Source: Holosporaceae bacterium
GTDB lineage: Bacteria > Pseudomonadota > Alphaproteobacteria > UBA3830
Direction: 5' to 3'
DNA length: 64,000 nt
NCBI GenBank assembly: GCA_031258575.1
Contig: JAIRMQ010000029.1
Location: 727-64,726 of the forward strand
In this document: piece by piece, positions 1 to 64,000 of the stretch
How the letters are laid out: every line of letters starts with the position of its first letter
How positions within the stretch are numbered: the first letter of the stretch is position 1
Notes under the pieces: model-generated
What the model was told of the DNA's origin: nothing
Database searches by the model: none
Seen by the model: the letters and a program-made list of their open reading frames with translations, nothing else
Translations under genes and position numbers: made by a program

Positions 1-1942
<1,942 letters not shown>

Positions 1943-1943
<1 letters not shown>

Positions 1944-3817
1944 TGGTTCGCAGAGCAAGGAAGATATTTTTAAATAAACGTAGAAAAATATATTATCTGT
2001 TTTTCTACTGCGCGATCTTTGTCTTAGTTGTTGGCTTTTTCGCTTTTATATTTCTTATCCATGATATGCCAGATCTTAATAATCTGGAAACTAAAGGTCG
2101 GCGCGCTAGTATTATTTTTGAATCTTATGATGGTAAAAATATCGCCACCTACGGAGATTTATTCCGAAATACGGTGAAAGTCGATAAACTACCACGATAT
2201 GTTGGAGAGGCCGTTATAGCTATCGAAGATCGTCGATTTTTCAAGCATTGTGGAGTAGATTTCCTTGGAATTTTACGCGCCATGTGGATGAATATTTTAA
2301 GTCGTAGAATAGTGCAAGGTGGATCCACTTTAACGCAGCAGTTGGCGAAGAATTTATTCTTGTCTCAAAGCCGCTCTATAAAAAGAAAAGTACAAGAACT
2401 TATTCTAGCTTTCTGGCTGGAGAAAAAATTTTCTAAAAAACAAATACTATCGATCTATCTTAACCGTGTGTATTTCGGAGGTGGAGCCTATGGAATAGAC
2501 GCAGCAGCATACAGATTTTTTGGTAAGAAATCTGAAAAATTAACGTTGTATGAAGCTGCAAAACTGGCCGGAGTACTAAAATCTCCCGCTCTCTATTCAC
2601 CTTTTTATAATGTAGATAAATCTGATAAAAGAACCACGCTTGTCCTAACCTGCATGGTCGAAGCAGAATACATATCCGAAGCAGAAAAGAAAGAAGCAAT
2701 GCTTGAAAAAGAAAGATTGAGCAGACTTTCTATTCCGATGGATGAAAATAGATATTTCACAGATTGGGCCTTAGAACAAGTTCAAGAATTAGTTGGAATG
2801 GGAGAAGAAGATTTAGTTGTAAGAACCACTCTTGATTCACAATTGCAGAAAAACGCGACCTATGTAATTCGAAAAGTCTTGAACGAATATGGATTCAAAA
2901 ACGGAGCTGAGCAAATGGCTCTAGTCGCGCTTGATAAAACCGGCGCTGTACGCGCGATGGTTGGAGGACATACCTATAGTACAAGTCAATATAATCGTGC
3001 ACTCGCGCTCAGATCTTTCGGATCAGCTTTTAAATATTTCGTATTTGTAACGGCTCTGGAGCATGGCTTTGACATTTATGATCATGTTAGTGATATGCCG
3101 ATTACGATTGGAAGTTGGTCCCCTAAAAACTATCATTATCAAAGCGTAGGGAGTATTAGTCTACTTGACGCTTTTGTTAAGTCTGTCAATACTTGTACTG
3201 TTAGATTAGCGCAAAAAATCGGAATGGAAGCAATAATAAACAAAGCGCATGCTCTCGGAATTACAAGTGAAATTAGTCCGAATCTGGCTTCTGCCTTAGG
3301 AGCAGGAGGAGTAAATTTGCTTGAAATGACAGCAGCCTATGGTGCAACTATGATTAATGGAAACAGAATGTTCCCCTTCGGAATTATAAGCATAAAAACT
3401 CAGAAAGGCAAAATTCTGTATCGTGCTTATAAAAAATCGGATCAATCAGTTATTTCTCCAGAGAATTGCGAAAAAATGAGAATAATGATGGGATCGCTAA
3501 TGGAGCGCGGAACGGGAAAAAGAGCAAAAATTCCAATTGCCTGTTACGGAAAAACGGGGACTAGCAATGATAGCAGAGACGCAAGTTTTATTGGATTTTC
3601 CAGTCCATTAGTTGCGGGAGTATGGGTCGGAAATGACGACAATACTCCTATGAATCAGAAAATGACCGGGGGAATTTTGCCAGCAATCGTCTGGAGAGAT
3701 TTTATGATGATATCCTTTGGATATCAGAAGCCAATAGATGTCATTCAAATAAACGCTCCTAATTCAGCTAAGCTGAAGCGCCGTAGCATAAAATCTCTCA
3801 TACACGAATTATCCTAA
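1943..3817 (+). CDS. Class A penicillin-binding protein (glycosyltransferase + transpeptidase, PBP1A-like)
   Basis: N-terminal TM helix. GT51 motifs EDRRFFKHCGVD and GGSTLTQQLAKN. Transpeptidase motifs SAFK (SxxK), SVN (SxN) and KTGTS (KTG). The ATG overlaps the gyrB stop (TAATG). Confidence 0.93.
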
Positions 3818-3916
3818 AAATATAAGCTTTTTCCAAAAGGAATGAATATTTAAAAAAGATCTGGCATATCAGCTTTCGTTACAGTATAATGCCGGCGTTT
3901 TTCTAGGATAAAATTT

Positions 3917-5599
3917 ATGGAAGAAGATAAGCGTAATCTAGTAGTATTTTTTGTCATATCCATGTTGATTATGGTGGGATATCCATATTTCATGGGAATG
4001 AACAACAGCGTGGATAAAATAGTTACTCAGTCTTCCGAATGCAAAACTTCGAAGCCTGCCGAAGTCATTCCAAAAATTCCCCCGAAAAGTCAAAAAATAG
4101 AAACTATTAAGCTTGAATCGACGTGCTTAATTGGAGCTATCTCAAATCGCGGAGTGAAAATAGAAAAGGTTTCCTTAAAGAATTACGCTGATAAAGACAA
4201 ACAAAACGTTCCTGTTTTAAATAATGATAAATTAAATTATTACGCTCAAATTAACTGGAAATCTGATGATCCAAACACTATTCTCCCAAACGAAAATACT
4301 TGCTGGAAAGCGAGTTCTCTAAAACTTTCTGAATCTTCTCCCGTAATTTTTACATGGGATAATGGAAACGGCTTATATTTCGAAAGACAGATATCAGTTG
4401 ATAAAAAATATCTTATTACCATTGTTGATAAAGTTAAGAACTACGGACCGGAGAAAGTCTCTCTTACTTCTTCCGCCCTTATCTATCGTGATTTAGAGAA
4501 AATTCCAGATAATTCCGTATGTTATGAAGGTCCACTCGGGTATATCGATGGAAAATTGGAAGAAATAAAATATGAAGACATATCCAAGAGTCGCGATATA
4601 TTCAATGGAGTTAAAACCCTTCGCCTTAAAACTCACGGAGGATGGTTCGGACTAACCGATAAGTATTGGTTAGTAGCATTTATTCCTAGCAATCAAAAAG
4701 AGGATTACAGCGTAGACTTTAAACACTTCTCAGAAACTGGAAAAGAGTCCTATGGAATGGAAAACTCCGAAGCATTTTTAATACCTTCTTCCACCGAAAT
4801 TTCCAAAACTTATCATCTTTTTGTCGGCGCTAAAGAAATAAACACCTTGGACGCATACGAAACAGAGCTAAACGTGAAACACTTCGACTTAGCGATAGAT
4901 TTTGGATGTTTATATATTCTTACAAAGCCTCTGCTTTATGCACTGGCCTATATGAAAAATCTTGTAGGAAATATGGGAATTGGAATACTGTTGCTTACTT
5001 TACTTATTAAACTGCTACTTTTTCCATTGGCAAATAAATCATATCGTTCGATGAATAGAATGAGTGCCCTTCAACCAAAAATTCTAGAGCTGAAAAAGAA
5101 ATATGAAGGAGATAATTTAAGACTCGGTCAGGCTGTTTCCGAGTTGTACAAAAAAGAAAAAATTAACCCCATTGGAGGATTTTTCTTAATTTTGCTTCAA
5201 TCTCCAGTTTTGTTTGCTCTTTATAAAGTTCTCTATATATCGATAGAAATGAGGCAGTCTCCTTTTATAGGATGGATCAAAGATTTGTCTCTACCAGATT
5301 CAGCTTATATATTTAACCTGTTCGGATTAATTCCCGTGGAATTACCGAGTTTCCTTCAAATAGGAATTTGGCCGTTATTAATGGGATTATCGATGTGGTT
5401 ACAACAGAAAATGAGTTCTGTATCGATGGATGCCTCTCAAGAAAAGATGATGCTTATTATGCCGATAATGTTTACTTTCATGTTCGCACAATTACCTTCC
5501 GGGCTGGTGATTTATTGGACTTTTAGTAACATTTTGGGAATGATTCAACAGCATGTAATAAAAAAAATGGATGTTGTTAAAAACCACAAAAAATCATGA
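3917..5599 (+). CDS. yidC: Membrane protein insertase YidC
   Basis: 560 aa with an N-terminal TM helix, a large periplasmic domain and the C-terminal 5-TM insertase core (LLFPLANKSYRSMNRMSALQPK, PSGLVIYWTFSNILGMIQQ). Confidence 0.95.
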   Translation: MEEDKRNLVVFFVISMLIMVGYPYFMGMNNSVDKIVTQSSECKTSKPAEVIPKIPPKSQKIETIKLESTCLIGAISNRGVKIEKVSLKNYADKDKQNVPVLNNDKLNYYAQINWKSDDPNTILPNENTCWKASSLKLSESSPVIFTWDNGNGLYFERQISVDKKYLITIVDKVKNYGPEKVSLTSSALIYRDLEKIPDNSVCYEGPLGYIDGKLEEIKYEDISKSRDIFNGVKTLRLKTHGGWFGLTDKYWLVAFIPSNQKEDYSVDFKHFSETGKESYGMENSEAFLIPSSTEISKTYHLFVGAKEINTLDAYETELNVKHFDLAIDFGCLYILTKPLLYALAYMKNLVGNMGIGILLLTLLIKLLLFPLANKSYRSMNRMSALQPKILELKKKYEGDNLRLGQAVSELYKKEKINPIGGFFLILLQSPVLFALYKVLYISIEMRQSPFIGWIKDLSLPDSAYIFNLFGLIPVELPSFLQIGIWPLLMGLSMWLQQKMSSVSMDASQEKMMLIMPIMFTFMFAQLPSGLVIYWTFSNILGMIQQHVIKKMDVVKNHKKS

Positions 5600-6177
5600 T
5601 AAAGCTTCCGTTGGAATGTAAATTCGTAGCTGGAGTAACTTCGGTCGATCAAATTCCAAAGAGCATTTATATGCCGGAAGTCGCGTTTGCCGGAAGATCT
5701 AACGTCGGAAAATCATCTCTGATAAACGCTTTAGTTGGACAAAAGAAATGTGCGCGAGTATCTGCTTCTCCTGGTTCAACACGGCAGATAAATTTTTTTT
5801 TGTTCGCCAATAAGGTTTTTTTAGTAGATCTTCCTGGATATGGCTATGCATCCATCTCTAAGTCTGTCAGAAAAGCCTGGGATAATTTATTACTAACTTA
5901 TTTGAAAGAAAGGCCAAATTTACGAAGAGTATTTTTATTAATAGATTCTCGTCATGGAATAAAAAAGAACGATGAAGAAATGATGGAGGTACTTAATAAT
6001 ACTGCTGTTGTTTACCAAATTGTTCTTACTAAAATCGATAAAATTAATAATGCTGCAATTATTCGTAGCGAAATAGAAGAGCGAATTTCTAATTTTGCTG
6101 CGGCCTATCCCTCAGTACTTTTAACTAGCGTGAAAAAGTCCATAGGTATGCAGGAACTTCGCAAAAATATTTTATGA
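5596..6177 (+). CDS. engB: Ribosome biogenesis GTPase EngB/YihA
   Basis: G1 GRSNVGKSSLINAL, G3 DLPGYG, G4 TKIDK. The start overlaps the yidC stop (ATGA). Confidence 0.92.
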   Translation: MIKLPLECKFVAGVTSVDQIPKSIYMPEVAFAGRSNVGKSSLINALVGQKKCARVSASPGSTRQINFFLFANKVFLVDLPGYGYASISKSVRKAWDNLLLTYLKERPNLRRVFLLIDSRHGIKKNDEEMMEVLNNTAVVYQIVLTKIDKINNAAIIRSEIEERISNFAAAYPSVLLTSVKKSIGMQELRKNIL

Positions 6178-6178
6178 G

Positions 6179-7027
6179 TTAAAAAACAGCGGTCATTACT
6201 AGGGTAGTCCATCCTTTGTAGTCGTATTTAAATTTTAGTTTTAATCCTATGGATAAATATTTTTGTAGAACACTGTCGTCGTCTGATGTAAAACCAGACA
6301 AAATCAAAACGCTGTCTTTATTCAGAAAGGACGATACCGACTCAGCCATGGAAATTAAAGGCTCCGCAAGGATATTAGCAATTATAAAATCATATTTTTT
6401 ATAAACTTCCTGAGATATGTTTTGAAAGGCATTTATTCTATGCGCCACATTGTTTAAAGCGATATTTTTTTGAGAGACGAGTACAGCTTCTTCATCAAGG
6501 TCGCAAGCATCGATATGTCTTGCTCCGAGCTTTGCTAGAGCGACGCTTAGAATACAGGAACCGCACCCGATATCCAAAATATTTCTATGTTTTTCGTTAT
6601 CGAAAAAAGTTTGGCATGCGATCAAGCAACGATTAGTCGTTGGATGAGCTCCCGTTCCAAACGCTGTTGCAGCGGAAATTTCCATAATAATTTTATCCTT
6701 GGGGAAAAGATGTATGTCTTTTCGCAGATGCGGACCATATATAAAAAAATCTCCGACAATAATTGGCCTGAATGTTTCGAAATTTTTTTTCAGCCAATCT
6801 TCCTCCTGTAACTCTTCAATTTCAAGACCAGTGTATTTATAATCTCGAAGAAGAGAACGAATTTTGTAATCATCCAAAGGATTAATACTTAATATCTCGA
6901 TAATCCAATTATTTTCTTTTTCTGCACAAGAAACTGATGAATAATTTTCAAATAGAAGATCGGTTATTTCAAAAGCGTCGTTTACTCCGAAATTTCCTAT
7001 AGTGCATTTGTAGACTTTTTCTGTCAT
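6179..7027 (-). CDS. prmA: Ribosomal protein L11 methyltransferase
   Basis: PrmA signature FGTGAHPTTNRC and SAM motif LDIGCGSCILS. Confidence 0.92.
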   Translation of the reverse strand: MTEKVYKCTIGNFGVNDAFEITDLLFENYSSVSCAEKENNWIIEILSINPLDDYKIRSLLRDYKYTGLEIEELQEEDWLKKNFETFRPIIVGDFFIYGPHLRKDIHLFPKDKIIMEISAATAFGTGAHPTTNRCLIACQTFFDNEKHRNILDIGCGSCILSVALAKLGARHIDACDLDEEAVLVSQKNIALNNVAHRINAFQNISQEVYKKYDFIIANILAEPLISMAESVSSFLNKDSVLILSGFTSDDDSVLQKYLSIGLKLKFKYDYKGWTTLVMTAVF

Positions 7028-7542
7028 TGGCTAGCGATTTGCGGAGAAAGCATCATCATAATCTGTTTGCCGTCCAATTGTGGTTTGCCTTCGCATTTAG
7101 CAAAATCTTTAACGTCGTCGATCAATCGATTCAATAATTTTTCCCCTATTTCTTTATGGGAAACTTCTCTCCCACGGAATTTTAAAGTAATTTTCACTTT
7201 ATTTTCTTCTTCTATAAACCTTTTTATACCTAATAACTTTACTTTATAATCATGATCTCCAATAGACGGAGTTAGTTTTATTTCTTTTACTTCTATATTT
7301 TTTTGCTTCTTTTTCGCGATAGTTTTTTTCTTCTGAAGCTCATATTTTAACTTTCCATAGTCGATAATCTTGCAAACAGGAGGATTTGCCTGAGGAGCTA
7401 TCTCTACGAGATCCAATCCAACTTCTTTGGCCTTGAGTATCGCCTCTCTTACACTAACTATTCCGACGGGAGCTCCGTCTTGATCTATTAACCGCACCTG
7501 AAAAGCGGTGATTGCTCCATTTACTTTATATTTTTCTTCCAA
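7024..7542 (-). CDS. infC: Translation initiation factor IF-3 (non-AUG start)
   Basis: INGAITAFQVRLIDQDG, LDLVEIAPQANPPVCKIIDYGK and the C-domain KEIKLTPSIGDHDYKVK. The ORF opens with TTG 6 nt after GGAG (minus strand ...GGAGTTAATATTG...), and there is no in-frame ATG near the N-terminus. Confidence 0.93.
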   Translation of the reverse strand: MEEKYKVNGAITAFQVRLIDQDGAPVGIVSVREAILKAKEVGLDLVEIAPQANPPVCKIIDYGKLKYELQKKKTIAKKKQKNIEVKEIKLTPSIGDHDYKVKLLGIKRFIEEENKVKITLKFRGREVSHKEIGEKLLNRLIDDVKDFAKCEGKPQLDGKQIMMMLSPQIASQ

Positions 7543-7675
7543 TATTAACTCCGAAATACCATGAGGATTCAGACTAATAGCCTTTTTGCAAAAATCAAGA
7601 ATGTTATGCTGTTTTTATTCGGGTAATTGCATTGTTGCAATAGTTTCCGTTTGTCTTTTACAAAATCTAGAGTTT

Positions 7676-9685
7676 CTAAGCGATTATATCTTCATTCAAT
7701 CGTTTAAAAATATCGCTAAGGAATTTAATATTATTCGGATTAATCTTGCGGGATATTTCTTCAGCTATTTTAATTAAATCATAGTTGTTAGAAAAATCGC
7801 TGAATCTTAGCGAATTAAATCCACTCTGTTCTTTTCCGAGAATATCGCCGGCTCCGCGTAATTTTAGATCCTCTTCACTAAGCAAAAATCCATCAGTAAC
7901 GGTTTTCATCAACTGTAATCTTTTCTTTCCGATATTTGATAGCGGACTATGATAAAGCAAAACGCAATATGCTTTTTCATTTCCGCGCCCCACGCGTCCA
8001 CGCAATTGATGCAATTGTGCAAGACCAAATCTCTCCGCATGCTCTATTACTATTACATTTGCATTTAGGATATTAACCCCTACTTCCACCACCGTTGTTG
8101 AAATTAGGATTTTAAATTCTCCTTTTTTAAATCGGCAAATGATCTCGTCTTTTTCTTGCATTTTCATTTTTCCGTGCAGAATGAAAACGTCATTTCTAGA
8201 AAAATGGCTGGTTATATATTCGTATCGTGTATTGATATCCATAAGAGTTTCTGATTCCTCTATAACTGGGCATATCCAATAGATTTGCGAATTAATCTCA
8301 CGCAATCTTGCGATTAAATCATTTATTTTCGATACGCCGATCACAGTTGTTTTGATTATTTTTCTTCCTTCTGGTTTTGTTTTTATAGTAGAAACGTCTA
8401 GATCTCGGTAAAATCCCAGCAACAATGTTCTTGGAATAGGAGTTGCGGACATCGCTAATATGTTGGGATATTGGCATTTTTTAATTAGAGATAGCCGTTG
8501 CATTACTCCGAATCGGTGTTGTTCGTCAATAATCACTAAACCGAGTTTTCCAAATTCAATATTATCCTCAAAAAGCGCATGAGTACCAATGAGTATTTGC
8601 GTTTCTCCATTCTTTAATTTTTTAATTTGCTCGGAACGACGCCTCCGATTACTACTTAGTATTATATCGATTTTAATGCCTAGGTTTTCGGACATTTTTC
8701 TGATACTTTCAAAATGCTGAGTTGCCAGTATCTCAGTTGGCACAAGAAAAGTCGCTTGAACTTTATTTTCTAAAGCGATAAGCATAGCAATAAAAGCGAC
8801 GATCGTTTTACCGGATCCAACATCCCCTTGTATGAGTCGATTCATCGGCTTTCCTGAAGAGAGGTCTTTTTTTATATCTTCTAGACACGATTTTTGATCA
8901 ACTGTAAGATCGAATGGAAGAACCAACTTTTCTAAAAGATCTCCATTTGATATTAGAGGTTTTGTCTTGCAATTGGAGATGGATTCCCGCATTTGTTTGA
9001 GACGGATTTGATTCACTAGTAATTCATCTATCGCTATTCTTTTCTTCGCTGACGCGAATAAAGATTCATCCACGAAAGACCGCGGATTATGGATAGTTTT
9101 TAGTGCCTGTGTAAAAGTCATTAAATTATTTTTAGAAATAGTTTCTGCGGTAACCCAATCTGGAATTTCAGGCATTGCTTTCAGTAAACTACTCACAGCA
9201 TATTGCACAGTACGATTCTGGAGTTTGGAAATCAGAGGATAAATCAACTCAGGCCCTATGTAGTATTGTAACATATTGGATGACGCAATAACGTCCGGAT
9301 GCGTTATTTGAATCCCTTCCATTGTTCTTTGTGCAACTCCACTTACAACAAATATCTCTCCGATCGGAAGAGATCTTCTTATAAAAGCGGAATTATAATT
9401 GAAATATCGGATGGTAATAATATCTCCATTAGTCGTTTCTCCAAAGACTTTATAGATGGACGATTTATAACGTGGAGCCGCGTGGTCTATAATTTTTAAA
9501 ATTACGGTTAATTTTTCTTTGTCTTTAAAATTATTAATGTCGCCGGATCTGTTTTGTACGGAAACCGGGAAATGAAATAGTATATCAATAACTCTACTGC
9601 CTAAACAGCATTTTTCCAATAATTTCTCAGTAAATTGAGATGCTTTCAGAAAGTTTTTAAAAGGCTGTACTAAAAAATTATTCAT
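7676..9685 (-). CDS. recG: ATP-dependent DNA helicase RecG
   Basis: N-terminal wedge/OB region, Walker A GDVGSGKT, DEQHRFGV, and helicase motif VI QLRGRVGRG. Confidence 0.95.
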   Translation of the reverse strand: MNNFLVQPFKNFLKASQFTEKLLEKCCLGSRVIDILFHFPVSVQNRSGDINNFKDKEKLTVILKIIDHAAPRYKSSIYKVFGETTNGDIITIRYFNYNSAFIRRSLPIGEIFVVSGVAQRTMEGIQITHPDVIASSNMLQYYIGPELIYPLISKLQNRTVQYAVSSLLKAMPEIPDWVTAETISKNNLMTFTQALKTIHNPRSFVDESLFASAKKRIAIDELLVNQIRLKQMRESISNCKTKPLISNGDLLEKLVLPFDLTVDQKSCLEDIKKDLSSGKPMNRLIQGDVGSGKTIVAFIAMLIALENKVQATFLVPTEILATQHFESIRKMSENLGIKIDIILSSNRRRRSEQIKKLKNGETQILIGTHALFEDNIEFGKLGLVIIDEQHRFGVMQRLSLIKKCQYPNILAMSATPIPRTLLLGFYRDLDVSTIKTKPEGRKIIKTTVIGVSKINDLIARLREINSQIYWICPVIEESETLMDINTRYEYITSHFSRNDVFILHGKMKMQEKDEIICRFKKGEFKILISTTVVEVGVNILNANVIVIEHAERFGLAQLHQLRGRVGRGNEKAYCVLLYHSPLSNIGKKRLQLMKTVTDGFLLSEEDLKLRGAGDILGKEQSGFNSLRFSDFSNNYDLIKIAEEISRKINPNNIKFLSDIFKRLNEDIIA

Positions 9686-10457
9686 GATTTAAACTTTTGA
9701 AGAAAAGCAAACAGCCAAACAATGTCATTATTACGCTTATATACTGATTTAAATTCAATCCAGACATATAAAATAATTTGTAACTGAAATCCGAGTCGGG
9801 TTCTCGGAAAAATTCCACAACAAATCGCATAAAACCGTAACCAAAACAAAAAATTCCAGAGAGTCGTCCTTTATAGAGAAAACATCTTTTTTTAAATGAA
9901 ATAATCATCACAATAAATAAAATTAGCCCTTCCAATATTGCTTCATATAGCTGACTGGGGTGCCTGAGAATTCCGTCGTTAAAAACAACGCTCCACGGAA
10001 GATCAGCTGCTTTCCCTGGTAATTCTCCATTAATAAAATTAGCGATTCTTCCAAGAAACAGTCCTATCGGCGTACTTATAGACCATAAATCTGAAAATTC
10101 CCAAAAATTAATTCCTCTCTTCCTGCAAAAATAATAAGTAGAAACGACAACTCCCAGAAACCCTCCATAAAACGCCATTCCTCCTTTCCAAACTTTGAAT
10201 ATTTCCATTGGAAATTTCGAATAATAATCGAATTCATAAAACAAAACATAACCCGCTCTTCCCCCCAAAATAATTCCTACAATCGCAAAGCTAATGAAAT
10301 CCTCCAAAGAACTAGGCGAAATATTTATTTTGTTTTTTTGAGACAAAAAAACCGATAGTTTTAATGCGATAATAATTCCGAAAATATAGGCTAAAGAATA
10401 CCAATGAATGGCAAAACCACAAATAGAAAAAGCAACATTTGAAAAATTACAGATCAC
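9678..10457 (-). CDS. lgt: Prolipoprotein diacylglyceryl transferase
   Basis: Polytopic membrane protein with GRIANFINGELPG and HPSQLYEAILEG. Overlaps the recG start by 8 nt. Confidence 0.93.
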   Translation of the reverse strand: MICNFSNVAFSICGFAIHWYSLAYIFGIIIALKLSVFLSQKNKINISPSSLEDFISFAIVGIILGGRAGYVLFYEFDYYSKFPMEIFKVWKGGMAFYGGFLGVVVSTYYFCRKRGINFWEFSDLWSISTPIGLFLGRIANFINGELPGKAADLPWSVVFNDGILRHPSQLYEAILEGLILFIVMIISFKKRCFLYKGRLSGIFCFGYGFMRFVVEFFREPDSDFSYKLFYMSGLNLNQYISVIMTLFGCLLFFKSLNHE

Positions 10458-10548
10458 GGTCCCTCCTTTTTCATCTTTTAAAACAAACTGATTTTTTAAT
10501 AAAGCATTTTATGTTAATCTCGACCGGATTTCAGTCGGAGGAAAGAAA

Positions 10549-11022
10549 TTGGACGCGAATCTTATTGATATAACAGAATCATTTGCTGCAAAAATGGATC
10601 TTAGCTTCAGTAGAATAGATAGTAATGAAATTACTATTTTACTGAAAGAGCAACATCCAGGGTATATTCTTTCCGTAATTTTAAAATCAGATTATGACAT
10701 TATCTATTTCTCCTGCGACATTAATATATATGTTCCAGCAAATAGATACGTTGCAATAACGGATGCAATAGTAAAAACAAATGAAAGAATTTGGTTGGGG
10801 CATTTCGATTTAATATCCTCTGTGAGTCGCATTGTCTATAGTTTGGCAATTCCTTTTATATCATCACAATTGATTAATGAAGAAATAATAGAGTCTACAA
10901 TTCAAATGATAACTGACGAGTGCAATAGATTTTACAACTACTTTTTTATCGTGGTTCAAAATGAAAAGCTTTTCGATATTTCTAGTAATACTCTTTTTCT
11001 AGAATCTGCAGGAGAGGCTTGA
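10549..11022 (+). CDS. Small acidic hypothetical protein, possibly YbjN-like (secretion-chaperone-like fold)
   Basis: 157 aa, with GGAGG upstream of a TTG start. Size, acidity and sequence flavour recall the YbjN family common in alphaproteobacteria. The assignment is from memory only. Confidence 0.45.
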   Translation: MDANLIDITESFAAKMDLSFSRIDSNEITILLKEQHPGYILSVILKSDYDIIYFSCDINIYVPANRYVAITDAIVKTNERIWLGHFDLISSVSRIVYSLAIPFISSQLINEEIIESTIQMITDECNRFYNYFFIVVQNEKLFDISSNTLFLESAGEA

Positions 11023-11091
11023 TTGAACTTGCTATAAGAAAACTTCAGGTTCCTTGATTTTTTTTCTATATGGTTTTATATTTTTGACGTT

Positions 11092-11100
11092 CCCCCCCCC
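11092..11100. repeat. C9/G9 homopolymer directly upstream of a -35 box
   Basis: Nine consecutive C in an otherwise AT-rich intergenic region. One G separates the tract from TTGACA. Confidence 0.95.
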
Positions 11101-11101
11101 G

Positions 11102-11129
11102 TTGACAACCAAAAAATAAGCATTATATT
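11102..11129 (+). promoter_or_regulatory. Sigma-70-type promoter candidate for the 597-aa orphan gene
   Basis: TTGACA (11102-11107), a 16-nt spacer, then TATATT (11124-11129), about 62 nt upstream of ATG 11192. Confidence 0.5.
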
Positions 11130-11191
11130 CAGTCTCGCAGGTGGGATTTTAACAAAACTTCTATCGATATTTTTTAGAAAAAGGGAAGACA

Positions 11192-12985
11192 ATGAAAAAA
11201 ATATTAGTAACCGCGCTATTAGGAGTAGAATTGCTTTCTGCGATGAATCAGTTTGAGCCATGGAGTACAGTATCTTGTCTTGATCCCAGAACTGTTTATC
11301 TTGACAAAAATGAAAAAACAGAAAAAATTATCCACGATACAAAAAAACAGATAGGGGAATATCTAAACGCTTTTTTTCTTAAAAAATTTAAAGAAAAAGT
11401 GAATCCTGAATTTGTTGAAGATCTCATGCAGGCTCTTGTCAAAGAGAAGATTTTATCCGTTTGGATTTTTTTTGAAAGAGTTTTTAGAATCCTTGTAAAT
11501 GGAAAAATAGGCAGCTTTTTAAAGTCCGAAAGGGATTGTCAAGTGTATATCGAAGAGATTCAAAAGCATGTCTTTCCTATGTTGGAACAATATAAACAAA
11601 ATTTAACTCCTCCTCTCAAATTTATTGAGAGCGATGATATAAGGGGATTCCCCGACCCCACTAAATTTTTCTTAATAGAATTTTCATCAAAATTACCTCC
11701 TGAAACTGAAGAGCTCTTAACGAAATTTTCATCAAAATACGGATTAACGTCTAATAATGTCAGAATAATAGATAGCGATAGTATTTTTAGTGGTTTTGAG
11801 AATCAACAGTTTCTGTCTATAGATAGAATAGCTTTTTATAAAGGACTGATAAAATCAACTCCGGAAACGAATTCACAAATACTCGATTTATGGACAAGTT
11901 TACTAGACGACGCTAATTTTATTCCTAAAAAAATAGAAATTTTATTTCAAATACCGTCTTATGATCAAATTACACTCCGTTACAATGGTGGCAATTTTAT
12001 TATGCCAACCGACGCTGAAATCGATGAATATGCAAAGCAGTATAAAGAACGAATAAAGCAAATGGTTAAGAACTCTCTTGCTTCGAATAATCATATACAG
12101 ACGCAAGTAATATTTCTTGCTGTCTATGAATACTTGCGCTCGAAAAACGTAAACGCTGATGGTAAAAGTCTAAAATTGATTTTTATGTCCGGTGAGGATG
12201 TTCCAGCAGAGAATTTTCCCCTATTTTTCCTCTATGCGAATCCAAATTTGACATGTGACGGACCAACAATTTCTCCTGTGAAAACAGCTCCCTCAATCCT
12301 AGGATATCCTCTCTATCCCGAGAAAATGACAGAGGCATTTAATCATGAACTAAGACACTCAATTCACAAAAATCTCGGATTGTTTTCAGATGAAAATTTG
12401 TGTGAGAAGTGTATGGAAGTTCCTTTTATAAAAGAACTTCTTTTTAACGATTTTCAAAAAATACAGGAACAAATTGAGAAAGATATTGGAAAAACATTGC
12501 CTAATACTTCTAAGGAAACCATTGATACTTTTTTAAATAATATAACAGGTTTTATGCCCCGAGAATTCTTTCAAAATTTTTCAAAAGAAAAAATCGCTGA
12601 AGATCCTATGGGATTTATCAAAGAATTGTCCATGCGTCTTGCCTATCATGTGGTCGATGGAATCACTGGGGGCGAAGAAGAAACACACAATATTATAGGA
12701 TTATTTTTCTCTAACGGTATTTTATATGTCGATAGAATAAACGACTATGTGGCGGCTCATGAACAAAAACAACCACTTCCTTGGACGCATCTCGGCTACA
12801 AGGAACTCATGAAAAGCATGCTGAATCTAGACGACCATCTTAAATATTGTACTATGGCGGACTATAGCAAAGTTTTTATTAGAAAATGTAGTAAGCGGAT
12901 GCTTTCAACCAATCCATTGAATCATCCAACTCCAGATGCTTTACAAATATTAGAAATTCTTCATGGGAAGCATCCGGATGATTAA
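11192..12985 (+). CDS. Orphan 597-aa protein with a weak N-terminal signal-like segment and an HExxH motif (candidate secreted zinc metalloprotease/effector)
   Basis: Long uninterrupted ORF behind a near-consensus promoter. The N-terminus is MKKILVTALLGVELLSA. HELRH lies at aa 385-389 (nt 12344-12358) and is followed by SIH. I recognise no other family motifs. Confidence 0.6.
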   Translation: MKKILVTALLGVELLSAMNQFEPWSTVSCLDPRTVYLDKNEKTEKIIHDTKKQIGEYLNAFFLKKFKEKVNPEFVEDLMQALVKEKILSVWIFFERVFRILVNGKIGSFLKSERDCQVYIEEIQKHVFPMLEQYKQNLTPPLKFIESDDIRGFPDPTKFFLIEFSSKLPPETEELLTKFSSKYGLTSNNVRIIDSDSIFSGFENQQFLSIDRIAFYKGLIKSTPETNSQILDLWTSLLDDANFIPKKIEILFQIPSYDQITLRYNGGNFIMPTDAEIDEYAKQYKERIKQMVKNSLASNNHIQTQVIFLAVYEYLRSKNVNADGKSLKLIFMSGEDVPAENFPLFFLYANPNLTCDGPTISPVKTAPSILGYPLYPEKMTEAFNHELRHSIHKNLGLFSDENLCEKCMEVPFIKELLFNDFQKIQEQIEKDIGKTLPNTSKETIDTFLNNITGFMPREFFQNFSKEKIAEDPMGFIKELSMRLAYHVVDGITGGEEETHNIIGLFFSNGILYVDRINDYVAAHEQKQPLPWTHLGYKELMKSMLNLDDHLKYCTMADYSKVFIRKCSKRMLSTNPLNHPTPDALQILEILHGKHPDD

Positions 12986-13039
12986 GAAATTTTTCGGCAT
13001 AACGAACAGTGAAAATATGATATATACCGAATCACGAGA

Positions 13040-13942
13040 TTAAACATTAATGAAAAATGCCGCAAGTTTTCTGTAATTATTTGTCTGTTTCCATTCCACA
13101 GATCTAACGTATTTTTGTATTTTCAAAAAAGCTTTTTTCTCTATTTGCCTTATACGTTCGGAGGATAAATTCATATCGCTTCCGATCTCGCCTAAGGTTT
13201 TTGTTGGAGTATTCAATCTATAAGCGCATACTATATTGTATTCCTTTGGCGATAGCGTATTTAAAGCTTCGTGTAGGATTTTTTTTCTGTATTCAAATTC
13301 TTCTTTTTCTAGTATTTCTTTTTCGTGAGAATCTCCAGTATTTGAAATAAAATCTTCCCATTCGGATTTTCCATCCTCTCCAATTGAATAATTCATAGAA
13401 AAATCTTTATTAGTAAAACGCTTTTCGAGAGTCATAACATCATCTCTACTGACCTGCATTTTATTAGCAATTAAATCAATATTTTCATCGGATATATTAT
13501 CAATTCCCAGCATGTTTTTCATTTTTCTTAGGCCAAAAAATAATTTGCGATACTTTTTATTGGAATTCAATTTTACAATAGACCAGGAATTATATATAAA
13601 GCTTTGGATTTTCGCTTTTATCCACCACATAGCATAGGTGGAAAATCTATAGCCAATGGAAGGATCAAAGTGCTGAATGGCATGCATTACTCCGATATTG
13701 CCTTCGGCAACTAGATCAGCTTGAGATAATCCGTATCCGGAGTAGCCTTTTGCTATTCTTACTACCAATCTGAGATGACTAGAAATAATTTTGTCGAGCG
13801 CTTTTTTATCTCCTTTTTCTTTCCAGCAGCTGGCTAGTTCGAATTCTTCATCTTTTTCCAAAAGTGGAAATTTTCTAATCTCCGCAACATACGATGTTAA
13901 AGAATCGCTATTTAATAAACTGCGAAATGCGGTTTGTTTCAA
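13040..13942 (-). CDS. rpoH: RNA polymerase sigma-32 (heat-shock sigma factor)
   Basis: RpoH box KYRKLFFGLRKMK, region 2 GNIGVMHAIQHFDP, region 4.2 LSSERIRQIEKKA. Confidence 0.93.
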   Translation of the reverse strand: MKQTAFRSLLNSDSLTSYVAEIRKFPLLEKDEEFELASCWKEKGDKKALDKIISSHLRLVVRIAKGYSGYGLSQADLVAEGNIGVMHAIQHFDPSIGYRFSTYAMWWIKAKIQSFIYNSWSIVKLNSNKKYRKLFFGLRKMKNMLGIDNISDENIDLIANKMQVSRDDVMTLEKRFTNKDFSMNYSIGEDGKSEWEDFISNTGDSHEKEILEKEEFEYRKKILHEALNTLSPKEYNIVCAYRLNTPTKTLGEIGSDMNLSSERIRQIEKKAFLKIQKYVRSVEWKQTNNYRKLAAFFINV

Positions 13943-15259
13943 TTAGTTCCCTCCAACAACTATCTCATCTATAAGCAAAGTCGGAGAATCTATTCCAAAT
14001 TCCATTTTAAGGTCAGATGCGGGAAGACAACGAGAGAACATCTCCAGAAAGTTACCTGCAATCGTTATCTCGTTAACCGGGGATGTAATTTCTCCATTTT
14101 CGATTAAAAAACCAACTGCGCCTTGACTATAATTACCTGTGACTAGGTTTAATCCATTTCCCATAACTTCAACAACATATAAGCCGTACTTCACGGATTT
14201 TAAAAGATCCGAAAAGGAGTTCTTTCCATTTTCGATGTAAATATTATGAGGAGAAATTCCTTCGAACCCCTCAGCATTTCTTGTCGAAGTCATTTGTAAC
14301 AAATTCGCATATTTAGTATTCAGAAGAAATAAATTCAAAACTCCATTTTTGATAACAGAATTATCGGTACAAGCTAATCCTTCAGAATCAAGTGGACGAG
14401 ACCTTAATCCGCGTGGGATAGCATATCGATCTATAACATTGATGGAATCTCCAAATACTTTTTTATGTAATTTATCTTTTAAGAAACTGATATTTTTTGC
14501 AACTGCAGCGCCATTGACCGCTTCTACCAAGCTACACAACAACTGACCTGCTACTCTTCTATCGAAGACTACGGGAACTTTACAGGATTTTATCTTTTTT
14601 GCTCCCAATCTTTTTAAAGTTCTCTCCGCGGAACAATGTGCTAATTTTTTGGCATCCTTCAAATCTGAATGATAAATAGCTTCTGTTATATCGAAATCTC
14701 TTTCTAGAAAACCATCTTTTTCCGCCAGAGTTACAATGGACAATTGATTGAAAGTTTTCTCATAACTTGCGGAAAAATCATTATTCTTTAAGAGCATGAA
14801 TTTCGAGCGGAAATGGCTCGCTTGTGCTCCTTCTGAATTGGTAATTCCTTTAACTTGAAGAGCTTCCTCTTCGCATTCAATCGCTTTGGCGATTAATTCA
14901 TCTAAAGATACTTCTCGTGGATCGCATATATCGATTTTTTCTGGAGCCTTGCATAATTGATCGACTTTTGGACGGAAAGCGACTGGTTCTTCAGGAGAAT
15001 TTTTAGCTGCGGATACAACTTTCTCGATAAAAGATTCTTTTTGTAGCTCATCTAAACTGTCGGTAGAGACAATGGCACTTTTTTTCCCGATTGAAACACG
15101 CATTTTTACGCTTGTTATATCCGATTTAACAATTTTTTCTAATTTTGCGAGACGTGTAGTAACTGAAATCGTATTACTTTCGCTACACAAAACATCAACT
15201 TGATCTGCTCCGCATTTGCGAATAGATTGAACAACTTTTTCTAAAATTCCAACATCCAT
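13943..15259 (-). CDS. pmbA: TldD/PmbA-family metalloprotease (PmbA/TldE-like)
   Basis: 438 aa with the typical PmbA N-terminus (GADQVDVL..., SVTTRLAKLE) and C-terminal GNYSQGAVGFLIENGE. Confidence 0.85.
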   Translation of the reverse strand: MDVGILEKVVQSIRKCGADQVDVLCSESNTISVTTRLAKLEKIVKSDITSVKMRVSIGKKSAIVSTDSLDELQKESFIEKVVSAAKNSPEEPVAFRPKVDQLCKAPEKIDICDPREVSLDELIAKAIECEEEALQVKGITNSEGAQASHFRSKFMLLKNNDFSASYEKTFNQLSIVTLAEKDGFLERDFDITEAIYHSDLKDAKKLAHCSAERTLKRLGAKKIKSCKVPVVFDRRVAGQLLCSLVEAVNGAAVAKNISFLKDKLHKKVFGDSINVIDRYAIPRGLRSRPLDSEGLACTDNSVIKNGVLNLFLLNTKYANLLQMTSTRNAEGFEGISPHNIYIENGKNSFSDLLKSVKYGLYVVEVMGNGLNLVTGNYSQGAVGFLIENGEITSPVNEITIAGNFLEMFSRCLPASDLKMEFGIDSPTLLIDEIVVGGN

Positions 15260-15262
15260 ATT

Positions 15263-16333
15263 TCATTCCATTTTAAGTTGAGTTGCTTGAATTATTTCGT
15301 CTGAAAGATCAATTTTCCCATCTTTAACCATTAAAGAAATAAAGTTGAAAGCATTCTGTGCGAAAAGTCTACTAGCATCATCGGCAACTCGGCTTGCAAG
15401 ATTAGTGTACCCTATAATAGTTACTCCCCCTTCATGAACTATTTTGTCAGGTTCAGAGAGAGCACAATTCCCCCCAGTTTCCGTAGCCAAATCGACTATC
15501 ACAGATCCGATAGGCATAGATTTAACCATTTCTTTCGTTATTAATTTAGGAGCGGGTTTTCCTGGGATTTGAGCCGTTGAAATGACTATATCAGAGTTTG
15601 CTATAGCTTGAGCCAATTTTTCCGCCTGACGCTTCTGATAATCAATACTCATTTCTTTTGCATAACCGCCAACGCTTTCTCCGTCATCATTATTTTCTAC
15701 TTCTATAAAAGAAGCTCCCAGACTTTCCACTTGTTCTTTTGCTGCGGCACGCACGTCAAAAGCATAAACGTTGGCTCCCAGTCTTCTAGCTGTGGCAATA
15801 GCTTGTAAACCAGCAACTCCAGCTCCTAGAATAAGAACTTTCGCAGGACGAATCGTTCCGGCTGCCGTCATCATCAATGGAATAATTCTATGATATTCGT
15901 AAAGAGCCTCAATAACCGCGCGATATCCGGCGAGATTCGCCTGAGAAGATAGTATGTCCACCGATTGCGCTCGTGTAATTCTTGGAACTTTTTCTAAATT
16001 AAATAAACTAATACCATCTCTTATTCTCTTTTCTATCTCTTGTTTTTTTATGTGCGATAACATTGCAACGAGGCAGACACCAGATTTCAATTTTATATCC
16101 TTAGTAAAGCAAGGCTTAACGCTAAGATATATATCTGCATCTGGAATATTTTTTTTCTTTTCAATCTTCGCCCCTGCTTTGAGATATTCTTCATCAGAAA
16201 AACCAGCCTCTATTCCGACATTAGTCGGTAATATTACGTCAATTCCTTGCTTTAGGTATTTTCGTACTGATTCAGGAGTTACGGCAACTCTTTTATCGCT
16301 ATTATTGGGTATTACACTGATTTTTAGTCCCAT
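15263..16333 (-). CDS. pntAA: NAD(P) transhydrogenase subunit alpha part 1 (dI domain)
   Basis: PRITRAQSVDILSSQANLAGYRAV and GAGVAGLQAIATARRLGA closely match the PntA dI hallmark. No pntAB or pntB lies downstream. Confidence 0.9.
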   Translation of the reverse strand: MGLKISVIPNNSDKRVAVTPESVRKYLKQGIDVILPTNVGIEAGFSDEEYLKAGAKIEKKKNIPDADIYLSVKPCFTKDIKLKSGVCLVAMLSHIKKQEIEKRIRDGISLFNLEKVPRITRAQSVDILSSQANLAGYRAVIEALYEYHRIIPLMMTAAGTIRPAKVLILGAGVAGLQAIATARRLGANVYAFDVRAAAKEQVESLGASFIEVENNDDGESVGGYAKEMSIDYQKRQAEKLAQAIANSDIVISTAQIPGKPAPKLITKEMVKSMPIGSVIVDLATETGGNCALSEPDKIVHEGGVTIIGYTNLASRVADDASRLFAQNAFNFISLMVKDGKIDLSDEIIQATQLKME

Positions 16334-17039
16334 GAATCCTCTCTATTAATTTTGTCATCAAATAATTTCGAGACAACGGCAATCTTTCGATGTTTATACC
16401 ATAAAAATATATCTTTAAAAAATGCTCTGTTATTTTTAAAGCAGAAAAAATATCGTTATCCGTTGGTGTATCGTTAGAAACCAAAAAAGGAGGGAGAACA
16501 AATAACTTATCTTTATGTTTTTCTCCAGCTTCTTTCGTAATAGCGCAGCCTGTTTTAGGAGAAACATAAAACAGTCCTTCAGTTTTCCCAGTAACAGCAC
16601 ATCGGGATAGACTTAATCCAACGCCTACCTCTGCTAAAAATTGGATTTCAAAAAAAACATAGTTAATTAAAAAATCTTTTTCTTTGGGCATGGAAAGTAA
16701 TAAAGTTTTCAATGCGTCGTATAAATTCGGATGAGGTGCTTTTTCCGGCAATCCTTTCAAACAAAGAAAACATGCGTTTTCGATTATAAAAATTCCAATG
16801 GGATTATTAATAATATGTACAAAAGGAGAGAAAATAATTTCCATTTTAAATCTTCCTAATTGTTCGGCTGTGCGTCCGTTCCATGTAACATCGCTTATAT
16901 CACCGGATTGAAGTGATTGTTTTAATCCAGTTACTAACCCGGATATTTTTCCCATTTTCTTATTGAATACTGTGATTATCCTAGAATTTTCAGAAAACGA
17001 TTTTGATGAAAGAATAATGCTGTGTTCACGCCAATGCAA
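16302..17039 (-). CDS. recO: DNA repair protein RecO
   Basis: 245 aa with an N-terminal OB-like segment (EHSIILSSKSFSENSRIITVFNKKMGKISGLV). Sits in the conserved lepB-rnc-era-recO position. Its 3' end overlaps the pntAA start by 32 nt. Confidence 0.85.
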   Translation of the reverse strand: MHWREHSIILSSKSFSENSRIITVFNKKMGKISGLVTGLKQSLQSGDISDVTWNGRTAEQLGRFKMEIIFSPFVHIINNPIGIFIIENACFLCLKGLPEKAPHPNLYDALKTLLLSMPKEKDFLINYVFFEIQFLAEVGVGLSLSRCAVTGKTEGLFYVSPKTGCAITKEAGEKHKDKLFVLPPFLVSNDTPTDNDIFSALKITEHFLKIYFYGINIERLPLSRNYLMTKLIERIHGTKNQCNTQ

Positions 17040-17047
17040 TGATTATC

Positions 17048-17869
17048 CTACCTATTAACTAAAACACGCAAAAATAAATGCACTTTCTTTTCTAATAAAA
17101 AAGATAACTCTTTTCGTGCTGCTTCTCCTATAGATTTTATTTTCTGCCCATCATGCCCAACAAATATAGTTTTGTGTGGAATACTTTTTACATAAATATT
17201 TTGTTCTATTCTCATACTTCCATCGGATTGATTTTGACAATCTACAGTTTCTATTGTGCACTGATATGGAATTTCTTCGTGTATGCGATGATAAACATGC
17301 TCACGAGTAATTTCCGCTGCATATTTCTCGAAAGATAAGTCAGTGATTTCATTTTCATCGTAAAGCCATTCATTTTCAGGCATAGAAGAGGCGAAGTATT
17401 TTTTTATATCTTCTACTCCACTCCCTGTTAAAGCAGAAACCATAAATATATTTTCGAAAGATCTTATCTTATTAAATATTGCTGCGGTTTCCAGTAACAT
17501 TGGTTTATGAATTAAGTCTACTTTGTTTATAGCTAGGGATATCTTTTTATCCGCGTGGATTTTTTTTAGCATTTCTACGCTTAAATCAAATTTTTTCTTA
17601 CTGCCATCTATTACAAATAAAATTTGCTCAGATTCTCGAAATGCATTCCAGGTAGTCTGCTCCAAATTCTTCGCTTTTGAAGAAAATCCTGGAGTATCAA
17701 TAAAGATAATCTGACTTTCATCTTTAATAGCTATTCCTAGAATTCGGAACAAAGTTGTCTGAATTTTTCGAGAGACAATTGAAACCTTCTGCCCCACTAA
17801 TTTGTTGATTAGCATTGATTTTCCTGCGTTTGTCTCTCCGAGGACTGCAATAAATCCACATTTTTTCAA
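17048..17869 (-). CDS. era: GTPase Era
   Basis: G1 GETNAGKS, G3 DTPG, G4 NKVD, and a C-terminal KH domain. Confidence 0.93.
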   Translation of the reverse strand: MKKCGFIAVLGETNAGKSMLINKLVGQKVSIVSRKIQTTLFRILGIAIKDESQIIFIDTPGFSSKAKNLEQTTWNAFRESEQILFVIDGSKKKFDLSVEMLKKIHADKKISLAINKVDLIHKPMLLETAAIFNKIRSFENIFMVSALTGSGVEDIKKYFASSMPENEWLYDENEITDLSFEKYAAEITREHVYHRIHEEIPYQCTIETVDCQNQSDGSMRIEQNIYVKSIPHKTIFVGHDGQKIKSIGEAARKELSFLLEKKVHLFLRVLVNR

Positions 17870-17873
17870 TTTA

Positions 17874-18536
17874 TCACTTTATTTTTTCCATCAATCTTTT
17901 CGCAGCATTATGTTCTGCATTCTTTTTAGAATTTCCGTATCCCAATGCTGATTCTCCACAGGCAGTAACCTCGATTTCGAAAGTAGGATTATGAGCTTCT
18001 CCCGTCATTTTAATTAATTTATAGATAGGAAGTTGGAGGAATTCAGCTTGGCTTTTTTCCTGCAGCATAGTTTTAAAATCCTTTTCTTTCGTACTATTAA
18101 TATCATCTGACCAAAGCTTTATAATAATTTGTTTAACTGTTTCAAAATTCGAGTCTAAGAAAATCGCGCCAAGGATCGCTTCCAACATATCTGCAATTGC
18201 CGAAGAATTTTTATCTACAGATATGAAGAAATCTTTCGGGAAAGTTAAACAATCTATAATTTTTGTTTTTTTCACTATTTTTATCAAAAAATCCGTCCCT
18301 GCTAAATTAGCGATTCTTATCGCCAAGCTTCCTTCGCGTTCGTCTAAAAAATTTTCATAGAGGAAATTCGCCAGAGAAAGTCCCAGAACACGATCTCCTA
18401 GAAATTCAAGTCTTTCGAAATATTTTTTATCCCCTTTTATTCCTGGATGAAAAATAGCAGCTTCTATTAGCTCATTTTTTCTAAAATTGTATCCTATTAT
18501 TTTCTGTAGCTTTAACACGCTATCAAGCGTGGGCAT
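17874..18536 (-). CDS. rnc: Ribonuclease III
   Basis: RNase III signature ERLEFLGDRVLG plus a C-terminal dsRNA-binding domain. Confidence 0.94.
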   Translation of the reverse strand: MPTLDSVLKLQKIIGYNFRKNELIEAAIFHPGIKGDKKYFERLEFLGDRVLGLSLANFLYENFLDEREGSLAIRIANLAGTDFLIKIVKKTKIIDCLTFPKDFFISVDKNSSAIADMLEAILGAIFLDSNFETVKQIIIKLWSDDINSTKEKDFKTMLQEKSQAEFLQLPIYKLIKMTGEAHNPTFEIEVTACGESALGYGNSKKNAEHNAAKRLMEKIK

Positions 18537-19348
18537 TAAATAATCCTCTTAAAATAGCGGCTATATCTTATATTCTGAAGCCACAGCCAAAATTCCCACA
18601 ACTTAACTCCATTATCTATTGAGTGAATAATGAACCATGCTCTTCCCATAAGATTTTCCGCTGGCACAAAGCCCAACCCGCATCGTGAATCCTTAGAACA
18701 ATCACGATTGTCTCCCATGACGAAGTAATATCCTTCTGGTACCGTGACTTCATCAAAATTATTTGCTTTTGAAAATTTCATACTGTCGATGTATGCGACC
18801 GTATGAACAGGAGCATCGGATAGAGGCAATTTTTCTTCATAAAAATTTAATTCCGTAAAATTATGTACGTTGATATCATGGTACACTGTTTTCTTTTTAA
18901 ATTTTAGTGTTGCATCCACTCCATTTACCGTAATGATGCCGTTACTTACACTTACCTTATCTCCAGGTAACGCGATGACTCTTTTAATTAGGTTTATATC
19001 GTTATTCTGCGGATTATCTTTGTCGTATGGATGCTTAAATACAATGACTTCCCCGCGTTTTACGTTGTTTTTAAAAAACACACGTCCGGAAAATAAATTC
19101 GGACTAAACCATATGCTGTGTTTACTGAATCCATAAGTAAACTTCTCTACAAAAGGCATATCTCCTATTAACAGTGTGGGCACCATAGAACTAGACGGAA
19201 CTATATACCAATCAAATACAAAAAATCTAAAAAGAGAAAAGAAGAAAGCGAATACGACAATGAATTTCAGATCACTTTTTAACTGCTCTCTTTTGCTTGG
19301 CTTTACTTTTTCTTCAGGGGAAGAAATTTCTTTGGGTTCTTCACTCAT
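18536..19348 (-). CDS. lepB: Signal peptidase I
   Basis: TM anchor, catalytic Ser box PSSSMVPTL, Lys box IKRVIALPGD, and GDNRDCSKDSR. Confidence 0.92.
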   Translation of the reverse strand: MSEEPKEISSPEEKVKPSKREQLKSDLKFIVVFAFFFSLFRFFVFDWYIVPSSSMVPTLLIGDMPFVEKFTYGFSKHSIWFSPNLFSGRVFFKNNVKRGEVIVFKHPYDKDNPQNNDINLIKRVIALPGDKVSVSNGIITVNGVDATLKFKKKTVYHDINVHNFTELNFYEEKLPLSDAPVHTVAYIDSMKFSKANNFDEVTVPEGYYFVMGDNRDCSKDSRCGLGFVPAENLMGRAWFIIHSIDNGVKLWEFWLWLQNIRYSRYFKRII

Positions 19349-19349
19349 T

Positions 19350-19775
19350 TTATTGATCTTTCTGAGCGCGTTCTAGCTTTTCATGTCGCTCTTGAGCTTC
19401 TACGCTTAAAGTCGCGACAGGACGTGCTTCGAGTCGTTTTAGAGCAATAGGCTCTCCTGTCATTTCGCAAAAACCATAGGTCTTATTTTTTATCCTCAAC
19501 AAGGCTTCATCAATTTTATTAATTAATTTACGTGCTCTTTCCTTAGTTCTGAGTTCGTATGCTAAATCTGTTTCAGTAGATGCACGGTCAGCAACATCAA
19601 TACACGACTCAGTATCATCAATAAGGCATTTGATTATATCGTCCGTACCACAAAGAATATCTTCTTTCCATCTGACCAGTTTACGTCGGAAATATTCCAG
19701 TTGAAAATCGCACATAAACTCTTCTTTTTCCAATGGTCTATATCCGTCAGGTAGCTCACAAATTTCATTATCCAT
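19350..19775 (-). CDS. dksA: RNA polymerase-binding transcription factor DksA
   Basis: Coiled-coil region plus the C-terminal YGFCEMTGEPIALKRLEARPVATLSVEAQERHE. Confidence 0.9.
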   Translation of the reverse strand: MDNEICELPDGYRPLEKEEFMCDFQLEYFRRKLVRWKEDILCGTDDIIKCLIDDTESCIDVADRASTETDLAYELRTKERARKLINKIDEALLRIKNKTYGFCEMTGEPIALKRLEARPVATLSVEAQERHEKLERAQKDQ

Positions 19776-19794
19776 AACACAAAACTTAATTAAA

Positions 19795-20151
19795 TTATTT
19801 AAAAGCCACTTTTACTTTATTAACAATCTCACCGAATGCTTCTTTATCCCTTATTGCTAAATCAGACAGAATTTTCCTATCTATAGCGATATTTGCTTTG
19901 CTCAACCCATTAATAAATTGAGAATATTTTAAACCGTACTCTCGAACTGCAGCATTTATTCTAATTATCCACAGACTACGTAAATCTCTTCTTTTATTGC
20001 GTCTATCCCTGTAAGCATATTGCATCGATTTTTCAAGACGCTCTATGGCAGAACGATAACAATTTTTTGATCTTCCAATAAACCCCTTAGAAAGTTTTAT
20101 GATTTTTCTATGGCGAGCATGCGTTGTCACGCCTCTTTTTACCCTTGACAT
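19795..20151 (-). CDS. rplT: 50S ribosomal protein L20
   Basis: [17 protein letters not shown]..., a full-length L20. Confidence 0.97.
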
Positions 20152-20163
20152 TTTTTCTCCTTT

Positions 20164-20361
20164 TTATCTATATGGCATATATTTTAGGACATTCTTGGCA
20201 TCGCAGGAACTCAATACCATAGTTCCACGTGATTGCCTTTTCATTTTCTGAGGACGCTTTCTCAAATTATGTCTCTTAAAAGCAGATTGTACTATTATCT
20301 TACCAGAGGCGGTAAAACTAAAACGCTTTTTCGCTGAACTTTTCGTTTTTAACTTGGGCAT
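20164..20361 (-). CDS. rpmI: 50S ribosomal protein L35
   Basis: [14 protein letters not shown]... The internal ATG at 20361 gives the canonical 65-aa protein, so the 116-aa track ORF is an artefactual 5' extension. Confidence 0.95.
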
Positions 20362-20787
20362 TTTATCCTCTTTATTAGTACAAAGCGCATCATAAAAAAT
20401 ACTCTTTATAAAGTCAATTGGTTGGAGTATATAAAGTGATATCAGTGGAACCACTTTGGATTGTGAACGAATTCTTAGTAGGAAGCATGCACCTATTAAA
20501 AATGGGCCTGGCATATAATATGTCTTTCTGCGCTTTCGTCTGCTTGGTAGTTATAACGTATATCTACTACAGTCCTCACAAAGAACAATATCGGATATCT
20601 TCCTGTTGATCTGAAGCTTACGCGAATAGCTAGTTTGCAGTAATTCAAAATATGTTGAACAGAATTTTGTGACCATTGTGCACAATAATTGATAGACGCA
20701 TTAAATATTGATCATGTTCAATGGAAAAAACATAGTTGTTAAAACTTTTCTTACGAATAAAGATTAGGATCGAATGGGGAGATGTAG

Positions 20788-22254
20788 ATGTCTGAAAATA
20801 TCGGAGAAATTTTATTCAAGAAAAATCTCTTAACGAAAGAGCAAATCGCTGTAATTACCAAGTCTCAAAAAAAATCAAATTTGCTCTTCGGACAACTTGC
20901 CGTCGTTCTTGGTTTTATGAGCGAAGATGATTTGATCAATGTTTTATCGGAACTTTATTCAATAGAAATAATAAATCTAGAATTTTTATATATAAATAAA
21001 GAGACTCTGATGTTAATTCCATATGAATTAGTTATATCGTGTCTTGCTATACCTTTTTTTGTCGATAGAAAAACCATAAAAATCGCTGTTGCGGATCCTG
21101 GAGACTTAAAGGCTATAGATTTAATTAATTCGCACATAAGAAACAAAAAAGTGCAATTTTTTATCGCCAGAAAAACTGAAATTCTCAGACTGTTAGAGAT
21201 AATAAAATGTGACGGAAAAAGTATTGATAAAGATCCTCTTCTTTTACTCAATAAAATCATTTTCGATGCAATGGAGTCTAGAGCAAGCGATATACATTTT
21301 GAACCTTTAGAAAATATGATACGCGTTCGCATAAGAGTGGATGGAATTCTTCGTATTTTGAAAAATATAGATTTTGATTCGTGGATGAGAATTAAATCCA
21401 AACTAAAACTTATTTCCAATCTTGATATAACAGAAAATCGAAGACCTCAAAGCGGACATACGCGTATTTTTTTGGCTGGGAAAAGCGTAGATTTAAGAAT
21501 ATCTACTCATCCTGGAATATATGGAGAAAATTTCGTCATTAGAGTTTTCGATCTTTCCAATGGAATTAGATCATTAGCGGACTTAAAGTTTCCGGAGGAG
21601 GATTTTTTATGGCTCAAACGTGTTATTGCTTTTCCCTACGGGATTTTACTAATCGTTGGCCCCACTGGGTCTGGAAAAACCACTACTCTATATTCCCTAT
21701 TGAGGGAAATTAATTCCCCTACAGTTAATATCATGACGTTGGAGGATCCTGTCGAATATCAAATTGAAGGAATAAAACAACTGGATTTACGTGAAGAAGG
21801 AATCCTATCTTTTTCAGATGGAGTAAGATCAATTTTGCGCCAAGATCCTGATGTAATGCTAATTGGGGAAATAAGAGACGAAGCAACAGCTTCATCTGCC
21901 GTGCGTGCTTCTCTTACTGGAAGATTAGTTTTAGCCACGTTACATGCATCTACACCAATCGAAGGAATCAGAAGGTTAGTCGATCTTGGTCTTAAATTAT
22001 CTGATTTCGTTCCATCTTTGATCGGAATTTTTTCTCAACGCTTAGTTAGATGCGTATCAAATATTGAGGGAAGATTCCCAATAACAGAATATATATTTTT
22101 TTCGGAAGAATTAAAGCAAAGTCTTTTAAGAAATAGCGATACGTCTATCTGCAAAGCGGATAAATCTTTTCATGATTCTGCCAAGTATGCACTGGATAAT
22201 AATCTAACAACTTTAGCTGAAATTACAAAGGTTTTGGGAAATGCCTCTATATAA
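20788..22254 (+). CDS. GspE/PilB-family secretion/pilus-assembly ATPase
   Basis: N-terminal T2SSE_N-like helices (IGEILFKKNLLTKEQIAVI, LFGQLAVVLGFMSEDDL). Walker A GPTGSGKTTT, Asp box MTLEDPVEYQIEG, Walker B/His box ILRQDPDVMLIGEIRD and LATLHA. There is no CxxC pair anywhere in the protein. Confidence 0.92.
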   Translation: MSENIGEILFKKNLLTKEQIAVITKSQKKSNLLFGQLAVVLGFMSEDDLINVLSELYSIEIINLEFLYINKETLMLIPYELVISCLAIPFFVDRKTIKIAVADPGDLKAIDLINSHIRNKKVQFFIARKTEILRLLEIIKCDGKSIDKDPLLLLNKIIFDAMESRASDIHFEPLENMIRVRIRVDGILRILKNIDFDSWMRIKSKLKLISNLDITENRRPQSGHTRIFLAGKSVDLRISTHPGIYGENFVIRVFDLSNGIRSLADLKFPEEDFLWLKRVIAFPYGILLIVGPTGSGKTTTLYSLLREINSPTVNIMTLEDPVEYQIEGIKQLDLREEGILSFSDGVRSILRQDPDVMLIGEIRDEATASSAVRASLTGRLVLATLHASTPIEGIRRLVDLGLKLSDFVPSLIGIFSQRLVRCVSNIEGRFPITEYIFFSEELKQSLLRNSDTSICKADKSFHDSAKYALDNNLTTLAEITKVLGNASI

Positions 22255-23413
22255 ATATCAAGTTCTAACTAAGAGCGGTGAGAAAAAACACGGTATTTTA
22301 TTGTCTGATGATTATAAACAAGCCTATGAAGTTCTGCATAGCAAGCAATATTTACCGATAAAAATAAAAAAAATCTATTGCACTTCTCGAAAAATTTCTC
22401 CAGAAAAATTATTGATGTTTTTCATGCATATCGAATTGCAGTTAAAATGCGGAGTAAGAATTAACGATGCAATAGAATCGTTCTCTGGATTTCAAGAGGA
22501 CCGAATTCTAAATGCTTCGCTTGTTGATATTGCAGATCTCCTTAAAAGAGGAGAAAGCATAAGCGATGCTTTTGAAAAATGTCACGCCATCTTTGACGAT
22601 GTTATTATTGGATTATTCCGATCTGCGGAAAATACCGGAGAAATTTTGGATGTTATTACGAACATATTAAAATTTTTAAAATTGCAAACAGAGTGGAGAG
22701 ATAATGTAAAAAGAGCGATCGCTTATCCGATATTTATAACGATTGTTGCGATATTAGTTCTAATTATTAGTGTAGGGGTCCTAGGACCTCAGGTTATTTC
22801 CCTTATTCAAATTTGTAACAATGGCGAAATTCCAATTCTCACGCAATTTACTATAAACATACTGCCCCAAATTTTTGAAATAGCTTGTGCTTTTTTCCCT
22901 GCGTTATTATTAATCCTAGTAATCGTTTTATTAAGTCGAAAAAATAGAAGTCTTTTTCTCCTCAAAATTCCAGTTATAAAAAAATTAATAACTCAAATTG
23001 TTTTGTGGAATTTTTATAAGATTATGCACATAGCTTTATCCGCGAAGTTAGATTTTATACAAGCGCTAACTTTGGCGATAGACGCTGTAAAATTTGATTC
23101 TATAAAAAAAGAACTGGAAAATATTCGCAATGACATAATTGATGGATATGGAATTTCAGAATCATTTTCTGAAAAAGAATTGATCCCCGCTGAAGTTCTT
23201 ATGGTTATTCGAATAGGAGAAGAAGGTAACGATCTTAAAGAGAGTTTTTATTATATCAGTGATGATCAATATAAAAGAATATTATTAGATATTGAAGTAT
23301 TAGGACGCAGGCTAAGTATAGGTTTAACAATCTTTACAGGTCTGATATTCATTTTTATTCTTTGCACTCTTTTTTATCCAATTTATAGCTATATCGAGAT
23401 TGCGAGTATGTGA
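22241..23413 (+). CDS. GspF/PilC-family inner-membrane platform protein
   Basis: 390 aa with two GspF-type repeats separated by TM helices (SDAFEKCHAIFDDVIIGLFRSAENTGEI and ISESFSEKELIPAEVLMVIRIGEEGNDL). Overlaps the ATPase gene by 14 nt. Confidence 0.88.
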   Translation: MPLYKYQVLTKSGEKKHGILLSDDYKQAYEVLHSKQYLPIKIKKIYCTSRKISPEKLLMFFMHIELQLKCGVRINDAIESFSGFQEDRILNASLVDIADLLKRGESISDAFEKCHAIFDDVIIGLFRSAENTGEILDVITNILKFLKLQTEWRDNVKRAIAYPIFITIVAILVLIISVGVLGPQVISLIQICNNGEIPILTQFTINILPQIFEIACAFFPALLLILVIVLLSRKNRSLFLLKIPVIKKLITQIVLWNFYKIMHIALSAKLDFIQALTLAIDAVKFDSIKKELENIRNDIIDGYGISESFSEKELIPAEVLMVIRIGEEGNDLKESFYYISDDQYKRILLDIEVLGRRLSIGLTIFTGLIFIFILCTLFYPIYSYIEIASM

Positions 23414-24522
23414 TGTATATTTTTCGAGGAGAAAATAAAGAAAGAATATTCGATAAAATACTCGATAAAAACCCCGCTGGAATTATCTTAGATAAAAGCA
23501 GCATATCTTTCTCTTCAGAACGATTGCAGAAATGTTACGTATGGGATGCCTACAGCGCGTTAAATTGCAAGAAAAAAATATTATCTTCCACAGAAAAAGC
23601 TTTTCTGATTTTCCCAGATAGAATTTTCAAAAAATCTGATTTCTACATTCAAAAAATTTCTTTTCCCGAGGAATTTTTATCTGGGGAAACAGATATATTT
23701 TTAACGGAAAAGGTCATTGCAGAATTTTGTAAGAGTCTTGACGTTATCGATGAAAAAACTCAATGGTTGTATGCAGCGAATCATAAATCTAGTGGATTAA
23801 GAATAATTGTAGGATTTGGTGGTAGCATAATTTTAACAAGGTTTTTACCTCAAAACTCGGAAATAGAAAAAGAGATTTCTAAGACAATAATTTATCTACG
23901 AAGATTCGATATAAATGGGAAAATTAAAATATTTACTCCGTTTTCTAAACTTCAATTAGCTGCACTGACGAACAGTGAGATAATTCATATTGAAAAATAC
24001 GAGGATGCGGAAGAAGCTATAGCAGATTTTCTATCAAAGAATCGAAAAATAAAACCAATTTATGGAAAACGGTTTTCTTTTGATGATCCACGTATACTAA
24101 CTTGGTCCGGAATAATTTCCGTTGTTTTTGCGGGCGGAATTTTCTATTTGAAAGAATCTATAAAAGAGAACGAGCATATTATTACTGAGCTTAGAAAGGA
24201 TGTAACTATTTCGGCAAAGCACATTAAAATAATAGCAAACTCTGAAAATTTTTCTTTCTTAAAACAATTCATAAATGAATTTAAAAGCTCTTATAATCCA
24301 GTAAAAATGCTACAAAAAATCTCACAACCATGTCGCGAGTATAACCTAAATGTAGAAGAAATTTCATTTAGTAAAGGAGCGAAAATCAAAGCTTTTCTCT
24401 CTAAAAAACAATTAAATGAACTAAAGGAAAATAAAGGAATAAAAATAGAAGAGATCTCAGAAGATAAATACGAAGAGATTGGAAAAAATGAAAAAGTGGG
24501 AGTATTAATTTGTATAGATTGA
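23410..24522 (+). CDS. Hypothetical bitopic membrane protein, GspL- or PilM/PilN-fusion-like topology
   Basis: 370 aa. About 228 aa are cytoplasmic, preceded by a basic stretch (KNRKIKPIYGKR). A single TM helix spans aa ~229-246 (ILTWSGIISVVFAGGIFY), followed by a periplasmic part of ~124 aa. The start overlaps the platform gene stop (GTGATG). Confidence 0.6.
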   Translation: MMYIFRGENKERIFDKILDKNPAGIILDKSSISFSSERLQKCYVWDAYSALNCKKKILSSTEKAFLIFPDRIFKKSDFYIQKISFPEEFLSGETDIFLTEKVIAEFCKSLDVIDEKTQWLYAANHKSSGLRIIVGFGGSIILTRFLPQNSEIEKEISKTIIYLRRFDINGKIKIFTPFSKLQLAALTNSEIIHIEKYEDAEEAIADFLSKNRKIKPIYGKRFSFDDPRILTWSGIISVVFAGGIFYLKESIKENEHIITELRKDVTISAKHIKIIANSENFSFLKQFINEFKSSYNPVKMLQKISQPCREYNLNVEEISFSKGAKIKAFLSKKQLNELKENKGIKIEEISEDKYEEIGKNEKVGVLICID

Positions 24523-25202
24523 GATTAATGCTTGTTCCATTATTGGGCTTTTTCCTGCTAAAGGACGTGATAGTCTTATGTGATCTACAGGAACTTAGAA
24601 AACGCTTATCAGATTCCCAAAAAGCAATAGAGATTTTTTTAAAAAAAATCGAAACGCTCCCGTATTTAAAATCAACAAAAAAAATTTTTAATACTAAGAT
24701 TGATCCAAAACAAGTTATAGAAAAAATCTCCGGTCGCTTGAAAGTTCATAAAACCTTAGTAAAGCAAGGCTCTTCAATCGAAGAAATTAAAATACTTTCA
24801 AAGCAGGAAGACGTGGTATATAGATTTATAGAAGATTTACTTTTTGAGTTGCCTGGCATAATACAATTTGAATCCATAAAAATCTCGAAAAATAATAAAG
24901 AATTATCCGCTACGATACAATTAAAAGCGTTTCAATTATTGAATGTCCGTGATTTTGTTAACATAGATTCGTCGGATGAAAAATCGGATACGTCATCCAT
25001 AAAATTATTTTTTTCAGACGAAAAAAGAAAACATAATTTATTGTGTACTTTAGAAAAAGCAAAAGCTTACATAAATAATTCATGGTTTCAACTAGGTGAT
25101 GCAATAGAAGACCGCAGATTGATTGGAATATACCAAAATTACATTGAATTACAACGCAGCAATGGCGATAAAACTATAATAAAACTCGGAGAAATGTGGT
25201 AA
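24510..25202 (+). CDS. Hypothetical N-terminally anchored protein, GspM/PilO-like with a PilP/GspC-like tail
   Basis: 230 aa with a TM helix at aa ~4-24, then a coiled-coil-like segment (LQELRKRLSDSQKAIEIF). The C-terminus is beta-strand-like (NSWFQLGDAIEDRRLIGIYQNYIELQRSNGDKTIIKLGE). Overlaps the previous ORF by 13 nt. The start is uncertain (TTG 24510 or ATG 24528). Confidence 0.55.
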   Translation: MYRLRLMLVPLLGFFLLKDVIVLCDLQELRKRLSDSQKAIEIFLKKIETLPYLKSTKKIFNTKIDPKQVIEKISGRLKVHKTLVKQGSSIEEIKILSKQEDVVYRFIEDLLFELPGIIQFESIKISKNNKELSATIQLKAFQLLNVRDFVNIDSSDEKSDTSSIKLFFSDEKRKHNLLCTLEKAKAYINNSWFQLGDAIEDRRLIGIYQNYIELQRSNGDKTIIKLGEMW

Positions 25203-25203
25203 T

Positions 25204-26124
25204 CTAAAATTGGTTAGCGAACATCTCTAGCGAATCCAGCGAATTTACATTTATTGAGTTAATTTCTGGAGAAATGCGTTTTACTAATCCTGTAAGAACT
25301 TTCCCTGGACCTATTTCGATGCATTTTTTCACAGAATTTGCTTCTGCGAAAAGAATACTTTCTCTCCATCTAACTCGATTGGTAATTTGCTTTACTAGAA
25401 GATCTTTAAAGTTATTAGATTCTGCTATAGCAGTAACATTAGAAATAATAGGTTTTGCAGGAGGATTAAACGAAATTCCACACAATGCTTCTGCAACCTC
25501 CTTGGCCGCTTTTTCCATTAAAATAGAATGAAATGGACCGCTTACTTCTAATAGAACAGTTCTGACATTCGCTGCCATTTTCATAACTTTTTTCACAGCG
25601 TCTTTATGCCCGCTAATAACGATTTGTTCAGGAGAATTGTCATTCGCGATCTGAACTATTTTATCCATAGAGGAACACTCCTTAACATTTTTCTCAAGTG
25701 TTTCAATATTCATTCCTATTATAGCAGCCATTGCACCATCAACTGGACAAGCTTTTGCCATTGCATAACCACGAGTTCTCAGAATTTTAGCGGCATCGGA
25801 GAGGGCTATTGCTCCACTAGCGCATAGAGCAGTACATTCTCCTAATGAATGTCCCGCAAGAAAACGTGTTTTCGCTAGAAGATTTACGTTAAATTCTTTT
25901 TCTAGAACTCGGACAAAAGCCATACACACAGCCATAAGTGCTGGTTGCGTATTTTTAGTTAATTTTAGGTCCTCCGGAGAACCATTGAATATTAAATTCG
26001 ATAAGTTGAAAGAAATCGCTTCGTCTATTTCATGAAAGACATCACGAGCGCTACGAAATGCATCATATATATCTTTTCCCATTCCGATCTTTTGAGATCC
26101 TTGACCGGGAAATACTATCAGCAT
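25204..26124 (-). CDS. fabD: Malonyl-CoA:ACP transacylase
   Basis: FPGQGSQKIGMG, active-site GHSLGE, and the overall FabD layout. Confidence 0.95.
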   Translation of the reverse strand: MLIVFPGQGSQKIGMGKDIYDAFRSARDVFHEIDEAISFNLSNLIFNGSPEDLKLTKNTQPALMAVCMAFVRVLEKEFNVNLLAKTRFLAGHSLGECTALCASGAIALSDAAKILRTRGYAMAKACPVDGAMAAIIGMNIETLEKNVKECSSMDKIVQIANDNSPEQIVISGHKDAVKKVMKMAANVRTVLLEVSGPFHSILMEKAAKEVAEALCGISFNPPAKPIISNVTAIAESNNFKDLLVKQITNRVRWRESILFAEANSVKKCIEIGPGKVLTGLVKRISPEINSINVNSLDSLEMFANQF

Positions 26125-26132
26125 ACCTTCTC

Positions 26133-28289
26133 CTATGCTACTCGCCTTTCTTTTTTTAAGGTTATTAGGACTTCTGATATGTAAAACTTAGGTAAAATAC
26201 GAATGCCTGATTTTTCTGCGGAATTCCGTACTTTTTCTTTATTGTAAAAACCAGTCACAAGAATCGATTGTTTCTGCATGTTATTCTTTTCTATAAAAGT
26301 GATTCCATTTACATCATTACTTTTTAATTCATAATCTACTAATAAAAGCATCCGCTTTTTCTCCTGTACTGTTTCTATAAAATCCATGGCCTCCTGGTAC
26401 TTCGAAAAGCATTTAATACTAATATCACCACTGTAATCTTTTAAGCGGCGCTCCCAAATATAATGTATCAATGGTTCATCATCAACTATCACCACAATAT
26501 TTCCCTTATGCAAGATGATCTTACTGGCAAACCAGTGAGGTTTTTCGGAAATCGGAATAGTAATGATAAAATCTGTGCCTACCCCCATTTCGGACAGCAC
26601 TTCTAAATCTCCATTCATTTTTTCTAACGTTGACCTAAGCTGAGTCAGACCAACACCATATCCACCGATTTTATCGCTTGCGACTCGTGCCTTATTCATA
26701 ATTTTTTCTATGGTTTCTTTGGGCATACCTTTTCCATTGTCTCTTACGAGAATTTTTATATTACTTACATCCTTTGAAATAAGAATATCAACGCTTCCGC
26801 CCGATTCTTTTCTAAGCGCTTCCAGTGCATTGTCTATTACATTTGAAATCATTCGTTTGAACGCCATTTTATTTCCTTTCACGAAAATATATTCTTCGTT
26901 GTTAGGACAGGAATAGTTGATTTTTAAGTTCCACATTTCATATTCCTTTATCTTTTGGCTTATGATATCCAACAGCGTTGGATGAACTTCAATATATTCT
27001 TTATACGAATTAGCTTCCTCGGTATTGATTGCTTGTAAACCATTTTTACAATCTCCATTTGAATATTTCTTATGTTTATCCAAAAGATCATTAACTATAA
27101 TATTCACGCTTTCTATTAAACTTTCTAAAAATTTTACATCTTTCTCCTTCAATTCCTTGCAAATTTTAACGAAAGTAGACAAAGCCGCAATAGGAGAACG
27201 GATATCATGCACTACTTGCTCACTGATACTTCTTAATTTTTCTTGTACTTTATTTCGAAGCTCAAGTTTTTCATTCTTTTTTCGTTCTGTAATATTAACT
27301 GCAAGACCAATTACTCCTTCTACCTTTCCCTCTATTATTAACGGAGATTTAACTACAAGATAGCTAATTCCAAGATATTCTTCTTCTGTGATTATTTCTT
27401 TCCTTGTTTTCAAAATATCAGTTGTTGTCTTCCAAGCCTGGGCATTTAGCTTTTTGGCATTATTACCTCCAATAACTTGATCCAAAGCGTAATTTTTGTA
27501 GATATGGTTGCCATATTTATCTATGACGAAAAAATTAACATTGGATACAGTTTCTTTCATAAAACGAGAAACTTCCGCATTCAATATTTCTGCATTCAGA
27601 TCGCTGTGTTTACAACTCTTCTGAGATTGCTTAGACGTTTTATAACGAAGATGTTTAATGCTTAGTTTATAACGTTTTGCTACGTCCTCCATTGATCGTG
27701 CTAAATTCATCGGGTATACCAAAACCGTAGGATTTTGAAAGTTTACACATATATACGCGAGCTCTTCCAGCAAAAAATCTATACTACAAGAGAGCTCGTT
27801 ATTGCCTTTATATGCAGCTATCGAAGCATCTGATATGACAAGATCTCTAAAACTTAGGATAAGCCCTTCACCATTCTGATCTCCCGCATAGTCTTTTAGT
27901 ATTTGTTTATGCCATTTTTTAAATTCGTTCGAACTAATACCCTCTATCCACGGCTTTACTACAGTATCAACTTGTAATTTGTTAATGGATTCTTTATTTT
28001 TAGCGAGCCATAAAGTTTCTATAGAAGGATCGGAATAAGTATTAAAATCCGGAATAACGTGCCTGTACAAATACGAAGTATCGACGATATTAATTTTTTT
28101 TAGCTTTTTCTTTGTCTCTTCGAGATTTAGTGAATTAACCAAATCTTCGAATCCTTCTCCACTTTGACTACTGCAACCATACGATATAACTGCATTTAAA
28201 GTTATACTTCTCTCTGCGGCTGCATTAAAGAATTCAAGGGCTTCTTCACTCCATTTCACATGTCTATTTTCTTCCATATCCACCTCCAT
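26133..28289 (-). CDS. Soluble hybrid sensor histidine kinase/response regulator with an unassigned N-terminal domain
   Basis: No TM helix. aa ~1-245 are unassigned and aa ~245-335 are PAS-like. H-box VVHDIRSPIAAL, N-box NVIDNALEA, G1 DNGKGMP, G2 GGYGVGL. The C-terminal receiver domain has VIVDDEP, LLLVDYEL and ILPKF. Confidence 0.9.
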   Translation of the reverse strand: MEVDMEENRHVKWSEEALEFFNAAAERSITLNAVISYGCSSQSGEGFEDLVNSLNLEETKKKLKKINIVDTSYLYRHVIPDFNTYSDPSIETLWLAKNKESINKLQVDTVVKPWIEGISSNEFKKWHKQILKDYAGDQNGEGLILSFRDLVISDASIAAYKGNNELSCSIDFLLEELAYICVNFQNPTVLVYPMNLARSMEDVAKRYKLSIKHLRYKTSKQSQKSCKHSDLNAEILNAEVSRFMKETVSNVNFFVIDKYGNHIYKNYALDQVIGGNNAKKLNAQAWKTTTDILKTRKEIITEEEYLGISYLVVKSPLIIEGKVEGVIGLAVNITERKKNEKLELRNKVQEKLRSISEQVVHDIRSPIAALSTFVKICKELKEKDVKFLESLIESVNIIVNDLLDKHKKYSNGDCKNGLQAINTEEANSYKEYIEVHPTLLDIISQKIKEYEMWNLKINYSCPNNEEYIFVKGNKMAFKRMISNVIDNALEALRKESGGSVDILISKDVSNIKILVRDNGKGMPKETIEKIMNKARVASDKIGGYGVGLTQLRSTLEKMNGDLEVLSEMGVGTDFIITIPISEKPHWFASKIILHKGNIVVIVDDEPLIHYIWERRLKDYSGDISIKCFSKYQEAMDFIETVQEKKRMLLLVDYELKSNDVNGITFIEKNNMQKQSILVTGFYNKEKVRNSAEKSGIRILPKFYISEVLITLKKERRVA

Positions 28290-28542
28290 ATTTGAAAATT
28301 AAAAAAGCGACGCCTCCACAAAATAACAAAGCAAAGGCAGATCCTACGAGGAATATCCAATCACCCTTGATGTATCCATGTAGAACAGAAAACACTTGTA
28401 CTATACAAAAACCAGAAAACGTCACAGGAGAAAGCCCGTCTGCATTTTTAGTTTTGTATATCTTGATTGCCTGAGGAACAAAAAGGGCGGCGTTAAATGC
28501 TAAACAAAAAGCAAACACAAACTCAACAATCACCACGAACAT
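28264..28542 (-). CDS. SemiSWEET-like PQ-loop mini-transporter (3 TM)
   Basis: 92 aa with three hydrophobic helices and a PQ motif at the end of TM1 (FVPQAIKIYKTKNADGLSP). The stop overlaps the kinase start by 26 nt (14 nt if the kinase starts at its second Met). Confidence 0.7.
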   Translation of the reverse strand: MFVVIVEFVFAFCLAFNAALFVPQAIKIYKTKNADGLSPVTFSGFCIVQVFSVLHGYIKGDWIFLVGSAFALLFCGGVAFLIFKYGGGYGRK

Positions 28543-28747
28543 ACAAGGGCCCTTACTATTTTTTCAGAGTTAATCCCGCATAAAAACTACACACCTACAC
28601 GAGTACTACCACTGTTTGTTTTTTATAGTAGCTTTTGCATGCGAAGTCAATATTAATATTTTATTAATTATTTCCCGAACACAGACGTTCTTTTATGGAA
28701 TTTTAGAGGGTATAATGGTCTGTTTCTATTGGACTTAATAACAGATC

Positions 28748-30343
28748 ATGAAATGCTCTTTCGGGCTGAAATTTCAGCGAAAAATTACAGGAACAAGTAG
28801 GATTTTCTTTAATAATATTCTTGTTTTTTTCCTGATAATTTTTCCAGATATTTTATATCGAGCGAACTTGCATGTGAATGCAATGTCCTTTTTCTTCGTA
28901 ACAACTATGGCCTTCGCGATATGCCTTTGTTGTCAGAGGAAAATACTAAGGTTCATGCTCTCTTTTTTTTCAATTATTCAAATTATTCAATTTTGCCATA
29001 TTAAGTATTTTGGAATATTAATATCAACGTCTTCTTTGTATCTTTTAGAAAAAGAAATATTAGATGTTTCCTATGAAGTTATGGATCTTTTCATTTCTTA
29101 CTTTCCCATCCTTCTAACATGCGTTCTTTCTTTCGTGTTAATATACAAGATTTATCCTACATATCCCAAAGAAAACATTAAAAGTACATTGGGATCAATA
29201 TTACTGATCGCCAGCAGTATTCTTTATGTATCGATAATAGACGGACAGCTCGACTTCACTCCAAATCCCACAAGATTCGCTTTTGAAAATTCCATTAAAA
29301 CAGTTTGTGGATATATTTATTCAAAAGTGGGGAAAATACATAAATTTAATAACTATAAAGCGTACTCTGTTGAAAGAATAAAACCTATAAGCAATGATCC
29401 AGTAACAATAGTTTATATACTTGGGGAAAGTTCTAACAGCGAGCATATGTCCTTATTCGGATATGATGAAGACACTACACCAAATTTAAGGAAAATGTTT
29501 CAATCGGGTAACGTGTATTGCACGGTTGGAATTGCAGGAGCGGTATCGACGATTTCTTCCTGTAAATTCATGTGCAATGCCATTAGAGAGCCTGATAATA
29601 TAAGACAAACATCGTCTGATACAACGAATTTATTTAGATTGGCGAAGGAAAGTGGATTCAAAACTTTTTACATATCGGCTCAGCAAAATAATCTTTGTTC
29701 ATCAGTTGGGGGAACTCCTTACATCGATGTTTTAATCACAAGAATGCGATATCCAAAGGAATTTAGTTATCAGAGAGATACGTTTCTGCTGGACATTATA
29801 GATAAGCAGGAATTTACTGATAAAAATTTCGTAGTAATTCATCAACGCTGTATACATTCTCCATACAGAAAAACCGTTCCTAATAGTTTTTGCACGCCGT
29901 CTAGACAAATAAAGCACCGTGATACATTATTGTATAACAACGCTATGGTGTATAATGACTATGTTATATCAAGTCTTTTTGGTAAATTTAATAAGTCGAA
30001 AAATAAGTTCTATATATTCTGGACATCCGATCATAATGAATTAACAGGACAAAATGGATTGTACGGACATGGACACCTATTGCTGGCATGTGCGAGAATC
30101 CCAATAATTATTCAAAGTAACGATCAAGATTTTTTATGCGAGATTAGAAAAAAGCATTGCTTAACTCATTATGATATATGCAGTACAATAATAGGTCTGT
30201 TTGGAATGCGGATTATAAATCCCAACGAAGAAAAAGAAATCTACTACATAAACGGTATTGATTATGATGGAAAATGCGGATATATAAAGATTAAAATACC
30301 TCAAAATGGAGATGTTACTGTGCGTGAGACAATATCCAAATAA
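28748..30343 (+). CDS. Phosphoethanolamine-transferase-family membrane protein (EptA/LptA-like, sulfatase fold)
   Basis: N-terminal multi-TM domain plus a periplasmic sulfatase-type domain with IVYILGESSNSEHMSLFGYDEDTTPNL and WTSDHNELTGQNGLYGHGH. The nucleophile region (VGIAGAVSTISSCKF) diverges from the usual GT(S/A)T. Confidence 0.8.
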   Translation: MKCSFGLKFQRKITGTSRIFFNNILVFFLIIFPDILYRANLHVNAMSFFFVTTMAFAICLCCQRKILRFMLSFFSIIQIIQFCHIKYFGILISTSSLYLLEKEILDVSYEVMDLFISYFPILLTCVLSFVLIYKIYPTYPKENIKSTLGSILLIASSILYVSIIDGQLDFTPNPTRFAFENSIKTVCGYIYSKVGKIHKFNNYKAYSVERIKPISNDPVTIVYILGESSNSEHMSLFGYDEDTTPNLRKMFQSGNVYCTVGIAGAVSTISSCKFMCNAIREPDNIRQTSSDTTNLFRLAKESGFKTFYISAQQNNLCSSVGGTPYIDVLITRMRYPKEFSYQRDTFLLDIIDKQEFTDKNFVVIHQRCIHSPYRKTVPNSFCTPSRQIKHRDTLLYNNAMVYNDYVISSLFGKFNKSKNKFYIFWTSDHNELTGQNGLYGHGHLLLACARIPIIIQSNDQDFLCEIRKKHCLTHYDICSTIIGLFGMRIINPNEEKEIYYINGIDYDGKCGYIKIKIPQNGDVTVRETISK

Positions 30344-30653
30344 TAAAAAGATTAACGAGAGAAAAGAAAACAACTGCACTTCCTATATCTTTTGCTTTTT
30401 TAGAAAGAATATGTTTTTCGGTTCCTATGCGATCTATTACGCTCTCTATCGCCGAGTTAATCCCCTCACATATCAGCACAAAAATAAACGAAGAGAAGAT
30501 ATATATTCGCATTAGAGAGGAGCAAGGGAAAAGAAATTCGGCAACTAATATGATAAAGCCGAGTAATAGCTCTTGCTGAAAAGCTCGTTCCTTCAATAAG
30601 TACTTTATACCGCTCAACGAATATAGAAAGGCGTTTTTCAAACTATGAAACAT
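30315..30653 (-). CDS. dgkA: Diacylglycerol kinase (prokaryotic DgkA)
   Basis: 112 aa, 3 TM, with EGINSAIESVIDRIG and KKAKDIGSAVVF. Convergent with the EptA-like gene and overlaps it by 29 nt. Confidence 0.9.
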   Translation of the reverse strand: MFHSLKNAFLYSLSGIKYLLKERAFQQELLLGFIILVAEFLFPCSSLMRIYIFSSFIFVLICEGINSAIESVIDRIGTEKHILSKKAKDIGSAVVFFSLVNLFIIWILSHAQ

Positions 30654-30730
30654 GGTATTCCTATCAATGTGATGCTATCACCGTGCTTTTTTCGTATCAA
30701 CATCTATTAATTATATTCTATAATAGACGC

Positions 30731-31438
30731 ATGGATACTGAATGGATATATGGAAAACATGCAGTCAAGGCTGCACTAAAAAATCCTAAAAGAGTTATAT
30801 TAAGATTCGTTGTTTTAAAATCTGCTCGCGTTTTTTGGGAAGAAAAAAATCGTCCTGAAATTGTTGATAGGAATTTCTTTAAAGCAACTTTTAGAGAAGA
30901 CATAATTCATCAAGGATGCGCAATTTTAGTGAAAAAATTAAAGGAGCCATCTATTGAGGAATTGATAGCGGATAAATCCGATGAACGGCCTTTGGTACTT
31001 CTCGATCAAATAAAAGATCCTCAAAATATAGGCAGTATTTTAAGAGGAGCTGCTGTTTTCGGCGCTCGTGCTGTTATTACGACAAAAGATAACAGTCCAA
31101 GACTTACTTCGTCGATTATAAAAGCTGCGTCCGGAGCACTTGAAATTGTTCCGCTGATTTTCATAGTAAACCTAGTACAAACAATAAATAATTTAAAAAA
31201 ACATGGCTTTTGGTGTCTTGGATTGGATGAGACAGCTTCGAAGACTATTAATGAAATACCACTTGATGGTAAAATGATGATAGTAATTGGAAGCGAAGGA
31301 GATGGAATGAGAAGATTAACAAAAGAATCCTGTGATTTTATCGCAAGTCTTCCTTCTTATAGTCTGCAATTTTCCACTTTAAATGCTGCTCAAGCGGCAA
31401 CGATTTCTTTATATGAAATTTTTAAACAGAAGAGGTAA
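30731..31438 (+). CDS. rlmB: SpoU/TrmH-family rRNA 2'-O-methyltransferase (RlmB-like)
   Basis: IYGKHAVKAAL N-domain, LDQIKDPQNIGSILR, IVIGSEGDGMRRL, LNAAQAATISLYE. ATG 30731 is preferred over the upstream GTG used in the track. Confidence 0.85.
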   Translation: MDTEWIYGKHAVKAALKNPKRVILRFVVLKSARVFWEEKNRPEIVDRNFFKATFREDIIHQGCAILVKKLKEPSIEELIADKSDERPLVLLDQIKDPQNIGSILRGAAVFGARAVITTKDNSPRLTSSIIKAASGALEIVPLIFIVNLVQTINNLKKHGFWCLGLDETASKTINEIPLDGKMMIVIGSEGDGMRRLTKESCDFIASLPSYSLQFSTLNAAQAATISLYEIFKQKR

Positions 31439-31441
31439 TAA

Positions 31442-32017
31442 ATGATAGAAAACTTCTATCCAGTTTTTGCTTATTTATTAGGATCAACTCCTTTTGGATT
31501 GGTTCTTTCAAATTTGTTCGGAGACAAGAAGCTAAGGCAAAGCGGTTCTAAGAATATCGGATCTACCAACGTCTTTAGAACACAGGGAAAAGTCTTGGGA
31601 ATTTTAACATTCCTTTTAGATTTCCTAAAAGGTTTTGTCATTTGGTTTTGGATTAGAACAGATAACGAAATTATAAATTTATTAGTAATGGCAGCCCCAG
31701 TAATTGGGCATATTTTTCCAGTGTGGTTAAAATTCAAAGGCGGAAAAGGAATAGCGACGTACTTCGGCGTTTTATGCGCACTGAGTCCTATTGTTTTTTT
31801 CAGTATAGTTATTATTTGGGGAACAATGTTCTTTATTACCAAAATCTCTGCCGTTGCGGGATTAATCAGTGTTGCGACAAGTATTATAATATTTAATTAC
31901 ACGGGAACCGCTTTATGTTGGAACTTTATTAATCAATTGTATGTTTTAATAGCGTTAGTTGTTTTGATTATCGTTAGACACCGCGAAAATATAAAACAGC
32001 TAATGCAAAGATCGTAG
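31442..32017 (+). CDS. plsY: Glycerol-3-phosphate acyltransferase PlsY
   Basis: GSKNIGSTNVFR, FKGGKGIAT, and a polytopic membrane profile. Confidence 0.93.
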   Translation: MIENFYPVFAYLLGSTPFGLVLSNLFGDKKLRQSGSKNIGSTNVFRTQGKVLGILTFLLDFLKGFVIWFWIRTDNEIINLLVMAAPVIGHIFPVWLKFKGGKGIATYFGVLCALSPIVFFSIVIIWGTMFFITKISAVAGLISVATSIIIFNYTGTALCWNFINQLYVLIALVVLIIVRHRENIKQLMQRS

Positions 32018-32060
32018 GAATTAGTAGTGCAATTCGATCTTTGTTATAGGAGATGGAATT

Positions 32061-33146
32061 GTGTTATCGAAAGAAGAGAAATTAGCACGGTTAAAATTAG
32101 CTCGTACGGATTCTATAGGCGCATCTAAATTTTGGGAACTAATCGGTGCCTATGGAAACGGAGAAAATGTTTTAAAAAATCTTCCACGAATTTTGAAAAA
32201 CACAAGCATTTGTAGTAACGATAAAATTTCTCAAGAAATTTTTAATATGAAATCTATGGGTGCTCGCTTTGTTTTCTGGGAAGATGAGTTATATCCTCCA
32301 CTATTAAGAAATATTCCAGATCCTCCTCCGATCTTATCGTTTCTAGGAAATAAAGACAGAGTTCTTTCATTTTATAAGAAGAACCTAATTTCGGTAGTGG
32401 GTGCTAGAAATGCCTCCATACATGCTGATAAATTATGCCGTACTATCTGTCAAGATCTAAGCGCTAACGATGTTATAATCGTATCGGGATTAGCTCGAGG
32501 AATTGACAGCAGCGCGCATCTGGGAAGTTTGGAAAATGGGACTATAGGAATAAGCGCCTGTGGAATAAATATTGTGTATCCTCAGGAAAATAAAAAGCTT
32601 TATGAAAGAATCATAGGAAATAGCGGAATTTTCTCAGAAATGCCTTTTGACACTCCCCCGCAACCACAATTATTTCCTAGAAGAAATCGAATTATCGCAG
32701 GAATGTCTTACGGTACAGCTGTTATAGAAGCTGCTGAACAATCTGGTTCTTTGATAACAGCTAAAATGGCGCTTGATTATAATAGAGACGTTTTTGCCGT
32801 TCCCGGATTTCCTTTAGATCCTAGAAGTGTAGGCTGTAACAAATTGTTAAAAGAAGGAGCTATTCTTATACAAAATGCGCAGGACATTTTGGAGCACCTA
32901 GAAAATAAAAAAATTATTCCAATGCTAGAGAATAATGTTCCCGCTAGAATTTCCGAACAGGATTTAGAAAAAACTGGGGAAAAAATACTAAGTTCTTTAA
33001 ATTCTGCTCCGATTACTATTGACGAATTGATTTCATGCATTAAAGTATCTCCTCGAGAAGTGTTGACTGTGCTTTTAGAACTCGAACTGACAGGAAAGGT
33101 GATAAGATTACACGGCCAGAGAGTTTGCCTAGCGCTTAACGGTTAG
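32061..33146 (+). CDS. dprA: DNA-processing protein DprA
   Basis: SGLARGIDSSAH, SGSLITAKMALDYNRDVFAVPG, and a C-terminal winged-helix-like extension. Sits in the conserved plsY-dprA-topA order. Confidence 0.92.
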   Translation: MLSKEEKLARLKLARTDSIGASKFWELIGAYGNGENVLKNLPRILKNTSICSNDKISQEIFNMKSMGARFVFWEDELYPPLLRNIPDPPPILSFLGNKDRVLSFYKKNLISVVGARNASIHADKLCRTICQDLSANDVIIVSGLARGIDSSAHLGSLENGTIGISACGINIVYPQENKKLYERIIGNSGIFSEMPFDTPPQPQLFPRRNRIIAGMSYGTAVIEAAEQSGSLITAKMALDYNRDVFAVPGFPLDPRSVGCNKLLKEGAILIQNAQDILEHLENKKIIPMLENNVPARISEQDLEKTGEKILSSLNSAPITIDELISCIKVSPREVLTVLLELELTGKVIRLHGQRVCLALNG

Positions 33147-33181
33147 AACTTTGAATTTATTATAGTGGAGATTTTATATAA

Positions 33182-35482
33182 ATGCGGCTCGTAGTAGTTG
33201 AATCCCCCGCGAAAGCTAAAACAATAAACAAGTATCTTGGAAAAGAGTATAAGGTAGTTGCAAGCTACGGTCATGTTCGCAATCTACTTTCAAAAGATGG
33301 TAGTGTTCGGCCTGAAGATGGGTTTTCTATGATTTGGGACATCGATACGTCCGGGAAAAAACGATTAAATGAAATTGCGAGCCAACTAAAAGGTTGCGAC
33401 GAATTACTACTTGCAACCGATCCTGATCGCGAAGGAGAGGCTATTTCATGGCATATAAAAGAGTTGCTTCAAGAAGGAAAAAAGCTTAAAGTTCCTTTCA
33501 AACGTGTCGTTTTTCATGAAATAACTAGAAGTGCTATAGAAGAAGCTCTTGCTAATCCTAGAGGTATAAATGCCTCGCTGGTAGATGCATATCTTACGCG
33601 ATGTGCTCTGGATTATCTTATTGGATTTACTCTTTCCCCAATCCTCTGGAGAAAATTACCTGGAAGCAAGTCTGCCGGACGAGTTCAATCGGTCGCTTTA
33701 AGAATGATCTCTGATCGAGAAACAGAAATAGAGGCCTTTGAAAAAAAGGAATTTTGGTCCATTGAAGGAAAGTTTATTGCGAAAGATAAAAAGATATTTG
33801 GAGCTCGCCTCACGCATTACAAAGGAGAAAAATTAGAAAAATTTTCTATAAATAACTCGAAATATGCTAATTCTATAAAAGAAGCTCTTATTTCTCATGA
33901 ATTTTCCGCTACCTCTGTTGAAAAGAAAGTAGCAAAGCGCAATCCAGCGCCCGCTTTCATTACGTCTACTTTACAACAAGAAGCATCGCGAAAATTAGGA
34001 TTTGGTGCGAAAAAGACTATGCAATTAGCTCAAAACCTTTATGAAGGTATTGATATTAATGGAGAACGAGTCGCTCTTATTACTTACATGCGTACCGATA
34101 GTGTAAATTTATCGAAAGAAGCGATAGAACGAATCCGTGATTTAATTTTTAAAAAGTACGGAGATAATTTCGCACCGGAAAAAGCGCGCATTTATCATAC
34201 AAAAGTAAAAAATGCCCAGGAAGCTCACGAGGCTATCCGTCCAATTGATGCTTTTGTTACTCCAGATAGTTTAAAAGATAATGTCCCTGGAGATCTTTAT
34301 AAATTATATGATTTAATTTGGAAAAGAGCTGTCGCTTCCCAAATGTCATCGGCTGAATTTGAACAGGTGCAAGTAGATATTTCGGATAAGGAGAAAAATA
34401 TCTTCCGAGCTAACGGAAACACAATGAAATTCGAAGGATTCATAAAAGTTTACGTTGAAGGTAAGGACGATGAAGAGGAAGAAGACGGCGCATTACCGGT
34501 TATTACGGTTAGAGATCAACTTCCGACTGAGAGTTTAGAAGCCTTGCAGCATTTTACCACGCCTCCTCCACGTTTTTCAGAGGCAAGTCTTGTAAAGAAA
34601 ATGGAAGAGCTGGGAATTGGAAGGCCTTCCACATATGCAAATATTTTGCAAGTACTTAGAGATCGCGGATATGCAAAATTAGAGAAGAAATTCTTTACCC
34701 CAGAAATTCGGGGACGCTTGGTAACGTCTTTTCTCACAAGTTTCTTTAGCAAATACCTAGAATATGGATTTACCGCGAATTTGGAGCAATCTTTGGACGA
34801 TATTTCCAATGGAAATAAGACGAAACTAGAAATTCTAACAAATTTCTGGAAAGACTTCTGTCAGAACGTTGATACGACAAAAGGCATTAAAATTTCAGAT
34901 GTTATTAATAAATTAAATGAATCATTAGAGGCTTTTTTATTTCGTACGGAGAAGGGAGATATTTCACGCAGTTGTCCTGAGTGTAAAACTGGAGAATTGA
35001 GCCTTAAAATTGGAAAATTCGGCTCATTTGTTGGATGCTCAAAATATCCAGAATGTAAATACGTACGTAAACTAGATTCGTCTCCGATGACAAATGAGGA
35101 TAAAACGATTATGCAATCTTCAGAATATCCTAAATTTTTAGGAACAGATCCTGCTGACAATACTGAAATTAGTCTTCGGAAAGGTCCATATGGGCTGTAC
35201 ATACAAAAAGATTTTAAAAAATCACAGGAAAAGCCTCAACGTGCTGCTATTCCAAGTTTTTTGAATCCGGTGGAAGTCGATTTAAAAATGGCGCTTGCAC
35301 TTCTGCAATTTCCCAAAAATCTTGGTAATTTCGAGGGAGAAGAAGTTAAAATTGGTCTAGGAAAGTATGGTCCTTATGCGCTTCACAAAGGAAAATACGC
35401 ATCCCTTCCCCAAACTCCAGATATTTTCACAATGAATTTAGACGACGCTATCGCGGCTATATTGAAAAAACATAGCCGTTAA
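33182..35482 (+). CDS. topA: DNA topoisomerase I
   Basis: Toprim LVVVESPAKAKTI and DPDREGEAISWH, catalytic Tyr region ITYMRTDS, and a C-terminal Zn ribbon CPECKTG...CSKYPECKY. Confidence 0.97.
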   Translation: MRLVVVESPAKAKTINKYLGKEYKVVASYGHVRNLLSKDGSVRPEDGFSMIWDIDTSGKKRLNEIASQLKGCDELLLATDPDREGEAISWHIKELLQEGKKLKVPFKRVVFHEITRSAIEEALANPRGINASLVDAYLTRCALDYLIGFTLSPILWRKLPGSKSAGRVQSVALRMISDRETEIEAFEKKEFWSIEGKFIAKDKKIFGARLTHYKGEKLEKFSINNSKYANSIKEALISHEFSATSVEKKVAKRNPAPAFITSTLQQEASRKLGFGAKKTMQLAQNLYEGIDINGERVALITYMRTDSVNLSKEAIERIRDLIFKKYGDNFAPEKARIYHTKVKNAQEAHEAIRPIDAFVTPDSLKDNVPGDLYKLYDLIWKRAVASQMSSAEFEQVQVDISDKEKNIFRANGNTMKFEGFIKVYVEGKDDEEEEDGALPVITVRDQLPTESLEALQHFTTPPPRFSEASLVKKMEELGIGRPSTYANILQVLRDRGYAKLEKKFFTPEIRGRLVTSFLTSFFSKYLEYGFTANLEQSLDDISNGNKTKLEILTNFWKDFCQNVDTTKGIKISDVINKLNESLEAFLFRTEKGDISRSCPECKTGELSLKIGKFGSFVGCSKYPECKYVRKLDSSPMTNEDKTIMQSSEYPKFLGTDPADNTEISLRKGPYGLYIQKDFKKSQEKPQRAAIPSFLNPVEVDLKMALALLQFPKNLGNFEGEEVKIGLGKYGPYALHKGKYASLPQTPDIFTMNLDDAIAAILKKHSR

Positions 35483-36822
35483 CGTGCAGACATAGCATCT
35501 TCGAATACTTTTATATAATCGTTTATCATTGAATCGGTATCTGAAAATTTTTGCGCCTGCTGGTATCCACGTTTGATTAGCTCTTTTCTCAGAGCAGCAT
35601 CAGTAACAATTTGTTGCATGGCAGCAATGATTTCATTGGTATCCCTCGGGTTGAAAAATATAGCTGCATTTCCAGCCACTTCCGGAATACTTCCAGCATT
35701 ACTGCAAATAACTGGAATACCAGCAGCCATCGCTTCTATAATAGGCATTCCAAACCCTTCGTATAAAGATGGAAAAACAAGCGCGAATGAATTCGAAAGA
35801 AGAACTTTTAACTCATCGTTCGGAATTGAATTTGTGCAAATAATGTTATCAGAAGCATCACTCAATGATTTTAATTGTAGCAACGTGTTCTTTGACATTT
35901 CGCCAACAATGACTAATTTCATATTCGATTTAGAACGGGATAAAAATTCCAAAAATGATTTGATTAATCGTTTATGATTTTTTTGTGGCCAGCAGGCTGA
36001 AATATAAATGAAATAATTTTTACTATCTATTCCATATTTTTTCAGAATCGATCTGCGGAATTTATCGTTTACCTCGATATTATTTACTCTTTGAGACAGG
36101 CATGTGTATATTGTTTTTACTTGATCTTTTTTAGGATTATACCAGTACATAATACGCTCTTTAGAAAAATTTGTTATTGTAATAATTTTTTGAGAGTTTT
36201 CTAATATAAATTCCGAGCATTTTTTGATCCATTTTTTTGCCGCTGGAGTTTTGAAATTTTCTATATCCAAGTAAACGAGATCATGAATCAAAGATATTTT
36301 TGGAATGTTAAAATCATTTATCGCATATTCAGCGTATGGATCGAAGAATAAGTCGCACTTATCATCTATACAAATTGTATCGTAAAAACATAATTGCGTT
36401 ATTTTATCGCGGAAGAGTCCTAAAGTAACAAAATTGGCGATAGTTCTCAATGAGAGAAAAACATCATTATATCTTGCTTTTATACATAAGAATTTTATAT
36501 TTTTTTGTTTTTGTAAAGAAAGGAGGTTATCTCTTAATTCACTAGATCCTAGAACGATTATCCTCCAATTTGGACGTTTTTCCGCAATCAGTCTGGTAAT
36601 GTTCTCCATAAGCGTCTTTATTCCCCCATACGGAGATATACACGTTGCATCCACAACTACGTCTTTGGTGATGTGCGCATCTCTATTTTTAAGATATGAA
36701 ACCCGTCCGCTTGAGAAAAAATCAGAAAATTTGGCCTTTGACATTGAAATTAAAGTGAACAAAAAAACTCCTGAAAATATGAATATAATAAGAAAAGAAA
36801 ATGCAATCTTTTTCAGTTTCAT
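35479..36822 (-). CDS. GT-B glycosyltransferase (family 4/1-like) with N-terminal TM anchor
   Basis: FPSLYEGFGMPIIEAMAAGIPVICSNAGSIPEV (E-x7-E region). Its stop codon overlaps the topA stop on the other strand (GTTAAC). Confidence 0.85.
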   Translation of the reverse strand: MKLKKIAFSFLIIFIFSGVFLFTLISMSKAKFSDFFSSGRVSYLKNRDAHITKDVVVDATCISPYGGIKTLMENITRLIAEKRPNWRIIVLGSSELRDNLLSLQKQKNIKFLCIKARYNDVFLSLRTIANFVTLGLFRDKITQLCFYDTICIDDKCDLFFDPYAEYAINDFNIPKISLIHDLVYLDIENFKTPAAKKWIKKCSEFILENSQKIITITNFSKERIMYWYNPKKDQVKTIYTCLSQRVNNIEVNDKFRRSILKKYGIDSKNYFIYISACWPQKNHKRLIKSFLEFLSRSKSNMKLVIVGEMSKNTLLQLKSLSDASDNIICTNSIPNDELKVLLSNSFALVFPSLYEGFGMPIIEAMAAGIPVICSNAGSIPEVAGNAAIFFNPRDTNEIIAAMQQIVTDAALRKELIKRGYQQAQKFSDTDSMINDYIKVFEDAMSAR

Positions 36823-37070
36823 ACCTGTTTTCCCACAATCTGCTTTCTATCGGCCAGCTTATATCATCATGAAGTTAACAAAAGATTAATTATCTGACAC
36901 GTGCCCTATAATGTGCGGTAGACACTATAAATTGTCTATTGGAGGACTATCGTATATACGTCTCAAAAAAAAATAGAGTCAATTATTTTTGTATTTTTTT
37001 GTCCGTATTAAATCTTTATTAATATTTATAAGGCATAATGGCAAAAATATAACAAAAAGGAGCTAACAAT

Positions 37071-38291
37071 ATGTACGCGCTTTATGATGCCTCTTCATAT
37101 TTTTTAAGACCATCTAGAAAATTTGCTCAAATATTGAAGTCATATTTGAGATCTAATCCAAACGCAATGAATTCGTGTTTCGGGCGTGTTACTGAAGGCT
37201 TTGCCGACATGTACGAACGTACCACAAGATATGTGCAGAAGCCTGAGTTTAATATAGACGAAGTGAAAGTCAACGGAGAAGAAATTAAGGTTTATCAAAC
37301 TACTGTGATGAAAAAGCCTTTCGGAAATCTTGTTCGCTTTAAAAAAGAAATTAAAAAATATGAACCAAAAGTTCTAATAATAGCTCCAATTTCTGGGCAT
37401 TTCGCAACTTTATTGAGAGATACGGTCAGAAGAATGGTTGAAAAGCATGAGGTTTATATAACAGACTGGAAAAGTGTTAGAGAAGTCCCATTATCCGCTG
37501 GAAATTTTGGACTAGACGAATATCTTACGTATCTAATTGATTTCATGCATTATCTTGGAGAGAACGTACACGTTATGGCAGTATGCCAACCTGCAGTTCA
37601 AATAATGGCTCTTGCTGCGATTATGGATGAGGCTAATGATCCTTGTATGCCTACGACTATTATTCCCATGGGAGGTCCAATTGATCCAAGAGTGAAAAAA
37701 ACTCAGGTTAACGAATTGGCAGAGGGTCATTCGCTTTCTTGGTTTGAAAGAAATTTTCTGACATACGTTCCCAAAGGACACATAGGCGAAGGACGTCGCG
37801 TTTATCCTGGATTTATTCAATTAACAGCCTTTATAAGCATGAATCCAGATGCTCATTACAAAGCACATATTAAATATCTGGAAGACAAAACTCTTAACAA
37901 TAAACCGGGAATGGAAAAACATACGACTTTTTATGACGAGTATTTGTCCGTTTTGGACATGGATGATATTTATTATTTGGAAACTATGGAAAAAATATTT
38001 CAAACCTACGAACTACCAAGAAACGCTATGAAATACAAAGGTCATACTATAGATCTTGGTAGTATTAGGCGCTGTGCTTTGCTTACTCTAGAGGGAGAAA
38101 AGGACGATATTTCTGCTCCGGGTCAGACATTTGCAGCCCATGCTTTATGCAGAAATCTTCCAGAAAAGATGCACGATCATTATTTGCAGCCTGGAGTTGG
38201 ACACTACGGTGTTTTTTCCGGTAGTAAATGGAGAACGTACATCGCGCCTAAGGTAGAGGAATTTATTAAAAGATTTGATAAAGGAAAATAA
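37071..38291 (+). CDS. phaZ: Intracellular polyhydroxyalkanoate depolymerase
   Basis: Collinear with remembered alphaproteobacterial PhaZ sequences: KPEF..., APISGHFATLLRDTVRRM, VCQPAVQ, RRVYPGFIQLTAFISMNPD, FYDEYLSVLDMDDIYYLET, GHYGVFSGSKWR. Confidence 0.88.
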   Translation: MYALYDASSYFLRPSRKFAQILKSYLRSNPNAMNSCFGRVTEGFADMYERTTRYVQKPEFNIDEVKVNGEEIKVYQTTVMKKPFGNLVRFKKEIKKYEPKVLIIAPISGHFATLLRDTVRRMVEKHEVYITDWKSVREVPLSAGNFGLDEYLTYLIDFMHYLGENVHVMAVCQPAVQIMALAAIMDEANDPCMPTTIIPMGGPIDPRVKKTQVNELAEGHSLSWFERNFLTYVPKGHIGEGRRVYPGFIQLTAFISMNPDAHYKAHIKYLEDKTLNNKPGMEKHTTFYDEYLSVLDMDDIYYLETMEKIFQTYELPRNAMKYKGHTIDLGSIRRCALLTLEGEKDDISAPGQTFAAHALCRNLPEKMHDHYLQPGVGHYGVFSGSKWRTYIAPKVEEFIKRFDKGK

Positions 38292-38547
38292 ATTGGCGTT
38301 TTTATACAGATAAATCAACGACCATTGAGAGAAGGTATAATTTTGAAGTCAATGATCTAAACCAAATTTCTTAATCTAAAATTGCAAATTTTTGAAACTG
38401 GATTCTGTGTTTGTAAATGTTTCTTCTGGTTTTATCATCAAAAAAAACGCAAATATCAGAGTTTTTTTGATACCTCAATTTCTACAATATAGTTTTGCAT
38501 AATCGTCTCCCACAAATTATAATAAAAACAGTTTCGGCTATTATAAA

Positions 38548-39606
38548 ATGCATGGTCATTTAAAATGCAATTCCGGAGGAAATTTGAGGAAAGTAGTTAT
38601 CTGTTCTGGAGGAACAGGAGGACATATGTTTCCCGCTTGCGCTTTGTTTCAGGCGATGCAGAAAAAAAAATACAATGTGACTGTTCTAACTGACACTAGA
38701 GGAAGTATTTTCTGCGACGATATATCAAAAAAGGTTATCATAAAAACGATCCGCCTTACGGACGGTTGGAAGACTATATCTTCGTTTTTATCCGTATTTC
38801 CTAAAATTATTAAATTTTTTCTAGAAAAAAGACCAGACATTATTATCGGATTCGGAGGAATTTTTACGATCATGCCATTAATTATTGCGAAAATTTTAGG
38901 TGTGAAAGTAGCTGTTTACGAACAAAATTCAGTTGCAGGAAAAGCTAATAAATTTATAGCAAAATTTGCCGATGTGAAGTTATCGTCCTTTGATTTAGGG
39001 AAGGGCTGGAAAGAAGTTCGTTCACCCGTTAGAAAAGAATTTCTTCAAAGCCAACCTTATAAATGTGAAGGGAAAATAAGAATACTTGTTATAGGAGGCA
39101 GTCAAGGCGCTGCTTCTTTTTATAAAATCATTCCGAAAGCTCTGAAATTTCTTTCGGAATCTGAGAGACAAAATCTGGAAATAGTGCAACAAGTAAGTTA
39201 TGGAAATCTAGAGGAACTTTCCCTTACATACAATAAACTCCAAGTGAAAGCAGATTTAAGGAGATTCCTCCACAATATAGCTGAAATTATGAATAATTCA
39301 GAACTGATAATTTGCAGATCGGGAGCATCTACTCTTTCTGAATTGGCAGCCACCGGTAGGCCGGCAATATTAATTCCTTACCCAAAATCAGCGGATAATC
39401 ATCAATTGAGTAATGCGCTTTATTATGAAAATAAAAAAGCAGCTTGGGTTTTAGAAGAAAATGGCGAAATCAGCGAGAATCTGGGAAAGATCATTCGAGA
39501 AGTCCTACTCGATAGAAAACTATTAAAAAATGCAGCTTTTCATATGAAAAATCTTGCGACTAGTCAGACAGTAGAAAACTTTATAGAATTAATCGAAACT
39601 GTTTAA
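38548..39606 (+). CDS. murG: UDP-N-acetylglucosamine:lipid I GlcNAc transferase
   Basis: GGTGGHMFPA, GGSQGA, RSGASTLSELAATGRPAILIPYP. The exact start is uncertain. Confidence 0.93.
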   Translation: MHGHLKCNSGGNLRKVVICSGGTGGHMFPACALFQAMQKKKYNVTVLTDTRGSIFCDDISKKVIIKTIRLTDGWKTISSFLSVFPKIIKFFLEKRPDIIIGFGGIFTIMPLIIAKILGVKVAVYEQNSVAGKANKFIAKFADVKLSSFDLGKGWKEVRSPVRKEFLQSQPYKCEGKIRILVIGGSQGAASFYKIIPKALKFLSESERQNLEIVQQVSYGNLEELSLTYNKLQVKADLRRFLHNIAEIMNNSELIICRSGASTLSELAATGRPAILIPYPKSADNHQLSNALYYENKKAAWVLEENGEISENLGKIIREVLLDRKLLKNAAFHMKNLATSQTVENFIELIETV

Positions 39607-39622
39607 AGAAAGGGTATTTAGG

Positions 39623-41044
39623 GTGAAAAAATTTCTAATTACTAACGGAGCAATTCATTTTATCGGTATTGGCGGAATAGGAATGAGCGGTATAGCAGAT
39701 ATACTTGTAAATCTGGGATACACAGTCAGTGGAAGTGATCTAAAAGAAAATTCAATGACAATCCGCCTCTCTCGGAAAGGCGTTGATATAAAAGTTGGGC
39801 ATAACGCTGAAAATATAAAAAAAGCTTCCGTTGTTGTTGTGTCATCAGCAATAGCGCAAGACAATCCGGAAATTTTAGCCGCTAGAAAACTCGGCATTCC
39901 GATAGTTAAAAGAGCAGAAATGCTAGCCGAGCTCATGAAAATGAAATTATCCATAGCGGTCGCTGGAACTCATGGAAAAACTACGACAACTTCGTTAATC
40001 GCTGCAGTGCTAGACCAAGCAAATCTAGATCCTACAGTGATAAATGGCGGAGTTATAAACGCTTACAACAGTAATGCTAGGTTAGGAACAGGAGATTGGA
40101 TTGTAGTAGAAGCAGACGAGTCCGATGGATCCTTTACTAAACTTATGTCCACAATCGCTGTTGTTACTAATATTAATTTTGATCACATCGATAATTTTAA
40201 AAATTTTTCTGAGTTGAGAGAGCTCTTTTCAAAATTTGTAGGCAATATTCCTTTTTATGGAACGGCGATTTTATGCGTGGATCATCCGGAAGTAGAAAAA
40301 ATATCAAAGGAAATAACTGATAGAAAAATTATTACCTACGGATTATCTCCGCAGGCATCGGTTTCATGCCGAAATATGAATCTATCGGCACAGGGTGCTG
40401 AATTCGATGTGTTTTTTTCTCAAGACATCGTAGATAGATATAAGCTTAGCTCAAATAAATGGAGTGCGTTTTCAATAACGATGCTTGGAGCGCATAATGT
40501 TCAAAATTCTCTGGCTGCAATATCTGCTGGTCTAGAATCATCAGTGTCGGAAGAAGACATCCGGGTTGCTCTTGGCTCTTTTTCTGGAGTTAAAAGAAGA
40601 TTTACAACCGTCGCAGAAATAAATGGAGTAAAAATAATCGACGATTATGCTCATCACCCTGTAGAAATTGATGCGGTTTTGAAAGCTGCGAAACATTCTT
40701 GCTCAGGAAGGATTTTCACTGTTATTCAGCCACACAGATACACTAGATTGAAGAATTTTTTGCCGGATTTTGCGAAAGTTCTAGAACGTAGCCACTATGT
40801 TTTTGTTGCTCCCATTTACACAGCAGGAGAACCAAACAATGGAGTAGATCATTTTTCTCTCCTCGATCTCTTAAAAAAGAATGGAAATGTCGAATCTGAA
40901 TTCGCGAGTAATTTACTAGAACTGAAGCATAAAATAGTGAAGAAAGTTCGCTCCGGAGACTTTGTTATTTTCCTAGGAGCAGGCGATATAACCCAGTGGG
41001 CTCATGGTTTTGCCGAAAATTTTGGAACTGAAGAGGAGAATTAA
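39623..41044 (+). CDS. murC: UDP-N-acetylmuramate--L-alanine ligase
   Basis: IHFIGIGGIGMSGIA, GTHGKTTTT, DDYAHHP. GTG start. Confidence 0.95.
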   Translation: MKKFLITNGAIHFIGIGGIGMSGIADILVNLGYTVSGSDLKENSMTIRLSRKGVDIKVGHNAENIKKASVVVVSSAIAQDNPEILAARKLGIPIVKRAEMLAELMKMKLSIAVAGTHGKTTTTSLIAAVLDQANLDPTVINGGVINAYNSNARLGTGDWIVVEADESDGSFTKLMSTIAVVTNINFDHIDNFKNFSELRELFSKFVGNIPFYGTAILCVDHPEVEKISKEITDRKIITYGLSPQASVSCRNMNLSAQGAEFDVFFSQDIVDRYKLSSNKWSAFSITMLGAHNVQNSLAAISAGLESSVSEEDIRVALGSFSGVKRRFTTVAEINGVKIIDDYAHHPVEIDAVLKAAKHSCSGRIFTVIQPHRYTRLKNFLPDFAKVLERSHYVFVAPIYTAGEPNNGVDHFSLLDLLKKNGNVESEFASNLLELKHKIVKKVRSGDFVIFLGAGDITQWAHGFAENFGTEEEN

Positions 41045-41949
41045 TGTCAATTATCAGTAAGCTTCCTCCCGTTAAAGGAGTATTACAAGAAAATGTTGAT
41101 CTAGGAAGAAAATCTTTTTTAGGAGTTAGCGGAACTGCTCAAATTTTATTTACTCCTACAGATATCGATGATTTAGTTTTTTTTCTAAGAAATTTGCCGA
41201 AAGATTTCCAAGTAACTGTACTTGGAGCGATGTCGAATATTCTAATTCGTTCGGGGGGAATACGAGGAATAGTTGTGGTGCTTGAAGAGGCATTTAATAA
41301 AATTTTCATAGAAGATAATGTTATAGAAGTTGGAGCTGCGGTTTTTTGTTCTAAATTATCTACTGCTGCTGCGAATCATGAACTCGGAGGACTTGAATTT
41401 TTGACAGGAATTCCAGGAATGATCGGCGGTGCTATAAAAATGAATGCTGGGTGTTACGGTGCAAATATTTCTGATATTTTTATAGAATGTGAAGGAGTTA
41501 ATCTGAGTGGACAAGTTAAGTGGTTTAATCCAGAAAACATAGAATTCGGTTATAGATCGTCGAGTGTTTCAGATGATATAATTATAACTCGTGCGTGGTT
41601 TCGCGGTATGCAGAACGTTGATTATATAATTTCCAAAAAGATGAATGAAATTTCTTCCAAACGCAAAAACAGTCAACCGTTGGATAAAAAATCATGCGGA
41701 TCGGCTTTTAAAAATCCGGATGGATATAAAGCATGGAAGTTAATTGAAGCGGCAGGATGCCGTGGAATGAAAGTTGGTGGAGCGTCCATTTCCGACAAGC
41801 ATTGTAATTTTATTATTAATTATGATAATGCTACGGCAAATGATGTGGAAGAGCTTGGAAACCGCGTTATTCAAAAAGTTCTAGAAAATTCAGGAATACG
41901 GCTAGAGTGGGAAATCGTTATTCTTGGTGATAAAGCTGCGCATGAATAG
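41044..41949 (+). CDS. murB: UDP-N-acetylenolpyruvoylglucosamine reductase
   Basis: FAD-binding N-domain (LGAMSNILIRSGGIRG), SCGSAFKNP, and the C-terminal GIRLEWEI. Confidence 0.93.
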   Translation: MSIISKLPPVKGVLQENVDLGRKSFLGVSGTAQILFTPTDIDDLVFFLRNLPKDFQVTVLGAMSNILIRSGGIRGIVVVLEEAFNKIFIEDNVIEVGAAVFCSKLSTAAANHELGGLEFLTGIPGMIGGAIKMNAGCYGANISDIFIECEGVNLSGQVKWFNPENIEFGYRSSSVSDDIIITRAWFRGMQNVDYIISKKMNEISSKRKNSQPLDKKSCGSAFKNPDGYKAWKLIEAAGCRGMKVGGASISDKHCNFIINYDNATANDVEELGNRVIQKVLENSGIRLEWEIVILGDKAAHE

Positions 41950-42682
41950 TACTACTTTACAGGTACCTTTTATACTCAAAAGTAATTTATTTTGGCTGAT
42001 CATATTTTCCGTAGTTGTATTCATGGGATGGTACCTTTATGGCAATACCATAATAAAATCCGAGGGTACAATTTTTAGCATAAAAAAAATAGAACTCGAT
42101 GGGAATGAAAGAGTTCCAGATATTCTTTTGAAAAAAACATCAGGATTACGCTGTAAAGCTAACATACTATCGTTTTCTGTAAATGATGTAAAAAAGAAGT
42201 TAGAAAATATTGCCTGGGTAAAAAATGCTATTGTTCAAAAAAAACTACCAGATACTGTTAACGTAAGAATTGCAGAAAGAACTCCAATAGCGATTTTGCA
42301 ATCAAATTACAAATTATACCTAATTGATACTGACGGTAAAATTCTAGAGCACGATGGTATTGGTAATTTTAGTAATCTTCCAATTGTAGTAGGAGAAAGA
42401 GCGGAAAAAGAAATCTCCAAGCTTCTCCTATATCTTGATAAATTCCCTAAAATTAGAAAACAGCTTATATTCGCAGTTCGTATTGGAAAAAGAAGATGGA
42501 ACATAAAAATAAATAAGGGAATCACGGTAAGGCTTCCGGAAAGAGGAGTTTTACATGCGCTCAATATCTTGGAAGAAATTTCAGATGGACAAGGATTTTT
42601 TTACGACGATATATCCGTAATTGATTTGCGTATGCTAGATCGTGTTATCATTACTAAGAAAAATACAAATGAAATTAGATAA
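41942..42682 (+). CDS. ftsQ: Cell division protein FtsQ
   Basis: TM anchor followed by POTRA-like IKKIELDGNERVP... and the FtsQ beta-domain. ATG 41942 overlaps the murB stop and is preferred over TTG 41924. Confidence 0.85.
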   Translation: MNSTTLQVPFILKSNLFWLIIFSVVVFMGWYLYGNTIIKSEGTIFSIKKIELDGNERVPDILLKKTSGLRCKANILSFSVNDVKKKLENIAWVKNAIVQKKLPDTVNVRIAERTPIAILQSNYKLYLIDTDGKILEHDGIGNFSNLPIVVGERAEKEISKLLLYLDKFPKIRKQLIFAVRIGKRRWNIKINKGITVRLPERGVLHALNILEEISDGQGFFYDDISVIDLRMLDRVIITKKNTNEIR

Positions 42683-43883
42683 TATTATTGCGGTTTTAGA
42701 TATAGGCAGCACCAAAGTATGTTGCTGTATCGCTCATGTTTTCAATAACGGAAGTTATAAAATAATTGGAGCTGGATATTGCGCATGCTTCGGTGTTAAA
42801 TCGGGAATAATTGTTGATATCGAGTCCGCCAAAAAATCGATAACTGTAGCAGTAGAATCTGCTGAAAAAATGGCTAATGTCAGAATAAAATCTGTCTATG
42901 TAAATATTTCCGGAAAAAATGTTGAAACTAGTATAATAAATGTCAGTTTAAATATTGGAGGAAGGATTATTAAAAATGGAGACATCGTCCATCTATTATC
43001 TTATAGCGGAGAAAAAAACGGAGAAAAAGAAGTTATTCACTCTATTCCTGTTCTCTATAGCGTAGATTCTTTAAATGGAATTAAAAATCCAATTGGAATG
43101 ATTGCCGATAAGCTAAATGTTCATCTTAATTTGGTAACTGCTCCGAAAGCGCAGCTGAATAATTTACAAATATGCTTGGCGCATTGTCATTTGGATACGG
43201 CGGGAATCGTCGCGTCTATTTATGCTGCCGGATTGTATTTAATCGACAAAAATGAAGCTATGAGCAATCAGATAGTTATTGATCTGGGCGGAGAAACTAC
43301 TTCTATTGGTTTCTTTTATAACGGAATATTTAGCGGTATGAAGACTATTCCGTTTGGAGGAGAAAACATTACAAGAGATATAGCATATGGACTGAGTACG
43401 TCAATTGCAAATGCGGAAAGATTAAAGACCCTGCATGGAGCAGCTTTCGTATCTATTACCGATAAAAGTGACACAATATTTGTTCCAGTAAATGAGCATG
43501 ACGATCTTATAAATCTTCAGCAGATTTCTAAAAGCAATCTCAATCAAATTATACAGCCGCGAATTCGTGAAATTCTCACAATAGTTAAAAATAGCATCGG
43601 GAACTCTAATTTCACTAACAGTTTTTCTGATGAAATTATTATAACCGGTGGAGGAAGTGCATTATCTGGAATAAAGGATTTTTCCGGAGAAATTCTTAAT
43701 AAAAAGATAAAAATAAAAGATAACTTTGAAGATGCCGCTGGCATGCCAATAGGAAATAACTTTACTGTCGCTCTTGGCATGATTAAATTTGCACATTTAA
43801 GCGATAAAAAATATTCAGTGAAAAATAAGGAAAAGCGCAGTTTTATAAAAAAAACATTAGAATGGATTGAAAATAACTTGTAA
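42669..43883 (+). CDS. ftsA: Cell division protein FtsA
   Basis: Actin-fold motifs LDIGSTKV and DLGGETTS, plus ITGGGSALSG. ATG 42669 is preferred over the upstream GTG. Confidence 0.93.
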   Translation: MKLDNIIAVLDIGSTKVCCCIAHVFNNGSYKIIGAGYCACFGVKSGIIVDIESAKKSITVAVESAEKMANVRIKSVYVNISGKNVETSIINVSLNIGGRIIKNGDIVHLLSYSGEKNGEKEVIHSIPVLYSVDSLNGIKNPIGMIADKLNVHLNLVTAPKAQLNNLQICLAHCHLDTAGIVASIYAAGLYLIDKNEAMSNQIVIDLGGETTSIGFFYNGIFSGMKTIPFGGENITRDIAYGLSTSIANAERLKTLHGAAFVSITDKSDTIFVPVNEHDDLINLQQISKSNLNQIIQPRIREILTIVKNSIGNSNFTNSFSDEIIITGGGSALSGIKDFSGEILNKKIKIKDNFEDAAGMPIGNNFTVALGMIKFAHLSDKKYSVKNKEKRSFIKKTLEWIENNL

Positions 43884-43938
43884 GAAAAAAAGCATTTTTG
43901 TAGTATGATCCACGAAATTAAAGGAAGGATACCAAGAA

Positions 43939-45288
43939 ATGGCGGATGAGTCTGCTGTCGGAAATCAAGAAGATAAGGGCACCCAGGTGGACCTTTTGAA
44001 TCACAGTACTTTTCCCGGAGATGGTTATTTAAAACCGAAGATAACGGTTGTTGGTGTCGGGGGCGCTGGTGGCAACGCAGTTAATAACATGATAAAAGCG
44101 AATCTTGAGGGAGTCGATTTTGTAGTTGCGAATACTGATTCTCAAGCTTTGTTACAGTCATTATGCGAGAGAAGATTGCAGCTTGGGCTTGAAATAACCG
44201 GAGGATTAGGAGCGGGAGCAAGGCCTGACGTTGGAAAAGCCTCTGCAGAAGAGGTTGTGGATGATATTGTATCTTATGTAAAAAATAGTAATATGGTTTT
44301 TATTACTGCTGGAATGGGAGGCGGAACTGGAACTGGAGCAGCTCCTGTAATAGCAAGAATTGCAAAGGAGCATGGTGTTTTAACCATCGGAGTTATAACG
44401 AAGCCTTTCCATTTTGAGGGCACTAGCAGAATGCGTACAGCTGAAAAAGGAATTGACGAATTACAGCAATATGTTGATACTTTAATTGTTATTCCAAACC
44501 AAAATTTATTTCGAGTGGCTAATGAAAAAACAACTTTTGCTGATGCATTCAAAATGGCGGACGATGTTCTTAGAGCTGGAGTGCAAGGTGTCACTGATTT
44601 AATGGTGATGCCTGGTCTAATAAATCTTGATTTCGCAGATATAAAGACTGTTATGAGCGAAATGGGAAAAGCGATGATGGGGACTGGAGATGCCGAGGGA
44701 GAAAGAAGAGCAATCGAAGCGGCCGAAGCAGCCATTTCGAATCCTTTGCTTGACGATGTATCCATGAAAGGAGCGCGAGGGATTCTCATTAATATTACCG
44801 GTGGCTATGACATGACTCTATATGAAGTAGATGAAGCAGCTAATAGAATTAGAGAAGAGGTAGATCCAGAAGCAAATATAATATTCGGATCCACGTTTAG
44901 TGAGAAGATGAACGGGCGTATGCGAGTCTCGGTTGTTGCAACTGGGATTGATGCTGCCGCTGTTAAGCAAAAAAAGCAGACTTACGAGGCGATGATAGCA
45001 TCTCATGATATTCATGGGGCTTCACAATCCTCGGCCTTTTCAACAGATAAGGCTACTTCTGAAAAAAAAGAGGCTCCTATTTTGGAAGTTGTTAGAAATG
45101 ATGCTATTGATCAGGAAAGCTCTTTCTCGAAGAAGAAATCTCCTTCTCTATTCGAGCGTTTAACGGGTATAAAAAAACCGTTTACTTCGGATAAAAAAGA
45201 GGAATTTCTTGTGCCACAATTAGAAAAAGAAGGAAAAGCGCAGGAAGAGGATTTAGAAATTCCTGCTTTTTTGCGCAAAAACAGTTAA
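43939..45288 (+). CDS. ftsZ: Cell division protein FtsZ
   Basis: [13 protein letters not shown], tubulin signature [20 protein letters not shown], and the C-terminal peptide [10 protein letters not shown]. Confidence 0.98.
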
Positions 45289-45319
45289 AATATAGGATTT
45301 ATACCCGTCTTATTCTTTG

Positions 45320-45348
45320 TTGTAATAAATATCGTGGTACAGTATAAT
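45320..45348 (+). promoter_or_regulatory. Sigma-70-type promoter candidate for the ferredoxin-secG-kdsA-ftsB cluster
   Basis: TTGTAA (45320-45325), a 17-nt spacer, then TATAAT (45343-45348). Confidence 0.4.
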
Positions 45349-45349
45349 T

Positions 45350-45541
45350 TTGCCGGAATGTTTGGGAGAAAATGTTTTGAAAGTGAACTTAGAGAAATGT
45401 AAAAGATGCTTAGTTTGCGTAGGTGTTTGTCCTGTTAAGGCAATTTCCATTAAGGGTGAAAATGCTGAGATAGATAAGGATATATGTATTGGATGCGGTT
45501 GTTGCGCTTCCTCTTGCCCAAATTCCGCGATAGATGAATAG
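45350..45541 (+). CDS. Small 2x[4Fe-4S] ferredoxin
   Basis: Two cluster motifs, CKRCLVCVGVCP and CIGCGCCASSCP. The true start is probably the downstream TTG 45377 or GTG 45383, which follow GGGAGA. The candidate -10 box ends only 2 nt before the track start. Confidence 0.8.
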   Translation: MPECLGENVLKVNLEKCKRCLVCVGVCPVKAISIKGENAEIDKDICIGCGCCASSCPNSAIDE

Positions 45542-45549
45542 GAATTAAA

Positions 45550-45936
45550 GTGTTATCTTTTCTATTAGCTGTACATTTTGTTTTAACTATCTCGATTATA
45601 GGTTTGATTTTACTGCAGAAGCATGATTCAGACGGAGCGCTTGGGTCTTCTGGAGGAAGTGCGGCAAGTGGTATGTTTTCCGTGAGAGGGCAAGCGAACC
45701 TATTAACACGGTCTACTGCGGTCCTCATGACAATATTTATTCTGAATTGCTTATTGATGGCCAAGATTGTTAAAACAGCGCCGCGAAAAGAATCAATTAT
45801 AGATAAAGTTGCACAAGAAAGTATAAATGCGAAGAAAGCAGATGATTCCGCCAATAAAGAAGTTTCTTTTCCTAGTAAAAAAGATTCTTTGCCAATGCAG
45901 TCGGATGAAAAGGCATCTGGTCCTAAGAAAAAATGA
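45550..45936 (+). CDS. secG: Preprotein translocase subunit SecG
   Basis: Two TM helices flank a Gly/Ser-rich loop (ILLQKHDSDGALGSSGGSAASGMFSVRGQANLLTR). GTG start. Confidence 0.88.
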   Translation: MLSFLLAVHFVLTISIIGLILLQKHDSDGALGSSGGSAASGMFSVRGQANLLTRSTAVLMTIFILNCLLMAKIVKTAPRKESIIDKVAQESINAKKADDSANKEVSFPSKKDSLPMQSDEKASGPKKK

Positions 45937-46790
45937 AGGGCTTTCCAGAAAAAATCATTCGTTTAGGTGACTTTTCAATATCTAACGAGTTTCCCATGAT
46001 GCTTATAGCTGGCCCTTGCGCTCTGGAAGGTCGAGATATGGCCTTTAGGATTGCTGAGCACCTAGTAAAAGTGACAGATGAACTAAAAGTTCCTTTTGTT
46101 TTTAAAGCATCTTTTGATAAAGCTAATCGCACTAGTTTGAATTCCAAACGAGGAGTTCAAATGGATCAAGCTTTGCGTATTTTCCAAGATTTAAAGAAAG
46201 ATTTCAAATGTCCAATAATAACCGATGTTCATGACGCCTGCCAATGCGGGCCTGTATCTGAGGTGGTCGATATTTTGCAAATTCCTGCTTTTTTATGTCG
46301 CCAGACAGATTTGTTAGTTGCAGCAGCTCTGACTCAAAAAGTTATTAACATTAAAAAAGGTCAATTTCTTGCTCCCTGGGATATGGAAAATGTCTGTAAG
46401 AAAGTAAGCGGTTCTGGTAATGAAAAAATAGTGCTTTGTGAACGTGGCGCATGTTTTGGGTATAATCAGTTAGTAACCGATATGAGATCATTAAAAATTA
46501 TGCAAACTTTCGGATATCCGGTTATTTTTGATGCAACGCATTCTGTTCAATCTCCTGGAGGTTTGGGGGATTCAAGTGGAGGAAATAGAGATCATATCGA
46601 ATTATTATCAAGAGGAGCAGTTTCTATTGGGATTGCTGGCGTATTTATCGAAACGCACTTTGACCCCAAAAATGCCTATTCTGATGGGCCGAACATGGTT
46701 CCGCTCCATGCGGTAAGGAATTTCCTGATGAATATCAAAAAAATTGATGAATTAGCCAAAGAAATGAGATATATCGATATGTCCTGTTAA
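45933..46790 (+). CDS. kdsA: 3-deoxy-8-phosphooctulonate (Kdo-8-P) synthase
   Basis: IAGPCALE, FKASFDKANRTS, PAFLCRQTDLL, DATHSVQ. Confidence 0.95.
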   Translation: MKGFPEKIIRLGDFSISNEFPMMLIAGPCALEGRDMAFRIAEHLVKVTDELKVPFVFKASFDKANRTSLNSKRGVQMDQALRIFQDLKKDFKCPIITDVHDACQCGPVSEVVDILQIPAFLCRQTDLLVAAALTQKVINIKKGQFLAPWDMENVCKKVSGSGNEKIVLCERGACFGYNQLVTDMRSLKIMQTFGYPVIFDATHSVQSPGGLGDSSGGNRDHIELLSRGAVSIGIAGVFIETHFDPKNAYSDGPNMVPLHAVRNFLMNIKKIDELAKEMRYIDMSC

Positions 46791-47114
46791 ATGTCATTAT
46801 ATCCTATATCTCTAAGAAAAAGTTTTAGACTAATAGCATCGAATGTCGTTTGGATCTTTATCGCCGGATACTTCATTTTTCATATTTTTGTTGGAGCTAG
46901 AGGCACTGTTTCCTGGGCAAAATTAAGTAAAGAAGTAGAAACGTTAGAAGAAGAATTGCGTGAACTAAAAGAAGAAAATGATTTTTTAGAAAATAAAATC
47001 AATTTTATGCGTTCAGATAATCTGGATCTGGACCTTTTAGAAGAAGAGGCTCAGAATAGCCTTGGTTTTTCATACGATAACGACATAATCGTTCTCCTAC
47101 CAAGAGGAGAATAG
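46791..47114 (+). CDS. ftsB: Septum formation initiator (FtsB/DivIC family)
   Basis: 107 aa with an N-terminal TM helix and a leucine-zipper-like coiled coil (LEEELRELKEENDFLENKINFMRSD). Confidence 0.7.
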   Translation: MSLYPISLRKSFRLIASNVVWIFIAGYFIFHIFVGARGTVSWAKLSKEVETLEEELRELKEENDFLENKINFMRSDNLDLDLLEEEAQNSLGFSYDNDIIVLLPRGE

Positions 47115-47273
47115 CCAAAAAAGCGCCGTACTATCGGATTTTCAAAATTCCCTCTCCCACAGCCAAAAAACTAATAGTAATTCCGAATAAAACAGGTTCC
47201 CTGTCAGCAGCAATATTAATTGCATAAAACAAATCTTTCAGATAGTATGCAGCGAATAATTTCAGGGGTTTTT

Positions 47274-47711
47274 ATGAACAAAAAGAACAAGCAGCAGGCT
47301 TTGGGAATAATAGCGCAGCATATCAAAGATTTGTCATTTGAAAATATTAGTTCTTTCCCAATGTCTGCAGAACCCCAGCCACAAATAGATGTGCAGATGA
47401 AAGTGGATATCGAAAAAAATAACGAAAATTATAATATTTCGCTAATCACAAAAATAGAGGCAAAATTGGAAAAACCTCTCTTTATTCTGGAGTTAAACTA
47501 TAGCGGAGTTTTCGTAGTTGAAGGTTTTCCTGAAAACATGCTAAATCCCATTCTCTATATTGAATGCCCAAGACTGCTTTTTCCTTTTGCGCGCAGTATT
47601 ATCGCAAGCACAGTCACTGAAGGAGGATTTCCTCCTCTTTATTTAGCTCCGGTTAATTTTGCAGAACTGTATCAGCAACAGCAAGAATCAAAAAAACAAA
47701 CTTTACAGTAA
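47274..47711 (+). CDS. secB: Protein-export chaperone SecB
   Basis: IAQHIKDLSFEN, ECPRLLFPFARSIIASTVTEGGFPPLYLAPVNF. ATG 47274 is preferred over the upstream TTG. Confidence 0.88.
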   Translation: MNKKNKQQALGIIAQHIKDLSFENISSFPMSAEPQPQIDVQMKVDIEKNNENYNISLITKIEAKLEKPLFILELNYSGVFVVEGFPENMLNPILYIECPRLLFPFARSIIASTVTEGGFPPLYLAPVNFAELYQQQQESKKQTLQ

Positions 47712-50281
47712 TGAATAAGCTGGCTGTACTAGTAGACGGATCCGGCTTTATATATCGTGCTTACTATGCTCTACCGCCTCTGATAAATAGGGATGGACGT
47801 TCGGTAGGCGCTCTTTATGGTTTCTGTAGAATGCTTATATCGTTGCTGGAAAAACACAGGTCTGATTTATTTTGCGTAGTTTTAGATAGTGGGAGAGATA
47901 CATTCCGGATGCAGATATATCCAGAATACAAAGCTAACCGTAGTGAAACTCCAGAAGAGTTGAAGGCTCAGCTTCCTATGCTAAAAGATGTCTGCGACGC
48001 TTTCGGAGTTCCCAATATTAAAAAAAAGGGATTTGAGGCAGATGATATAATTGCAACTTACTCTGACAAAATGTCTCGGTCAGGCTACGAGGTGAGAATT
48101 GTCTCATCAGATAAAGATTTAATGCAATTAGTAACTGATAAGGTATCTTTATTCGATCCGATGAAATCAAAAATCATCCAATCCGAGGAAGTAATAGAAA
48201 AATATGGGGTATTGCCATCTCAGATGGTCTTTTTCCAAGCTCTCATGGGAGACGCTTCCGATAATGTTCCTGGAATTGAAGGAATCGGGCCTAAAACAGC
48301 TTCAAAATTAATAAATGAATTTCAAACGATAGATAGACTGTACGATAATATCGAATATGTGAAATCAGAAAAAATCAGAAATAATTTAATAACTCAAAAA
48401 GAAGCTCTTGATATTTCTTTGAAGCTAGTGACTCTGGAAAAAAATGCTGAAATTGACGAGGATTTCCGTGATTTTACTGTATCATTTGATCCGGTTAAAG
48501 CAGTGGAATTTTTAAAAACAATCGGTTTCGAATCGTTAATTAAACGAATTGGAGGGAAATCCAGCGATTTTAGCGATCAGAAGCGTATACGTTACGCTAT
48601 TTCTTCCGCTAGCGATTTGAAAAATTTTTTCGAGTTAAATCGAGTGCAAAAATTCAGTTTCTTCCATTCTTCGTGTATAAATGGAAACAACGTACTCGCA
48701 ATGTGTTGTGGAACAAGAACTGCCTATTGCATTTTCTCAACAATCAACGAAGGAGACTTGTTCAATCAAGCTCTGTTGAATTATCAAGAGATATGCGAGG
48801 TATTAAAGCCGTATCTTGAATCTGAAATACAGAAAATAGGAATCAAAAACGGAGTTCGCTACTTTAAAAATATAGAATGCCGCTTCTACGATGATTTATC
48901 TGTTATGGTTTATTTACTACGCGGTGCACTATCTGGAGACAAAGTCGAAGAGATCTTTGAAAATAATCCAGACCCAACTTGTAGGCTGCAATTTAAAAAT
49001 GTCTGTGAAGTGGATGATATATGCAAGGTAACGGAATTAATTTACGATAATTATGAGGAAATACAAAGCGCTCTCAAGAAGCAAGGCCTCTTCAAAATCT
49101 ACGAAGAGATTGATCGTCCATTAATAAACATATTAAAAAATATGGAAGAGAATGGAATTACTATTTCCCATAAAAAATTAATAGATTTATCAGAGGAATT
49201 TTCCCAAAAAATAAAACAGATAGAACGTGAAATTTTTGAAATAGTCGGGTGCGAATTCAATATAGGTTCTGTAAAACAGCTGGCAGAAGTGCTTTTTTCG
49301 AAGTTAAATATTCCAAAGTTAAATAAAAAAACATCTTTAGACATAGAAAATTTAGAGGAATTATCTATTCATAGTTCCGTTCCATCCTTGGTTATCGAAT
49401 GGAGAAAACTATCAAAATTGTTATCTGGATATACCTTATCATTATGTAAATTAGCTGATCCGGAAACTAGTAAAGTACATTCTACGTTCAATATGGCATC
49501 TACTCTTACCGGGAGACTGTCCTCTTCTAATCCGAATTTGCAAAATATTCCCCACAGAACGAAATATGGAAAAATGATTCGAGAAGCTTTCATAAGCAAG
49601 CCAAATCATAAATTATTATCTTTTGATTATTCGCAAATAGAATTAAGAGTTTTAGCTCATATGGCTGATATACAACTACTAAAAGATGCTTTTCTTAAAG
49701 AAAAAGACATCCACGCTATAACTGCAGCTAATTTATTTAGGGCAAATCTAGAAGAAGTTACAGAAGAAATGCGCGCTCATGCAAAAGTCATTAATTTCGG
49801 GATAATTTATGGTATGTCTCCGTTTGGTCTATCAAATGCGCTTTCTATTTCTCCAGGAGAAGCGAAAAACTATATCCAGAATTACTTTTCACGTTTTCCA
49901 GAATTTGAGAAATTCAAAACAAAAACTTTAGAATTTGCAAAAAAACATGGATATGTTGAAACCATTACAGGAAGGCGGTGCTATATTAAAGATATATCCT
50001 CTTCTAATTATCAAATGCGACAATTCGGAGAAAGACAAGCGATAAACGCAGTTATTCAGGGAACCGCTTCTGATATTGTTAAGATTGCTATGATAAATAT
50101 CTCGCCGAAATTAAAAGATCTTCATTCGAAAATGCTAATTCAAATACATGATGAATTAGTTTTCGAAACGGAAGAAGATTTTGTTGAAAAAGCTACCACT
50201 GCAATAAAAAATATTATGTCTCAAGCTACAAATCTGTCTGTTCCGCTAAAAGTAAATGTTTCTATTGGAAGTACTCTATAA
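47711..50281 (+). CDS. polA: DNA polymerase I
   Basis: 5'-nuclease N-terminus (DGSGFIYRAYYALPP, GIEGIGPKTASKL). Pol motif A LLSFDYSQIELRVLAH, motif B RAHAKVINFGIIYGMS, motif C IQIHDELVFE. Confidence 0.96.
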   Translation: MNKLAVLVDGSGFIYRAYYALPPLINRDGRSVGALYGFCRMLISLLEKHRSDLFCVVLDSGRDTFRMQIYPEYKANRSETPEELKAQLPMLKDVCDAFGVPNIKKKGFEADDIIATYSDKMSRSGYEVRIVSSDKDLMQLVTDKVSLFDPMKSKIIQSEEVIEKYGVLPSQMVFFQALMGDASDNVPGIEGIGPKTASKLINEFQTIDRLYDNIEYVKSEKIRNNLITQKEALDISLKLVTLEKNAEIDEDFRDFTVSFDPVKAVEFLKTIGFESLIKRIGGKSSDFSDQKRIRYAISSASDLKNFFELNRVQKFSFFHSSCINGNNVLAMCCGTRTAYCIFSTINEGDLFNQALLNYQEICEVLKPYLESEIQKIGIKNGVRYFKNIECRFYDDLSVMVYLLRGALSGDKVEEIFENNPDPTCRLQFKNVCEVDDICKVTELIYDNYEEIQSALKKQGLFKIYEEIDRPLINILKNMEENGITISHKKLIDLSEEFSQKIKQIEREIFEIVGCEFNIGSVKQLAEVLFSKLNIPKLNKKTSLDIENLEELSIHSSVPSLVIEWRKLSKLLSGYTLSLCKLADPETSKVHSTFNMASTLTGRLSSSNPNLQNIPHRTKYGKMIREAFISKPNHKLLSFDYSQIELRVLAHMADIQLLKDAFLKEKDIHAITAANLFRANLEEVTEEMRAHAKVINFGIIYGMSPFGLSNALSISPGEAKNYIQNYFSRFPEFEKFKTKTLEFAKKHGYVETITGRRCYIKDISSSNYQMRQFGERQAINAVIQGTASDIVKIAMINISPKLKDLHSKMLIQIHDELVFETEEDFVEKATTAIKNIMSQATNLSVPLKVNVSIGSTL

Positions 50282-50282
50282 T

Positions 50283-50984
50283 ATGGAAACAAGTGAAGAT
50301 ACTATCTTAAACGGAAGAATAAAGCTGCTTCAGCCTAAGAATGGATATCGAGTGGCTGTAGATCCGATTATTTTAGCTTATTTCGTTGATTCATTCCCTG
50401 AACAAAAAGTCCTTGATGTTGGATGCGGAGCAGGAACGGTTTCTTTAATATTAAAAATGAGGGAAAAATTAACAAAAATAACCGCTATCGATTTAGATGA
50501 AAAAATGTGTCATATTTGCCGACAAAATTCTCAAAAAAATCTTCTTAACATAGACGTTATAAATGTAGATATAAAGCACTTTTCGGAAAAATCGTTTGAT
50601 CAGGTTGTAACCAATCCTCCTTTTTTCGAGGAGCAATTTTTTAGAACATCTGCTTTGCAGAGATTAGCGAAATTTGAGACGATTTCGATCTCAGAGTGGA
50701 TTAAATCTTGCTTCCAAGCTTTGAAACCAAGAGGAGTATTTACAATGATCCACAGAGCGGTTCGCATAGGCGATATTTTATATGCGCTAAAGTTAGTTAA
50801 AGCTGGAGGAACCGTCATAGTTCCGATATATTCTAAAGAAAATCAAGAGGCCAAGCGAATTGTCGTTCGATCTATAAAAGGAAGCAAAGCGGAACCCAAA
50901 ATACTTCCCGGTTTATTGATACATAAAACTGACGGTACTTATTCAGATATGATGCAAAAAATATTATCAGGAGAAATAAAATGA
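50283..50984 (+). CDS. SAM-dependent methyltransferase with NPPF motif (TrmN6/YfiC-like)
   Basis: LLQPKNGYRVAVDPIILA, SAM motif VLDVGCGAG, and catalytic VVTNPPFF. ATG 50283 is preferred. Confidence 0.7.
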   Translation: METSEDTILNGRIKLLQPKNGYRVAVDPIILAYFVDSFPEQKVLDVGCGAGTVSLILKMREKLTKITAIDLDEKMCHICRQNSQKNLLNIDVINVDIKHFSEKSFDQVVTNPPFFEEQFFRTSALQRLAKFETISISEWIKSCFQALKPRGVFTMIHRAVRIGDILYALKLVKAGGTVIVPIYSKENQEAKRIVVRSIKGSKAEPKILPGLLIHKTDGTYSDMMQKILSGEIK

Positions 50985-51904
50985 ATGAAAAAATTACAGA
51001 TGTTTTAATTATGGGCAGCGGTCCAGCAGGATACACAGCTGCGATTTACGCTGCTAGAGCTGGTAGATCGGTAAAAATAATCTCCGGATTTGAACCTGGC
51101 GGGCAATTAATGATCACTTCTTCCATAGAAAATTATCCGGGATTTGCAGAGGGCATATCCGGTCCTGAATTAATGGAAAGAATGAAACAACAGGTAGAAA
51201 AAACAGGAGCGGAAATAATATTCGATTCGATTAAATCAGTTGATTTTTCTCGAAAACCATTTGTTTGTATTGGAGATTCTGGAGAAGCGTACAAGAGCAA
51301 AGTTGTTATTATCTCCACCGGCGCAAGTGCAAAGTGGCTTGGAATTCCGGGAGAAGAGAAATACCGTGGAGCCGGTGTCTCTGCCTGTGCGACATGCGAT
51401 GGTTTTTTCTTTCGCAATAAAAATGTCGCGGTTGTAGGGGGAGGAAATACGGCAGTTGAAGAAGCTCTGCTTCTTACTAATTTCGCCTCGAGTGTTACAT
51501 TAATTCACAGAAGAGACAAGCTACGAGCTGAAAAAATTATGCAAGACCGCCTTTTAAAAAATCCCAAAATTAATGTGATGTGGAATACGACGGTGTCTGA
51601 AATATTGGGAAATGGAACTAAAGTCACAGAACTATCTTTAATAAAAAACGAAGTAAATGTGTCAAAAGCTATTGATGGAGTCTTTATAGCTGTAGGGCAT
51701 CAACCGGCCACGTCCATATTCAACGAACAACTGAAAATTGATGGGAACGGATATATAATCACCCCGGAAGCTAATACTTCCACATCAATACCAGGGATTT
51801 TTGCTGCAGGAGACGTATGCGATCCGAATTATAGACAAGCAATAATATCGGCTGCCAAAGGATGCATGGCTGCCCTTGACGCAGATAAATTCTTATCACG
51901 TTAA
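50981..51904 (+). CDS. trxB: Thioredoxin reductase
   Basis: FAD motif GSGPAGYTAAIYAARA, redox-active CATCDG, NADPH motif GGGNTAVEEA. Confidence 0.95.
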   Translation: MNEKITDVLIMGSGPAGYTAAIYAARAGRSVKIISGFEPGGQLMITSSIENYPGFAEGISGPELMERMKQQVEKTGAEIIFDSIKSVDFSRKPFVCIGDSGEAYKSKVVIISTGASAKWLGIPGEEKYRGAGVSACATCDGFFFRNKNVAVVGGGNTAVEEALLLTNFASSVTLIHRRDKLRAEKIMQDRLLKNPKINVMWNTTVSEILGNGTKVTELSLIKNEVNVSKAIDGVFIAVGHQPATSIFNEQLKIDGNGYIITPEANTSTSIPGIFAAGDVCDPNYRQAIISAAKGCMAALDADKFLSR

Positions 51905-51967
51905 GTAGTACCTCCATGTAATTAATGGTTTTCTCTAGTTTCGAAAAAGTTTTAATTATACGGAAAC

Positions 51968-51999
51968 GGCGATGATATTTTAAATATCACCGCCTTTTG
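51968..51999 (+). terminator. Rho-independent terminator candidate downstream of trxB
   Basis: Hairpin GGCGATGATAT...ATATCACCGCC (about 10 bp with one A-C mismatch) followed by TTTT, 64 nt after the trxB stop. Confidence 0.55.
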
Positions 52000-52087
52000 T
52001 AACCTAGCTTTGAAACTGAACTTCTGCTTTGAAATGTAAACTTCTTGATAGAAGTCCGATTCAATTCTTCTGTGGTTCAGCCCTTGC

Positions 52088-53074
52088 CTATCTCACAGGC
52101 TGTTTTTTCTGCGAAGTTGTGCTTCCCTGAGTTTGGTTCTTTTGTCCTCGTGTTTTTTTTCCCCTAGAATTGGTCCCAGGCCTCTTTTGCGCAGTCGGGT
52201 TTACCTTTACCAATGGTGTTGGTTTTTTTCCAGATAGACTTCTCTCTTGTGGAATGGGAGAAGGGTTATTTTCACTAGTAGTAGTACTTTTACTTAGATC
52301 GGAAGTGGTACTTTTATTTGGATCGGAAGTGGTACTTCCACTTAGATCGGAAGGGGTACTTTCACTTGAATCGGAAGAGGTACTTTTACTTGGATCGGAA
52401 GTGGTACTTTCACTTGAATCGGAAGGGGTACTTTTACTTGGATCGGAAGGGGTATCTTCAGGGGGGTCTTCTTCAAAGCTAAGAGGATTTGAACTAAAAA
52501 TAGTGGCTTCATGCGATATCAAATTGTCCAAGTCACCATTTATTCCATTCAAACTATTCCGGCACCCTTGGAGCAAAGCTTTGATGCCAGAAATAAGCTG
52601 AGCACTAATCCTAACCGAAGCTTTAGGATCATCACCACCAAGTTTTGAAATTACCTCATTTAGATTTTCCACCAAACTTTGCACCCTTGTAGCTTGATTT
52701 GTTCTGGCAACTTTCACTTCTCTTATAAGTTGATTTTTGTAACTGTTGAGATGTTCATTAATCTCTTCTTGGATCTGTTGCTTTTCAGCTTCATGCTTGG
52801 TTTTAAGCTCCGCATGTGCTGTTTTTAGACTTTCCATCTCACCAGAGTGCTTTGTGTCGCGCTCATCTAGGATGGTTTTTAGCGTGCCAATGTTCTCTGT
52901 TAGGATAGGTGCTTGCTCTGCAATCTTTGATCCTACTTGTTGTAGATTTGCGACAACTGATTCTATCGTTGGTTGAGTTAAACTAGTACCCGTTTCAATT
53001 TCCAGGCTCCAAACCTTACTGCCAAGCATCGCAAGCATTGCGATTGCAGAAATTTTTACTACTCTTTTTTCCAT
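52088..53074 (-). CDS. Secreted/surface-type protein with coiled-coil N-half, Ser/Thr-rich 8-aa tandem repeats and a basic C-tail
   Basis: ATG 53074 follows GAAAGGAG. Signal-like N-terminus MEKRVVKISAIAMLAMLGSKVWS. Seven T-x-S-D-x-x-x-S repeats, then the tail KRPGTNSRGKKTRGQKNQ. Confidence 0.7.
   Translation of the reverse strand: MEKRVVKISAIAMLAMLGSKVWSLEIETGTSLTQPTIESVVANLQQVGSKIAEQAPILTENIGTLKTILDERDTKHSGEMESLKTAHAELKTKHEAEKQQIQEEINEHLNSYKNQLIREVKVARTNQATRVQSLVENLNEVISKLGGDDPKASVRISAQLISGIKALLQGCRNSLNGINGDLDNLISHEATIFSSNPLSFEEDPPEDTPSDPSKSTPSDSSESTTSDPSKSTSSDSSESTPSDLSGSTTSDPNKSTTSDLSKSTTTSENNPSPIPQERSLSGKKPTPLVKVNPTAQKRPGTNSRGKKTRGQKNQTQGSTTSQKKQPVR
52286..52453 (-). repeat. Seven tandem, in-frame 24-bp repeats (consensus about GGATCGGAAGTGGTACTTTTACTT on + strand)
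   Basis: Direct reading of the sequence. The encoded units are TPSDPSKS/TPSDSSES/TTSDPSKS/TSSDSSES/TPSDLSGS/TTSDPNKS/TTSDLSKS. Confidence 0.9.
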
Positions 53075-53148
53075 TATAGTACTCCTTTCTATTTTCAAAT
53101 ATGAAAGAATATTGACATAATAACGTAAAGAAAAAGTAAATTTTTCTA

Positions 53149-53160
53149 TTTTTTTTTTTT
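53149..53160. repeat. T12/A12 homopolymer upstream of the repeat-protein gene
   Basis: Twelve consecutive T on the + strand, about 75 nt upstream of ATG 53074 on the minus strand. Confidence 0.95.
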
Positions 53161-53169
53161 AATTAGATG

Positions 53170-54024
53170 CTAACCTTTGACGGCTCCAGCAGTTAATCCG
53201 GATATTATTTTACGCTGAAATATGACAACCAATAGCATCAATGGCAATGTAACAGTTACTCCGGCCGCCATAATTAATCCGTATGGGAATTCATGTTGAC
53301 TTGCTCCGCTAAATAATGCCAAAGAAACTGGAACGGTTCTGGCTTGATTTGTTAAGGTAAACGTTAACGCGAACAAAAACTCGTTCCACGCAGCGATAAA
53401 CGCTAACAATCCTGTAGTAACTATCGCCGGCTTTAATATCGGAATAAATACTTTCGTCAAAATAGTATACTGTGATGCGCCATCCATTATTGCCGCCTCC
53501 TCCAAATCTTTAGGAATGCTGTTCATAAAATTCGTCATGACCCACAATGTAAAAGGTACAGTTATAATCATATAAGCAAGAACAAGCGCTGATTTTTCAT
53601 TATATATATCAAAAATCCGAATCATTTCAAACATTCCAGACAAAACTGCGACATGTGGAAGAGTAGTCACTCCGAGAGCTGTCATTAGAACACGTTTTCT
53701 TCCGGTGAACTTGCGTCTAGCTAGCGGATACGCAGCGAAAAGACAAACTATTGATGCGAGTACTGAGGTTATTATGGCAACGCTGGTCGAGTTCCAAAGA
53801 GCACATCCAAAAGTAATATCGTTGAAAATATATTTATAATTTTCAAAAGTAATACGAGATGGAAAAAGGTTGGCAGAAAACACATCGGAACTACAGCGTA
53901 GTGAAGATATTATCGCCCAATAAAATGGAAATAAGCAACAAACGGCAATAACTATACATAAAGCGCAAAAAAACATCTTTTTCAGCGTTCTTTTGAATTT
54001 CCATTTACTTACTTTTAAAATCAT
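53170..54024 (-). CDS. Carbohydrate-type ABC transporter permease (MalG/UgpE-like)
   Basis: Six TM helices and EAA loop EEAAIMDGASQYTILTKVFIPILKP. Confidence 0.88.
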   Translation of the reverse strand: MILKVSKWKFKRTLKKMFFCALCIVIAVCCLFPFYWAIISSLRCSSDVFSANLFPSRITFENYKYIFNDITFGCALWNSTSVAIITSVLASIVCLFAAYPLARRKFTGRKRVLMTALGVTTLPHVAVLSGMFEMIRIFDIYNEKSALVLAYMIITVPFTLWVMTNFMNSIPKDLEEAAIMDGASQYTILTKVFIPILKPAIVTTGLLAFIAAWNEFLFALTFTLTNQARTVPVSLALFSGASQHEFPYGLIMAAGVTVTLPLMLLVVIFQRKIISGLTAGAVKG

Positions 54025-54026
54025 GA

Positions 54027-54929
54027 TTAATCTCGCATTTTCCTGCTGCTAAACGAAATATAAATAACTCCTAAAAATGCGACGAAAAATAACAAAACTG
54101 TTGCAGCAGCGGATCCGTATCCGACTTCATTATAATCCACCAGATGTTTTCTTGCGAATACAGACATAGTTGCGTTTGCACTGTTTCCGCTACTTAAGAT
54201 ATACACCAAATCAAATATTTTTACAGCGTCTAGTGTTCTAAAAATCATAGCAACGATAATAGTTGGTTTCATTAGCGGAAGAATTAACTTGAAGAACTTT
54301 TTTAATGGGGGAATACTATCTACGTCAGCTGCCTCGAAGCAATCTTGGGGTAAAGATTGCAATCCGGCAAGCAATAGTAGAGCCATATAAGGAGTTGTTT
54401 TCCAAACATCTACTAGAATTATCGAAACAATGCTCATAGTATTAGACACAGTCCATGGGATCGGAACGTCTATAATCGAAGCCCTAATTAATAACTCATT
54501 AATTATGCCATACGCATCATTTAGCATCCAAGCCCACATACGTGCGGAAACAATAGTTGGTATTGTCCAGGGAATTAGTACCACTGCACGCATTATTCCA
54601 CATCCCTTAAAGCTTTTATTGAGAACCAAAGCTACTATTATCCCCAAGCATGTCTCAAGAGGAACTGAGATTATAGCGATAATGAAAGTATTTAAAACAG
54701 CTTTCCACCATTCTTGATTCCTTGCAAGAGAAACGAAGTTATCAGTTCCGACAAACGTAATTTCTTTTAGATTATCGAGAGTCGCGTCTGTAAAACTAAA
54801 GAATATGGTACGAAACAAAGGCCAACCCGCGCATACTACTAATACAATCAAACACGGCGCTAGAAAAAGCCAATTTGATAAGTTATTTCCCACCTTTTTC
54901 TTTTTTATTATGGGTAAAATCAATTTCAT
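54027..54929 (-). CDS. Carbohydrate-type ABC transporter permease (MalF/UgpA-like)
   Basis: Six TM helices and EAA loop FEAADVDSIPPLKKFFKLILPLMKP. Confidence 0.88.
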   Translation of the reverse strand: MKLILPIIKKKKVGNNLSNWLFLAPCLIVLVVCAGWPLFRTIFFSFTDATLDNLKEITFVGTDNFVSLARNQEWWKAVLNTFIIAIISVPLETCLGIIVALVLNKSFKGCGIMRAVVLIPWTIPTIVSARMWAWMLNDAYGIINELLIRASIIDVPIPWTVSNTMSIVSIILVDVWKTTPYMALLLLAGLQSLPQDCFEAADVDSIPPLKKFFKLILPLMKPTIIVAMIFRTLDAVKIFDLVYILSSGNSANATMSVFARKHLVDYNEVGYGSAAATVLLFFVAFLGVIYISFSSRKMRD

Positions 54930-54932
54930 CGT

Positions 54933-56276
54933 CTAGAATCCGAAAAACTTTTTGATTCTATTCCAAAACCCTTCTTTTTTAGTAGGACGATTTTTTTCCG
55001 AATCCTTTTCGCTGTATTTAATGGTGTTAAGCTTTTTGTTTAAGCGCTTCAACTCTCTTTTTATATTTACTTTAGATTCAATGCTGTCGGTTAATATAGT
55101 ATTAACCGCATTAAATATCTCTGAACTGGCCTTTGAATAATTCTTTCCAAAATATTCTGAAGGTCTAGTAACTGCGTTTTTTAATGACTCACGTATTTGA
55201 ACGAAAAAAGGATTATCTTTTAATACCTGGGGATCTTCATACAGGCTCTTAAAGGCGGGTAAATATGAATTTTTCGAGCGAATTCGTTGTTGTTCTTTGC
55301 AGGTTAAGAATTTTACAAGATTTGCCGCTAAAGCTTTATGTCTAGAGTATCTAGAAACTGTCACAAACCATCCTCCTAGAACACCGGACGCTTTTCCGCC
55401 ATCTTCACTTGGAGGAATAGCCATTACTTTGACCTTTCCAGCGACTGCTGTCGACGGATCGTTTAGAAGCGACCATGCATATGGCCAATTTTTCATAAAC
55501 ACTGCATTTCCGGATTGAAAGACTCCACGACTATCCTCTTCCGAATAATTTAAAATGCTACGAGTTGAGATGTTCTTTAGGCAATCTATCAAAAACAAGA
55601 GGGATTTTTGTATTTCTTCGGAATCAACGTTCACTTTTCCGTCTTTAATAAGCGATCCTCCAAAGGAATCCACTATTTCTACGAAATTACACGTAAGCAT
55701 CTCAAACGCTTTCGCTTGAAAAACAAATCCGCAAAATTTATTTTTCTTTTCAGGATTCTTCCTTTCTTCATTCTGTATATATAGAGCTACGTCGTAAAGC
55801 TCCTGCCATGTTTTTGGAACCGGTTGTTCGTAATTTTCCAGTAGATCGGCTCGATAGTATATAATACCGCAGTCTGCATAGAGAGGCAAAGCTACCATAC
55901 GCTTGCCAGAATACATGCTGCGTTTAATCGCGTCGAAATAATCATCTATATCTATTTCATTAGGAGTATAAAACTCGGATAAATCAGCTAAGGAATCTGC
56001 AAAAACTCCTATCCATGCAACATCCATTTGCATAATATCCACGTCGAAAGCTTCTGCGCTTAACCACTGCTTGTAGAGAGCAAAACATTCATTACTTGCA
56101 TGAGGCAAAACAATGACTTCAACTTTATGTTCGTTACCAGTTCTTTTTACCCATTCATCAATCGTTTCTTTTAAAAGCGTTAGCTCCATTCCCTTAGAAC
56201 GGCAGGTAATTTTAAGAGTTATACAATTAGAGCTAAAAAAATAAAAAATGAACAAAAACGCAATTAATTTTTTCAC
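54933..56276 (-). CDS. ABC transporter substrate-binding protein (family 1, sugar-type)
   Basis: Signal peptide MKKLIAFLFIFYFFSSNC. Size and layout fit a cluster-1 SBP, and it is the first gene of the SBP-permease-permease operon. Confidence 0.82.
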   Translation of the reverse strand: MKKLIAFLFIFYFFSSNCITLKITCRSKGMELTLLKETIDEWVKRTGNEHKVEVIVLPHASNECFALYKQWLSAEAFDVDIMQMDVAWIGVFADSLADLSEFYTPNEIDIDDYFDAIKRSMYSGKRMVALPLYADCGIIYYRADLLENYEQPVPKTWQELYDVALYIQNEERKNPEKKNKFCGFVFQAKAFEMLTCNFVEIVDSFGGSLIKDGKVNVDSEEIQKSLLFLIDCLKNISTRSILNYSEEDSRGVFQSGNAVFMKNWPYAWSLLNDPSTAVAGKVKVMAIPPSEDGGKASGVLGGWFVTVSRYSRHKALAANLVKFLTCKEQQRIRSKNSYLPAFKSLYEDPQVLKDNPFFVQIRESLKNAVTRPSEYFGKNYSKASSEIFNAVNTILTDSIESKVNIKRELKRLNKKLNTIKYSEKDSEKNRPTKKEGFWNRIKKFFGF

Positions 56277-56299
56277 ATTATCCTCCGCAGTCAGTCATT

Positions 56300-58096
56300 T
56301 TAGGATACCCCCCTGGGAAAATCAAGTTTTATATGCAATTCTTTTAATTGATTATCAGTTACTAATGACGGAGCGTTCATCATTAAATCCTGCGCCTGCT
56401 GATTTAATGGAAAAGCAATCACTTCTCGGATATTCAGCTCTCCAGCTATTAGCATAATCATTCTATCTATTCCTGGAGCACATCCGCCATGCGGAGGAGC
56501 ACCATACTGAAAAGCGTTGAACATTCCTTTGAATTTTTCTTTAACTACATCAGGACTGTATCCGGCAATTTCAAAAGCTTTTATCATTACTTCCGGAATA
56601 TGATTTCGAATAGCTCCGCTAGATAATTCGATGCCGTTACATACGATATCATATTGATACGCTTTTATTTCCAGGGGATTTATGTTTTGTAGCGCTTCCA
56701 TTCCGCCCTGCGGCATGGAAAACGGATTATGACAAAACTCTATTTTCCCAGTATCTTCATTTAATTCGTACATTGGAAAATCAGTAATCCAGCAAAACTC
56801 AAATCCATCGGAACACAAATTCAAATCGTTTCCTAGCTTTTGCCGCAAGAATCCAGATACTTTTTCAGCCTTTTTCTTTTGTGCGCATATAAAAAATACG
56901 GCACCATTCCAATCGCACCCTTTTCCGCCTTCAGAATGAGAAACACGTTCTTTTATAGTGTGTAGTTGCTTTTTATCAAGGAATTTTGGTATTGGACCTC
57001 TTATGTTTTCATTATCAAATACGATGTATCCTAATCCCGGTAGATCATTTTCTTTCGCCCAATCGTTGAGTTTATCAAAGAAACTACGCGGATGCTTTTC
57101 TATTCCAGAAACTCCTATCGCTCGTATCACTGCACCTTTTTTGATCGATTCTGTAAAAGCAGTAAAAGACAACTTCTCAAATATATCAGTCATTTCATCT
57201 ATTAATAACGGATTTCTTAAATCTGGTTTATCACATCCGTACCTGAGCATTGCAAGATCGTATGGAATTTGACGAAAGGGATACGAAGAGACTTTTTTGT
57301 CAGAAAACTCTTTAAAAATTTCATATATAACGGGCTCAATAGTTCGGAATACGTCTTCTTGTGTAACAAACGACATTTCAAAATCTAGTTGATAAAATTC
57401 TCCAGGAGATCTATCAGCCCTGCTATCTTCATCTCTAAAACAAGGAGCTATTTGAAAATATTTATCGAAACCTGCGACCATTAAAAGCTGCTTGAATTGC
57501 TGTGGAGCTTGCGGAAGAGCGTAAAACTTTCCTGGATACAATCTGCTAGGCACCAAAAAATCCCTCGCGCCCTCTGGTGAACTCGAAGTTAATATAGGAG
57601 TACTAATTTCTAAAAATCCAGCTTTTTTCATTTTTTCACGAATACTCGAAATTATTTGCGAGCGTAAAATAATATTTTTATGAAGAGATTCTCTTCTGAG
57701 ATCTAGAAAACGGTATTTCAAACGAGTTTCTTCCGATAAATCCGAAACACTGCTGATGGCCATTGGGAGATTCTCAACGTAAGAAAGAACTGTGAATTTT
57801 TGTATGAATATTTCAACTTTTCCAGTTGGATTATCATTGTTTATCGTCTCTTGCGCGCGTTCTACTACTTTTCCCTCGATTGTTACAGTGCATTCGTGGC
57901 GAATACTCTCCACATCTGGAAAAAGGATACTCCCGGAGTCTATTACACACTGAGTAATACCATAATGATCTCTTAAATCTAGGAATATTATATTACCATG
58001 ATCTCGTTTCTTATGAACCCAACCGGATAGTTTTACTACTTTATTTACATCGCCTAATCTTAACTCTCCACAATTGTGGGTTCTATAGATATTCAT
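56300..58096 (-). CDS. aspS: Aspartate--tRNA ligase
   Basis: OB anticodon-binding N-domain and class II motifs ([32 protein letters not shown]). Confidence 0.97.
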
Positions 58097-58167
58097 TATA
58101 TCCTCACAATTAAAAACAATACATTATGCCTTACCCATGAAATGAGAGCAACGATAAAACATAAGAA

Positions 58168-58244
58168 TGGTGCGATCGGCGGGATTTGAACCTGCGACAC
58201 CAGGATTAGGAATCCTGTGCTCTATCCAACTGAGCTACGACCGC
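58168..58244 (-). tRNA. tRNA-Arg (anticodon CCT), CCA encoded
   Basis: The minus strand reads GCGGTCG-TA-GCTC-AGTTGGATA-GAGC-A-CAGGA-TTCCTAA-TCCTG-GTGTC-GCAGG-TTCAAAT-CCCGC-CGATCGC-ACCA. This is a full cloverleaf with one A-C mismatch in the T stem. Confidence 0.92.
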
Positions 58245-58302
58245 ATATAACATGGAAAAATTTATACAAAAATACTTCTTGTATCAATAGGAAACGTTAA
58301 AA

Positions 58303-59214
58303 CTACTCTATTTCTGCTTTAATGATAACATCTACTTTTTCAAACATTTTTTTGATTTTTCCTTCTGCTTCTTCAGTTATTCTATGAGCTTCAGTAAGCA
58401 AGATGTTAGAATTTACTTGTATACGAGACTCTACGTATTTTTTCATTCCAGCCGATCTTGTTTTTAATATCTTGACTTTTTCTACGCCACGGACTGATTC
58501 AATTGCCTCTTTAATATCATCCTGCACTTTTGAAGGAAGTGATTCATCCATAAGATCTATAATCGCACTTTTCAATATTAAAATAGCGCTGTATAGAACA
58601 TACCCACCTACAATAATTCCACCAACGGCATCTCCCCAGTGGAAAAAATTGGCAGTTAATAGAGATACTAATATGATTCCATTCATCAAAAAATCAGATA
58701 AGTAGTGGAGAGAATCTCCTTTAACTAAGATGGACTCAGTTTTTTTTGTAACGTAATTTTGAAAATATACAAGTTGATAAACTGCGAGACAGGAAATAAT
58801 CATTACCACTATTCCAACTTTAGTATTAACTACTTCTCTGGAATTTTGAAAAACCTCATAAGCCTCAACAAAAATCATGATTCCAGAATAGATAACTAAT
58901 AGACATTGGAAGAGCGCTGCTATTGCTTCCATTTTTTCGTGTCCGAAATTATGCTTTTTATCAACAGGCATAGAGGAACAAGCCATGGCTTTATAAGCAA
59001 GAAACGATGTCAGTGCATCTAAAATAGAATCGTTCATAGATGCTCTTATTGAAATAGAGCTAGTAACCATCCAAGCTCCAAACTTTATTATCATCAAAAA
59101 GAAAGAAGTAATAATCCCCAGCGCAATTGATTTCTTGGCTAATTCGGTATGAGGAACATCTTTAAAACAAAAATCCAACGCATTGTCTAGCAATTTTACT
59201 TTAAGAAACATCAA
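58303..59214 (-). CDS. Cation diffusion facilitator family transporter
   Basis: Six TM helices, HxxxD-type site SLHYLSD, and a cytoplasmic C-terminal domain. Confidence 0.86.
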   Translation of the reverse strand: MMFLKVKLLDNALDFCFKDVPHTELAKKSIALGIITSFFLMIIKFGAWMVTSSISIRASMNDSILDALTSFLAYKAMACSSMPVDKKHNFGHEKMEAIAALFQCLLVIYSGIMIFVEAYEVFQNSREVVNTKVGIVVMIISCLAVYQLVYFQNYVTKKTESILVKGDSLHYLSDFLMNGIILVSLLTANFFHWGDAVGGIIVGGYVLYSAILILKSAIIDLMDESLPSKVQDDIKEAIESVRGVEKVKILKTRSAGMKKYVESRIQVNSNILLTEAHRITEEAEGKIKKMFEKVDVIIKAEIE

Positions 59215-59286
59215 TTCCCTTTGATTGGCATCAATTTATTCGAGCTAAAGTTTGAAAAATAAAAGAAAATATTTCCGCTATCAATC

Positions 59287-59544
59287 TTATATGGCAGAGA
59301 TCACAGAAACTGCACTTCTTCCTTTATGATCTTTCGAAAATTTAACGATTCCACTAATGGTAGCGAATAAAGTATGATCTCGTCCTATTCCTACATTCTG
59401 ACCAGCTTTAATTTTAGTACCGCGTTGCCTGACAATAATTCCTCCGGCAAACACAGACTGCCCACCAAAACGCTTTACTCCGAGCCGCTTACTTTCAGAA
59501 TCACGACCGTTTTTAGAACTACCACCAGCTTTTTTTGTAGCCAT
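59287..59544 (-). CDS. rpmA: 50S ribosomal protein L27
   Basis: [29 protein letters not shown]. Confidence 0.97.
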
Positions 59545-59553
59545 ATTATCCCT

Positions 59554-59865
59554 TTAATGCTTTATATTCTCAATTTTTAAAATAGTAACGGGCTGTCTGT
59601 GTCCGTTTTTCCGTCGAAAATTTTTTCTACGATTTTTTTTGAAAACTAAGACAGTGTCATTCTTTTTCTGCTCTACTACACTAGCCTTTACAGAATAACC
59701 GCTGATAACTGGATTTCCTAGTTTAACGTTACCATTATCTGAGACCATTAGTACATCTGTTATTTCTAGATTCGCTCCAATTTCTTGAGGAAGCCTTTCA
59801 ACGGAGATAAAATCACCAACTTTAACCTTATATTGCTTTCCGCCTGTCCTAACAACAGCAAACAT
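59554..59865 (-). CDS. rplU: 50S ribosomal protein L21
   Basis: MFAVVRTGGKQYKV from the internal ATG 59865. The track ORF carries a spurious 22-aa extension. Confidence 0.95.
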   Translation of the reverse strand: MFAVVRTGGKQYKVKVGDFISVERLPQEIGANLEITDVLMVSDNGNVKLGNPVISGYSVKASVVEQKKNDTVLVFKKNRRKNFRRKNGHRQPVTILKIENIKH

Positions 59866-60025
59866 TTTACCGCATCCTTCTAAACGCACAAGGTGATTAA
59901 TAAACCATTTCGCTGCTATTTTCAAGAACATTTTTCGTATCTTGAAAGTTCAAATATAGTATTTTACAAAAAACTATTGTTGTTTTGCCTATTAGATTTA
60001 TGGTACGGTTTCAAAAAAAGAGGAT

Positions 60026-61027
60026 GTGCACATGTTAAAGATTATTCATATATTTTTTTTATTAATATCGCTCTCTGCAAATTGTCATGAAGAAGCTCCT
60101 TCCTATAAAAATGTGAGTCCGATCGTCGGATGGAATAGATATTCGGGAGATTCAGCAAATTCAGTTAAAGAATGGTTCAGATGGTGGAAATATCTTCGAA
60201 TGAAACAACCAACTATAATGGAATGGATATATGGCTTGCAATTAAATATCTATCCTGGAAATGAGATATGTAGAGCTCTGTTTGTAAGAGGGATCTATGA
60301 TCCTAATCTTGTGGCGGCAGTAGATTGTATACTTCCCGAAGGAGGAGTATTTTTAGACGCTGGTGCTAGTATGGGATATGTCTCCTTGATCGCAGCTAAA
60401 AAATGCGAGCACGTTTTTGCTCTAGAACCTAGTGGCCGTGATTTTACGCGACTAACCAGCAATATCCAGATAAATAACATGGAGAATCGTATATCCCCAT
60501 ATAAATTAGCTGTTTCTGATGAAAATAGCGAAAAGAAAATGTTAATTGCCTGTGAAGAAAGGAATGCTCTAAACACACTTGGAACTGAGTTTAGTTTCAA
60601 GGGAGTGGAAAAAATAAATGAAGAAAAAGTCGAGACAATTACTATCGACTCTTTCGTCGAAAGGGAAGAAATTAAGCGTTTGGATCTTATAAAATTAGAT
60701 ATTGAGGGAAGCGAATTAATGGCCTTATACGGCGCTTCAGAAACAATAAAAAAATACCGTCCTGTAATAATACTTGGAGTAAAGCAAGAATCGTTAAAAA
60801 CTTGCGGAACCAATTGCATGGAATTGCAGCATTTTATTCATAAAAATGGCTATTACTTTTATATTTTGCAAGAAAAGCCATCTTTTGCTTTTAAGAAAAT
60901 AAACGATATATCGAACCTTCTTGTCAGTGTTGTTTTTTGTTTCCCGGAAGACGTTTCTCCTCCAATTCTTCCTCAGCCAGAGCAAAAAACGCTCTGCGAT
61001 AAGTGTTTAGCCTTCTTTTTTGAATAG
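60026..61027 (+). CDS. FkbM-family SAM-dependent methyltransferase with hydrophobic N-terminus
   Basis: SAM motif FLDAGASMGY and FkbM-type IKLDIEGSELMALYGA. The N-terminus MHMLKIIHIFFLLISLSANC looks like a signal or anchor. An alternative start is Met59. Confidence 0.78.
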   Translation: MHMLKIIHIFFLLISLSANCHEEAPSYKNVSPIVGWNRYSGDSANSVKEWFRWWKYLRMKQPTIMEWIYGLQLNIYPGNEICRALFVRGIYDPNLVAAVDCILPEGGVFLDAGASMGYVSLIAAKKCEHVFALEPSGRDFTRLTSNIQINNMENRISPYKLAVSDENSEKKMLIACEERNALNTLGTEFSFKGVEKINEEKVETITIDSFVEREEIKRLDLIKLDIEGSELMALYGASETIKKYRPVIILGVKQESLKTCGTNCMELQHFIHKNGYYFYILQEKPSFAFKKINDISNLLVSVVFCFPEDVSPPILPQPEQKTLCDKCLAFFFE

Positions 61028-61030
61028 TAT

Positions 61031-61768
61031 TTGGACAATTTTTTGAAAAAAAATGCTTTTATAAAGTTATGGGCGAAAATCCAGAGAAATTTGTTAATTT
61101 TCTTCCAAAAGAAACGAGGAAAAGAGCGTTTCGTTGCTATTATATCAAAAGTAATAGCATTTTTAATGAGGATATCTTTTTTCACGACCAAATGGAAAAT
61201 CGTGGGAGAGAATATTCCAAACTCATATCATCAGAAAAATACACCATTTATCGTCTGTTTATGGCATGACAGACTTATGACGGCTCCGTGCGTTTGGAAA
61301 TGGAAAAAGCCTCTGCATGTGCTAGCTTCCAATCATAAAGACGGAAGATTAATGGCAAAAGTTGTTGAGAATTTTTCAATGCCAGCTATCTATGGCTCCA
61401 CTGGTAGAGGAGGAGTGTCTGCCGCAAAAAAAATCATTCGTTTAATAAGATCTGGAGAATATGTCGCCATTATTCCAGACGGTCCCAGGGGACCTCGCCA
61501 TAAACTTGCACCTGGTGTAATTGCTATTTCTCAGTTAGCGAAGGTGGATATTATCCCGTTCAGCGTTTGTGTGAAAAGATATTTTCGTTTTGATTCTTGG
61601 GATAAATTTATTCTAGTTTGGCCATTTAATCTCGGAGTTATGGTTTGGGAAGAACCCATTTCATTTGGAAAATTGCAGAAAATATCAGAAGAAGAAGCGA
61701 TCGAATTGGTGGAATCAAAAATAAATAAAGCTACACAAACAGCGAAAAACCTTCTTAATAATGCTTAG
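61031..61768 (+). CDS. DUF374 lysophospholipid-acyltransferase-like protein
   Basis: CLWHDRL, ASNHKDGRLMA, IIPDGPRGPRH. It occupies the classic position immediately upstream of, and overlapping, waaA. TTG start is uncertain. Confidence 0.75.
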   Translation: MDNFLKKNAFIKLWAKIQRNLLIFFQKKRGKERFVAIISKVIAFLMRISFFTTKWKIVGENIPNSYHQKNTPFIVCLWHDRLMTAPCVWKWKKPLHVLASNHKDGRLMAKVVENFSMPAIYGSTGRGGVSAAKKIIRLIRSGEYVAIIPDGPRGPRHKLAPGVIAISQLAKVDIIPFSVCVKRYFRFDSWDKFILVWPFNLGVMVWEEPISFGKLQKISEEEAIELVESKINKATQTAKNLLNNA

Positions 61769-63032
61769 TCTTTACAGAGTAATCTTTATCATTATTTCTC
61801 CTATTCTAAAAATGTTTTTCTATATGAGGTGTCTATATAAAAAAGAAAAATTCAATTGCGTTTGCAATCGATTTGGAATTCCAACTGTTTCTAGACCAAA
61901 AGGAAAATTAATCTGGATACATGCAGCTAGCATTGGAGAGTCAACCTCCGCCTTGACTCTAATCCAGCATATAAAAAAACGATTTCCTAATTCGAACATA
62001 TTAATCACGACAATTACGGTAACTTCGGCCAATATTTTACTTCCTAAAATATCCTTAATAGATAAATGCCTGCATCAATTTTCCGTAGCGGATAACCCCA
62101 TTTGGGTTAATAAGTTTTTGGATTATTGGAAGCCAAATATCTCCTTTTTTGTAGAGTCAGAGATTTGGCCAAATACGATCGATTCGCTGTTTCAACGAAA
62201 AATTCCTGTTTTCTTACTAAACGCTAGATTATCTACGAAATCCTTTAATCGATGGCGCATTATCAAAGGTTTTTTTTCGGAAACCTTAAAAAAATTCACA
62301 GCTATTTTAGCTCAATCTAAAGTTGATGCAGAGAGATACGCCTTTTTTTTCTCCGGAAATGTAAAGATCATCGATAATTTAAAATACGCTAATGCGCAAC
62401 TTCCTTGCAATGAAGACTTATTGCAAATGTTTCAGAAAATCTGCGAAGGAAGAAAAATATTGGTAGCGGCTAGTACTCATGAAGGAGAGGAAGAAATTAT
62501 TCTGGAGGCCCACAAAAAATTAAGGAATCACATTAAGTTGGTAACTATCATTATTCCGAGGCATCTTACCCGTATAAAAAAAAATTGTGAAATATTTCGT
62601 GATTACCAATTAAATTATTCTCTGCGGTCTGCTGCCAATATTTCCTCCACTGACGTTGAAATTTTTTGCGTGGATACCTTCGGAGAAGTAGGAACTTTTT
62701 ACCGTCTTGCCGATATATGTTTCGTCGGAGGATCTCTAGTTCCAGTTGGAGGACATAATATATTCGAACCGGTAGCGTTAGGAAAGCCTGTTTTGCACGG
62801 TCCTTATATGGACAATGCGTTGGAAGTTCGTGATTTCCTAAAATCTAAAGGACTCGCGTTTGAAGTAAACGGAGCGGATAAAATTCGCGACATGTTTCTC
62901 CAATTAACTTCAGACTCTCAGGAATTAAATAGAATATCCTCTCTAGCTCTTTCCTTAACAAAAAATAATTCACTAAACCAAATAGATAAAATAGTCCAAT
63001 GGCCTCGTCTTATGGAAGAGTCCACGCAGTAG
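61761..63032 (+). CDS. waaA: 3-deoxy-D-manno-octulosonic acid (Kdo) transferase
   Basis: WIHAASIGES, IIPRHLTR, GGSLVPVGGHNIFEP. Confidence 0.92.
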   Translation: MLSLYRVIFIIISPILKMFFYMRCLYKKEKFNCVCNRFGIPTVSRPKGKLIWIHAASIGESTSALTLIQHIKKRFPNSNILITTITVTSANILLPKISLIDKCLHQFSVADNPIWVNKFLDYWKPNISFFVESEIWPNTIDSLFQRKIPVFLLNARLSTKSFNRWRIIKGFFSETLKKFTAILAQSKVDAERYAFFFSGNVKIIDNLKYANAQLPCNEDLLQMFQKICEGRKILVAASTHEGEEEIILEAHKKLRNHIKLVTIIIPRHLTRIKKNCEIFRDYQLNYSLRSAANISSTDVEIFCVDTFGEVGTFYRLADICFVGGSLVPVGGHNIFEPVALGKPVLHGPYMDNALEVRDFLKSKGLAFEVNGADKIRDMFLQLTSDSQELNRISSLALSLTKNNSLNQIDKIVQWPRLMEESTQ

Positions 63033-63077
63033 ATTATCCCGGAAAAGCATATATTAAAAAGCTTTGAAAACTAATAG

Positions 63078-63127
63078 TGGTGCCGAAAAGAGGAATCGAA
63101 CCTCCGACCTACTGATTACGAATCAGT
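63078..63127 (-). pseudogene. 3' 50-nt fragment of tRNA-Thr(CGT): anticodon arm to CCA, with no D arm or 5' acceptor strand (att-type remnant)
   Basis: The minus strand reads ACTGA-TTCGTAA-TCAGT-AGGTC-GGAGG-TTCGATT-CCTCT-TTTCGGC-ACCA. The complementary 5' acceptor strand GCCGAAA would appear as TTTCGGC on the + strand, and that string is absent from 63128-63342. Confidence 0.8.
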
Positions 63128-63342
63128 TTACATTGGCTTTCCACAAAACAAACAACCTCCACGAATCCGCTCATATTTCAGCATTTTTGAGCATGCCTCC
63201 ACTCTATCAACCAACAATCTTGCATCAAAAACAAAACATAAAATGGGGACAGAATGGGGACAACTTCTTGCTTTTTTCTGCACCATACCCTATATAATAC
63301 TCAACAGAAAAAATATCAAATTGGATGAAGGGCACAATAATC

Positions 63343-64000
63343 ATGAGCGAGAACACGAGAAAATACACAAAAATCCCCGGACTTAGATACAGAGAGCATG
63401 CTACCAGAAAACATGGCCTGCAGAAAGATAAGTATTTCATTATACGATATATGGTTGATGGAAAAAGAAAGGAAGAAGGACTGGGATGGCTTTCTGAGGG
63501 CTGGACTGAGAAAAAAGCGGCAGCACGTTTATTTGAATTAAAAGAGAATAACAGAATAGGCATCGGATGCAAAACCCTAGCAGAAAAACGCGAACAAGCT
63601 CATAAACAAAAGGAGGAAGAGAAAACTAAAACCAAAGAAGAAGAAAGCAGGACCGCAACCTTCTCCGAAATTTTCGAAAAGTACATAACGCAGGCCAAAC
63701 AGGACAAAAGTGCCTCTTCCTGCAAAGACGAGATTTCTTTCTTCAAAAATTGGCTGCAGCCAGTCATGGGCGAGCTAACCATGTCTGAAATAACGCCGGA
63801 CACTCTGAACGCTCTAAAGAAAACAATACTTGAGAATGGAAGAACGCCGCGAACCGCGACCTATATCCTGGCCGTGGTGCGTCAGGTATTTAACTACGCA
63901 AAGAATTACGACCTATATCTGGGGGACAATCCCGTAAGCAAAATTAAGAAACCCACCTGCGACAATCGCAGAATAAGATTTTTAACCAAAAAAGAAGCGG
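63343..64000 (+). CDS. int: Tyrosine recombinase/phage-type integrase, N-terminal ~219 aa (3' end outside window)
   Basis: My own translation from ATG 63343 stays open to the window end: MSENTRKYTKIPGLRYREHATRKHGLQKDKYFIIRYMVDGKRKEEGLGWLSEGWTEKKAAARL (arm-binding type N-terminus), then ...ITPDTLNALKKTILENGRTPRTATYILAVVRQVFNYAKNYDLYLGDNPVSKIKKP...RFLTKKEA (SAM-like core-binding domain). The ORF is absent from the track because it has no stop in the window. Confidence 0.88.
   Translation, partial: MSENTRKYTKIPGLRYREHATRKHGLQKDKYFIIRYMVDGKRKEEGLGWLSEGWTEKKAAARLFELKENNRIGIGCKTLAEKREQAHKQKEEEKTKTKEEESRTATFSEIFEKYITQAKQDKSASSCKDEISFFKNWLQPVMGELTMSEITPDTLNALKKTILENGRTPRTATYILAVVRQVFNYAKNYDLYLGDNPVSKIKKPTCDNRRIRFLTKKEA

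Follow-up and report, generated by a model that had tools for sequence, protein, structure and literature searches.

A conserved four-gene cassette of Holosporaceae that probably encodes the inner-membrane platform of a T2SS-like machine

In a 64,000-nucleotide stretch of DNA (the window) from a metagenome-assembled genome (MAG) of Holosporaceae, an intracellular symbiont, four tightly packed ORFs on the same strand (positions 20788-25202) code for a PilB/GspE ATPase, a PilC/GspF platform protein and a pair of proteins without a match to known families. The four genes probably constitute one operon for the cytoplasmic-membrane assembly platform of a T2SS-like machine of the type IV filament superfamily, common to all the Holosporaceae-type loci examined. 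Most likely, a secretion or pilus machine draws its inner-membrane motor and scaffold from this operon and its other parts from elsewhere in the genome, and the operon would thus represent a reduced, lineage-specific version of a known system and no new kind of machine. The features of the cassette are as follows.

20770..20787, + strand: ribosome-binding region, GGGGAG ahead of the ORF1 ATG (read from the sequence)
20788..22254, + strand: ORF1, PilB/GspE-family assembly ATPase, 488 aa, ATG start (Pfam T2SSE 3.3e-88, plus MshEN)
20800..20952, + strand: ORF1 aa 5-55, MshEN-type N-terminal (c-di-GMP-binding-type) motif pair (NCBIfam NF053729)
20956..21198, + strand: ORF1 aa 57-137, GspE-N1/MshEN domain (Pfam PF05157, 1.3e-11)
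21244..22095, + strand: ORF1 aa 153-436, ATPase core (alignment to E. coli GspE)
22048..22089, + strand: site of the missing tetracysteine zinc subdomain of about 38 aa, between QRLVR and GRFPITE (gap versus E. coli GspE)
22241..23413, + strand: ORF2, PilC/GspF platform protein, 390 aa (Pfam T2SSF 4e-32, two stretches)
23410-24522, + strand: ORF3, 370 aa, GTG start (the NCBI call starts at an ATG at 23413 and gives 369 aa)
23410..24093, + strand: ORF3 aa 1-228, cytoplasmic domain with a predicted actin-like/RNase-H-like fold of the PilM or GspL-cytoplasmic type (AlphaFold2, Foldseek)
24094..24150, + strand: ORF3 aa 229-247, single transmembrane helix (hydropathy scan)
24151..24519, + strand: ORF3 aa 248-370, coiled coil followed by a predicted (alpha-beta-beta)x2 periplasmic domain of the PilN or GspL C-terminal type (secondary-structure order of the model)
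24510..25202, + strand: ORF4, 230 aa, TTG start, bitopic, proposed GspM/PilO-like and GspC-HR/PilP-like fusion (AlphaFold2; JGI calls a 224-aa form)
24519..24587, + strand: ORF4 aa 4-26, signal-anchor transmembrane helix continuing into a long helix, aa 3-48 (AlphaFold2 model, hydropathy scan)
24705..24932, + strand: ORF4 aa 66-141, predicted (alpha-beta-beta)x2 ferredoxin-like domain (model, Foldseek)
25035..25184, + strand: ORF4 aa 176-225, predicted small six-stranded beta-domain (model pLDDT 83-91 here)

Consecutive ORFs overlap by 14, 4 and 13 nt (22241-22254, 23410-23413 and 24510-24522), as the first-pass annotation of this DNA had described. Its reading of the genes as one operon-like unit was supported. 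In the related loci, the gene calls again show tight packing or overlap. About 425 bp of non-coding DNA lie upstream of ORF1, towards the divergent rpmI, and this region showed no promoter enrichment versus shuffled sequences and matched no Rfam family. The cassette is flanked by rpmI-rplT-dksA-lepB and fabD, and dprA lies at 32061, 7 kb downstream; both the location between rpmI-rplT and fabD and that of dprA had been given correctly. The GC content of the cassette (0.31-0.35) is similar to that of the window (0.32-0.40), in line with the AT-richness noted before. The view that the cassette is not a recent import also agrees with its vertical conservation, and one related locus (L019) retains remnants of the same neighborhood.

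We then compared the cassette (E-F-X-Y, with ORF3 and ORF4 as X and Y) across related loci. It was contiguous and intact, with its order unchanged, in the window and in each of the 17 related loci that were compared, and every related locus with an organism name belongs to Holosporaceae. Since contiguity and order are kept even though the flanks of the cassette differ and the identity of X and Y to the window drops to about 20%, the cassette appears to be a selected functional unit. The module had been called orphan and unusual, a description that does not hold for a cassette kept in 17 of 17 related loci, from an order whose reduced T2SS/T4P or T2SS is already in the literature.

ORF1 was confirmed as a GspE/PilB-family ATPase. 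NCBIfam scored it at 338 bits for PilB and 330 bits for GspE, both under the equivalog cut-offs, and the ranking against PDB sequences was PilB (271-260 bits), PilF (258), GspE/EpsE (230) and PilT (107). The core carries the Walker A motif GPTGSGKT (aa 291-298), the Asp box TLEDPVEY, the Walker B motif DPDVMLIGEIRD and the His box TLHA, and all four are present in the 18 orthologous ATPases (window plus 17). At the N terminus, the MshEN motif pair (tandem motif RLGxxLLxxGLLxxxxLxxxLxxQ) scored 38.7 bits against a cut-off of 38 for NF053729 and is degenerate in this genome: ORF1 of the window reads ENIGEILFKKNLL, while relatives retain RNIGDTLLNKGLL or QRIGEILQEQGLL, so that other residues stand in place of the leading Arg and the central Gly here, and several relatives retain them. 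The adjoining domain is of the GspE-N1 type, which in the T2SS docks onto GspL. GspE/PilB-type ATPases need a tetracysteine zinc subdomain. The ATPases of all 18 loci contain no CxxC motif, and the subdomain thus appears to have been lost throughout the clade, which is unusual.

ORF2 matched two T2SSF domains, in agreement with its annotation as a GspF/PilC platform protein. The NCBIfam scores were 153 bits for HofC, 141 for GspF and 98 for PilC, all under the cut-offs, and the protein has three hydrophobic transmembrane regions (156-192, 207-235 and 357-387).

ORF3 and ORF4 had been said to match no family, and neither gave a significant match in Pfam, NCBIfam, PADLOC, PHROGs or PDB sequences; the same was true when ORF3 was scanned as a 40-member family or consensus and ORF4 as a 13-member family or consensus. 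HMM and hhalign searches likewise found no sequence-level similarity of the two proteins to the L, M, C, PilM, PilN, PilO and PilP families. At 50% identity, the ORF3 family forms 64 clusters in a set of 1.84 billion representatives, and the ORF4 family has 13 members; all members with an organism name are from Holosporaceae (for ORF4, Holosporaceae MAGs).

The topology of ORF3, with one transmembrane helix between cytoplasmic and periplasmic parts of about 228 and 120 aa, has the proportions of GspL. The AlphaFold2 model of ORF3 is poor (pLDDT 45.6). With this low-confidence model, and at TM-scores of 0.2-0.3, Foldseek placed an actin-like-fold protein on top (1.1e-4), with PilM of M. xanthus (3.8e-4), Thermus (2.8e-3) and P. 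aeruginosa (3-5e-3) all within the best seven matches. Using hhalign, we found that the periplasmic region of ORF3 aligned over its full length with the middle of ORF4, at a non-significant P of 0.066, and that ORF3 matched none of the small GspL, PilM and PilN profiles, a comparison in which the control pairs fail too. Topology, the secondary-structure order of the AlphaFold model and Foldseek agree with the earlier likening of ORF3 to GspL or a fused PilM-PilN, and suggest with weak-to-moderate confidence that ORF3 is such a GspL-like or PilM-PilN-like fusion.

The AlphaFold2 model of ORF4, built from a 13-sequence alignment, has a pLDDT of 72.7. Foldseek gave no PDB match at E<=1e-3; the best natural matches included the XcpY/GspL periplasmic domain (TMt 0.59), PilO, and the PulL/PulM C-terminal domains (TMt 0.57-0.67), at E values of 0.02-0.17 and intermixed with designed ferredoxin-like proteins, ferredoxin-like folds being common. 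The beta-domain is the most conserved part of the family (HKLFCTI..AYID..WFQIGD..L..V.QN.IE.Q...G....IKLG), and a domain-restricted hhalign comparison aligned it in register with the GspC-HR profile over 51 columns (P 0.041, against 0.019 for a PilP/GspC-HR control). Here too, topology, predicted secondary-structure order and Foldseek point the same way as the earlier comparison with GspM/PilO and a PilP/GspC-like tail. With weak-to-moderate confidence, ORF4 would consist of a signal anchor, a coiled coil, a PilO/GspM-type ferredoxin-like domain and a GspC-HR/PilP-like beta-domain; the apparent fusion of M-like and C-HR-like parts looks unusual.

The other parts of such a machine were not found near the cassette. 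A six-frame scan of the 64-kb window, which in positive controls recovered GspG/H/I/J of E. coli and three pilins of a 38%-GC T4aP locus, found no ORF with a class III signal, and no pilin or pseudopilin gene occurred in the window or, in the 17 related loci, up to 10 kb from the cassette. A phmmer search of the window with the E. coli Gsp/Hof set found E and F only (no secretin, A24 peptidase or pseudopilin), and Pfam scans of the otherwise unassigned large ORFs of the window found no pilin, A24 peptidase or secretin. The three approaches bear out the first-pass statement that the 64 kb hold no class III prepilin, A24 peptidase or secretin; the related loci also showed neither an A24 prepilin peptidase nor an outer-membrane secretin.

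Published gene inventories state that Holosporales "typically have type II ... secretion systems", and an inventory of complete Holosporales genomes files the genes as T2SS. In the available part of a COG table, Holospora undulata has E, F, PulG and PilV, with no prepilin peptidase COG; Caedimonas, Bealeia, Finniella and Hepatobacter have E, F, PulG and the prepilin peptidase, and the secretin is given for Caedimonas and Bealeia. The accessible parts of the COG tables list no PulL, PulM, PulC or PilM COG, as would be expected if unrecognizable proteins fill those roles. For three complete, very small (0.6-Mb) Holosporaceae genomes, George et al. (10.1101/719211) reported only gspF, gspD, pilB and pilQ (plus pilM in one), with secretin genes in all three (Table S3) and neither a pilin nor a peptidase. 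Published inventories (George et al.; Dittmer et al. 2023; Castelli et al. 2025) describe a T2SS in Holosporales and, for Cytomitobacter and Nesciobacter, a reduced T2SS/T4P. The window comes from the same bacterial family and order, and the recognized gene set is the same (pilB/gspE and gspF, with the secretin elsewhere). The cassette is very probably the same system. The accessible parts of the inventories give recognizable genes only, with a single pilM call (in C. indipagum), and do not describe the conserved four-gene cassette or its two orphan partners. A stripped-down E-F-L-M-like core had been proposed earlier, with an ordinary split system named as a refuting finding. The latter largely applies: secretin, PulG/PilV-type pseudopilins and, in several genera, the peptidase are listed for genomes with E and F, which argues for a split T2SS-like system in which the operon supplies the E-F-L-M/C platform.

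Compared with the T2SS platform (GspE-GspF-GspL-GspM plus GspC; E. coli Gsp, Klebsiella Pul, Vibrio Eps), the ATPase and platform protein are alike, and co-transcription and translational coupling of E and F are in common. ORF3 shares with GspL its bitopic arrangement with cytoplasmic and periplasmic domains of about 230 and 120 aa; ORF4, like GspM, is small and signal anchored with a (predicted) ferredoxin-like periplasmic domain, and its predicted beta-domain may share the HR sequence pattern of GspC. However, no sequence homology to GspL, GspM or GspC is detectable for ORF3 and ORF4. The 230-aa ORF4 would unite M-like and C-HR-like parts in one protein, without a PDZ or coiled-coil C terminus; the operon lacks pseudopilins, secretin and peptidase; and the ATPase, unlike GspE, has an MshEN-type N terminus and no tetracysteine zinc subdomain.

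In the type IVa pilus (PilB-PilC plus PilM-PilN-PilO-PilP; M. xanthus, P. aeruginosa, Thermus), PilB is nearest to the ATPase core of the cassette, PilM structures are matched by the low-confidence ORF3 model, the PilN/PilO architecture (transmembrane helix, coiled coil, alpha-beta-beta x2) is predicted for the C-terminal part of ORF3 and the middle of ORF4, and PilP may have its counterpart in the ORF4 tail. On the other hand, the four PilMNOP proteins would be compressed to two, with a cytoplasmic domain far shorter than PilM; PilP is a lipoprotein and ORF4 is not; and a separate pilMNOPQ operon stands against the cassette order E-F-MN-OP, with no PilT, pilins or secretin nearby. The MSHA pilus (MshE, with MshI, MshJ and MshK as PilMN-, PilO- and PilP-like proteins) has the MshEN N-terminal domain in common with the cassette ATPase, and its MshI offers an earlier example of PilM- and PilN-like parts joined in one protein. 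It differs in gene order, no msh pilin operon accompanies the cassette, the c-di-GMP motif of the cassette is just above the cut-off and without the key Arg in this genome, and ORF3 and ORF4 have no sequence similarity to Msh proteins in NCBIfam.

In the proposed mechanism, ORF1 would be the hexameric assembly ATPase and ORF2 the polytopic platform. ORF3, in the role of GspL and equivalent to a fused PilM-PilN, may hold the ATPase through its actin-like cytoplasmic domain and the N1 domain of the ATPase, and may pair with ORF4 through its periplasmic ferredoxin-like domain. ORF4 would take the GspM/PilO role with its signal anchor, coiled coil and ferredoxin-like domain, and its C-terminal GspC-HR/PilP-like beta-domain could reach the N0 domain of a secretin. 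The pseudopilins, secretin and, where present, prepilin peptidase would be encoded at other loci of this genome, as in other Holosporales. Such a machine may build a short pseudopilus that pushes folded periplasmic proteins via the secretin into the host cell. Several observations speak against this reading: ORF3 and ORF4 lack sequence-level similarity to the known scaffold families, the ORF3 model is of low confidence and the ORF4 Foldseek matches are weak, the ATPase has no zinc subdomain, and neither pilin nor peptidase is listed for the three very small genomes, nor a peptidase for Holospora undulata.

The E-F-L-M-like core could instead belong to a minimal competence pseudopilus, a short pilus that brings DNA to ComEA/ComEC for processing of the strand by DprA. 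In the window, dprA is found 7 kb downstream of the cassette, and in the most distant relative (L015) it sits 3-7 kb upstream; T4aP PilB gives the ATPase core a slightly higher score than GspE does, and HofC is the best score of ORF2. However, dprA is near-universal in bacteria, competent or not, and in both places it is paired with topA, a housekeeping pair that just lies nearby; the competence link drawn earlier through dprA is thus weak. The window showed no comEA, comEC or pilin gene, the inventory of complete Holosporales genomes files the genes as T2SS, and we consider DNA uptake improbable. About equally improbable is a surface type IVa pilus for host-cell adhesion or entry, in which ORF3 and ORF4 would make up a condensed PilMNOP alignment complex. 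PilB is the nearest match of ORF1, whose MshEN N terminus is typical of MshE and some PilB, Foldseek puts ORF3 with PilM and not with the GspL cytoplasmic domain, and Dittmer et al. (2023) described "incomplete type IV pili" in Holosporales; yet the window showed neither PilT/PilU nor a major pilin nor a pilMNOPQ-type locus, ORF3 with its cytoplasmic part of about 228 aa is the size of GspL there and not of PilM (about 350 aa), and later inventories say T2SS.

A slightly stronger, still unlikely, alternative to the T2SS-like platform is that the most reduced Holosporaceae have a derivative without a filament, in which the zinc-less E-F-X-Y platform and a secretin work without canonical pilins or prepilin peptidase, as a gated exporter or with non-canonical subunits. 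If true, E-F-X-Y would be an exporter derived from type IV filament machines that no longer has a filament or whose subunit is unrecognized. The absence of a pilin or peptidase gene from the window and from within 10 kb of the cassette in 17 loci, the clade-wide loss of the zinc subdomain, the strong remodeling of X and Y, the short gene lists of the three 0.6-Mb genomes (George et al., 10.1101/719211) and the lack of a peptidase COG for Holospora undulata in the available table are consistent with this. Against it, the same table gives PulG- and PilV-type COGs for H. undulata and the peptidase for other Holosporales, short pilins are easily missed by annotation, and no studied type IV filament machine is known to work without pilins and a peptidase. 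Less probable than any of these is that the genes are decaying leftovers of a lost T2SS/T4P that no longer function. The genome is reduced, its MshEN motif is degenerate, the zinc subdomain is lost and the partner genes do not lie nearby. However, all 18 loci retain the four ORFs intact over deep divergence, the ATPase stays 54-73% identical and keeps all catalytic motifs, and the overlapping junctions are preserved, which is not the pattern of pseudogenization. Frameshifted or Walker-dead orthologues had been named as a sign of decay, of which there is no trace; the catalytic motifs are intact in all 18 ATPases.

The four ORFs of the cassette lie at window positions 20788-25202 as the first-pass annotation had placed them, with overlaps of 14, 4 and 13 nt at the ORF1/ORF2, ORF2/ORF3 and ORF3/ORF4 junctions:

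20788-22254, plus strand: ORF1, 488 aa, preceded by a GGGGAG ribosome-binding site
22241-23413, plus strand: ORF2, 390 aa
23410-24522, plus strand: ORF3, 370 aa, GTG start
24510-25202, plus strand: ORF4, 230 aa, TTG start

The cassette is flanked on one side by lepB-dksA-rplT-rpmI and on the other by fabD and a hybrid histidine kinase. The 116-aa ORF called for rpmI (20164-20514) carries a spurious 5' extension; translation probably begins at 'MPKLKTKSS' near 20361, so that rpmI and ORF1 are separated by about 425 bp of non-coding DNA (within 20164-20787). In this 425-bp region Rfam detected no family, and the promoter and terminator scan gave no outstanding promoter upstream of ORF1, performing no better than on shuffled sequences.

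ORF1 matched Pfam T2SSE (3e-88) and MshEN, and ORF2 contained two T2SSF domains. In NCBIfam, ORF1 fell between PilB (338 bits) and GspE (330 bits), and ORF2 between HofC, GspF and PilC. These matches uphold the reading of the pair as a GspE/PilB-family ATPase and a GspF/PilC-family platform protein, and the NCBIfam scores, far under the equivalog cut-offs, indicate that both are divergent. Compared with E. coli GspE, the ATPase is missing about 38 residues carrying the CxxC...CxxC zinc site, between "QRLVR" and "GR..I.E". None of the 18 ATPases from the window and 17 related loci contains a CxxC motif. The N-terminal MshEN-type motif of ORF1 (aa 5-55, window 20800-20952) barely passed the NCBIfam cut-off (38.7 versus 38), and in the window ('ENIGEILFKKNLL') its leading Arg and central Gly are lost; c-di-GMP control of ORF1 in this genome is therefore doubtful. 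The motif is better kept in relatives, for example 'QRIGEILQEQGLL' in the related locus L017, which suggests that such control may have been lost in a lineage-specific manner.

ORF3 and ORF4 had matched no nameable family at first reading, and the database searches had the same outcome. Neither protein gave a match above noise in Pfam, NCBIfam, PADLOC or PHROGs, whether searched as single proteins, as all family members (40 for ORF3 and 13 for ORF4) or as HMM consensus, and profile searches of PDB sequences also returned nothing above noise. Using hhalign, the family profiles found nothing among single E. coli GspL, GspM, GspC and HofM/N/O/P sequences. Comparisons with small comparator profiles, built from 2-8 sequences each from T2SS and T4aP loci of metagenomes, were non-significant and carry no weight, since the known pairs GspL-N/PilM, GspL-C/PilN, GspM/PilO and PilN/PilO also failed (P 0.27-0.63) and the test had no power. 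The rapid divergence of these scaffold proteins is illustrated by a phmmer search with E. coli HofM, which did not find the PilM structures. A tblastn search of plasmids for GspL/PilM diversity returned nearly exclusively enterobacterial copies.

Topology and predicted structure were also considered. ORF3 has a single transmembrane helix (aa 229-247) separating about 228 cytoplasmic from about 120 periplasmic residues, the same proportions as in GspL. Its AlphaFold model was built from a 3-sequence alignment and is poor (pLDDT 45.6). With this model, the top Foldseek match was an actin-like-fold protein (1.1e-4), followed by PilM of M. xanthus (3.8e-4), Thermus (2.8e-3) and P. aeruginosa (3-5e-3), with RNase-H-fold proteins below. 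The periplasmic part is predicted to form a coiled coil and then an (alpha-beta-beta)x2 domain. Topology and the PilM matches of the poor model give weak to moderate support to the earlier proposal that ORF3 is GspL-like, that is, a candidate PilM+PilN-like protein.

The ORF4 model, from 13 sequences, reached a pLDDT of 72.7. In this model an unbroken transmembrane/coiled-coil helix spans aa 3-48 and an (alpha-beta-beta)x2 domain spans aa 66-141. They are followed by a linker predicted to be disordered and by a six-stranded beta-domain (aa 176-225) that is well predicted. Foldseek gave no match for this model at E <= 1e-3. The best natural matches were the periplasmic domains of XcpY/GspL, PilO, PulL and PulM (target TM 0.57-0.67, E 0.02-0.17), interleaved with designed ferredoxin-like proteins. 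The C-terminal domain pattern, KLFCTI..AYID..WFQIGD.I....L..V.QN.IE.Q...G....IKLG, matches the GspC-HR/PilP layout by eye. When hhalign was restricted to this domain and a GspC-HR profile built within this analysis, the two aligned in register over 51 columns with a P of 0.041; a genuine PilP/GspC-HR pair gave 0.019 under the same conditions, making this the only profile comparison with a working control. Together, the model, the weak Foldseek matches and the HR-domain alignment give weak to moderate support to the suggestion that ORF4 is a GspM/PilO-like protein fused to a putative GspC-HR/PilP-like domain.

The cassette had been described as an orphan. However, 17/17 related loci (L001-L003 and L006-L019) carry all four genes side by side, intact and in the order seen in the window. 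A search of 1.84 billion representative proteins gave 64 clusters of ORF3 relatives (50% identity), and a word-indexed search returned 13 relatives of ORF4. All members of both families that carry an organism name are Holosporaceae, mostly MAGs, and a hypothetical protein from a Holosporaceae MAG is 100% identical to ORF3 of the window. The cassette is whole even in the locus where the ORF3 relative is the most distant one (E 6.5e-10), and the fourth gene there matches the ORF4 profile at 2.4e-9. Identity falls from ORF1 (54-73%) through ORF2 to ORF3 and ORF4 (20-43%), the gradient usual for T2SS and T4P genes. The flanks vary (dnaK-dnaJ, recG-lgt-ybjN, asd, tim44-spoU and others). Since rpmI-rplT-dksA and fabD are kept near the cassette in the related locus L019, the position in the window looks ancestral. 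Horizontal import was rejected, in agreement with the initial reading, because the GC content of the cassette is similar to that of its surroundings, conservation is vertical and L019 retains remnant synteny. A defence or phage origin was also rejected.

The first-pass annotation had seen no pilin, prepilin peptidase or secretin, which is correct for these 64 kb. A six-frame scan of the window found no credible class III signal peptide. As controls, the same scan recovered GspG, H, I and J in E. coli, and three pilins in a 38%-GC T4aP locus, the metagenomic comparator L070, where they lie upstream of a canonical pilMNOPQ locus (6674-10900). Among the other large or unassigned ORFs of the window, Pfam detected no secretin or A24 peptidase, and a phmmer search of the window and related loci L001-L015 with the complete E. 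coli sets of Gsp and Hof proteins returned E and F homologues only.

Published inventories assign such parts to other Holosporales. Most Holosporales have "incomplete Type IV pili" (Dittmer et al. 2023). Cytomitobacter and Nesciobacter have a "reduced T2SS/T4P", with gspF, gspD, pilB and pilQ listed for three complete genomes and pilM additionally in one species (George et al.). In the COG table of Castelli et al. (2025), Holospora undulata has GspE/PilB, PulF, a PulG-type pseudopilin and PilV and lacks the prepilin peptidase; Caedimonas, Bealeia, Finniella and Hepatobacter have E, F, PulG and the peptidase, and Caedimonas and Bealeia also a secretin. In the parts of these tables that we consulted, no PulL, PulM, PulC or PilM COG appears, which fits roles filled by proteins too divergent for recognition. 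Since partner genes are listed for these other genomes, the remaining parts probably sit elsewhere in this genome as well, as a split system. An ordinary split system was one of the outcomes that the first-pass annotation had named as refuting its reading, and this outcome probably holds.

We conclude that the cassette is most likely the platform operon of the T2SS-like system of Holosporales. It would be a compact variant specific to this lineage, with two proposed fusions, scaffold proteins that are orphans by sequence and an ATPase without the zinc subdomain, and not a categorically new machine. What the first-pass annotation observed stands, and its interpretation is partly supported. By analogy with the T2SS, hexamers of ORF1 would attach via their N1 domain to the cytoplasmic domain of ORF3 and power ORF2. 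The ferredoxin-like domains in the periplasm would join ORF3 to ORF4, and the tail of ORF4 would bind the N0 domain of the secretin. The piston that expels folded periplasmic proteins into the host would consist of pseudopilins whose genes lie elsewhere.

Other readings were ranked below this T2SS-like platform. A dead remnant would imply decay, which is very unlikely because Walker A, Asp box, Walker B and His box are kept in 18/18 ATPases; Walker-dead orthologues were looked for and none was found. A competence pseudopilus had been raised with reference to dprA. A dprA-topA pair is found no more than about 7 kb from the cassette in two loci, downstream in the window (32061-35482) and upstream in L015, the most distant relative (563-4105). 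This proximity has the look of leftover ancestral synteny, not of a functional connection. A surface T4a pilus and a filament-free derivative were likewise placed lower.

Holosporaceae are obligate intracellular, partly intranuclear, protist symbionts and have to get proteins into the host. Genome papers have so far catalogued their "reduced T2SS/T4P" as incomplete. The two conserved orphan genes beside E and F are plausible sources of the L-, M- and C-type scaffold that has been missing. In that case the machine could be whole and functional, and a four-gene platform with two fusions and no zinc subdomain could be used to ask which T2SS parts are indispensable. An annotation is also offered for at least 64 clusters of ORF3-type hypothetical proteins and their ORF4-type partner. 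The gain is incremental, refining a known system.

Several other features of the window were recorded. The hybrid histidine kinase/response regulator (26133-28289, minus strand, 718 aa) lies two genes from the cassette, and its first ~350 residues have no Pfam domain match. A 597-aa ORF (11192-12985, plus strand) belongs to no Pfam family and has an N-terminus resembling a signal peptide (MKKILVTALLGVELLSA); its product could be secreted by the symbiont or serve it as an effector. A 336-aa ORF (52088-53098, minus strand) is hydrophobic at its N-terminus, continues as a long coiled coil and has noise-level Pfam matches only. The sole full tRNA is tRNA-Arg(CCT) (58168-58244); an Rfam tRNA match of 36.7 bits over only 57 nt (63081-63137, minus strand), not called by ARAGORN, may be a tRNA fragment or truncated tRNA-like element. 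A gene with a PHB-depolymerase C-terminal domain (37071-38291, plus strand; 2.6e-82) is present in this otherwise reduced symbiont genome.

Follow-up and report, generated by a model that had tools for sequence, protein, structure and literature searches.

Several gene pairs are known in which an autoinducer synthase is partnered with a sensor kinase, including LqsA-LqsS of Legionella and CqsA-CqsS and LuxM-LuxN of Vibrio, the Vibrio kinases being of the hybrid type. The PAS domain of Vibrio VqmA binds a pyrazinol autoinducer, which is an amino-acid-derived six-membered N-heterocycle. Cyclodipeptide synthases (CDPSs) bind charged tRNA and carry the aminoacyl intermediate on the residue equivalent to S37 of AlbC; several of the structurally characterised members of the XYP subfamily come from intracellular bacteria. 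The Bacillus yvmC-cypX locus for pulcherriminic acid includes the MFS exporter YvmA and a MarR-type repressor, with no kinase or fusion known there. In eukaryotes, the eIF2-alpha kinase GCN2 senses uncharged tRNA through a HisRS-like tRNA-binding domain. Here we describe a locus within 64,000 nucleotides of a Holosporaceae bacterium genome (the whole stretch analysed, hereafter the window), where a synthase-kinase unit and a SemiSWEET gene that recur together in gut-protist endosymbionts suggest an undescribed signalling module that makes, releases and senses its own signal.

The three open reading frames were found where the preliminary description had placed them, all on the minus strand. 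The features of the unit are as follows.

28543..28747, no strand assigned: divergent intergenic region of 205 bp between the SemiSWEET gene and an EptA-like gene, putative promoter region of the unit
28264..28542, minus strand: SemiSWEET-family PQ-loop protein with three TM segments, 92 aa, first gene of the unit (open reading frame, Pfam and PDB matches)
28264..28289, minus strand: overlap of the SemiSWEET 3' end and the kinase 5' end (sequence reading)
26133..28289, minus strand: soluble, bifunctional CDPS-PAS-HisKA-HATPase-REC protein, 718 aa from the first ATG and 714 aa from M5
25204..26124, minus strand: fabD (malonyl-CoA:ACP transacylase), 306 aa (TIGR00128)

As had been claimed, the stop of the SemiSWEET gene (TAG, 28266-28264) lies within the first codons of the kinase frame, resulting in an overlap of 26 nt from the first ATG or 14 nt from the M5 start. 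Judged from the sequence, M5 (ATG, 28277-28275) is the likelier start of the kinase, because the GGAGG located 5 nt before it (28287-28283), the start of the homologues and that chosen by gene callers all agree. The intergenic region 28543..28747 likely contains the promoter of the SemiSWEET-kinase unit; TTGACT-17-TATAAA is present at 28650-28622 on the minus strand, and a consensus scan of the region returned generic matches only. At the other end of the unit, the fabD ATG follows 8 nt past the kinase stop on the same strand, with an AGGAG spanning that stop, and fabD (TIGR00128, 292.1 bits versus a cut-off of 260.9) is probably co-transcribed with the kinase in this genome. The separation of fabD from its partners was also borne out, with acpP, fabG and fabH all located on other contigs. 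But the fab genes are scattered throughout this reduced genome, and at no other locus examined does the kinase have fabD as a neighbour. The position of the orphan fabD is therefore incidental, and it does not belong to the conserved module.

The kinase is composed of the following domains.

27615..28262, minus strand: CDPS domain of the XYP subfamily type, residues ~10-225 (profile against PDB, AF2 and Foldseek)
27285..27548, minus strand: PAS domain, residues ~248-335 (weak Pfam PAS_4 match, AF2 and Foldseek)
27060..27284, minus strand: DHp/HisKA domain with the phospho-accepting His361 (VVHDIRSP) (Pfam HisKA, alignment)
26544..27002, minus strand: HATPase_c, the catalytic ATP-binding domain (Pfam, 69.8 bits)
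26154..26507, minus strand: C-terminal REC domain with DD, Asp (LLLVDYEL), Thr and Lys positions (Pfam Response_reg, alignment A1)

The preliminary description had the PAS-HisKA-HATPase-REC order right, but the N-terminal domain that it left as unknown is almost certainly a CDPS domain. Pfam CDPS (PF16715) gave no match to the single window sequence, whereas a profile of the domain (A2) matched solved CDPSs in the PDB (5ocd, E 2.1e-8; 5mlp, E 6e-8; 5mlq and 9i5m, E ~2e-6). An AF2 model of the domain (pLDDT 91.9, pTM 0.87) retrieved CDPSs as all of its top 35 Foldseek matches (TM 0.71-0.73 to 5ocd), followed by TyrRS and TrpRS, and the predicted fold is thus of the Rossmann type related to class Ic aminoacyl-tRNA synthetases. 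In hhalign, the domain matched its stand-alone relatives with E 2e-46, and these in turn matched the Rickettsiella CDPS 5mlp with E 8.5e-38. Naming sources label members of the family as PAS, HAMP or GHKL domain-containing histidine kinases or as hypothetical proteins, labels without a CDPS because Pfam misses the domain.

The domain shares its fold with the XYP enzymes Rgry-CDPS of Rickettsiella grylli (5MLP), Fdum-CDPS of Fluoribacter dumoffii (5OCD) and Nbra-CDPS of Nocardia brasiliensis (5MLQ) (Foldseek TM 0.64-0.73), as well as the motifs D-T-x-Y-L-x-R-H, W...N, x-L-E-E and Y-P, and it retains their catalytic Ser, Glu and Tyr-Pro. S36 is equivalent to the catalytic serine (AlbC S37) and aligns with the serine of the G-I-S of 5mlp, E176 is equivalent to the catalytic glutamate (AlbC E182), and at least 90% of the family members retain each of them, with E175 invariant. 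The F-x-L-E-E of the window protein aligns with the Y-x-L-E-E of 5ocd, 5mlp and 5mlq, and Y192-P193 (VYPM), at the AlbC Tyr202 position and the proline after it, aligns with VYPS, TYPG and IYPQ of the solved XYP enzymes. Apart from escaping PF16715, the domain differs from these enzymes in two respects. Known CDPSs are stand-alone enzymes of ~30 kDa, whereas this one is the N-terminal part of a PAS hybrid histidine kinase. Second, the catalytic tyrosine (AlbC Y178) is replaced by Phe172, which is invariant in A1 and A2 and at least 90% conserved in A3, and the AlbC Gly35 position is taken by Val34 (Val or Ile in the fused family). The Y178F and G35A variants of AlbC are poorly active, with Y178F retaining some acyl-enzyme formation (PMC3105412), and thus cyclodipeptide synthesis by the fused domain may be low or absent. 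Phe also occupies the Tyr178 position in some stand-alone CDPS relatives, and therefore need not mean that function is lost in this subfamily.

The remainder of the protein is a hybrid histidine kinase, with an H-box histidine, ATP-binding N and G boxes and a receiver with an acceptor aspartate. HATPase_c (69.8 bits) is above the Pfam cut-off, HisKA is just under it (25.2 versus 26.9 bits) and Response_reg is also below its cut-off of 30.2 (23-27 bits, 23.1 in one search), but H361, D362 and P366 are conserved and the DD, D, T and K residues of the receiver are present (alignment A1). No TM segment was found in the 718 residues (maximum KD19 1.26), in agreement with the cytoplasmic kinase described earlier. 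The PAS domain gave only a weak Pfam PAS_4 match in the window protein, versus clear ones in its paralogues, and the AF2 model shows a beta-sheet at residues 251-332 with PAS/LOV kinases as Foldseek matches. Its family signature is NVNFFVIDK.G..IYKN ... YLSVKSPL ... GVIGLA.DIT.RKK, and no other part of the protein is as well conserved (mean identity 54%, versus 49% for CDPS and 35-38% for DHp, CA and REC). The reported absence of a nearby Hpt protein extends to the whole genome, where Hpt (PF01627) had no match; a sub-threshold ChpT-like ORF (G000:C22:1653-1871, 17.9 bits) is the sole candidate for a phosphorelay partner.

The 92-aa protein proved to be a PQ-loop/SemiSWEET protein with three TM segments, as first described. 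It passes the Pfam PQ-loop cut-off (38 versus 22 bits), shows three hydrophobic segments in its hydropathy profile, and matches solved SemiSWEETs over the full length (9kax, E 1.5e-5; E. coli 4x5m, E 2.2e-5), with 4rng and 4qnc also among the matches; the curated NCBIfam SemiSWEET_2 cut-off is missed (34.6 versus 80 bits). Like the sugar uniporters of E. coli (4X5M), Leptospira biflexa (4QNC) and T. yellowstonii (4RNG), it is ~90 aa long with three TM helices and a PQ motif after TM1. Unlike them, it has Ser52 and Ser68 in place of W50 and N66 of EcSemiSWEET, which we take from the published structures to be the Trp and Asn of the sugar pocket, and its gene is predicted to be operonic with a synthase-kinase gene and not with sugar metabolism genes. 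Across the small-protein family, the W50 position is S, T or A and the N66 position is variable; the polar membrane residues that the family does conserve are others (E7, N17, Q49, H55 and D61).

Linkage between synthase and kinase, either as fused or as adjacent genes, is very likely a conserved property of these systems. In the related genome G016, a CDPS recognised by Pfam (196 bits) is fused to a PAS histidine kinase, and three further such proteins were found. In another relative, G001, the order is SemiSWEET, a separate CDPS gene (188 bits in Pfam; closest to YvmC, E 9e-27) and a PAS-HK-REC gene. A third, divergent type of N-terminal domain on the same kinase chassis is CDPS-like at an hhalign probability of 91%. 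Twice in G010, an NRPS-like formyltransferase-A-T-R gene abuts the kinase directly upstream, and since this enzyme uses no tRNA, a logic based on the product is indicated. Five stand-alone CDPS relatives were looked up on metagenome contigs. The next gene was called as HisKA-HATPase in four cases; in the fifth, it is an ORF truncated by the contig end, which matches the window kinase. All five downstream kinases share the unusual PAS signature of the latter. These pairs are found on Rep3 plasmid-like contigs of 3-6 kb, and their kinases have no REC domain. The linkage is thus seen across lineages in fused, adjacent and plasmid-borne forms, and no description of a CDPS-kinase fusion was found in the literature. 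The type of PAS co-varies with that of the synthase, with the XYP-associated signature being common to plasmid contigs and endosymbionts and the NYH- and type-3-associated kinases having a different PAS, as expected if PAS reads the product or the state of the synthase.

The SemiSWEET gene is a frequent and tightly linked upstream partner of the synthase-kinase unit. It directly precedes the unit in 8 of the 13 determinable SemiSWEET loci, with gaps of -54 to +85 nt in most cases. Both flanks differ at every SemiSWEET-unit locus examined, and the pairing survives exchange of the downstream synthase type (XYP-fused, NYH-separate and type-3). Strong SemiSWEET matches occurred only in genomes with this kinase clade (14 of 21 versus 0 of 20; Fisher p 4e-6, uncorrected for phylogeny). 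The conservation of the adjacency, which the preliminary description had put forward as a check, therefore holds in at least eight loci of relatives with differing flanks, from several genera and ruminant-gut relatives, and no description of a SemiSWEET-kinase pairing was found in the literature, as had been supposed. About 50 of 62 CDPS-kinase loci, including that of a paralogue in the same genome, are without an adjacent SemiSWEET gene.

With overlapping frames, a ribosome binding site inside the upstream gene and wide conservation of the pair, the earlier proposal of transport linked to cytoplasmic sensing remains reasonable, but the nature of the sensed solute has to be revised. The CDPS domain and the recurrent coupling of this kinase chassis to small-molecule synthases make a self-made cyclodipeptide likelier than the host metabolite first suggested. 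In the mechanism that we propose, the CDPS domain would use two aminoacyl-tRNAs to make, perhaps only slowly, a cyclodipeptide (2,5-diketopiperazine), and the SemiSWEET-like uniporter would equilibrate this small uncharged product across the inner membrane. PAS, co-inherited with the CDPS, would read the cytoplasmic level of the product and set the autophosphorylation of His361, from which the phosphoryl group would pass to the Asp of the protein's own REC domain and on to a further partner, possibly the ChpT-like ORF. Such a circuit could be an autoinducer or a confinement-sensing device of an intracellular symbiont. From sequence comparison, we give the whole mechanism, with self-made signal, membrane facilitator and cytoplasmic PAS kinase receptor, about an even chance. 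Speaking against it are the Phe172 and Val34 substitutions, the genome without Hpt and the many CDPS-kinase genes without a neighbouring SemiSWEET; moreover, a synthase fused to its own receptor would sense in cis unless the product leaves quickly, and the small Rep3 contigs are an unusual home for a signalling circuit.

The same substitutions are also consistent with a sensor of charged tRNA, in which a CDPS-like input domain with catalysis largely lost would bind aminoacyl-tRNA or be aminoacylated on Ser36, the phosphorelay would report on amino acid or tRNA-charging status, and the SemiSWEET-like protein would take up the amino acid or solute concerned from the host. We regard this as rather unlikely, even though Phe is near-invariant at a position where it cripples AlbC while leaving some acyl-enzyme (PMC3105412), the fused family lacks Gly35, a position where substitution likewise damages AlbC, and the domain is strongly constrained and occupies the usual position of a kinase sensor. 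The genome is small (874 kb), reduced and dependent on a host, and I68, D70, A178 and C181, assigned to the first substrate pocket without structural mapping, are near-invariant among paralogues, which fits one common ligand class. On the other hand, the sister arrangements contain a fully canonical CDPS (G001 and G016) or a tRNA-independent NRPS-like enzyme, and the common denominator is therefore the product and not tRNA; Phe at the Tyr178 position in stand-alone relatives also weakens the case, and a membrane facilitator suits a diffusible product better. That the domain reads aminoacyl-tRNA as a pseudo-enzyme or as a half-reaction enzyme, letting a two-component kinase sense tRNA charging directly, is likewise rather improbable, as is the corollary of a prokaryotic counterpart of GCN2 in logic that unrelated gut-protist endosymbionts acquired and multiplied.

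It is more doubtful still that the CDPS is the output, with PAS sensing another cue (redox or a metabolite) and the phosphorylation state switching production of a secreted effector, antimicrobial or chelator that leaves through the SemiSWEET-like channel unsensed by its producer. Exporters and regulators are common in CDPS clusters, and active CDPS domains are known inside larger multidomain proteins (PMC5816076); small plasmids often bear genes for antimicrobial production, the contigs with the split CDPS and kinase pairs are plasmid-like, and the SemiSWEET partner is consistent with export. But the kinds of PAS and synthase vary together, inputs are typically N-terminal, and the plasmid kinases have no REC able to act on the enzyme. 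Finally, it is very unlikely that the SemiSWEET is an ordinary sugar uniporter linked to a lineage-specific kinase only by a common promoter and inherited synteny, as the pair is kept while both flanks and the synthase type change, the SemiSWEET is confined to genomes with this kinase clade and its sugar-binding Trp and Asn are missing, even though overlapping genes are common in compact genomes, 5 of the 13 SemiSWEET loci have no kinase downstream and most CDPS-kinase genes have no SemiSWEET.

The self-made signal, if correct, could bring to light cyclodipeptide signalling with its receptor identified, and a non-sugar class of SemiSWEET substrates; if the tRNA reading were true, a histidine kinase would directly sense charged tRNA. 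CDPSs are usually regarded as enzymes of secondary metabolism, whereas the one described here is built into a two-component kinase, and its retention in genomes of less than 1 Mb that shed most biosynthesis argues that the product, or the act of binding tRNA, is a signal and not a natural product. The synthase-PAS-kinase cassette occurs as separate genes on very small plasmid-like contigs and in fused form in endosymbionts of two unrelated phyla, and is therefore a mobile, self-contained module.

Among known systems, GCN2 is comparable by analogy only, and only if the CDPS is a tRNA sensor, in joining a fold like that of aminoacyl-tRNA synthetases to a protein kinase; it differs in being a Ser/Thr and not a His kinase, in its aminoacyl-tRNA synthetase class, and in sensing uncharged and not charged tRNA. 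The yvmC-cypX locus likewise groups a CDPS with an exporter and a dedicated regulator, and the G001 CDPS is closest to YvmC, but the Bacillus locus uses a MarR-type repressor and an MFS exporter and is not known to include a kinase or a fusion. With the Lqs, Cqs and LuxM-LuxN pairs, the locus shares the genetic tie of a small-molecule synthase to a histidine kinase. In those pairs, the kinase is a membrane receptor for a signal outside the cell, and the synthases are separate proteins of other families, whereas here the receptor is cytoplasmic, the synthase domain is fused to it, the presumed signal is derived from tRNA and the partner is a SemiSWEET-type facilitator.

The three minus-strand ORFs of the preliminary description, and the genes on either side of them, lie in the window as follows:

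28748-30653: EptA-like phosphoethanolamine transferase gene (NCBIfam P_eth_NH2_trans; contains a Sulfatase domain), oriented divergently to the SemiSWEET gene, and a convergent 112-aa ORF
28264..28542 (-): SemiSWEET, 92 aa
26133..28289 (-): hybrid histidine kinase, 718 aa
(-), start 8 nt after the kinase stop: fabD
20788-25202, convergent on fabD: four-gene GspE/GspF-like secretion or pilus platform operon, with the last two ORFs lacking a Pfam match

All three minus-strand ORFs were found exactly where they had been placed. The window corresponds to contig 3 of a MAG of 874 kb and 95% completeness. Proteins closely homologous to those it encodes come from termite-gut metagenomes and carry the label Holosporaceae bacterium, and the lineage is probably the UBA3830 of PMC11257099. 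The 92-aa protein is indeed of the PQ-loop/SemiSWEET type, since it passes the Pfam PQ-loop model, aligns with solved SemiSWEETs along its entire length and contains three hydrophobic segments. The kinase shows no TM segment in its hydropathy profile, as described; HATPase_c scores above its Pfam cut-off and HisKA and Response_reg just below theirs, and the family alignment shows the H-box His as well as REC's acidic pocket, Asp, Thr and Lys. The overlap of the SemiSWEET stop with the first kinase codons was also seen. Translation of the kinase probably begins at the fifth codon (ATG 28277), with a GGAGG motif spaced 5 nt ahead of it, so that the ribosome binding site and the first 14 nt of the kinase gene would lie inside the SemiSWEET gene. 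The 112-aa ORF, which by eye resembles the diacylglycerol kinase DgkA, overlaps the EptA-like gene in convergent orientation; EptA and DgkA are a known functional pairing.

The N-terminal domain of the kinase, previously left without an identity, belongs to the cyclodipeptide synthase (CDPS) family. The kinase-family profile matches PDB 5ocd, titled "cyclodipeptide synthase", and a profile of the domain itself matches five solved sequences of the XYP subfamily: 5ocd (E 2e-8), 5mlp (E 6e-8, residues 28-220) and the Nocardia brasiliensis chains 5mlq, 9i5m and 9iam (about E 2e-6 to 4e-6). Pfam had no match to the N-terminal 248 aa scanned alone, even at E up to 10. With the full-length model as query, Foldseek brought up nothing but kinases, and a separate domain model was therefore required. 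Built with AlphaFold2 from 32 homologous domains (pLDDT 91.9, pTM 0.87), this model gave CDPSs as all of its best 35 PDB matches, with TM 0.71-0.73 to 5ocd, followed by TyrRS and TrpRS among others, as expected for the CDPS fold. Judged by profiles and predicted structure, membership of the CDPS fold and family is secure.

The same does not hold for full catalytic competence. In the AlbC numbering as defined in PMC11580168, the residues of the window protein map as follows:

S37: S36, at least 90% conserved
E182: E176, at least 90% conserved; the neighbouring E175 is invariant
Y202-P203: Y192-P193, the XYP signature
Y178: Phe172, nearly invariant
G35: Val34, with Val/Ile in the family

The last two substitutions fall at positions where AlbC variants are poorly active, namely Y178F, which still forms some acyl-enzyme, and G35A (PMC3105412).

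Relatives were searched for the kinase and their loci inspected, which revealed the PAS-HisKA-HATPase-REC chassis with five kinds of partner. The first is the fused XYP-like CDPS of the window and many other loci. The second is a fused CDPS that Pfam does recognise (genome G016, 196 bits); three further proteins of this build were found among 5.8 billion, named "hypothetical" where their source names them. The third, in genome G001, is a CDPS of the same type encoded by a separate 243-aa gene between the SemiSWEET and kinase genes (PF16715, 188 bits; YvmC closest, E 9e-27). The fourth is a 316-aa "type-3" N-terminal domain on kinases of about 770-930 aa in six genomes, one copy of which follows a SemiSWEET gene (L087). 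The type-3 alignment has no significant PDB match and an hhalign probability of 2% against the fused family, but 91% (E 1e-6) against a diverse set of stand-alone CDPS relatives; it is putatively CDPS-like, linked solely through that set. The fifth, found twice in genome G010, is an NRPS-like formyltransferase-A-T-reductase gene that abuts or overlaps the kinase gene. Both copies, at L100 (C16) and L109+L101 (C153), encode proteins of ~1580 aa with formyltransferase N and C, partial condensation, AMP-binding, PP-binding and terminal NAD_binding_4 reductase domains, and each is immediately followed by a PAS-HK-REC kinase belonging to the same clade; one copy has a phage-integrase fragment upstream.

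Within the fused family, the CDPS (49% identity) and PAS (54%) domains are the most conserved, compared with 35-38% elsewhere. Several members of 809-825 aa (P0002, P0005, P0021, P0023 and P0024) carry an extra C-terminal domain of ~110 aa after REC (columns 790-900 of the kinase alignment), which by its DD...D pattern looks like a second receiver and is absent from the window protein. In the 323-aa metagenomic protein P0087, annotated "CheY-like chemotaxis protein", a degenerate CDPS-like domain is fused straight to REC.

An exhaustive search with the domain outside the lineage yielded stand-alone proteins of 270-380 aa with uninformative cluster names. Their kinship with XYP CDPSs is clear, at E 8.5e-38 to 5mlp and E 2e-46 to the fused family. 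Five of them were looked up in their metagenome contigs. Four of the five genes are immediately followed by a called HisKA-HATPase gene, and the fifth by an unannotated ORF cut at the contig end. In the four contigs with readable DNA, the fifth gene's contig included, the protein encoded downstream is a match to the window kinase and shares with it the PAS signature (V/L)N(F/L)F.IDK...Y..KN ... YLS(V/I)K.P ... VIG(V/I).G.S.D(I/T). Because the stand-alone CDPSs thus precede kinases bearing the PAS signature of the window kinase, CDPS and PAS-kinase form a conserved cassette, which is encoded by two genes on plasmid-like elements and, with REC added, by a single fused gene in the endosymbionts. 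Three of the contigs (L115, L116/L117 and L118; 3-6 kb, ~35-38% GC) hold a Rep3-family replication gene, the CDPS and the PAS-HisKA-HATPase kinase, one of them also ParA; they resemble small plasmids whose sole cargo is the pair. On one longer contig a REC protein follows the kinase. A phylum-wide sample of 400 genomes contained a single other CDPS of the stand-alone type, and within 1.5 kb of it there was no ORF of histidine-kinase length (none >293 aa; ORFs unannotated).

The SemiSWEET-kinase adjacency is kept in several relatives with differing flanks. A search for SemiSWEET homologues gave 15 strong matches in 14 genomes, 13 of them with enough downstream sequence to judge; in 8 of the 13 a synthase/kinase unit follows directly on the same strand, at distances from a 42-nt overlap to 79 nt. 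Conversely, SemiSWEET lies directly upstream in 12 of 62 CDPS-domain loci in GTDB genomes, ruminant-gut MAGs included. Flanking genes change from locus to locus (EptA/fabD here; GyrB/SBP, GST/LpxB, GrpB/unknown, Obg/DnaK or unknown/another kinase elsewhere), and SemiSWEET remains in front when the downstream synthase is XYP-fused, separate NYH or type-3. Strong matches occurred only where the kinase clade is present (14/21 vs 0/20 genomes; Fisher p 4e-6, uncorrected for phylogeny). Most CDPS-kinase paralogues lack SemiSWEET, including the second copy in the window genome (contig C33). The link is real but facultative. Upstream of that second copy, ~3 kb (L089 6100-9238) hold short ORFs only (<=133 aa) and may be eroded sequence. 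In G010 (C22, L014:990-1685), a SemiSWEET homologue is followed, after a 172-nt gap, by a co-directional 231-aa ORF; this ORF matched no Pfam family and showed no similarity to CDPS or kinase references, and may be another partner type.

The downstream gene is a bona fide fabD equivalog, but as a module partner it was rejected: no other locus examined has fabD after the kinase. It is separated from acpP, fabG and fabH, which lie on three other contigs, and its orphan state reflects the general scattering of fab genes in this genome. The reported lack of a nearby Hpt protein extends to the whole genome, which has no Hpt domain, nine REC domains and one sub-threshold ORF as its sole ChpT-like candidate.

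A circuit that makes, equilibrates and senses a cyclodipeptide is the reading we favour, because the kinase's partners are makers of small amino-acid-derived molecules, its PAS type travels with the XYP CDPS, and the facilitator lacks a sugar pocket: the sugar-binding W50 and N66 of E. coli SemiSWEET are Ser in the window protein, and the conserved polar residues of the family are instead E7, N17, Q49, H55 and D61. Alternatively, the fused domain may be a charged-tRNA sensor, a reading kept alive by the Phe172 and Val34 substitutions. As a third option, the kinase may regulate the CDPS enzyme. A defence system is unsupported, since PADLOC models gave no meaningful match to the kinase, SemiSWEET or CDPS proteins.

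Labels of Candidatus Endomicrobiellum or Endomicrobium (Elusimicrobiota), for which mis-binning is possible, are borne by 33 of the 62 CDPS-kinase loci (among them L030, L035, L038, L041, L052, L053, L058-L065, L072-L086); many are at contig ends or fragmented (L085, for example, is five ORFs, L081 a 146-aa fragment). In the CDPS-domain tree the Elusimicrobiota copies interleave with alphaproteobacterial ones, a pattern that fits the horizontal transfer described between co-resident flagellate endosymbionts (PMC11257099).

A full-text literature search returned no described link of CDPSs to histidine kinases or two-component systems, or of SemiSWEETs to cyclodipeptides, and no SemiSWEET-kinase pairing, in agreement with the preliminary description. 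CDPS reviews and the global CDPS cluster analysis report fusions to methyltransferases, P450s, ABC transporters and an unknown C-terminal domain, with kinases unmentioned.

Follow-up and report, generated by a model that had tools for sequence, protein, structure and literature searches.

At its right-hand end, the window (the whole 64,000-nt stretch of DNA analyzed here) passes from a host gene, waaA, through a piece of a tRNA gene into the beginning of a tyrosine integrase gene. The locus raises the question of whether these neighbors mark the edge of an integrated mobile element and, if so, on which side the element lies and whether it is still an element or only its remains. Our answer, which we hold to be probable while leaving considerable room for doubt, is that the window's end is the int-proximal attR-type junction of an element integrated in the tRNA-Thr(CGT) gene on the chromosome of a Holosporaceae-like bacterium from a termite gut.

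Host flank

61761-63032, plus strand: waaA/kdtA (Kdo transferase), host flank; Pfam Glycos_transf_N, E 2.3e-51; called product of 402 aa

The G+C of waaA equals the window average, and other flanking genes are recognized by Pfam as encoding an FkbM methyltransferase and a DUF374 protein. The WaaA proteins closest to the window's own come from Holosporaceae MAGs, at 59-64% identity. An empty site in a close strain was not found, no other WaaA exceeding 64% identity, and the WaaA relatives among the genome contigs (nearest 63-64% identity) have no tRNA beside waaA. Please note that the source contig is 65,914 nt long, so that its assembly stops, and can offer further sequence, at most 1.9 kb past the 64-kb window. 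Ninety-six percent of the window's words are present in one termite-gut metagenome run (X1), and part of them in a second project (X2). In its general appearance, the host resembles an AT-rich Holosporaceae-type symbiont.

A tRNA-Thr(CGT) 3′ half beside waaA

63078-63128, minus strand: displaced 3′ half of tRNA-Thr(CGT), by sequence reading and Rfam; core (O/B′) part of the att junction
63078-63080: CCA
63081: discriminator
63082-63088: acceptor 3′ strand
63089-63105: T arm
63106-63110: variable loop
63111-63127: anticodon arm, with the anticodon CGT at 63118-63120
63128: position 26

waaA converges on this tRNA piece across a spacer of 45 nt (63033-63077). Direct reading of the minus strand over 63078-63128 gives A-ACTGA-TTCGTAA-TCAGT-AGGTC-GGAGG-TTCGATT-CCTCT-TTTCGGC-A-CCA, i.e., 51 nt that run from the anticodon stem to the CCA without a D arm. 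The Rfam tRNA model matches the minus strand at 63081-63137 with 36.7 bits (gathering score 29; E 3.5e-6 locally and 4.5e-4 window-wide), in an alignment with 15 of 15 D-arm positions deleted and two acceptor pairs non-standard. ARAGORN, run over the 64-kb window, called no tRNA at 63078-63128, its sole tRNA being Arg(CCT) at 58168-58244; the 25-nt T-arm/acceptor string has a single occurrence in the window, where the chance expectation is 0. Because the D arm is absent, ARAGORN makes no call, and the string is unique, we consider the piece to be the genuine 3′ half of a tRNA and no gene in itself. The D arm and the paired acceptor stem of a full cloverleaf are missing at 63078-63128, and there is no functional tRNA gene at this place. 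The earlier, sequence-only reading of this DNA had matched the segment to the 3′ part of a tRNA-Thr(CGT) lacking the D arm, and the sequence, Rfam, and ARAGORN all bear it out. The window's intact tRNA-Arg(CCT) also encodes its CCA, so the CCA-bearing tRNA-Thr fragment fits a host origin. Neither the tRNA block nor the arm repeats described below have a second copy in the 63 kb to the left of the junction.

Boundary and orientation

63129-63342, unstranded: element-derived att arm (P-arm equivalent) and int regulatory region, by alignment with the int-upstream DNA of loci L026 and L004
63242-63262, plus strand: tandem direct repeats AATGGGGACA-G-AATGGGGACA, period 11, by repeat search; presumed arm-type sites
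63268-63298, plus strand: putative int promoter, TTGCTT at 63268-63273 and TATATA/TATAAT at 63291-63298, by sequence reading
63343-64000, plus strand: 5′ part of a tyrosine integrase gene, 219 codons, transcribed into the element; by Pfam, PHROG, and AlphaFold/Foldseek

The boundary was mapped by comparison with L026, a relative that sits at another, tRNA-like target in a host encoding a TLC ATP/ADP translocase. Its int-upstream DNA aligns with window 63129-63342 up to ...GTTTGTTTTG-GGA-A-C-AT-TAA and diverges exactly at the start of the window's tRNA piece; the int-upstream DNA of L004 aligns along 63129-63342 as well. Since the L026 alignment stops at the tRNA piece, the host/element boundary is placed at 63128/63129. 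The similarity to tRNA begins at 63127/63128, in the 5′ strand of the anticodon stem, which corresponds to an attP centered on the anticodon.

The same alignment bears on an explanation that does without an att site altogether, namely that a tRNA-Thr gene damaged by a D-arm deletion, or a D-arm-less tRNA, stands beside an integrase by chance. The Rfam match runs end to end over 63081-63137 and takes GCCAATGTA as the 5′ acceptor strand, with 5 of 7 pairs standard, as such a tRNA would have it. However, GCCAATGTA aligns with element DNA of L026 (ACCATATATA) that adjoins another target sequence there, and it is therefore element arm and not tRNA; moreover, ARAGORN does not call such a tRNA, and the tRNA pieces of relatives are truncated at the same anticodon-stem point in five other tRNA species. 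We regard a chance neighborhood of this kind as scarcely credible and reject a D-arm-less tRNA at 63078-63137 on the L026 alignment; these positions should not be annotated as a tRNA gene, even though the match exceeds the Rfam gathering score.

The orientation follows from the way in which tRNA genes are split by known islands. In the Islander collection, the fragment is the 3′ part of the tRNA in 3760 of 3919 islands and the site is anticodon-centered in 2083, and a configuration filter places the displaced 3′ fragment downstream of the regenerated tDNA (PMC4383910). The 51-nt tRNA-Thr(CGT) 3′ half is a fragment of the usual, 3′ kind. It runs from right to left, with its 3′ end facing waaA, and by the Islander rule (PMC4383910), the island and the regenerated tRNA would thus lie to the right. 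The same side had been proposed from the letters alone, in agreement with both the rule and the boundary mapping. In practical terms, the contig's final 870 nt are best labeled foreign mobile DNA.

Integrase gene and its predicted fold

The ATG of the integrase lies at 63343, 215 nt from 63128, and the reading frame is without a stop up to 63999. Three core-binding families, Phage_int_M, SAM_3, and SAM_5, are placed by Pfam at aa 106-203 of the 219 residues, and the ORF is a match to PHROG 1 (integrase) with an E of 5e-22. PF00589 is not among the Pfam matches to aa 1-219, which is the part of the protein covered by the window; full-length homologues at 50-72% identity carry PF00589, and the catalytic domain, with its R-H-R-Y residues, would fall past position 64000. 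A P4-type arm-binding family, which we take to be PF13356, appears neither in the Pfam scan of the integrase fragment nor among the precomputed domains of its homologues. In the AlphaFold model (AF2, pLDDT 90.9, from 30 homologues), the N-terminal part forms a sheet of three strands (aa 14-24, 27-38, and 41-49) with a helix (aa 56-72), to which a helical bundle is connected by a long linker helix. Foldseek returns full-length lambda Int (1z1b, 1z1g, 5j0n) as the top matches, over ~200 columns at 15-16% sequence identity, and it pairs the N-terminal part with the arm-binding domains 3ju0, 3jtz, and 3rmp (HPI, HAI7, and P4-like integrases) at a probability of 0.98-0.99. The domains are accordingly laid out as:

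~aa 10-72: arm-binding domain
between the two domains: linker helix
~aa 106-203: core-binding domain

By this predicted fold, the integrase is heterobivalent (lambda-type), having an arm-binding domain besides its core-binding domain. The two domains are those named in the sequence-only reading for the ORF ~215 nt further on, an assignment that Pfam, AlphaFold, and Foldseek now place on firm ground.

Judged from its codons, the 5′ half of the integrase is intact and evolves under strong purifying selection: a comparison with L004 over 213 alignable codons gives a dN/dS of 0.08, a ratio that is rough owing to saturated dS while the constraint is clear. The G+C of 63343-64000 (658 nt) is 0.429; the rest of the window has 0.356 ± 0.027 in equal-sized windows, of which only 0.16% reach 0.43. 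The G+C jump noticed earlier from ~63340 onward is thus real and modest, over the 658 nt that are visible. As to the "integration scar" under which the locus had first been described, the att junction contained in that term is supported, whereas the word scar itself is too weak for a junction with a well-kept att arm and an intact int 5′ half.

Att arm, tandem repeats, and putative promoter

The two perfect copies of AATGGGGACA lie ~115 nt from the core, in the stretch that leads from the tRNA piece to int; the tandem pair has a single match in the window, with 0 expected. Repeats at this place are a property of the integrase family: 16 of 19 related loci have an exact tandem repeat (at least 8 nt, period 9-13, mostly 11) in the last 160 nt before int, as against 55 of 3800 shuffles (1.4%). 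The sequence of the repeat varies by integrase lineage (GGGGACA, GGGGAGAG, GTGGGATAG, GGTTGTACA, GGGGGCTA). As the position is conserved and the sequence is lineage-specific, the AATGGGGACA repeats are likely to be arm-type sites, to which the N-terminal domain of the integrase would bind.

Directly 3′ of the arm repeats, TTGCTT-N17-TATATAAT is common to the window and L004, and the block cttgcttttttctgc-cc-t-ccctatataat is kept in the L004 alignment. We take the TTGCTT...TATAAT block as a putative int promoter; a sigma-70 consensus scanner left it uncalled, its spacing and hexamers lying outside the scanner's rules.

Relatives of the integrase

At E <= 1e-5, 42 homologues were found for the integrase fragment, the closest being 72% identical; their sources are termite-type JGI samples and anaerobes (Thermodesulfobacteriota, Synergistaceae, Desulfobacter). 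Metagenome contigs searched with the integrase gave only relatives at <=57% identity (62% on a short stub), IMG/VR viral contigs gave no match to either the integrase protein or the arm-repeat DNA, and a plasmid collection gave only weak integrase matches, at 32% identity over the core-binding domain. We compared 24 integrase-related loci (L004-L027). In about 15 distant relatives, the 3′ half of a tRNA lies 150-215 nt upstream of the int start, on the opposite strand from int, and in every relative with a tRNA half, the similarity to tRNA starts at the anticodon stem-loop. Assignments include:

L007/L008 and L020-22: Thr(CGT)
L006, L010, L011: Arg(ACG)
L012: Arg(CCG)
L009: Arg(CCT)
L024, L027: Arg(TCT)
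L014: Lys(CTT)

Host-type genes lie past the tRNA 3′ end in L020, L024, and L027. Since the core in this integrase family turns its non-tRNA side toward int, the neighbor of int is always the displaced fragment and not the intact tRNA. An intact tRNA was found in none of the 24 loci, whose contigs either stopped at int or extended beyond the 10-kb flank. L012 has a repeat pair on both sides of its tRNA piece, where the window's other side is waaA; this is the arrangement expected for an attP or for the joint between tandem copies, and by analogy, it may serve as a model for the far arm of the window's element.

The relatives also give glimpses of what such elements carry. An int-alpA RNA motif (Rfam) lies just downstream of int in six of them (L007, L008, L009, L012, L013, L015), and L024 has genes for a DnaG-type zinc ribbon and a helicase. 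PHROG, applied to cargo ORFs, found a GH108 endolysin in L026 and a weak transcriptional-regulator match in L012, with nothing more in these two. On the strength of the int-alpA RNA, the helicase and DnaG ribbon, and the endolysin in these relatives, it is plausible that the window's element is a small satellite-like or prophage-like one.

Many of these integrase genes are broken, with an in-frame TAG in L004, a split int in L006, L024, L025, and L027, and a 68-aa stub in L015; with five or six relatives affected, decay appears to be common in the family. The junction described here could accordingly be real and the element dead, with int (possibly truncated) and little else left, and with the far end and its tRNA maybe lost. 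Besides the pseudogenes and stubs, L006 speaks for such an end state, since its split int is directly followed by ordinary-looking genes, and so does the resemblance of the host to an AT-rich Holosporaceae-type symbiont, the decay of mobile DNA being typical of reduced genomes. The window itself points the other way: 219 of 219 visible codons are intact, with the low dN/dS against L004 given above, the two arm repeats match each other perfectly, the promoter-like block is kept in L004, the G+C has not been ameliorated to the host value, and one X1 contig continues for ~650 nt beyond the window at the same depth. We regard a dead element as unlikely, if by no means far-fetched, and retain the junction of an integrated element as the preferred reading.

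Read depth in the metagenomes

The depth in X1 is 20.4 on the left flank and 7.8-9.4 on the integrase side. A drop from 20x to 8-9x could be read as partial excision of the element. We rejected this, because X1 contains 62904-63087 in two allelic forms, one exact (10.9x) and one at 5.6x with 9 differences and an indel, the latter carrying X2 variants; the alleles of two co-assembled strains explain the drop. The X1 contig that spans the junction (63099-63488) has a depth of 9.39x, which matches the 10.9x of the exact host-side allele in the way that a single integrated copy in a single strain would.

The equality of these depths is also relevant to the possibility of an assembly chimera, in which an intact tRNA-Thr(CGT) stands beside waaA and the assembly has jumped, through a common 49-nt block, into the attP of an element that is free or sits at another place. 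Several features of the data would fit a chimera: the X1 and X2 contigs fragment exactly at 63078-63128, where exact sub-blocks reach 47-68x, the 5′ half of an intact tRNA-Thr continues from 63125 in X1/X2 contigs, the source contig ends soon after the junction, and an attP-like form does exist in L012. Against this, a block of 49 nt is shorter than a normal read, so that ordinary assemblers resolve it, the exact host allele and the junction contig agree in depth, and the same layout recurs in independent assemblies of relatives, e.g., L020, L021, and L022, which show host gene, tRNA half, and int in three samples. We consider a chimera improbable. In X1, 36 nt of the arm (63228-63263) stand out by an additional depth of ~60x, which suggests that this block or related elements are multicopy in the X1 community and is probably why assemblies break near the junction.

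If the preferred reading of an integrated element holds, a regenerated tRNA should lie at the far end of the element. An intact tRNA-Thr(CGT), with the 5′ half GCCGAAATAGCTCAGCTGGTAGAGCAAT, stands on a 704-nt X1 contig of 9.4x depth; its 5′ acceptor strand GCCGAAA pairs perfectly with the TTTCGGC of the window's fragment, and 3 of 48 positions in its 3′ half deviate from the fragment. This could be the regenerated tRNA with an element-derived 3′ half, but since the contigs were built at k=31 and cannot be linked to the locus, we treat it as a hint and not as proof.

Comparison with known systems

The junction shares with the class "A" islands of Islander a tyrosine integrase and a tRNA 3′ fragment that extends from the anticodon arm to the 3′ end and is located downstream, in the sense of the tRNA, of the predicted site of the regenerated tDNA. 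It differs from them in that int is at the fragment end of the island; one end is visible here, and what Islander further requires (an intact tDNA, an island length, and the PF00589 catalytic domain of the integrase) would, like the cargo, lie outside the window.

With lambda Int, the integrase has in common the N-terminal arm-binding sheet and helix, the linker, and the helical core-binding domain, despite the low sequence identity. A further lambda-type feature, seen at the level of the DNA, is the presence of tandem repeats that are distinct from the core, at some distance from it, and presumed to be of arm type. The targets are different, a tRNA anticodon arm here and, for lambda, attB between gal and bio. 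On the lambda map, the 3′ end of int faces attP; in the window, unlike in lambda, the 5′ end of int and its putative promoter abut the att arm.

The choice of target has precedents. Salmonella phage P22 and the Shigella serotype-converting phages integrate in thrW, the gene of tRNA-Thr(CGU), and there, as in the window, the identity block begins at the anticodon loop and extends to the 3′ end. In the phage collection, the integrase has no protein match at a cutoff of E <= 1e-5, and the host here is an alphaproteobacterial symbiont.

P4-like and PICI satellites also have int beside the att site and direct repeats in the int promoter region. P4 itself uses the T-loop/acceptor end of leuX, not the anticodon loop. 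With the window's relatives, these satellites share further the int-alpA RNA of six loci and the DnaG-type zinc ribbon and helicase of L024. The int-alpA-pri module is a signature of Gram-negative PICIs (PMC13612085). Satellites of this type have alpA, for a regulator/excisionase, and a primase gene downstream of int, with the int-alpA RNA separating int and alpA. Within the 64-kb window, which ends inside int and thus before that region, alpA, a primase, or an int-alpA RNA is not found.

Proposed mechanism of integration

The observations may be combined in the following model, which leans on lambda-type recombination. In the circular element, attP would contain a copy of the tRNA segment from the anticodon stem to the 3′ end, with arm-type sites on its flanks and the int start ~215 nt from the tRNA copy. 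The N-terminal domain of Int would bind the tandem AATGGGGACA arm repeats, while the core-binding and catalytic domains would act at the core, with strand exchange probably in or beside the anticodon stem-loop. The 5′ half of the host tRNA would thereby be joined to the element's 3′ copy, regenerating a working tRNA at the right-hand far end, and the host's own 3′ half would be stranded on the int side as 63078-63128, still next to waaA. Because the presumed int promoter follows directly on the arm repeats, Int probably represses its own gene through them. Under this model, whether the strain has a working tRNA-Thr(CGT) would depend on the far end of the element.

Significance

The insertion type is ordinary and well understood, and our understanding of how such elements work is unchanged by it. 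A useful by-product is the att architecture common to the integrase clade, which provides a recipe for recognizing the ends of related islands: a tRNA half, ~115 nt, period-11 repeats, and int. That an integrase lineage is common to a Holosporaceae-like termite-gut bacterium and to free-living anaerobes hints at gene flow into symbiont genomes. It is a tentative proposal of ours, and a rather doubtful one at present, that the element belongs to an undescribed and widespread clade of small elements residing at tRNA anticodon arms, often with an int-alpA RNA, and that this copy may be active and polymorphic in a termite-gut symbiont of Holosporaceae type. If it were active and polymorphic, it would be a rare live vehicle of gene flow, possibly with unusual cargo, in a host-associated alphaproteobacterium with a reduced genome.

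Sequence variation on the host side of the junction

In X1, a termite-gut metagenome run, two alleles occur together at 62886-63087, on the left side of the displaced 3' half of tRNA-Thr(CGT): one is identical to the window (10.9x), and the minor one carries nine substitutions and one insertion (5.6x). The variants in X2, a second project with partial coverage, are those on the X1 minor allele. The preceding 1.9 kb in X1 has two differences, both about 50 nt or less from the end of that contig; therefore, allele divergence appears concentrated beside the att site.

The Rfam tRNA model matches the minus strand at 63081-63137 with 36.7 bits, against a gathering score of 29. This match joins the tRNA fragment to 9 nt of element DNA in an alignment that lacks a D arm, and a false tRNA gene is to be expected here from any pipeline using Rfam alone. 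In the protein database, the window's own host protein WaaA has 402 aa, called from Met22 of the ORF, and its contig is 65,914 nt long. Little of this contig therefore falls outside the window, and the assembled sequence stops at most 1.9 kb past the integrase.

Repeats and motifs in the element arm

A 36-nt block (63228-63263) that includes the arm repeats has about 60x extra depth in X1, where the extra copies form short contigs of their own carrying one mismatch; the X2 copy lies within a 139-nt contig with unrelated flanks. The block may represent the opposite arm of the element, or additional element copies.

Short repeated motifs, (C)CTCCAC or TTCCAC, in the stretch separating the core from the arm repeats
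63139-63144
63156-63162
63196-63202

GTGAAGG-like direct repeats are seen at the equivalent core-proximal position in four loci of integrase relatives (L007, L009, L020, and L027; each locus in its own coordinates). Both sets may be considered candidate extra protein-binding sites for Int, an excisionase, or a host factor. Furthermore, ACGAATCAGTTTACATT (63118-63134) and ACGAATCCGCTCATATT (63161-63177), 43 nt apart, are 76% alike, i.e., the anticodon-loop sequence is partly repeated within the element arm; the stretch at 63161-63177 may represent a secondary core-type site, or the likeness could be due to chance.

Attachment sites and cargo of relatives

In the relative L012, the repeat pair (GTGGGGAGAG twice) is duplicated together with its flanks, one copy on each side of a tRNA-Arg(CCG) half, and additional repeats match 1004-1072 to 2799-2929. 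This arrangement resembles an attP or the junction within a tandem array.

Arm-type repeat pair copies in L012
1216-1278
1471-1533

In L005, only a degenerate stretch beside int, ACTGATTAATAATAAGAGGG (about 2576-2620, minus strand), resembles the Thr anticodon arm; it merges directly with the beginning of a secreted-protein gene and may be an eroded att site. The att arm closest to that of the window belongs to L026, whose bacterium encodes a TLC ATP/ADP translocase (327-1778), a hallmark of intracellular bacteria. About 3 kb downstream of int, L026 also encodes a GH108 endolysin of the phage type that contains a PG_binding_3 domain (8835-9326).

Directly downstream of int, six relatives carry the Rfam int-alpA RNA motif (RF02996), half of them above the gathering score and half just below; in one scan, the ORFs after this RNA gave no AlpA-like family match.

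int-alpA RNA (RF02996) in relatives
L007 6996-7055
L008 2742-2801
L009 1511-1575
L012 3325-3393
L013 1408-1477
L015 10894-10962

A large proportion of the related int genes are broken by a stop or frameshift, or only a stub is left.

Interrupted int genes in relatives
L004 about 1240, in-frame TAG
L006 890-2105, split
L024 3263-4556, split
L025 7523-8745, split
L027 10001-10877, split
L015 9992-10198, stub

These interruptions suggest either sequencing errors in low-coverage contigs or frequent decay within the family.
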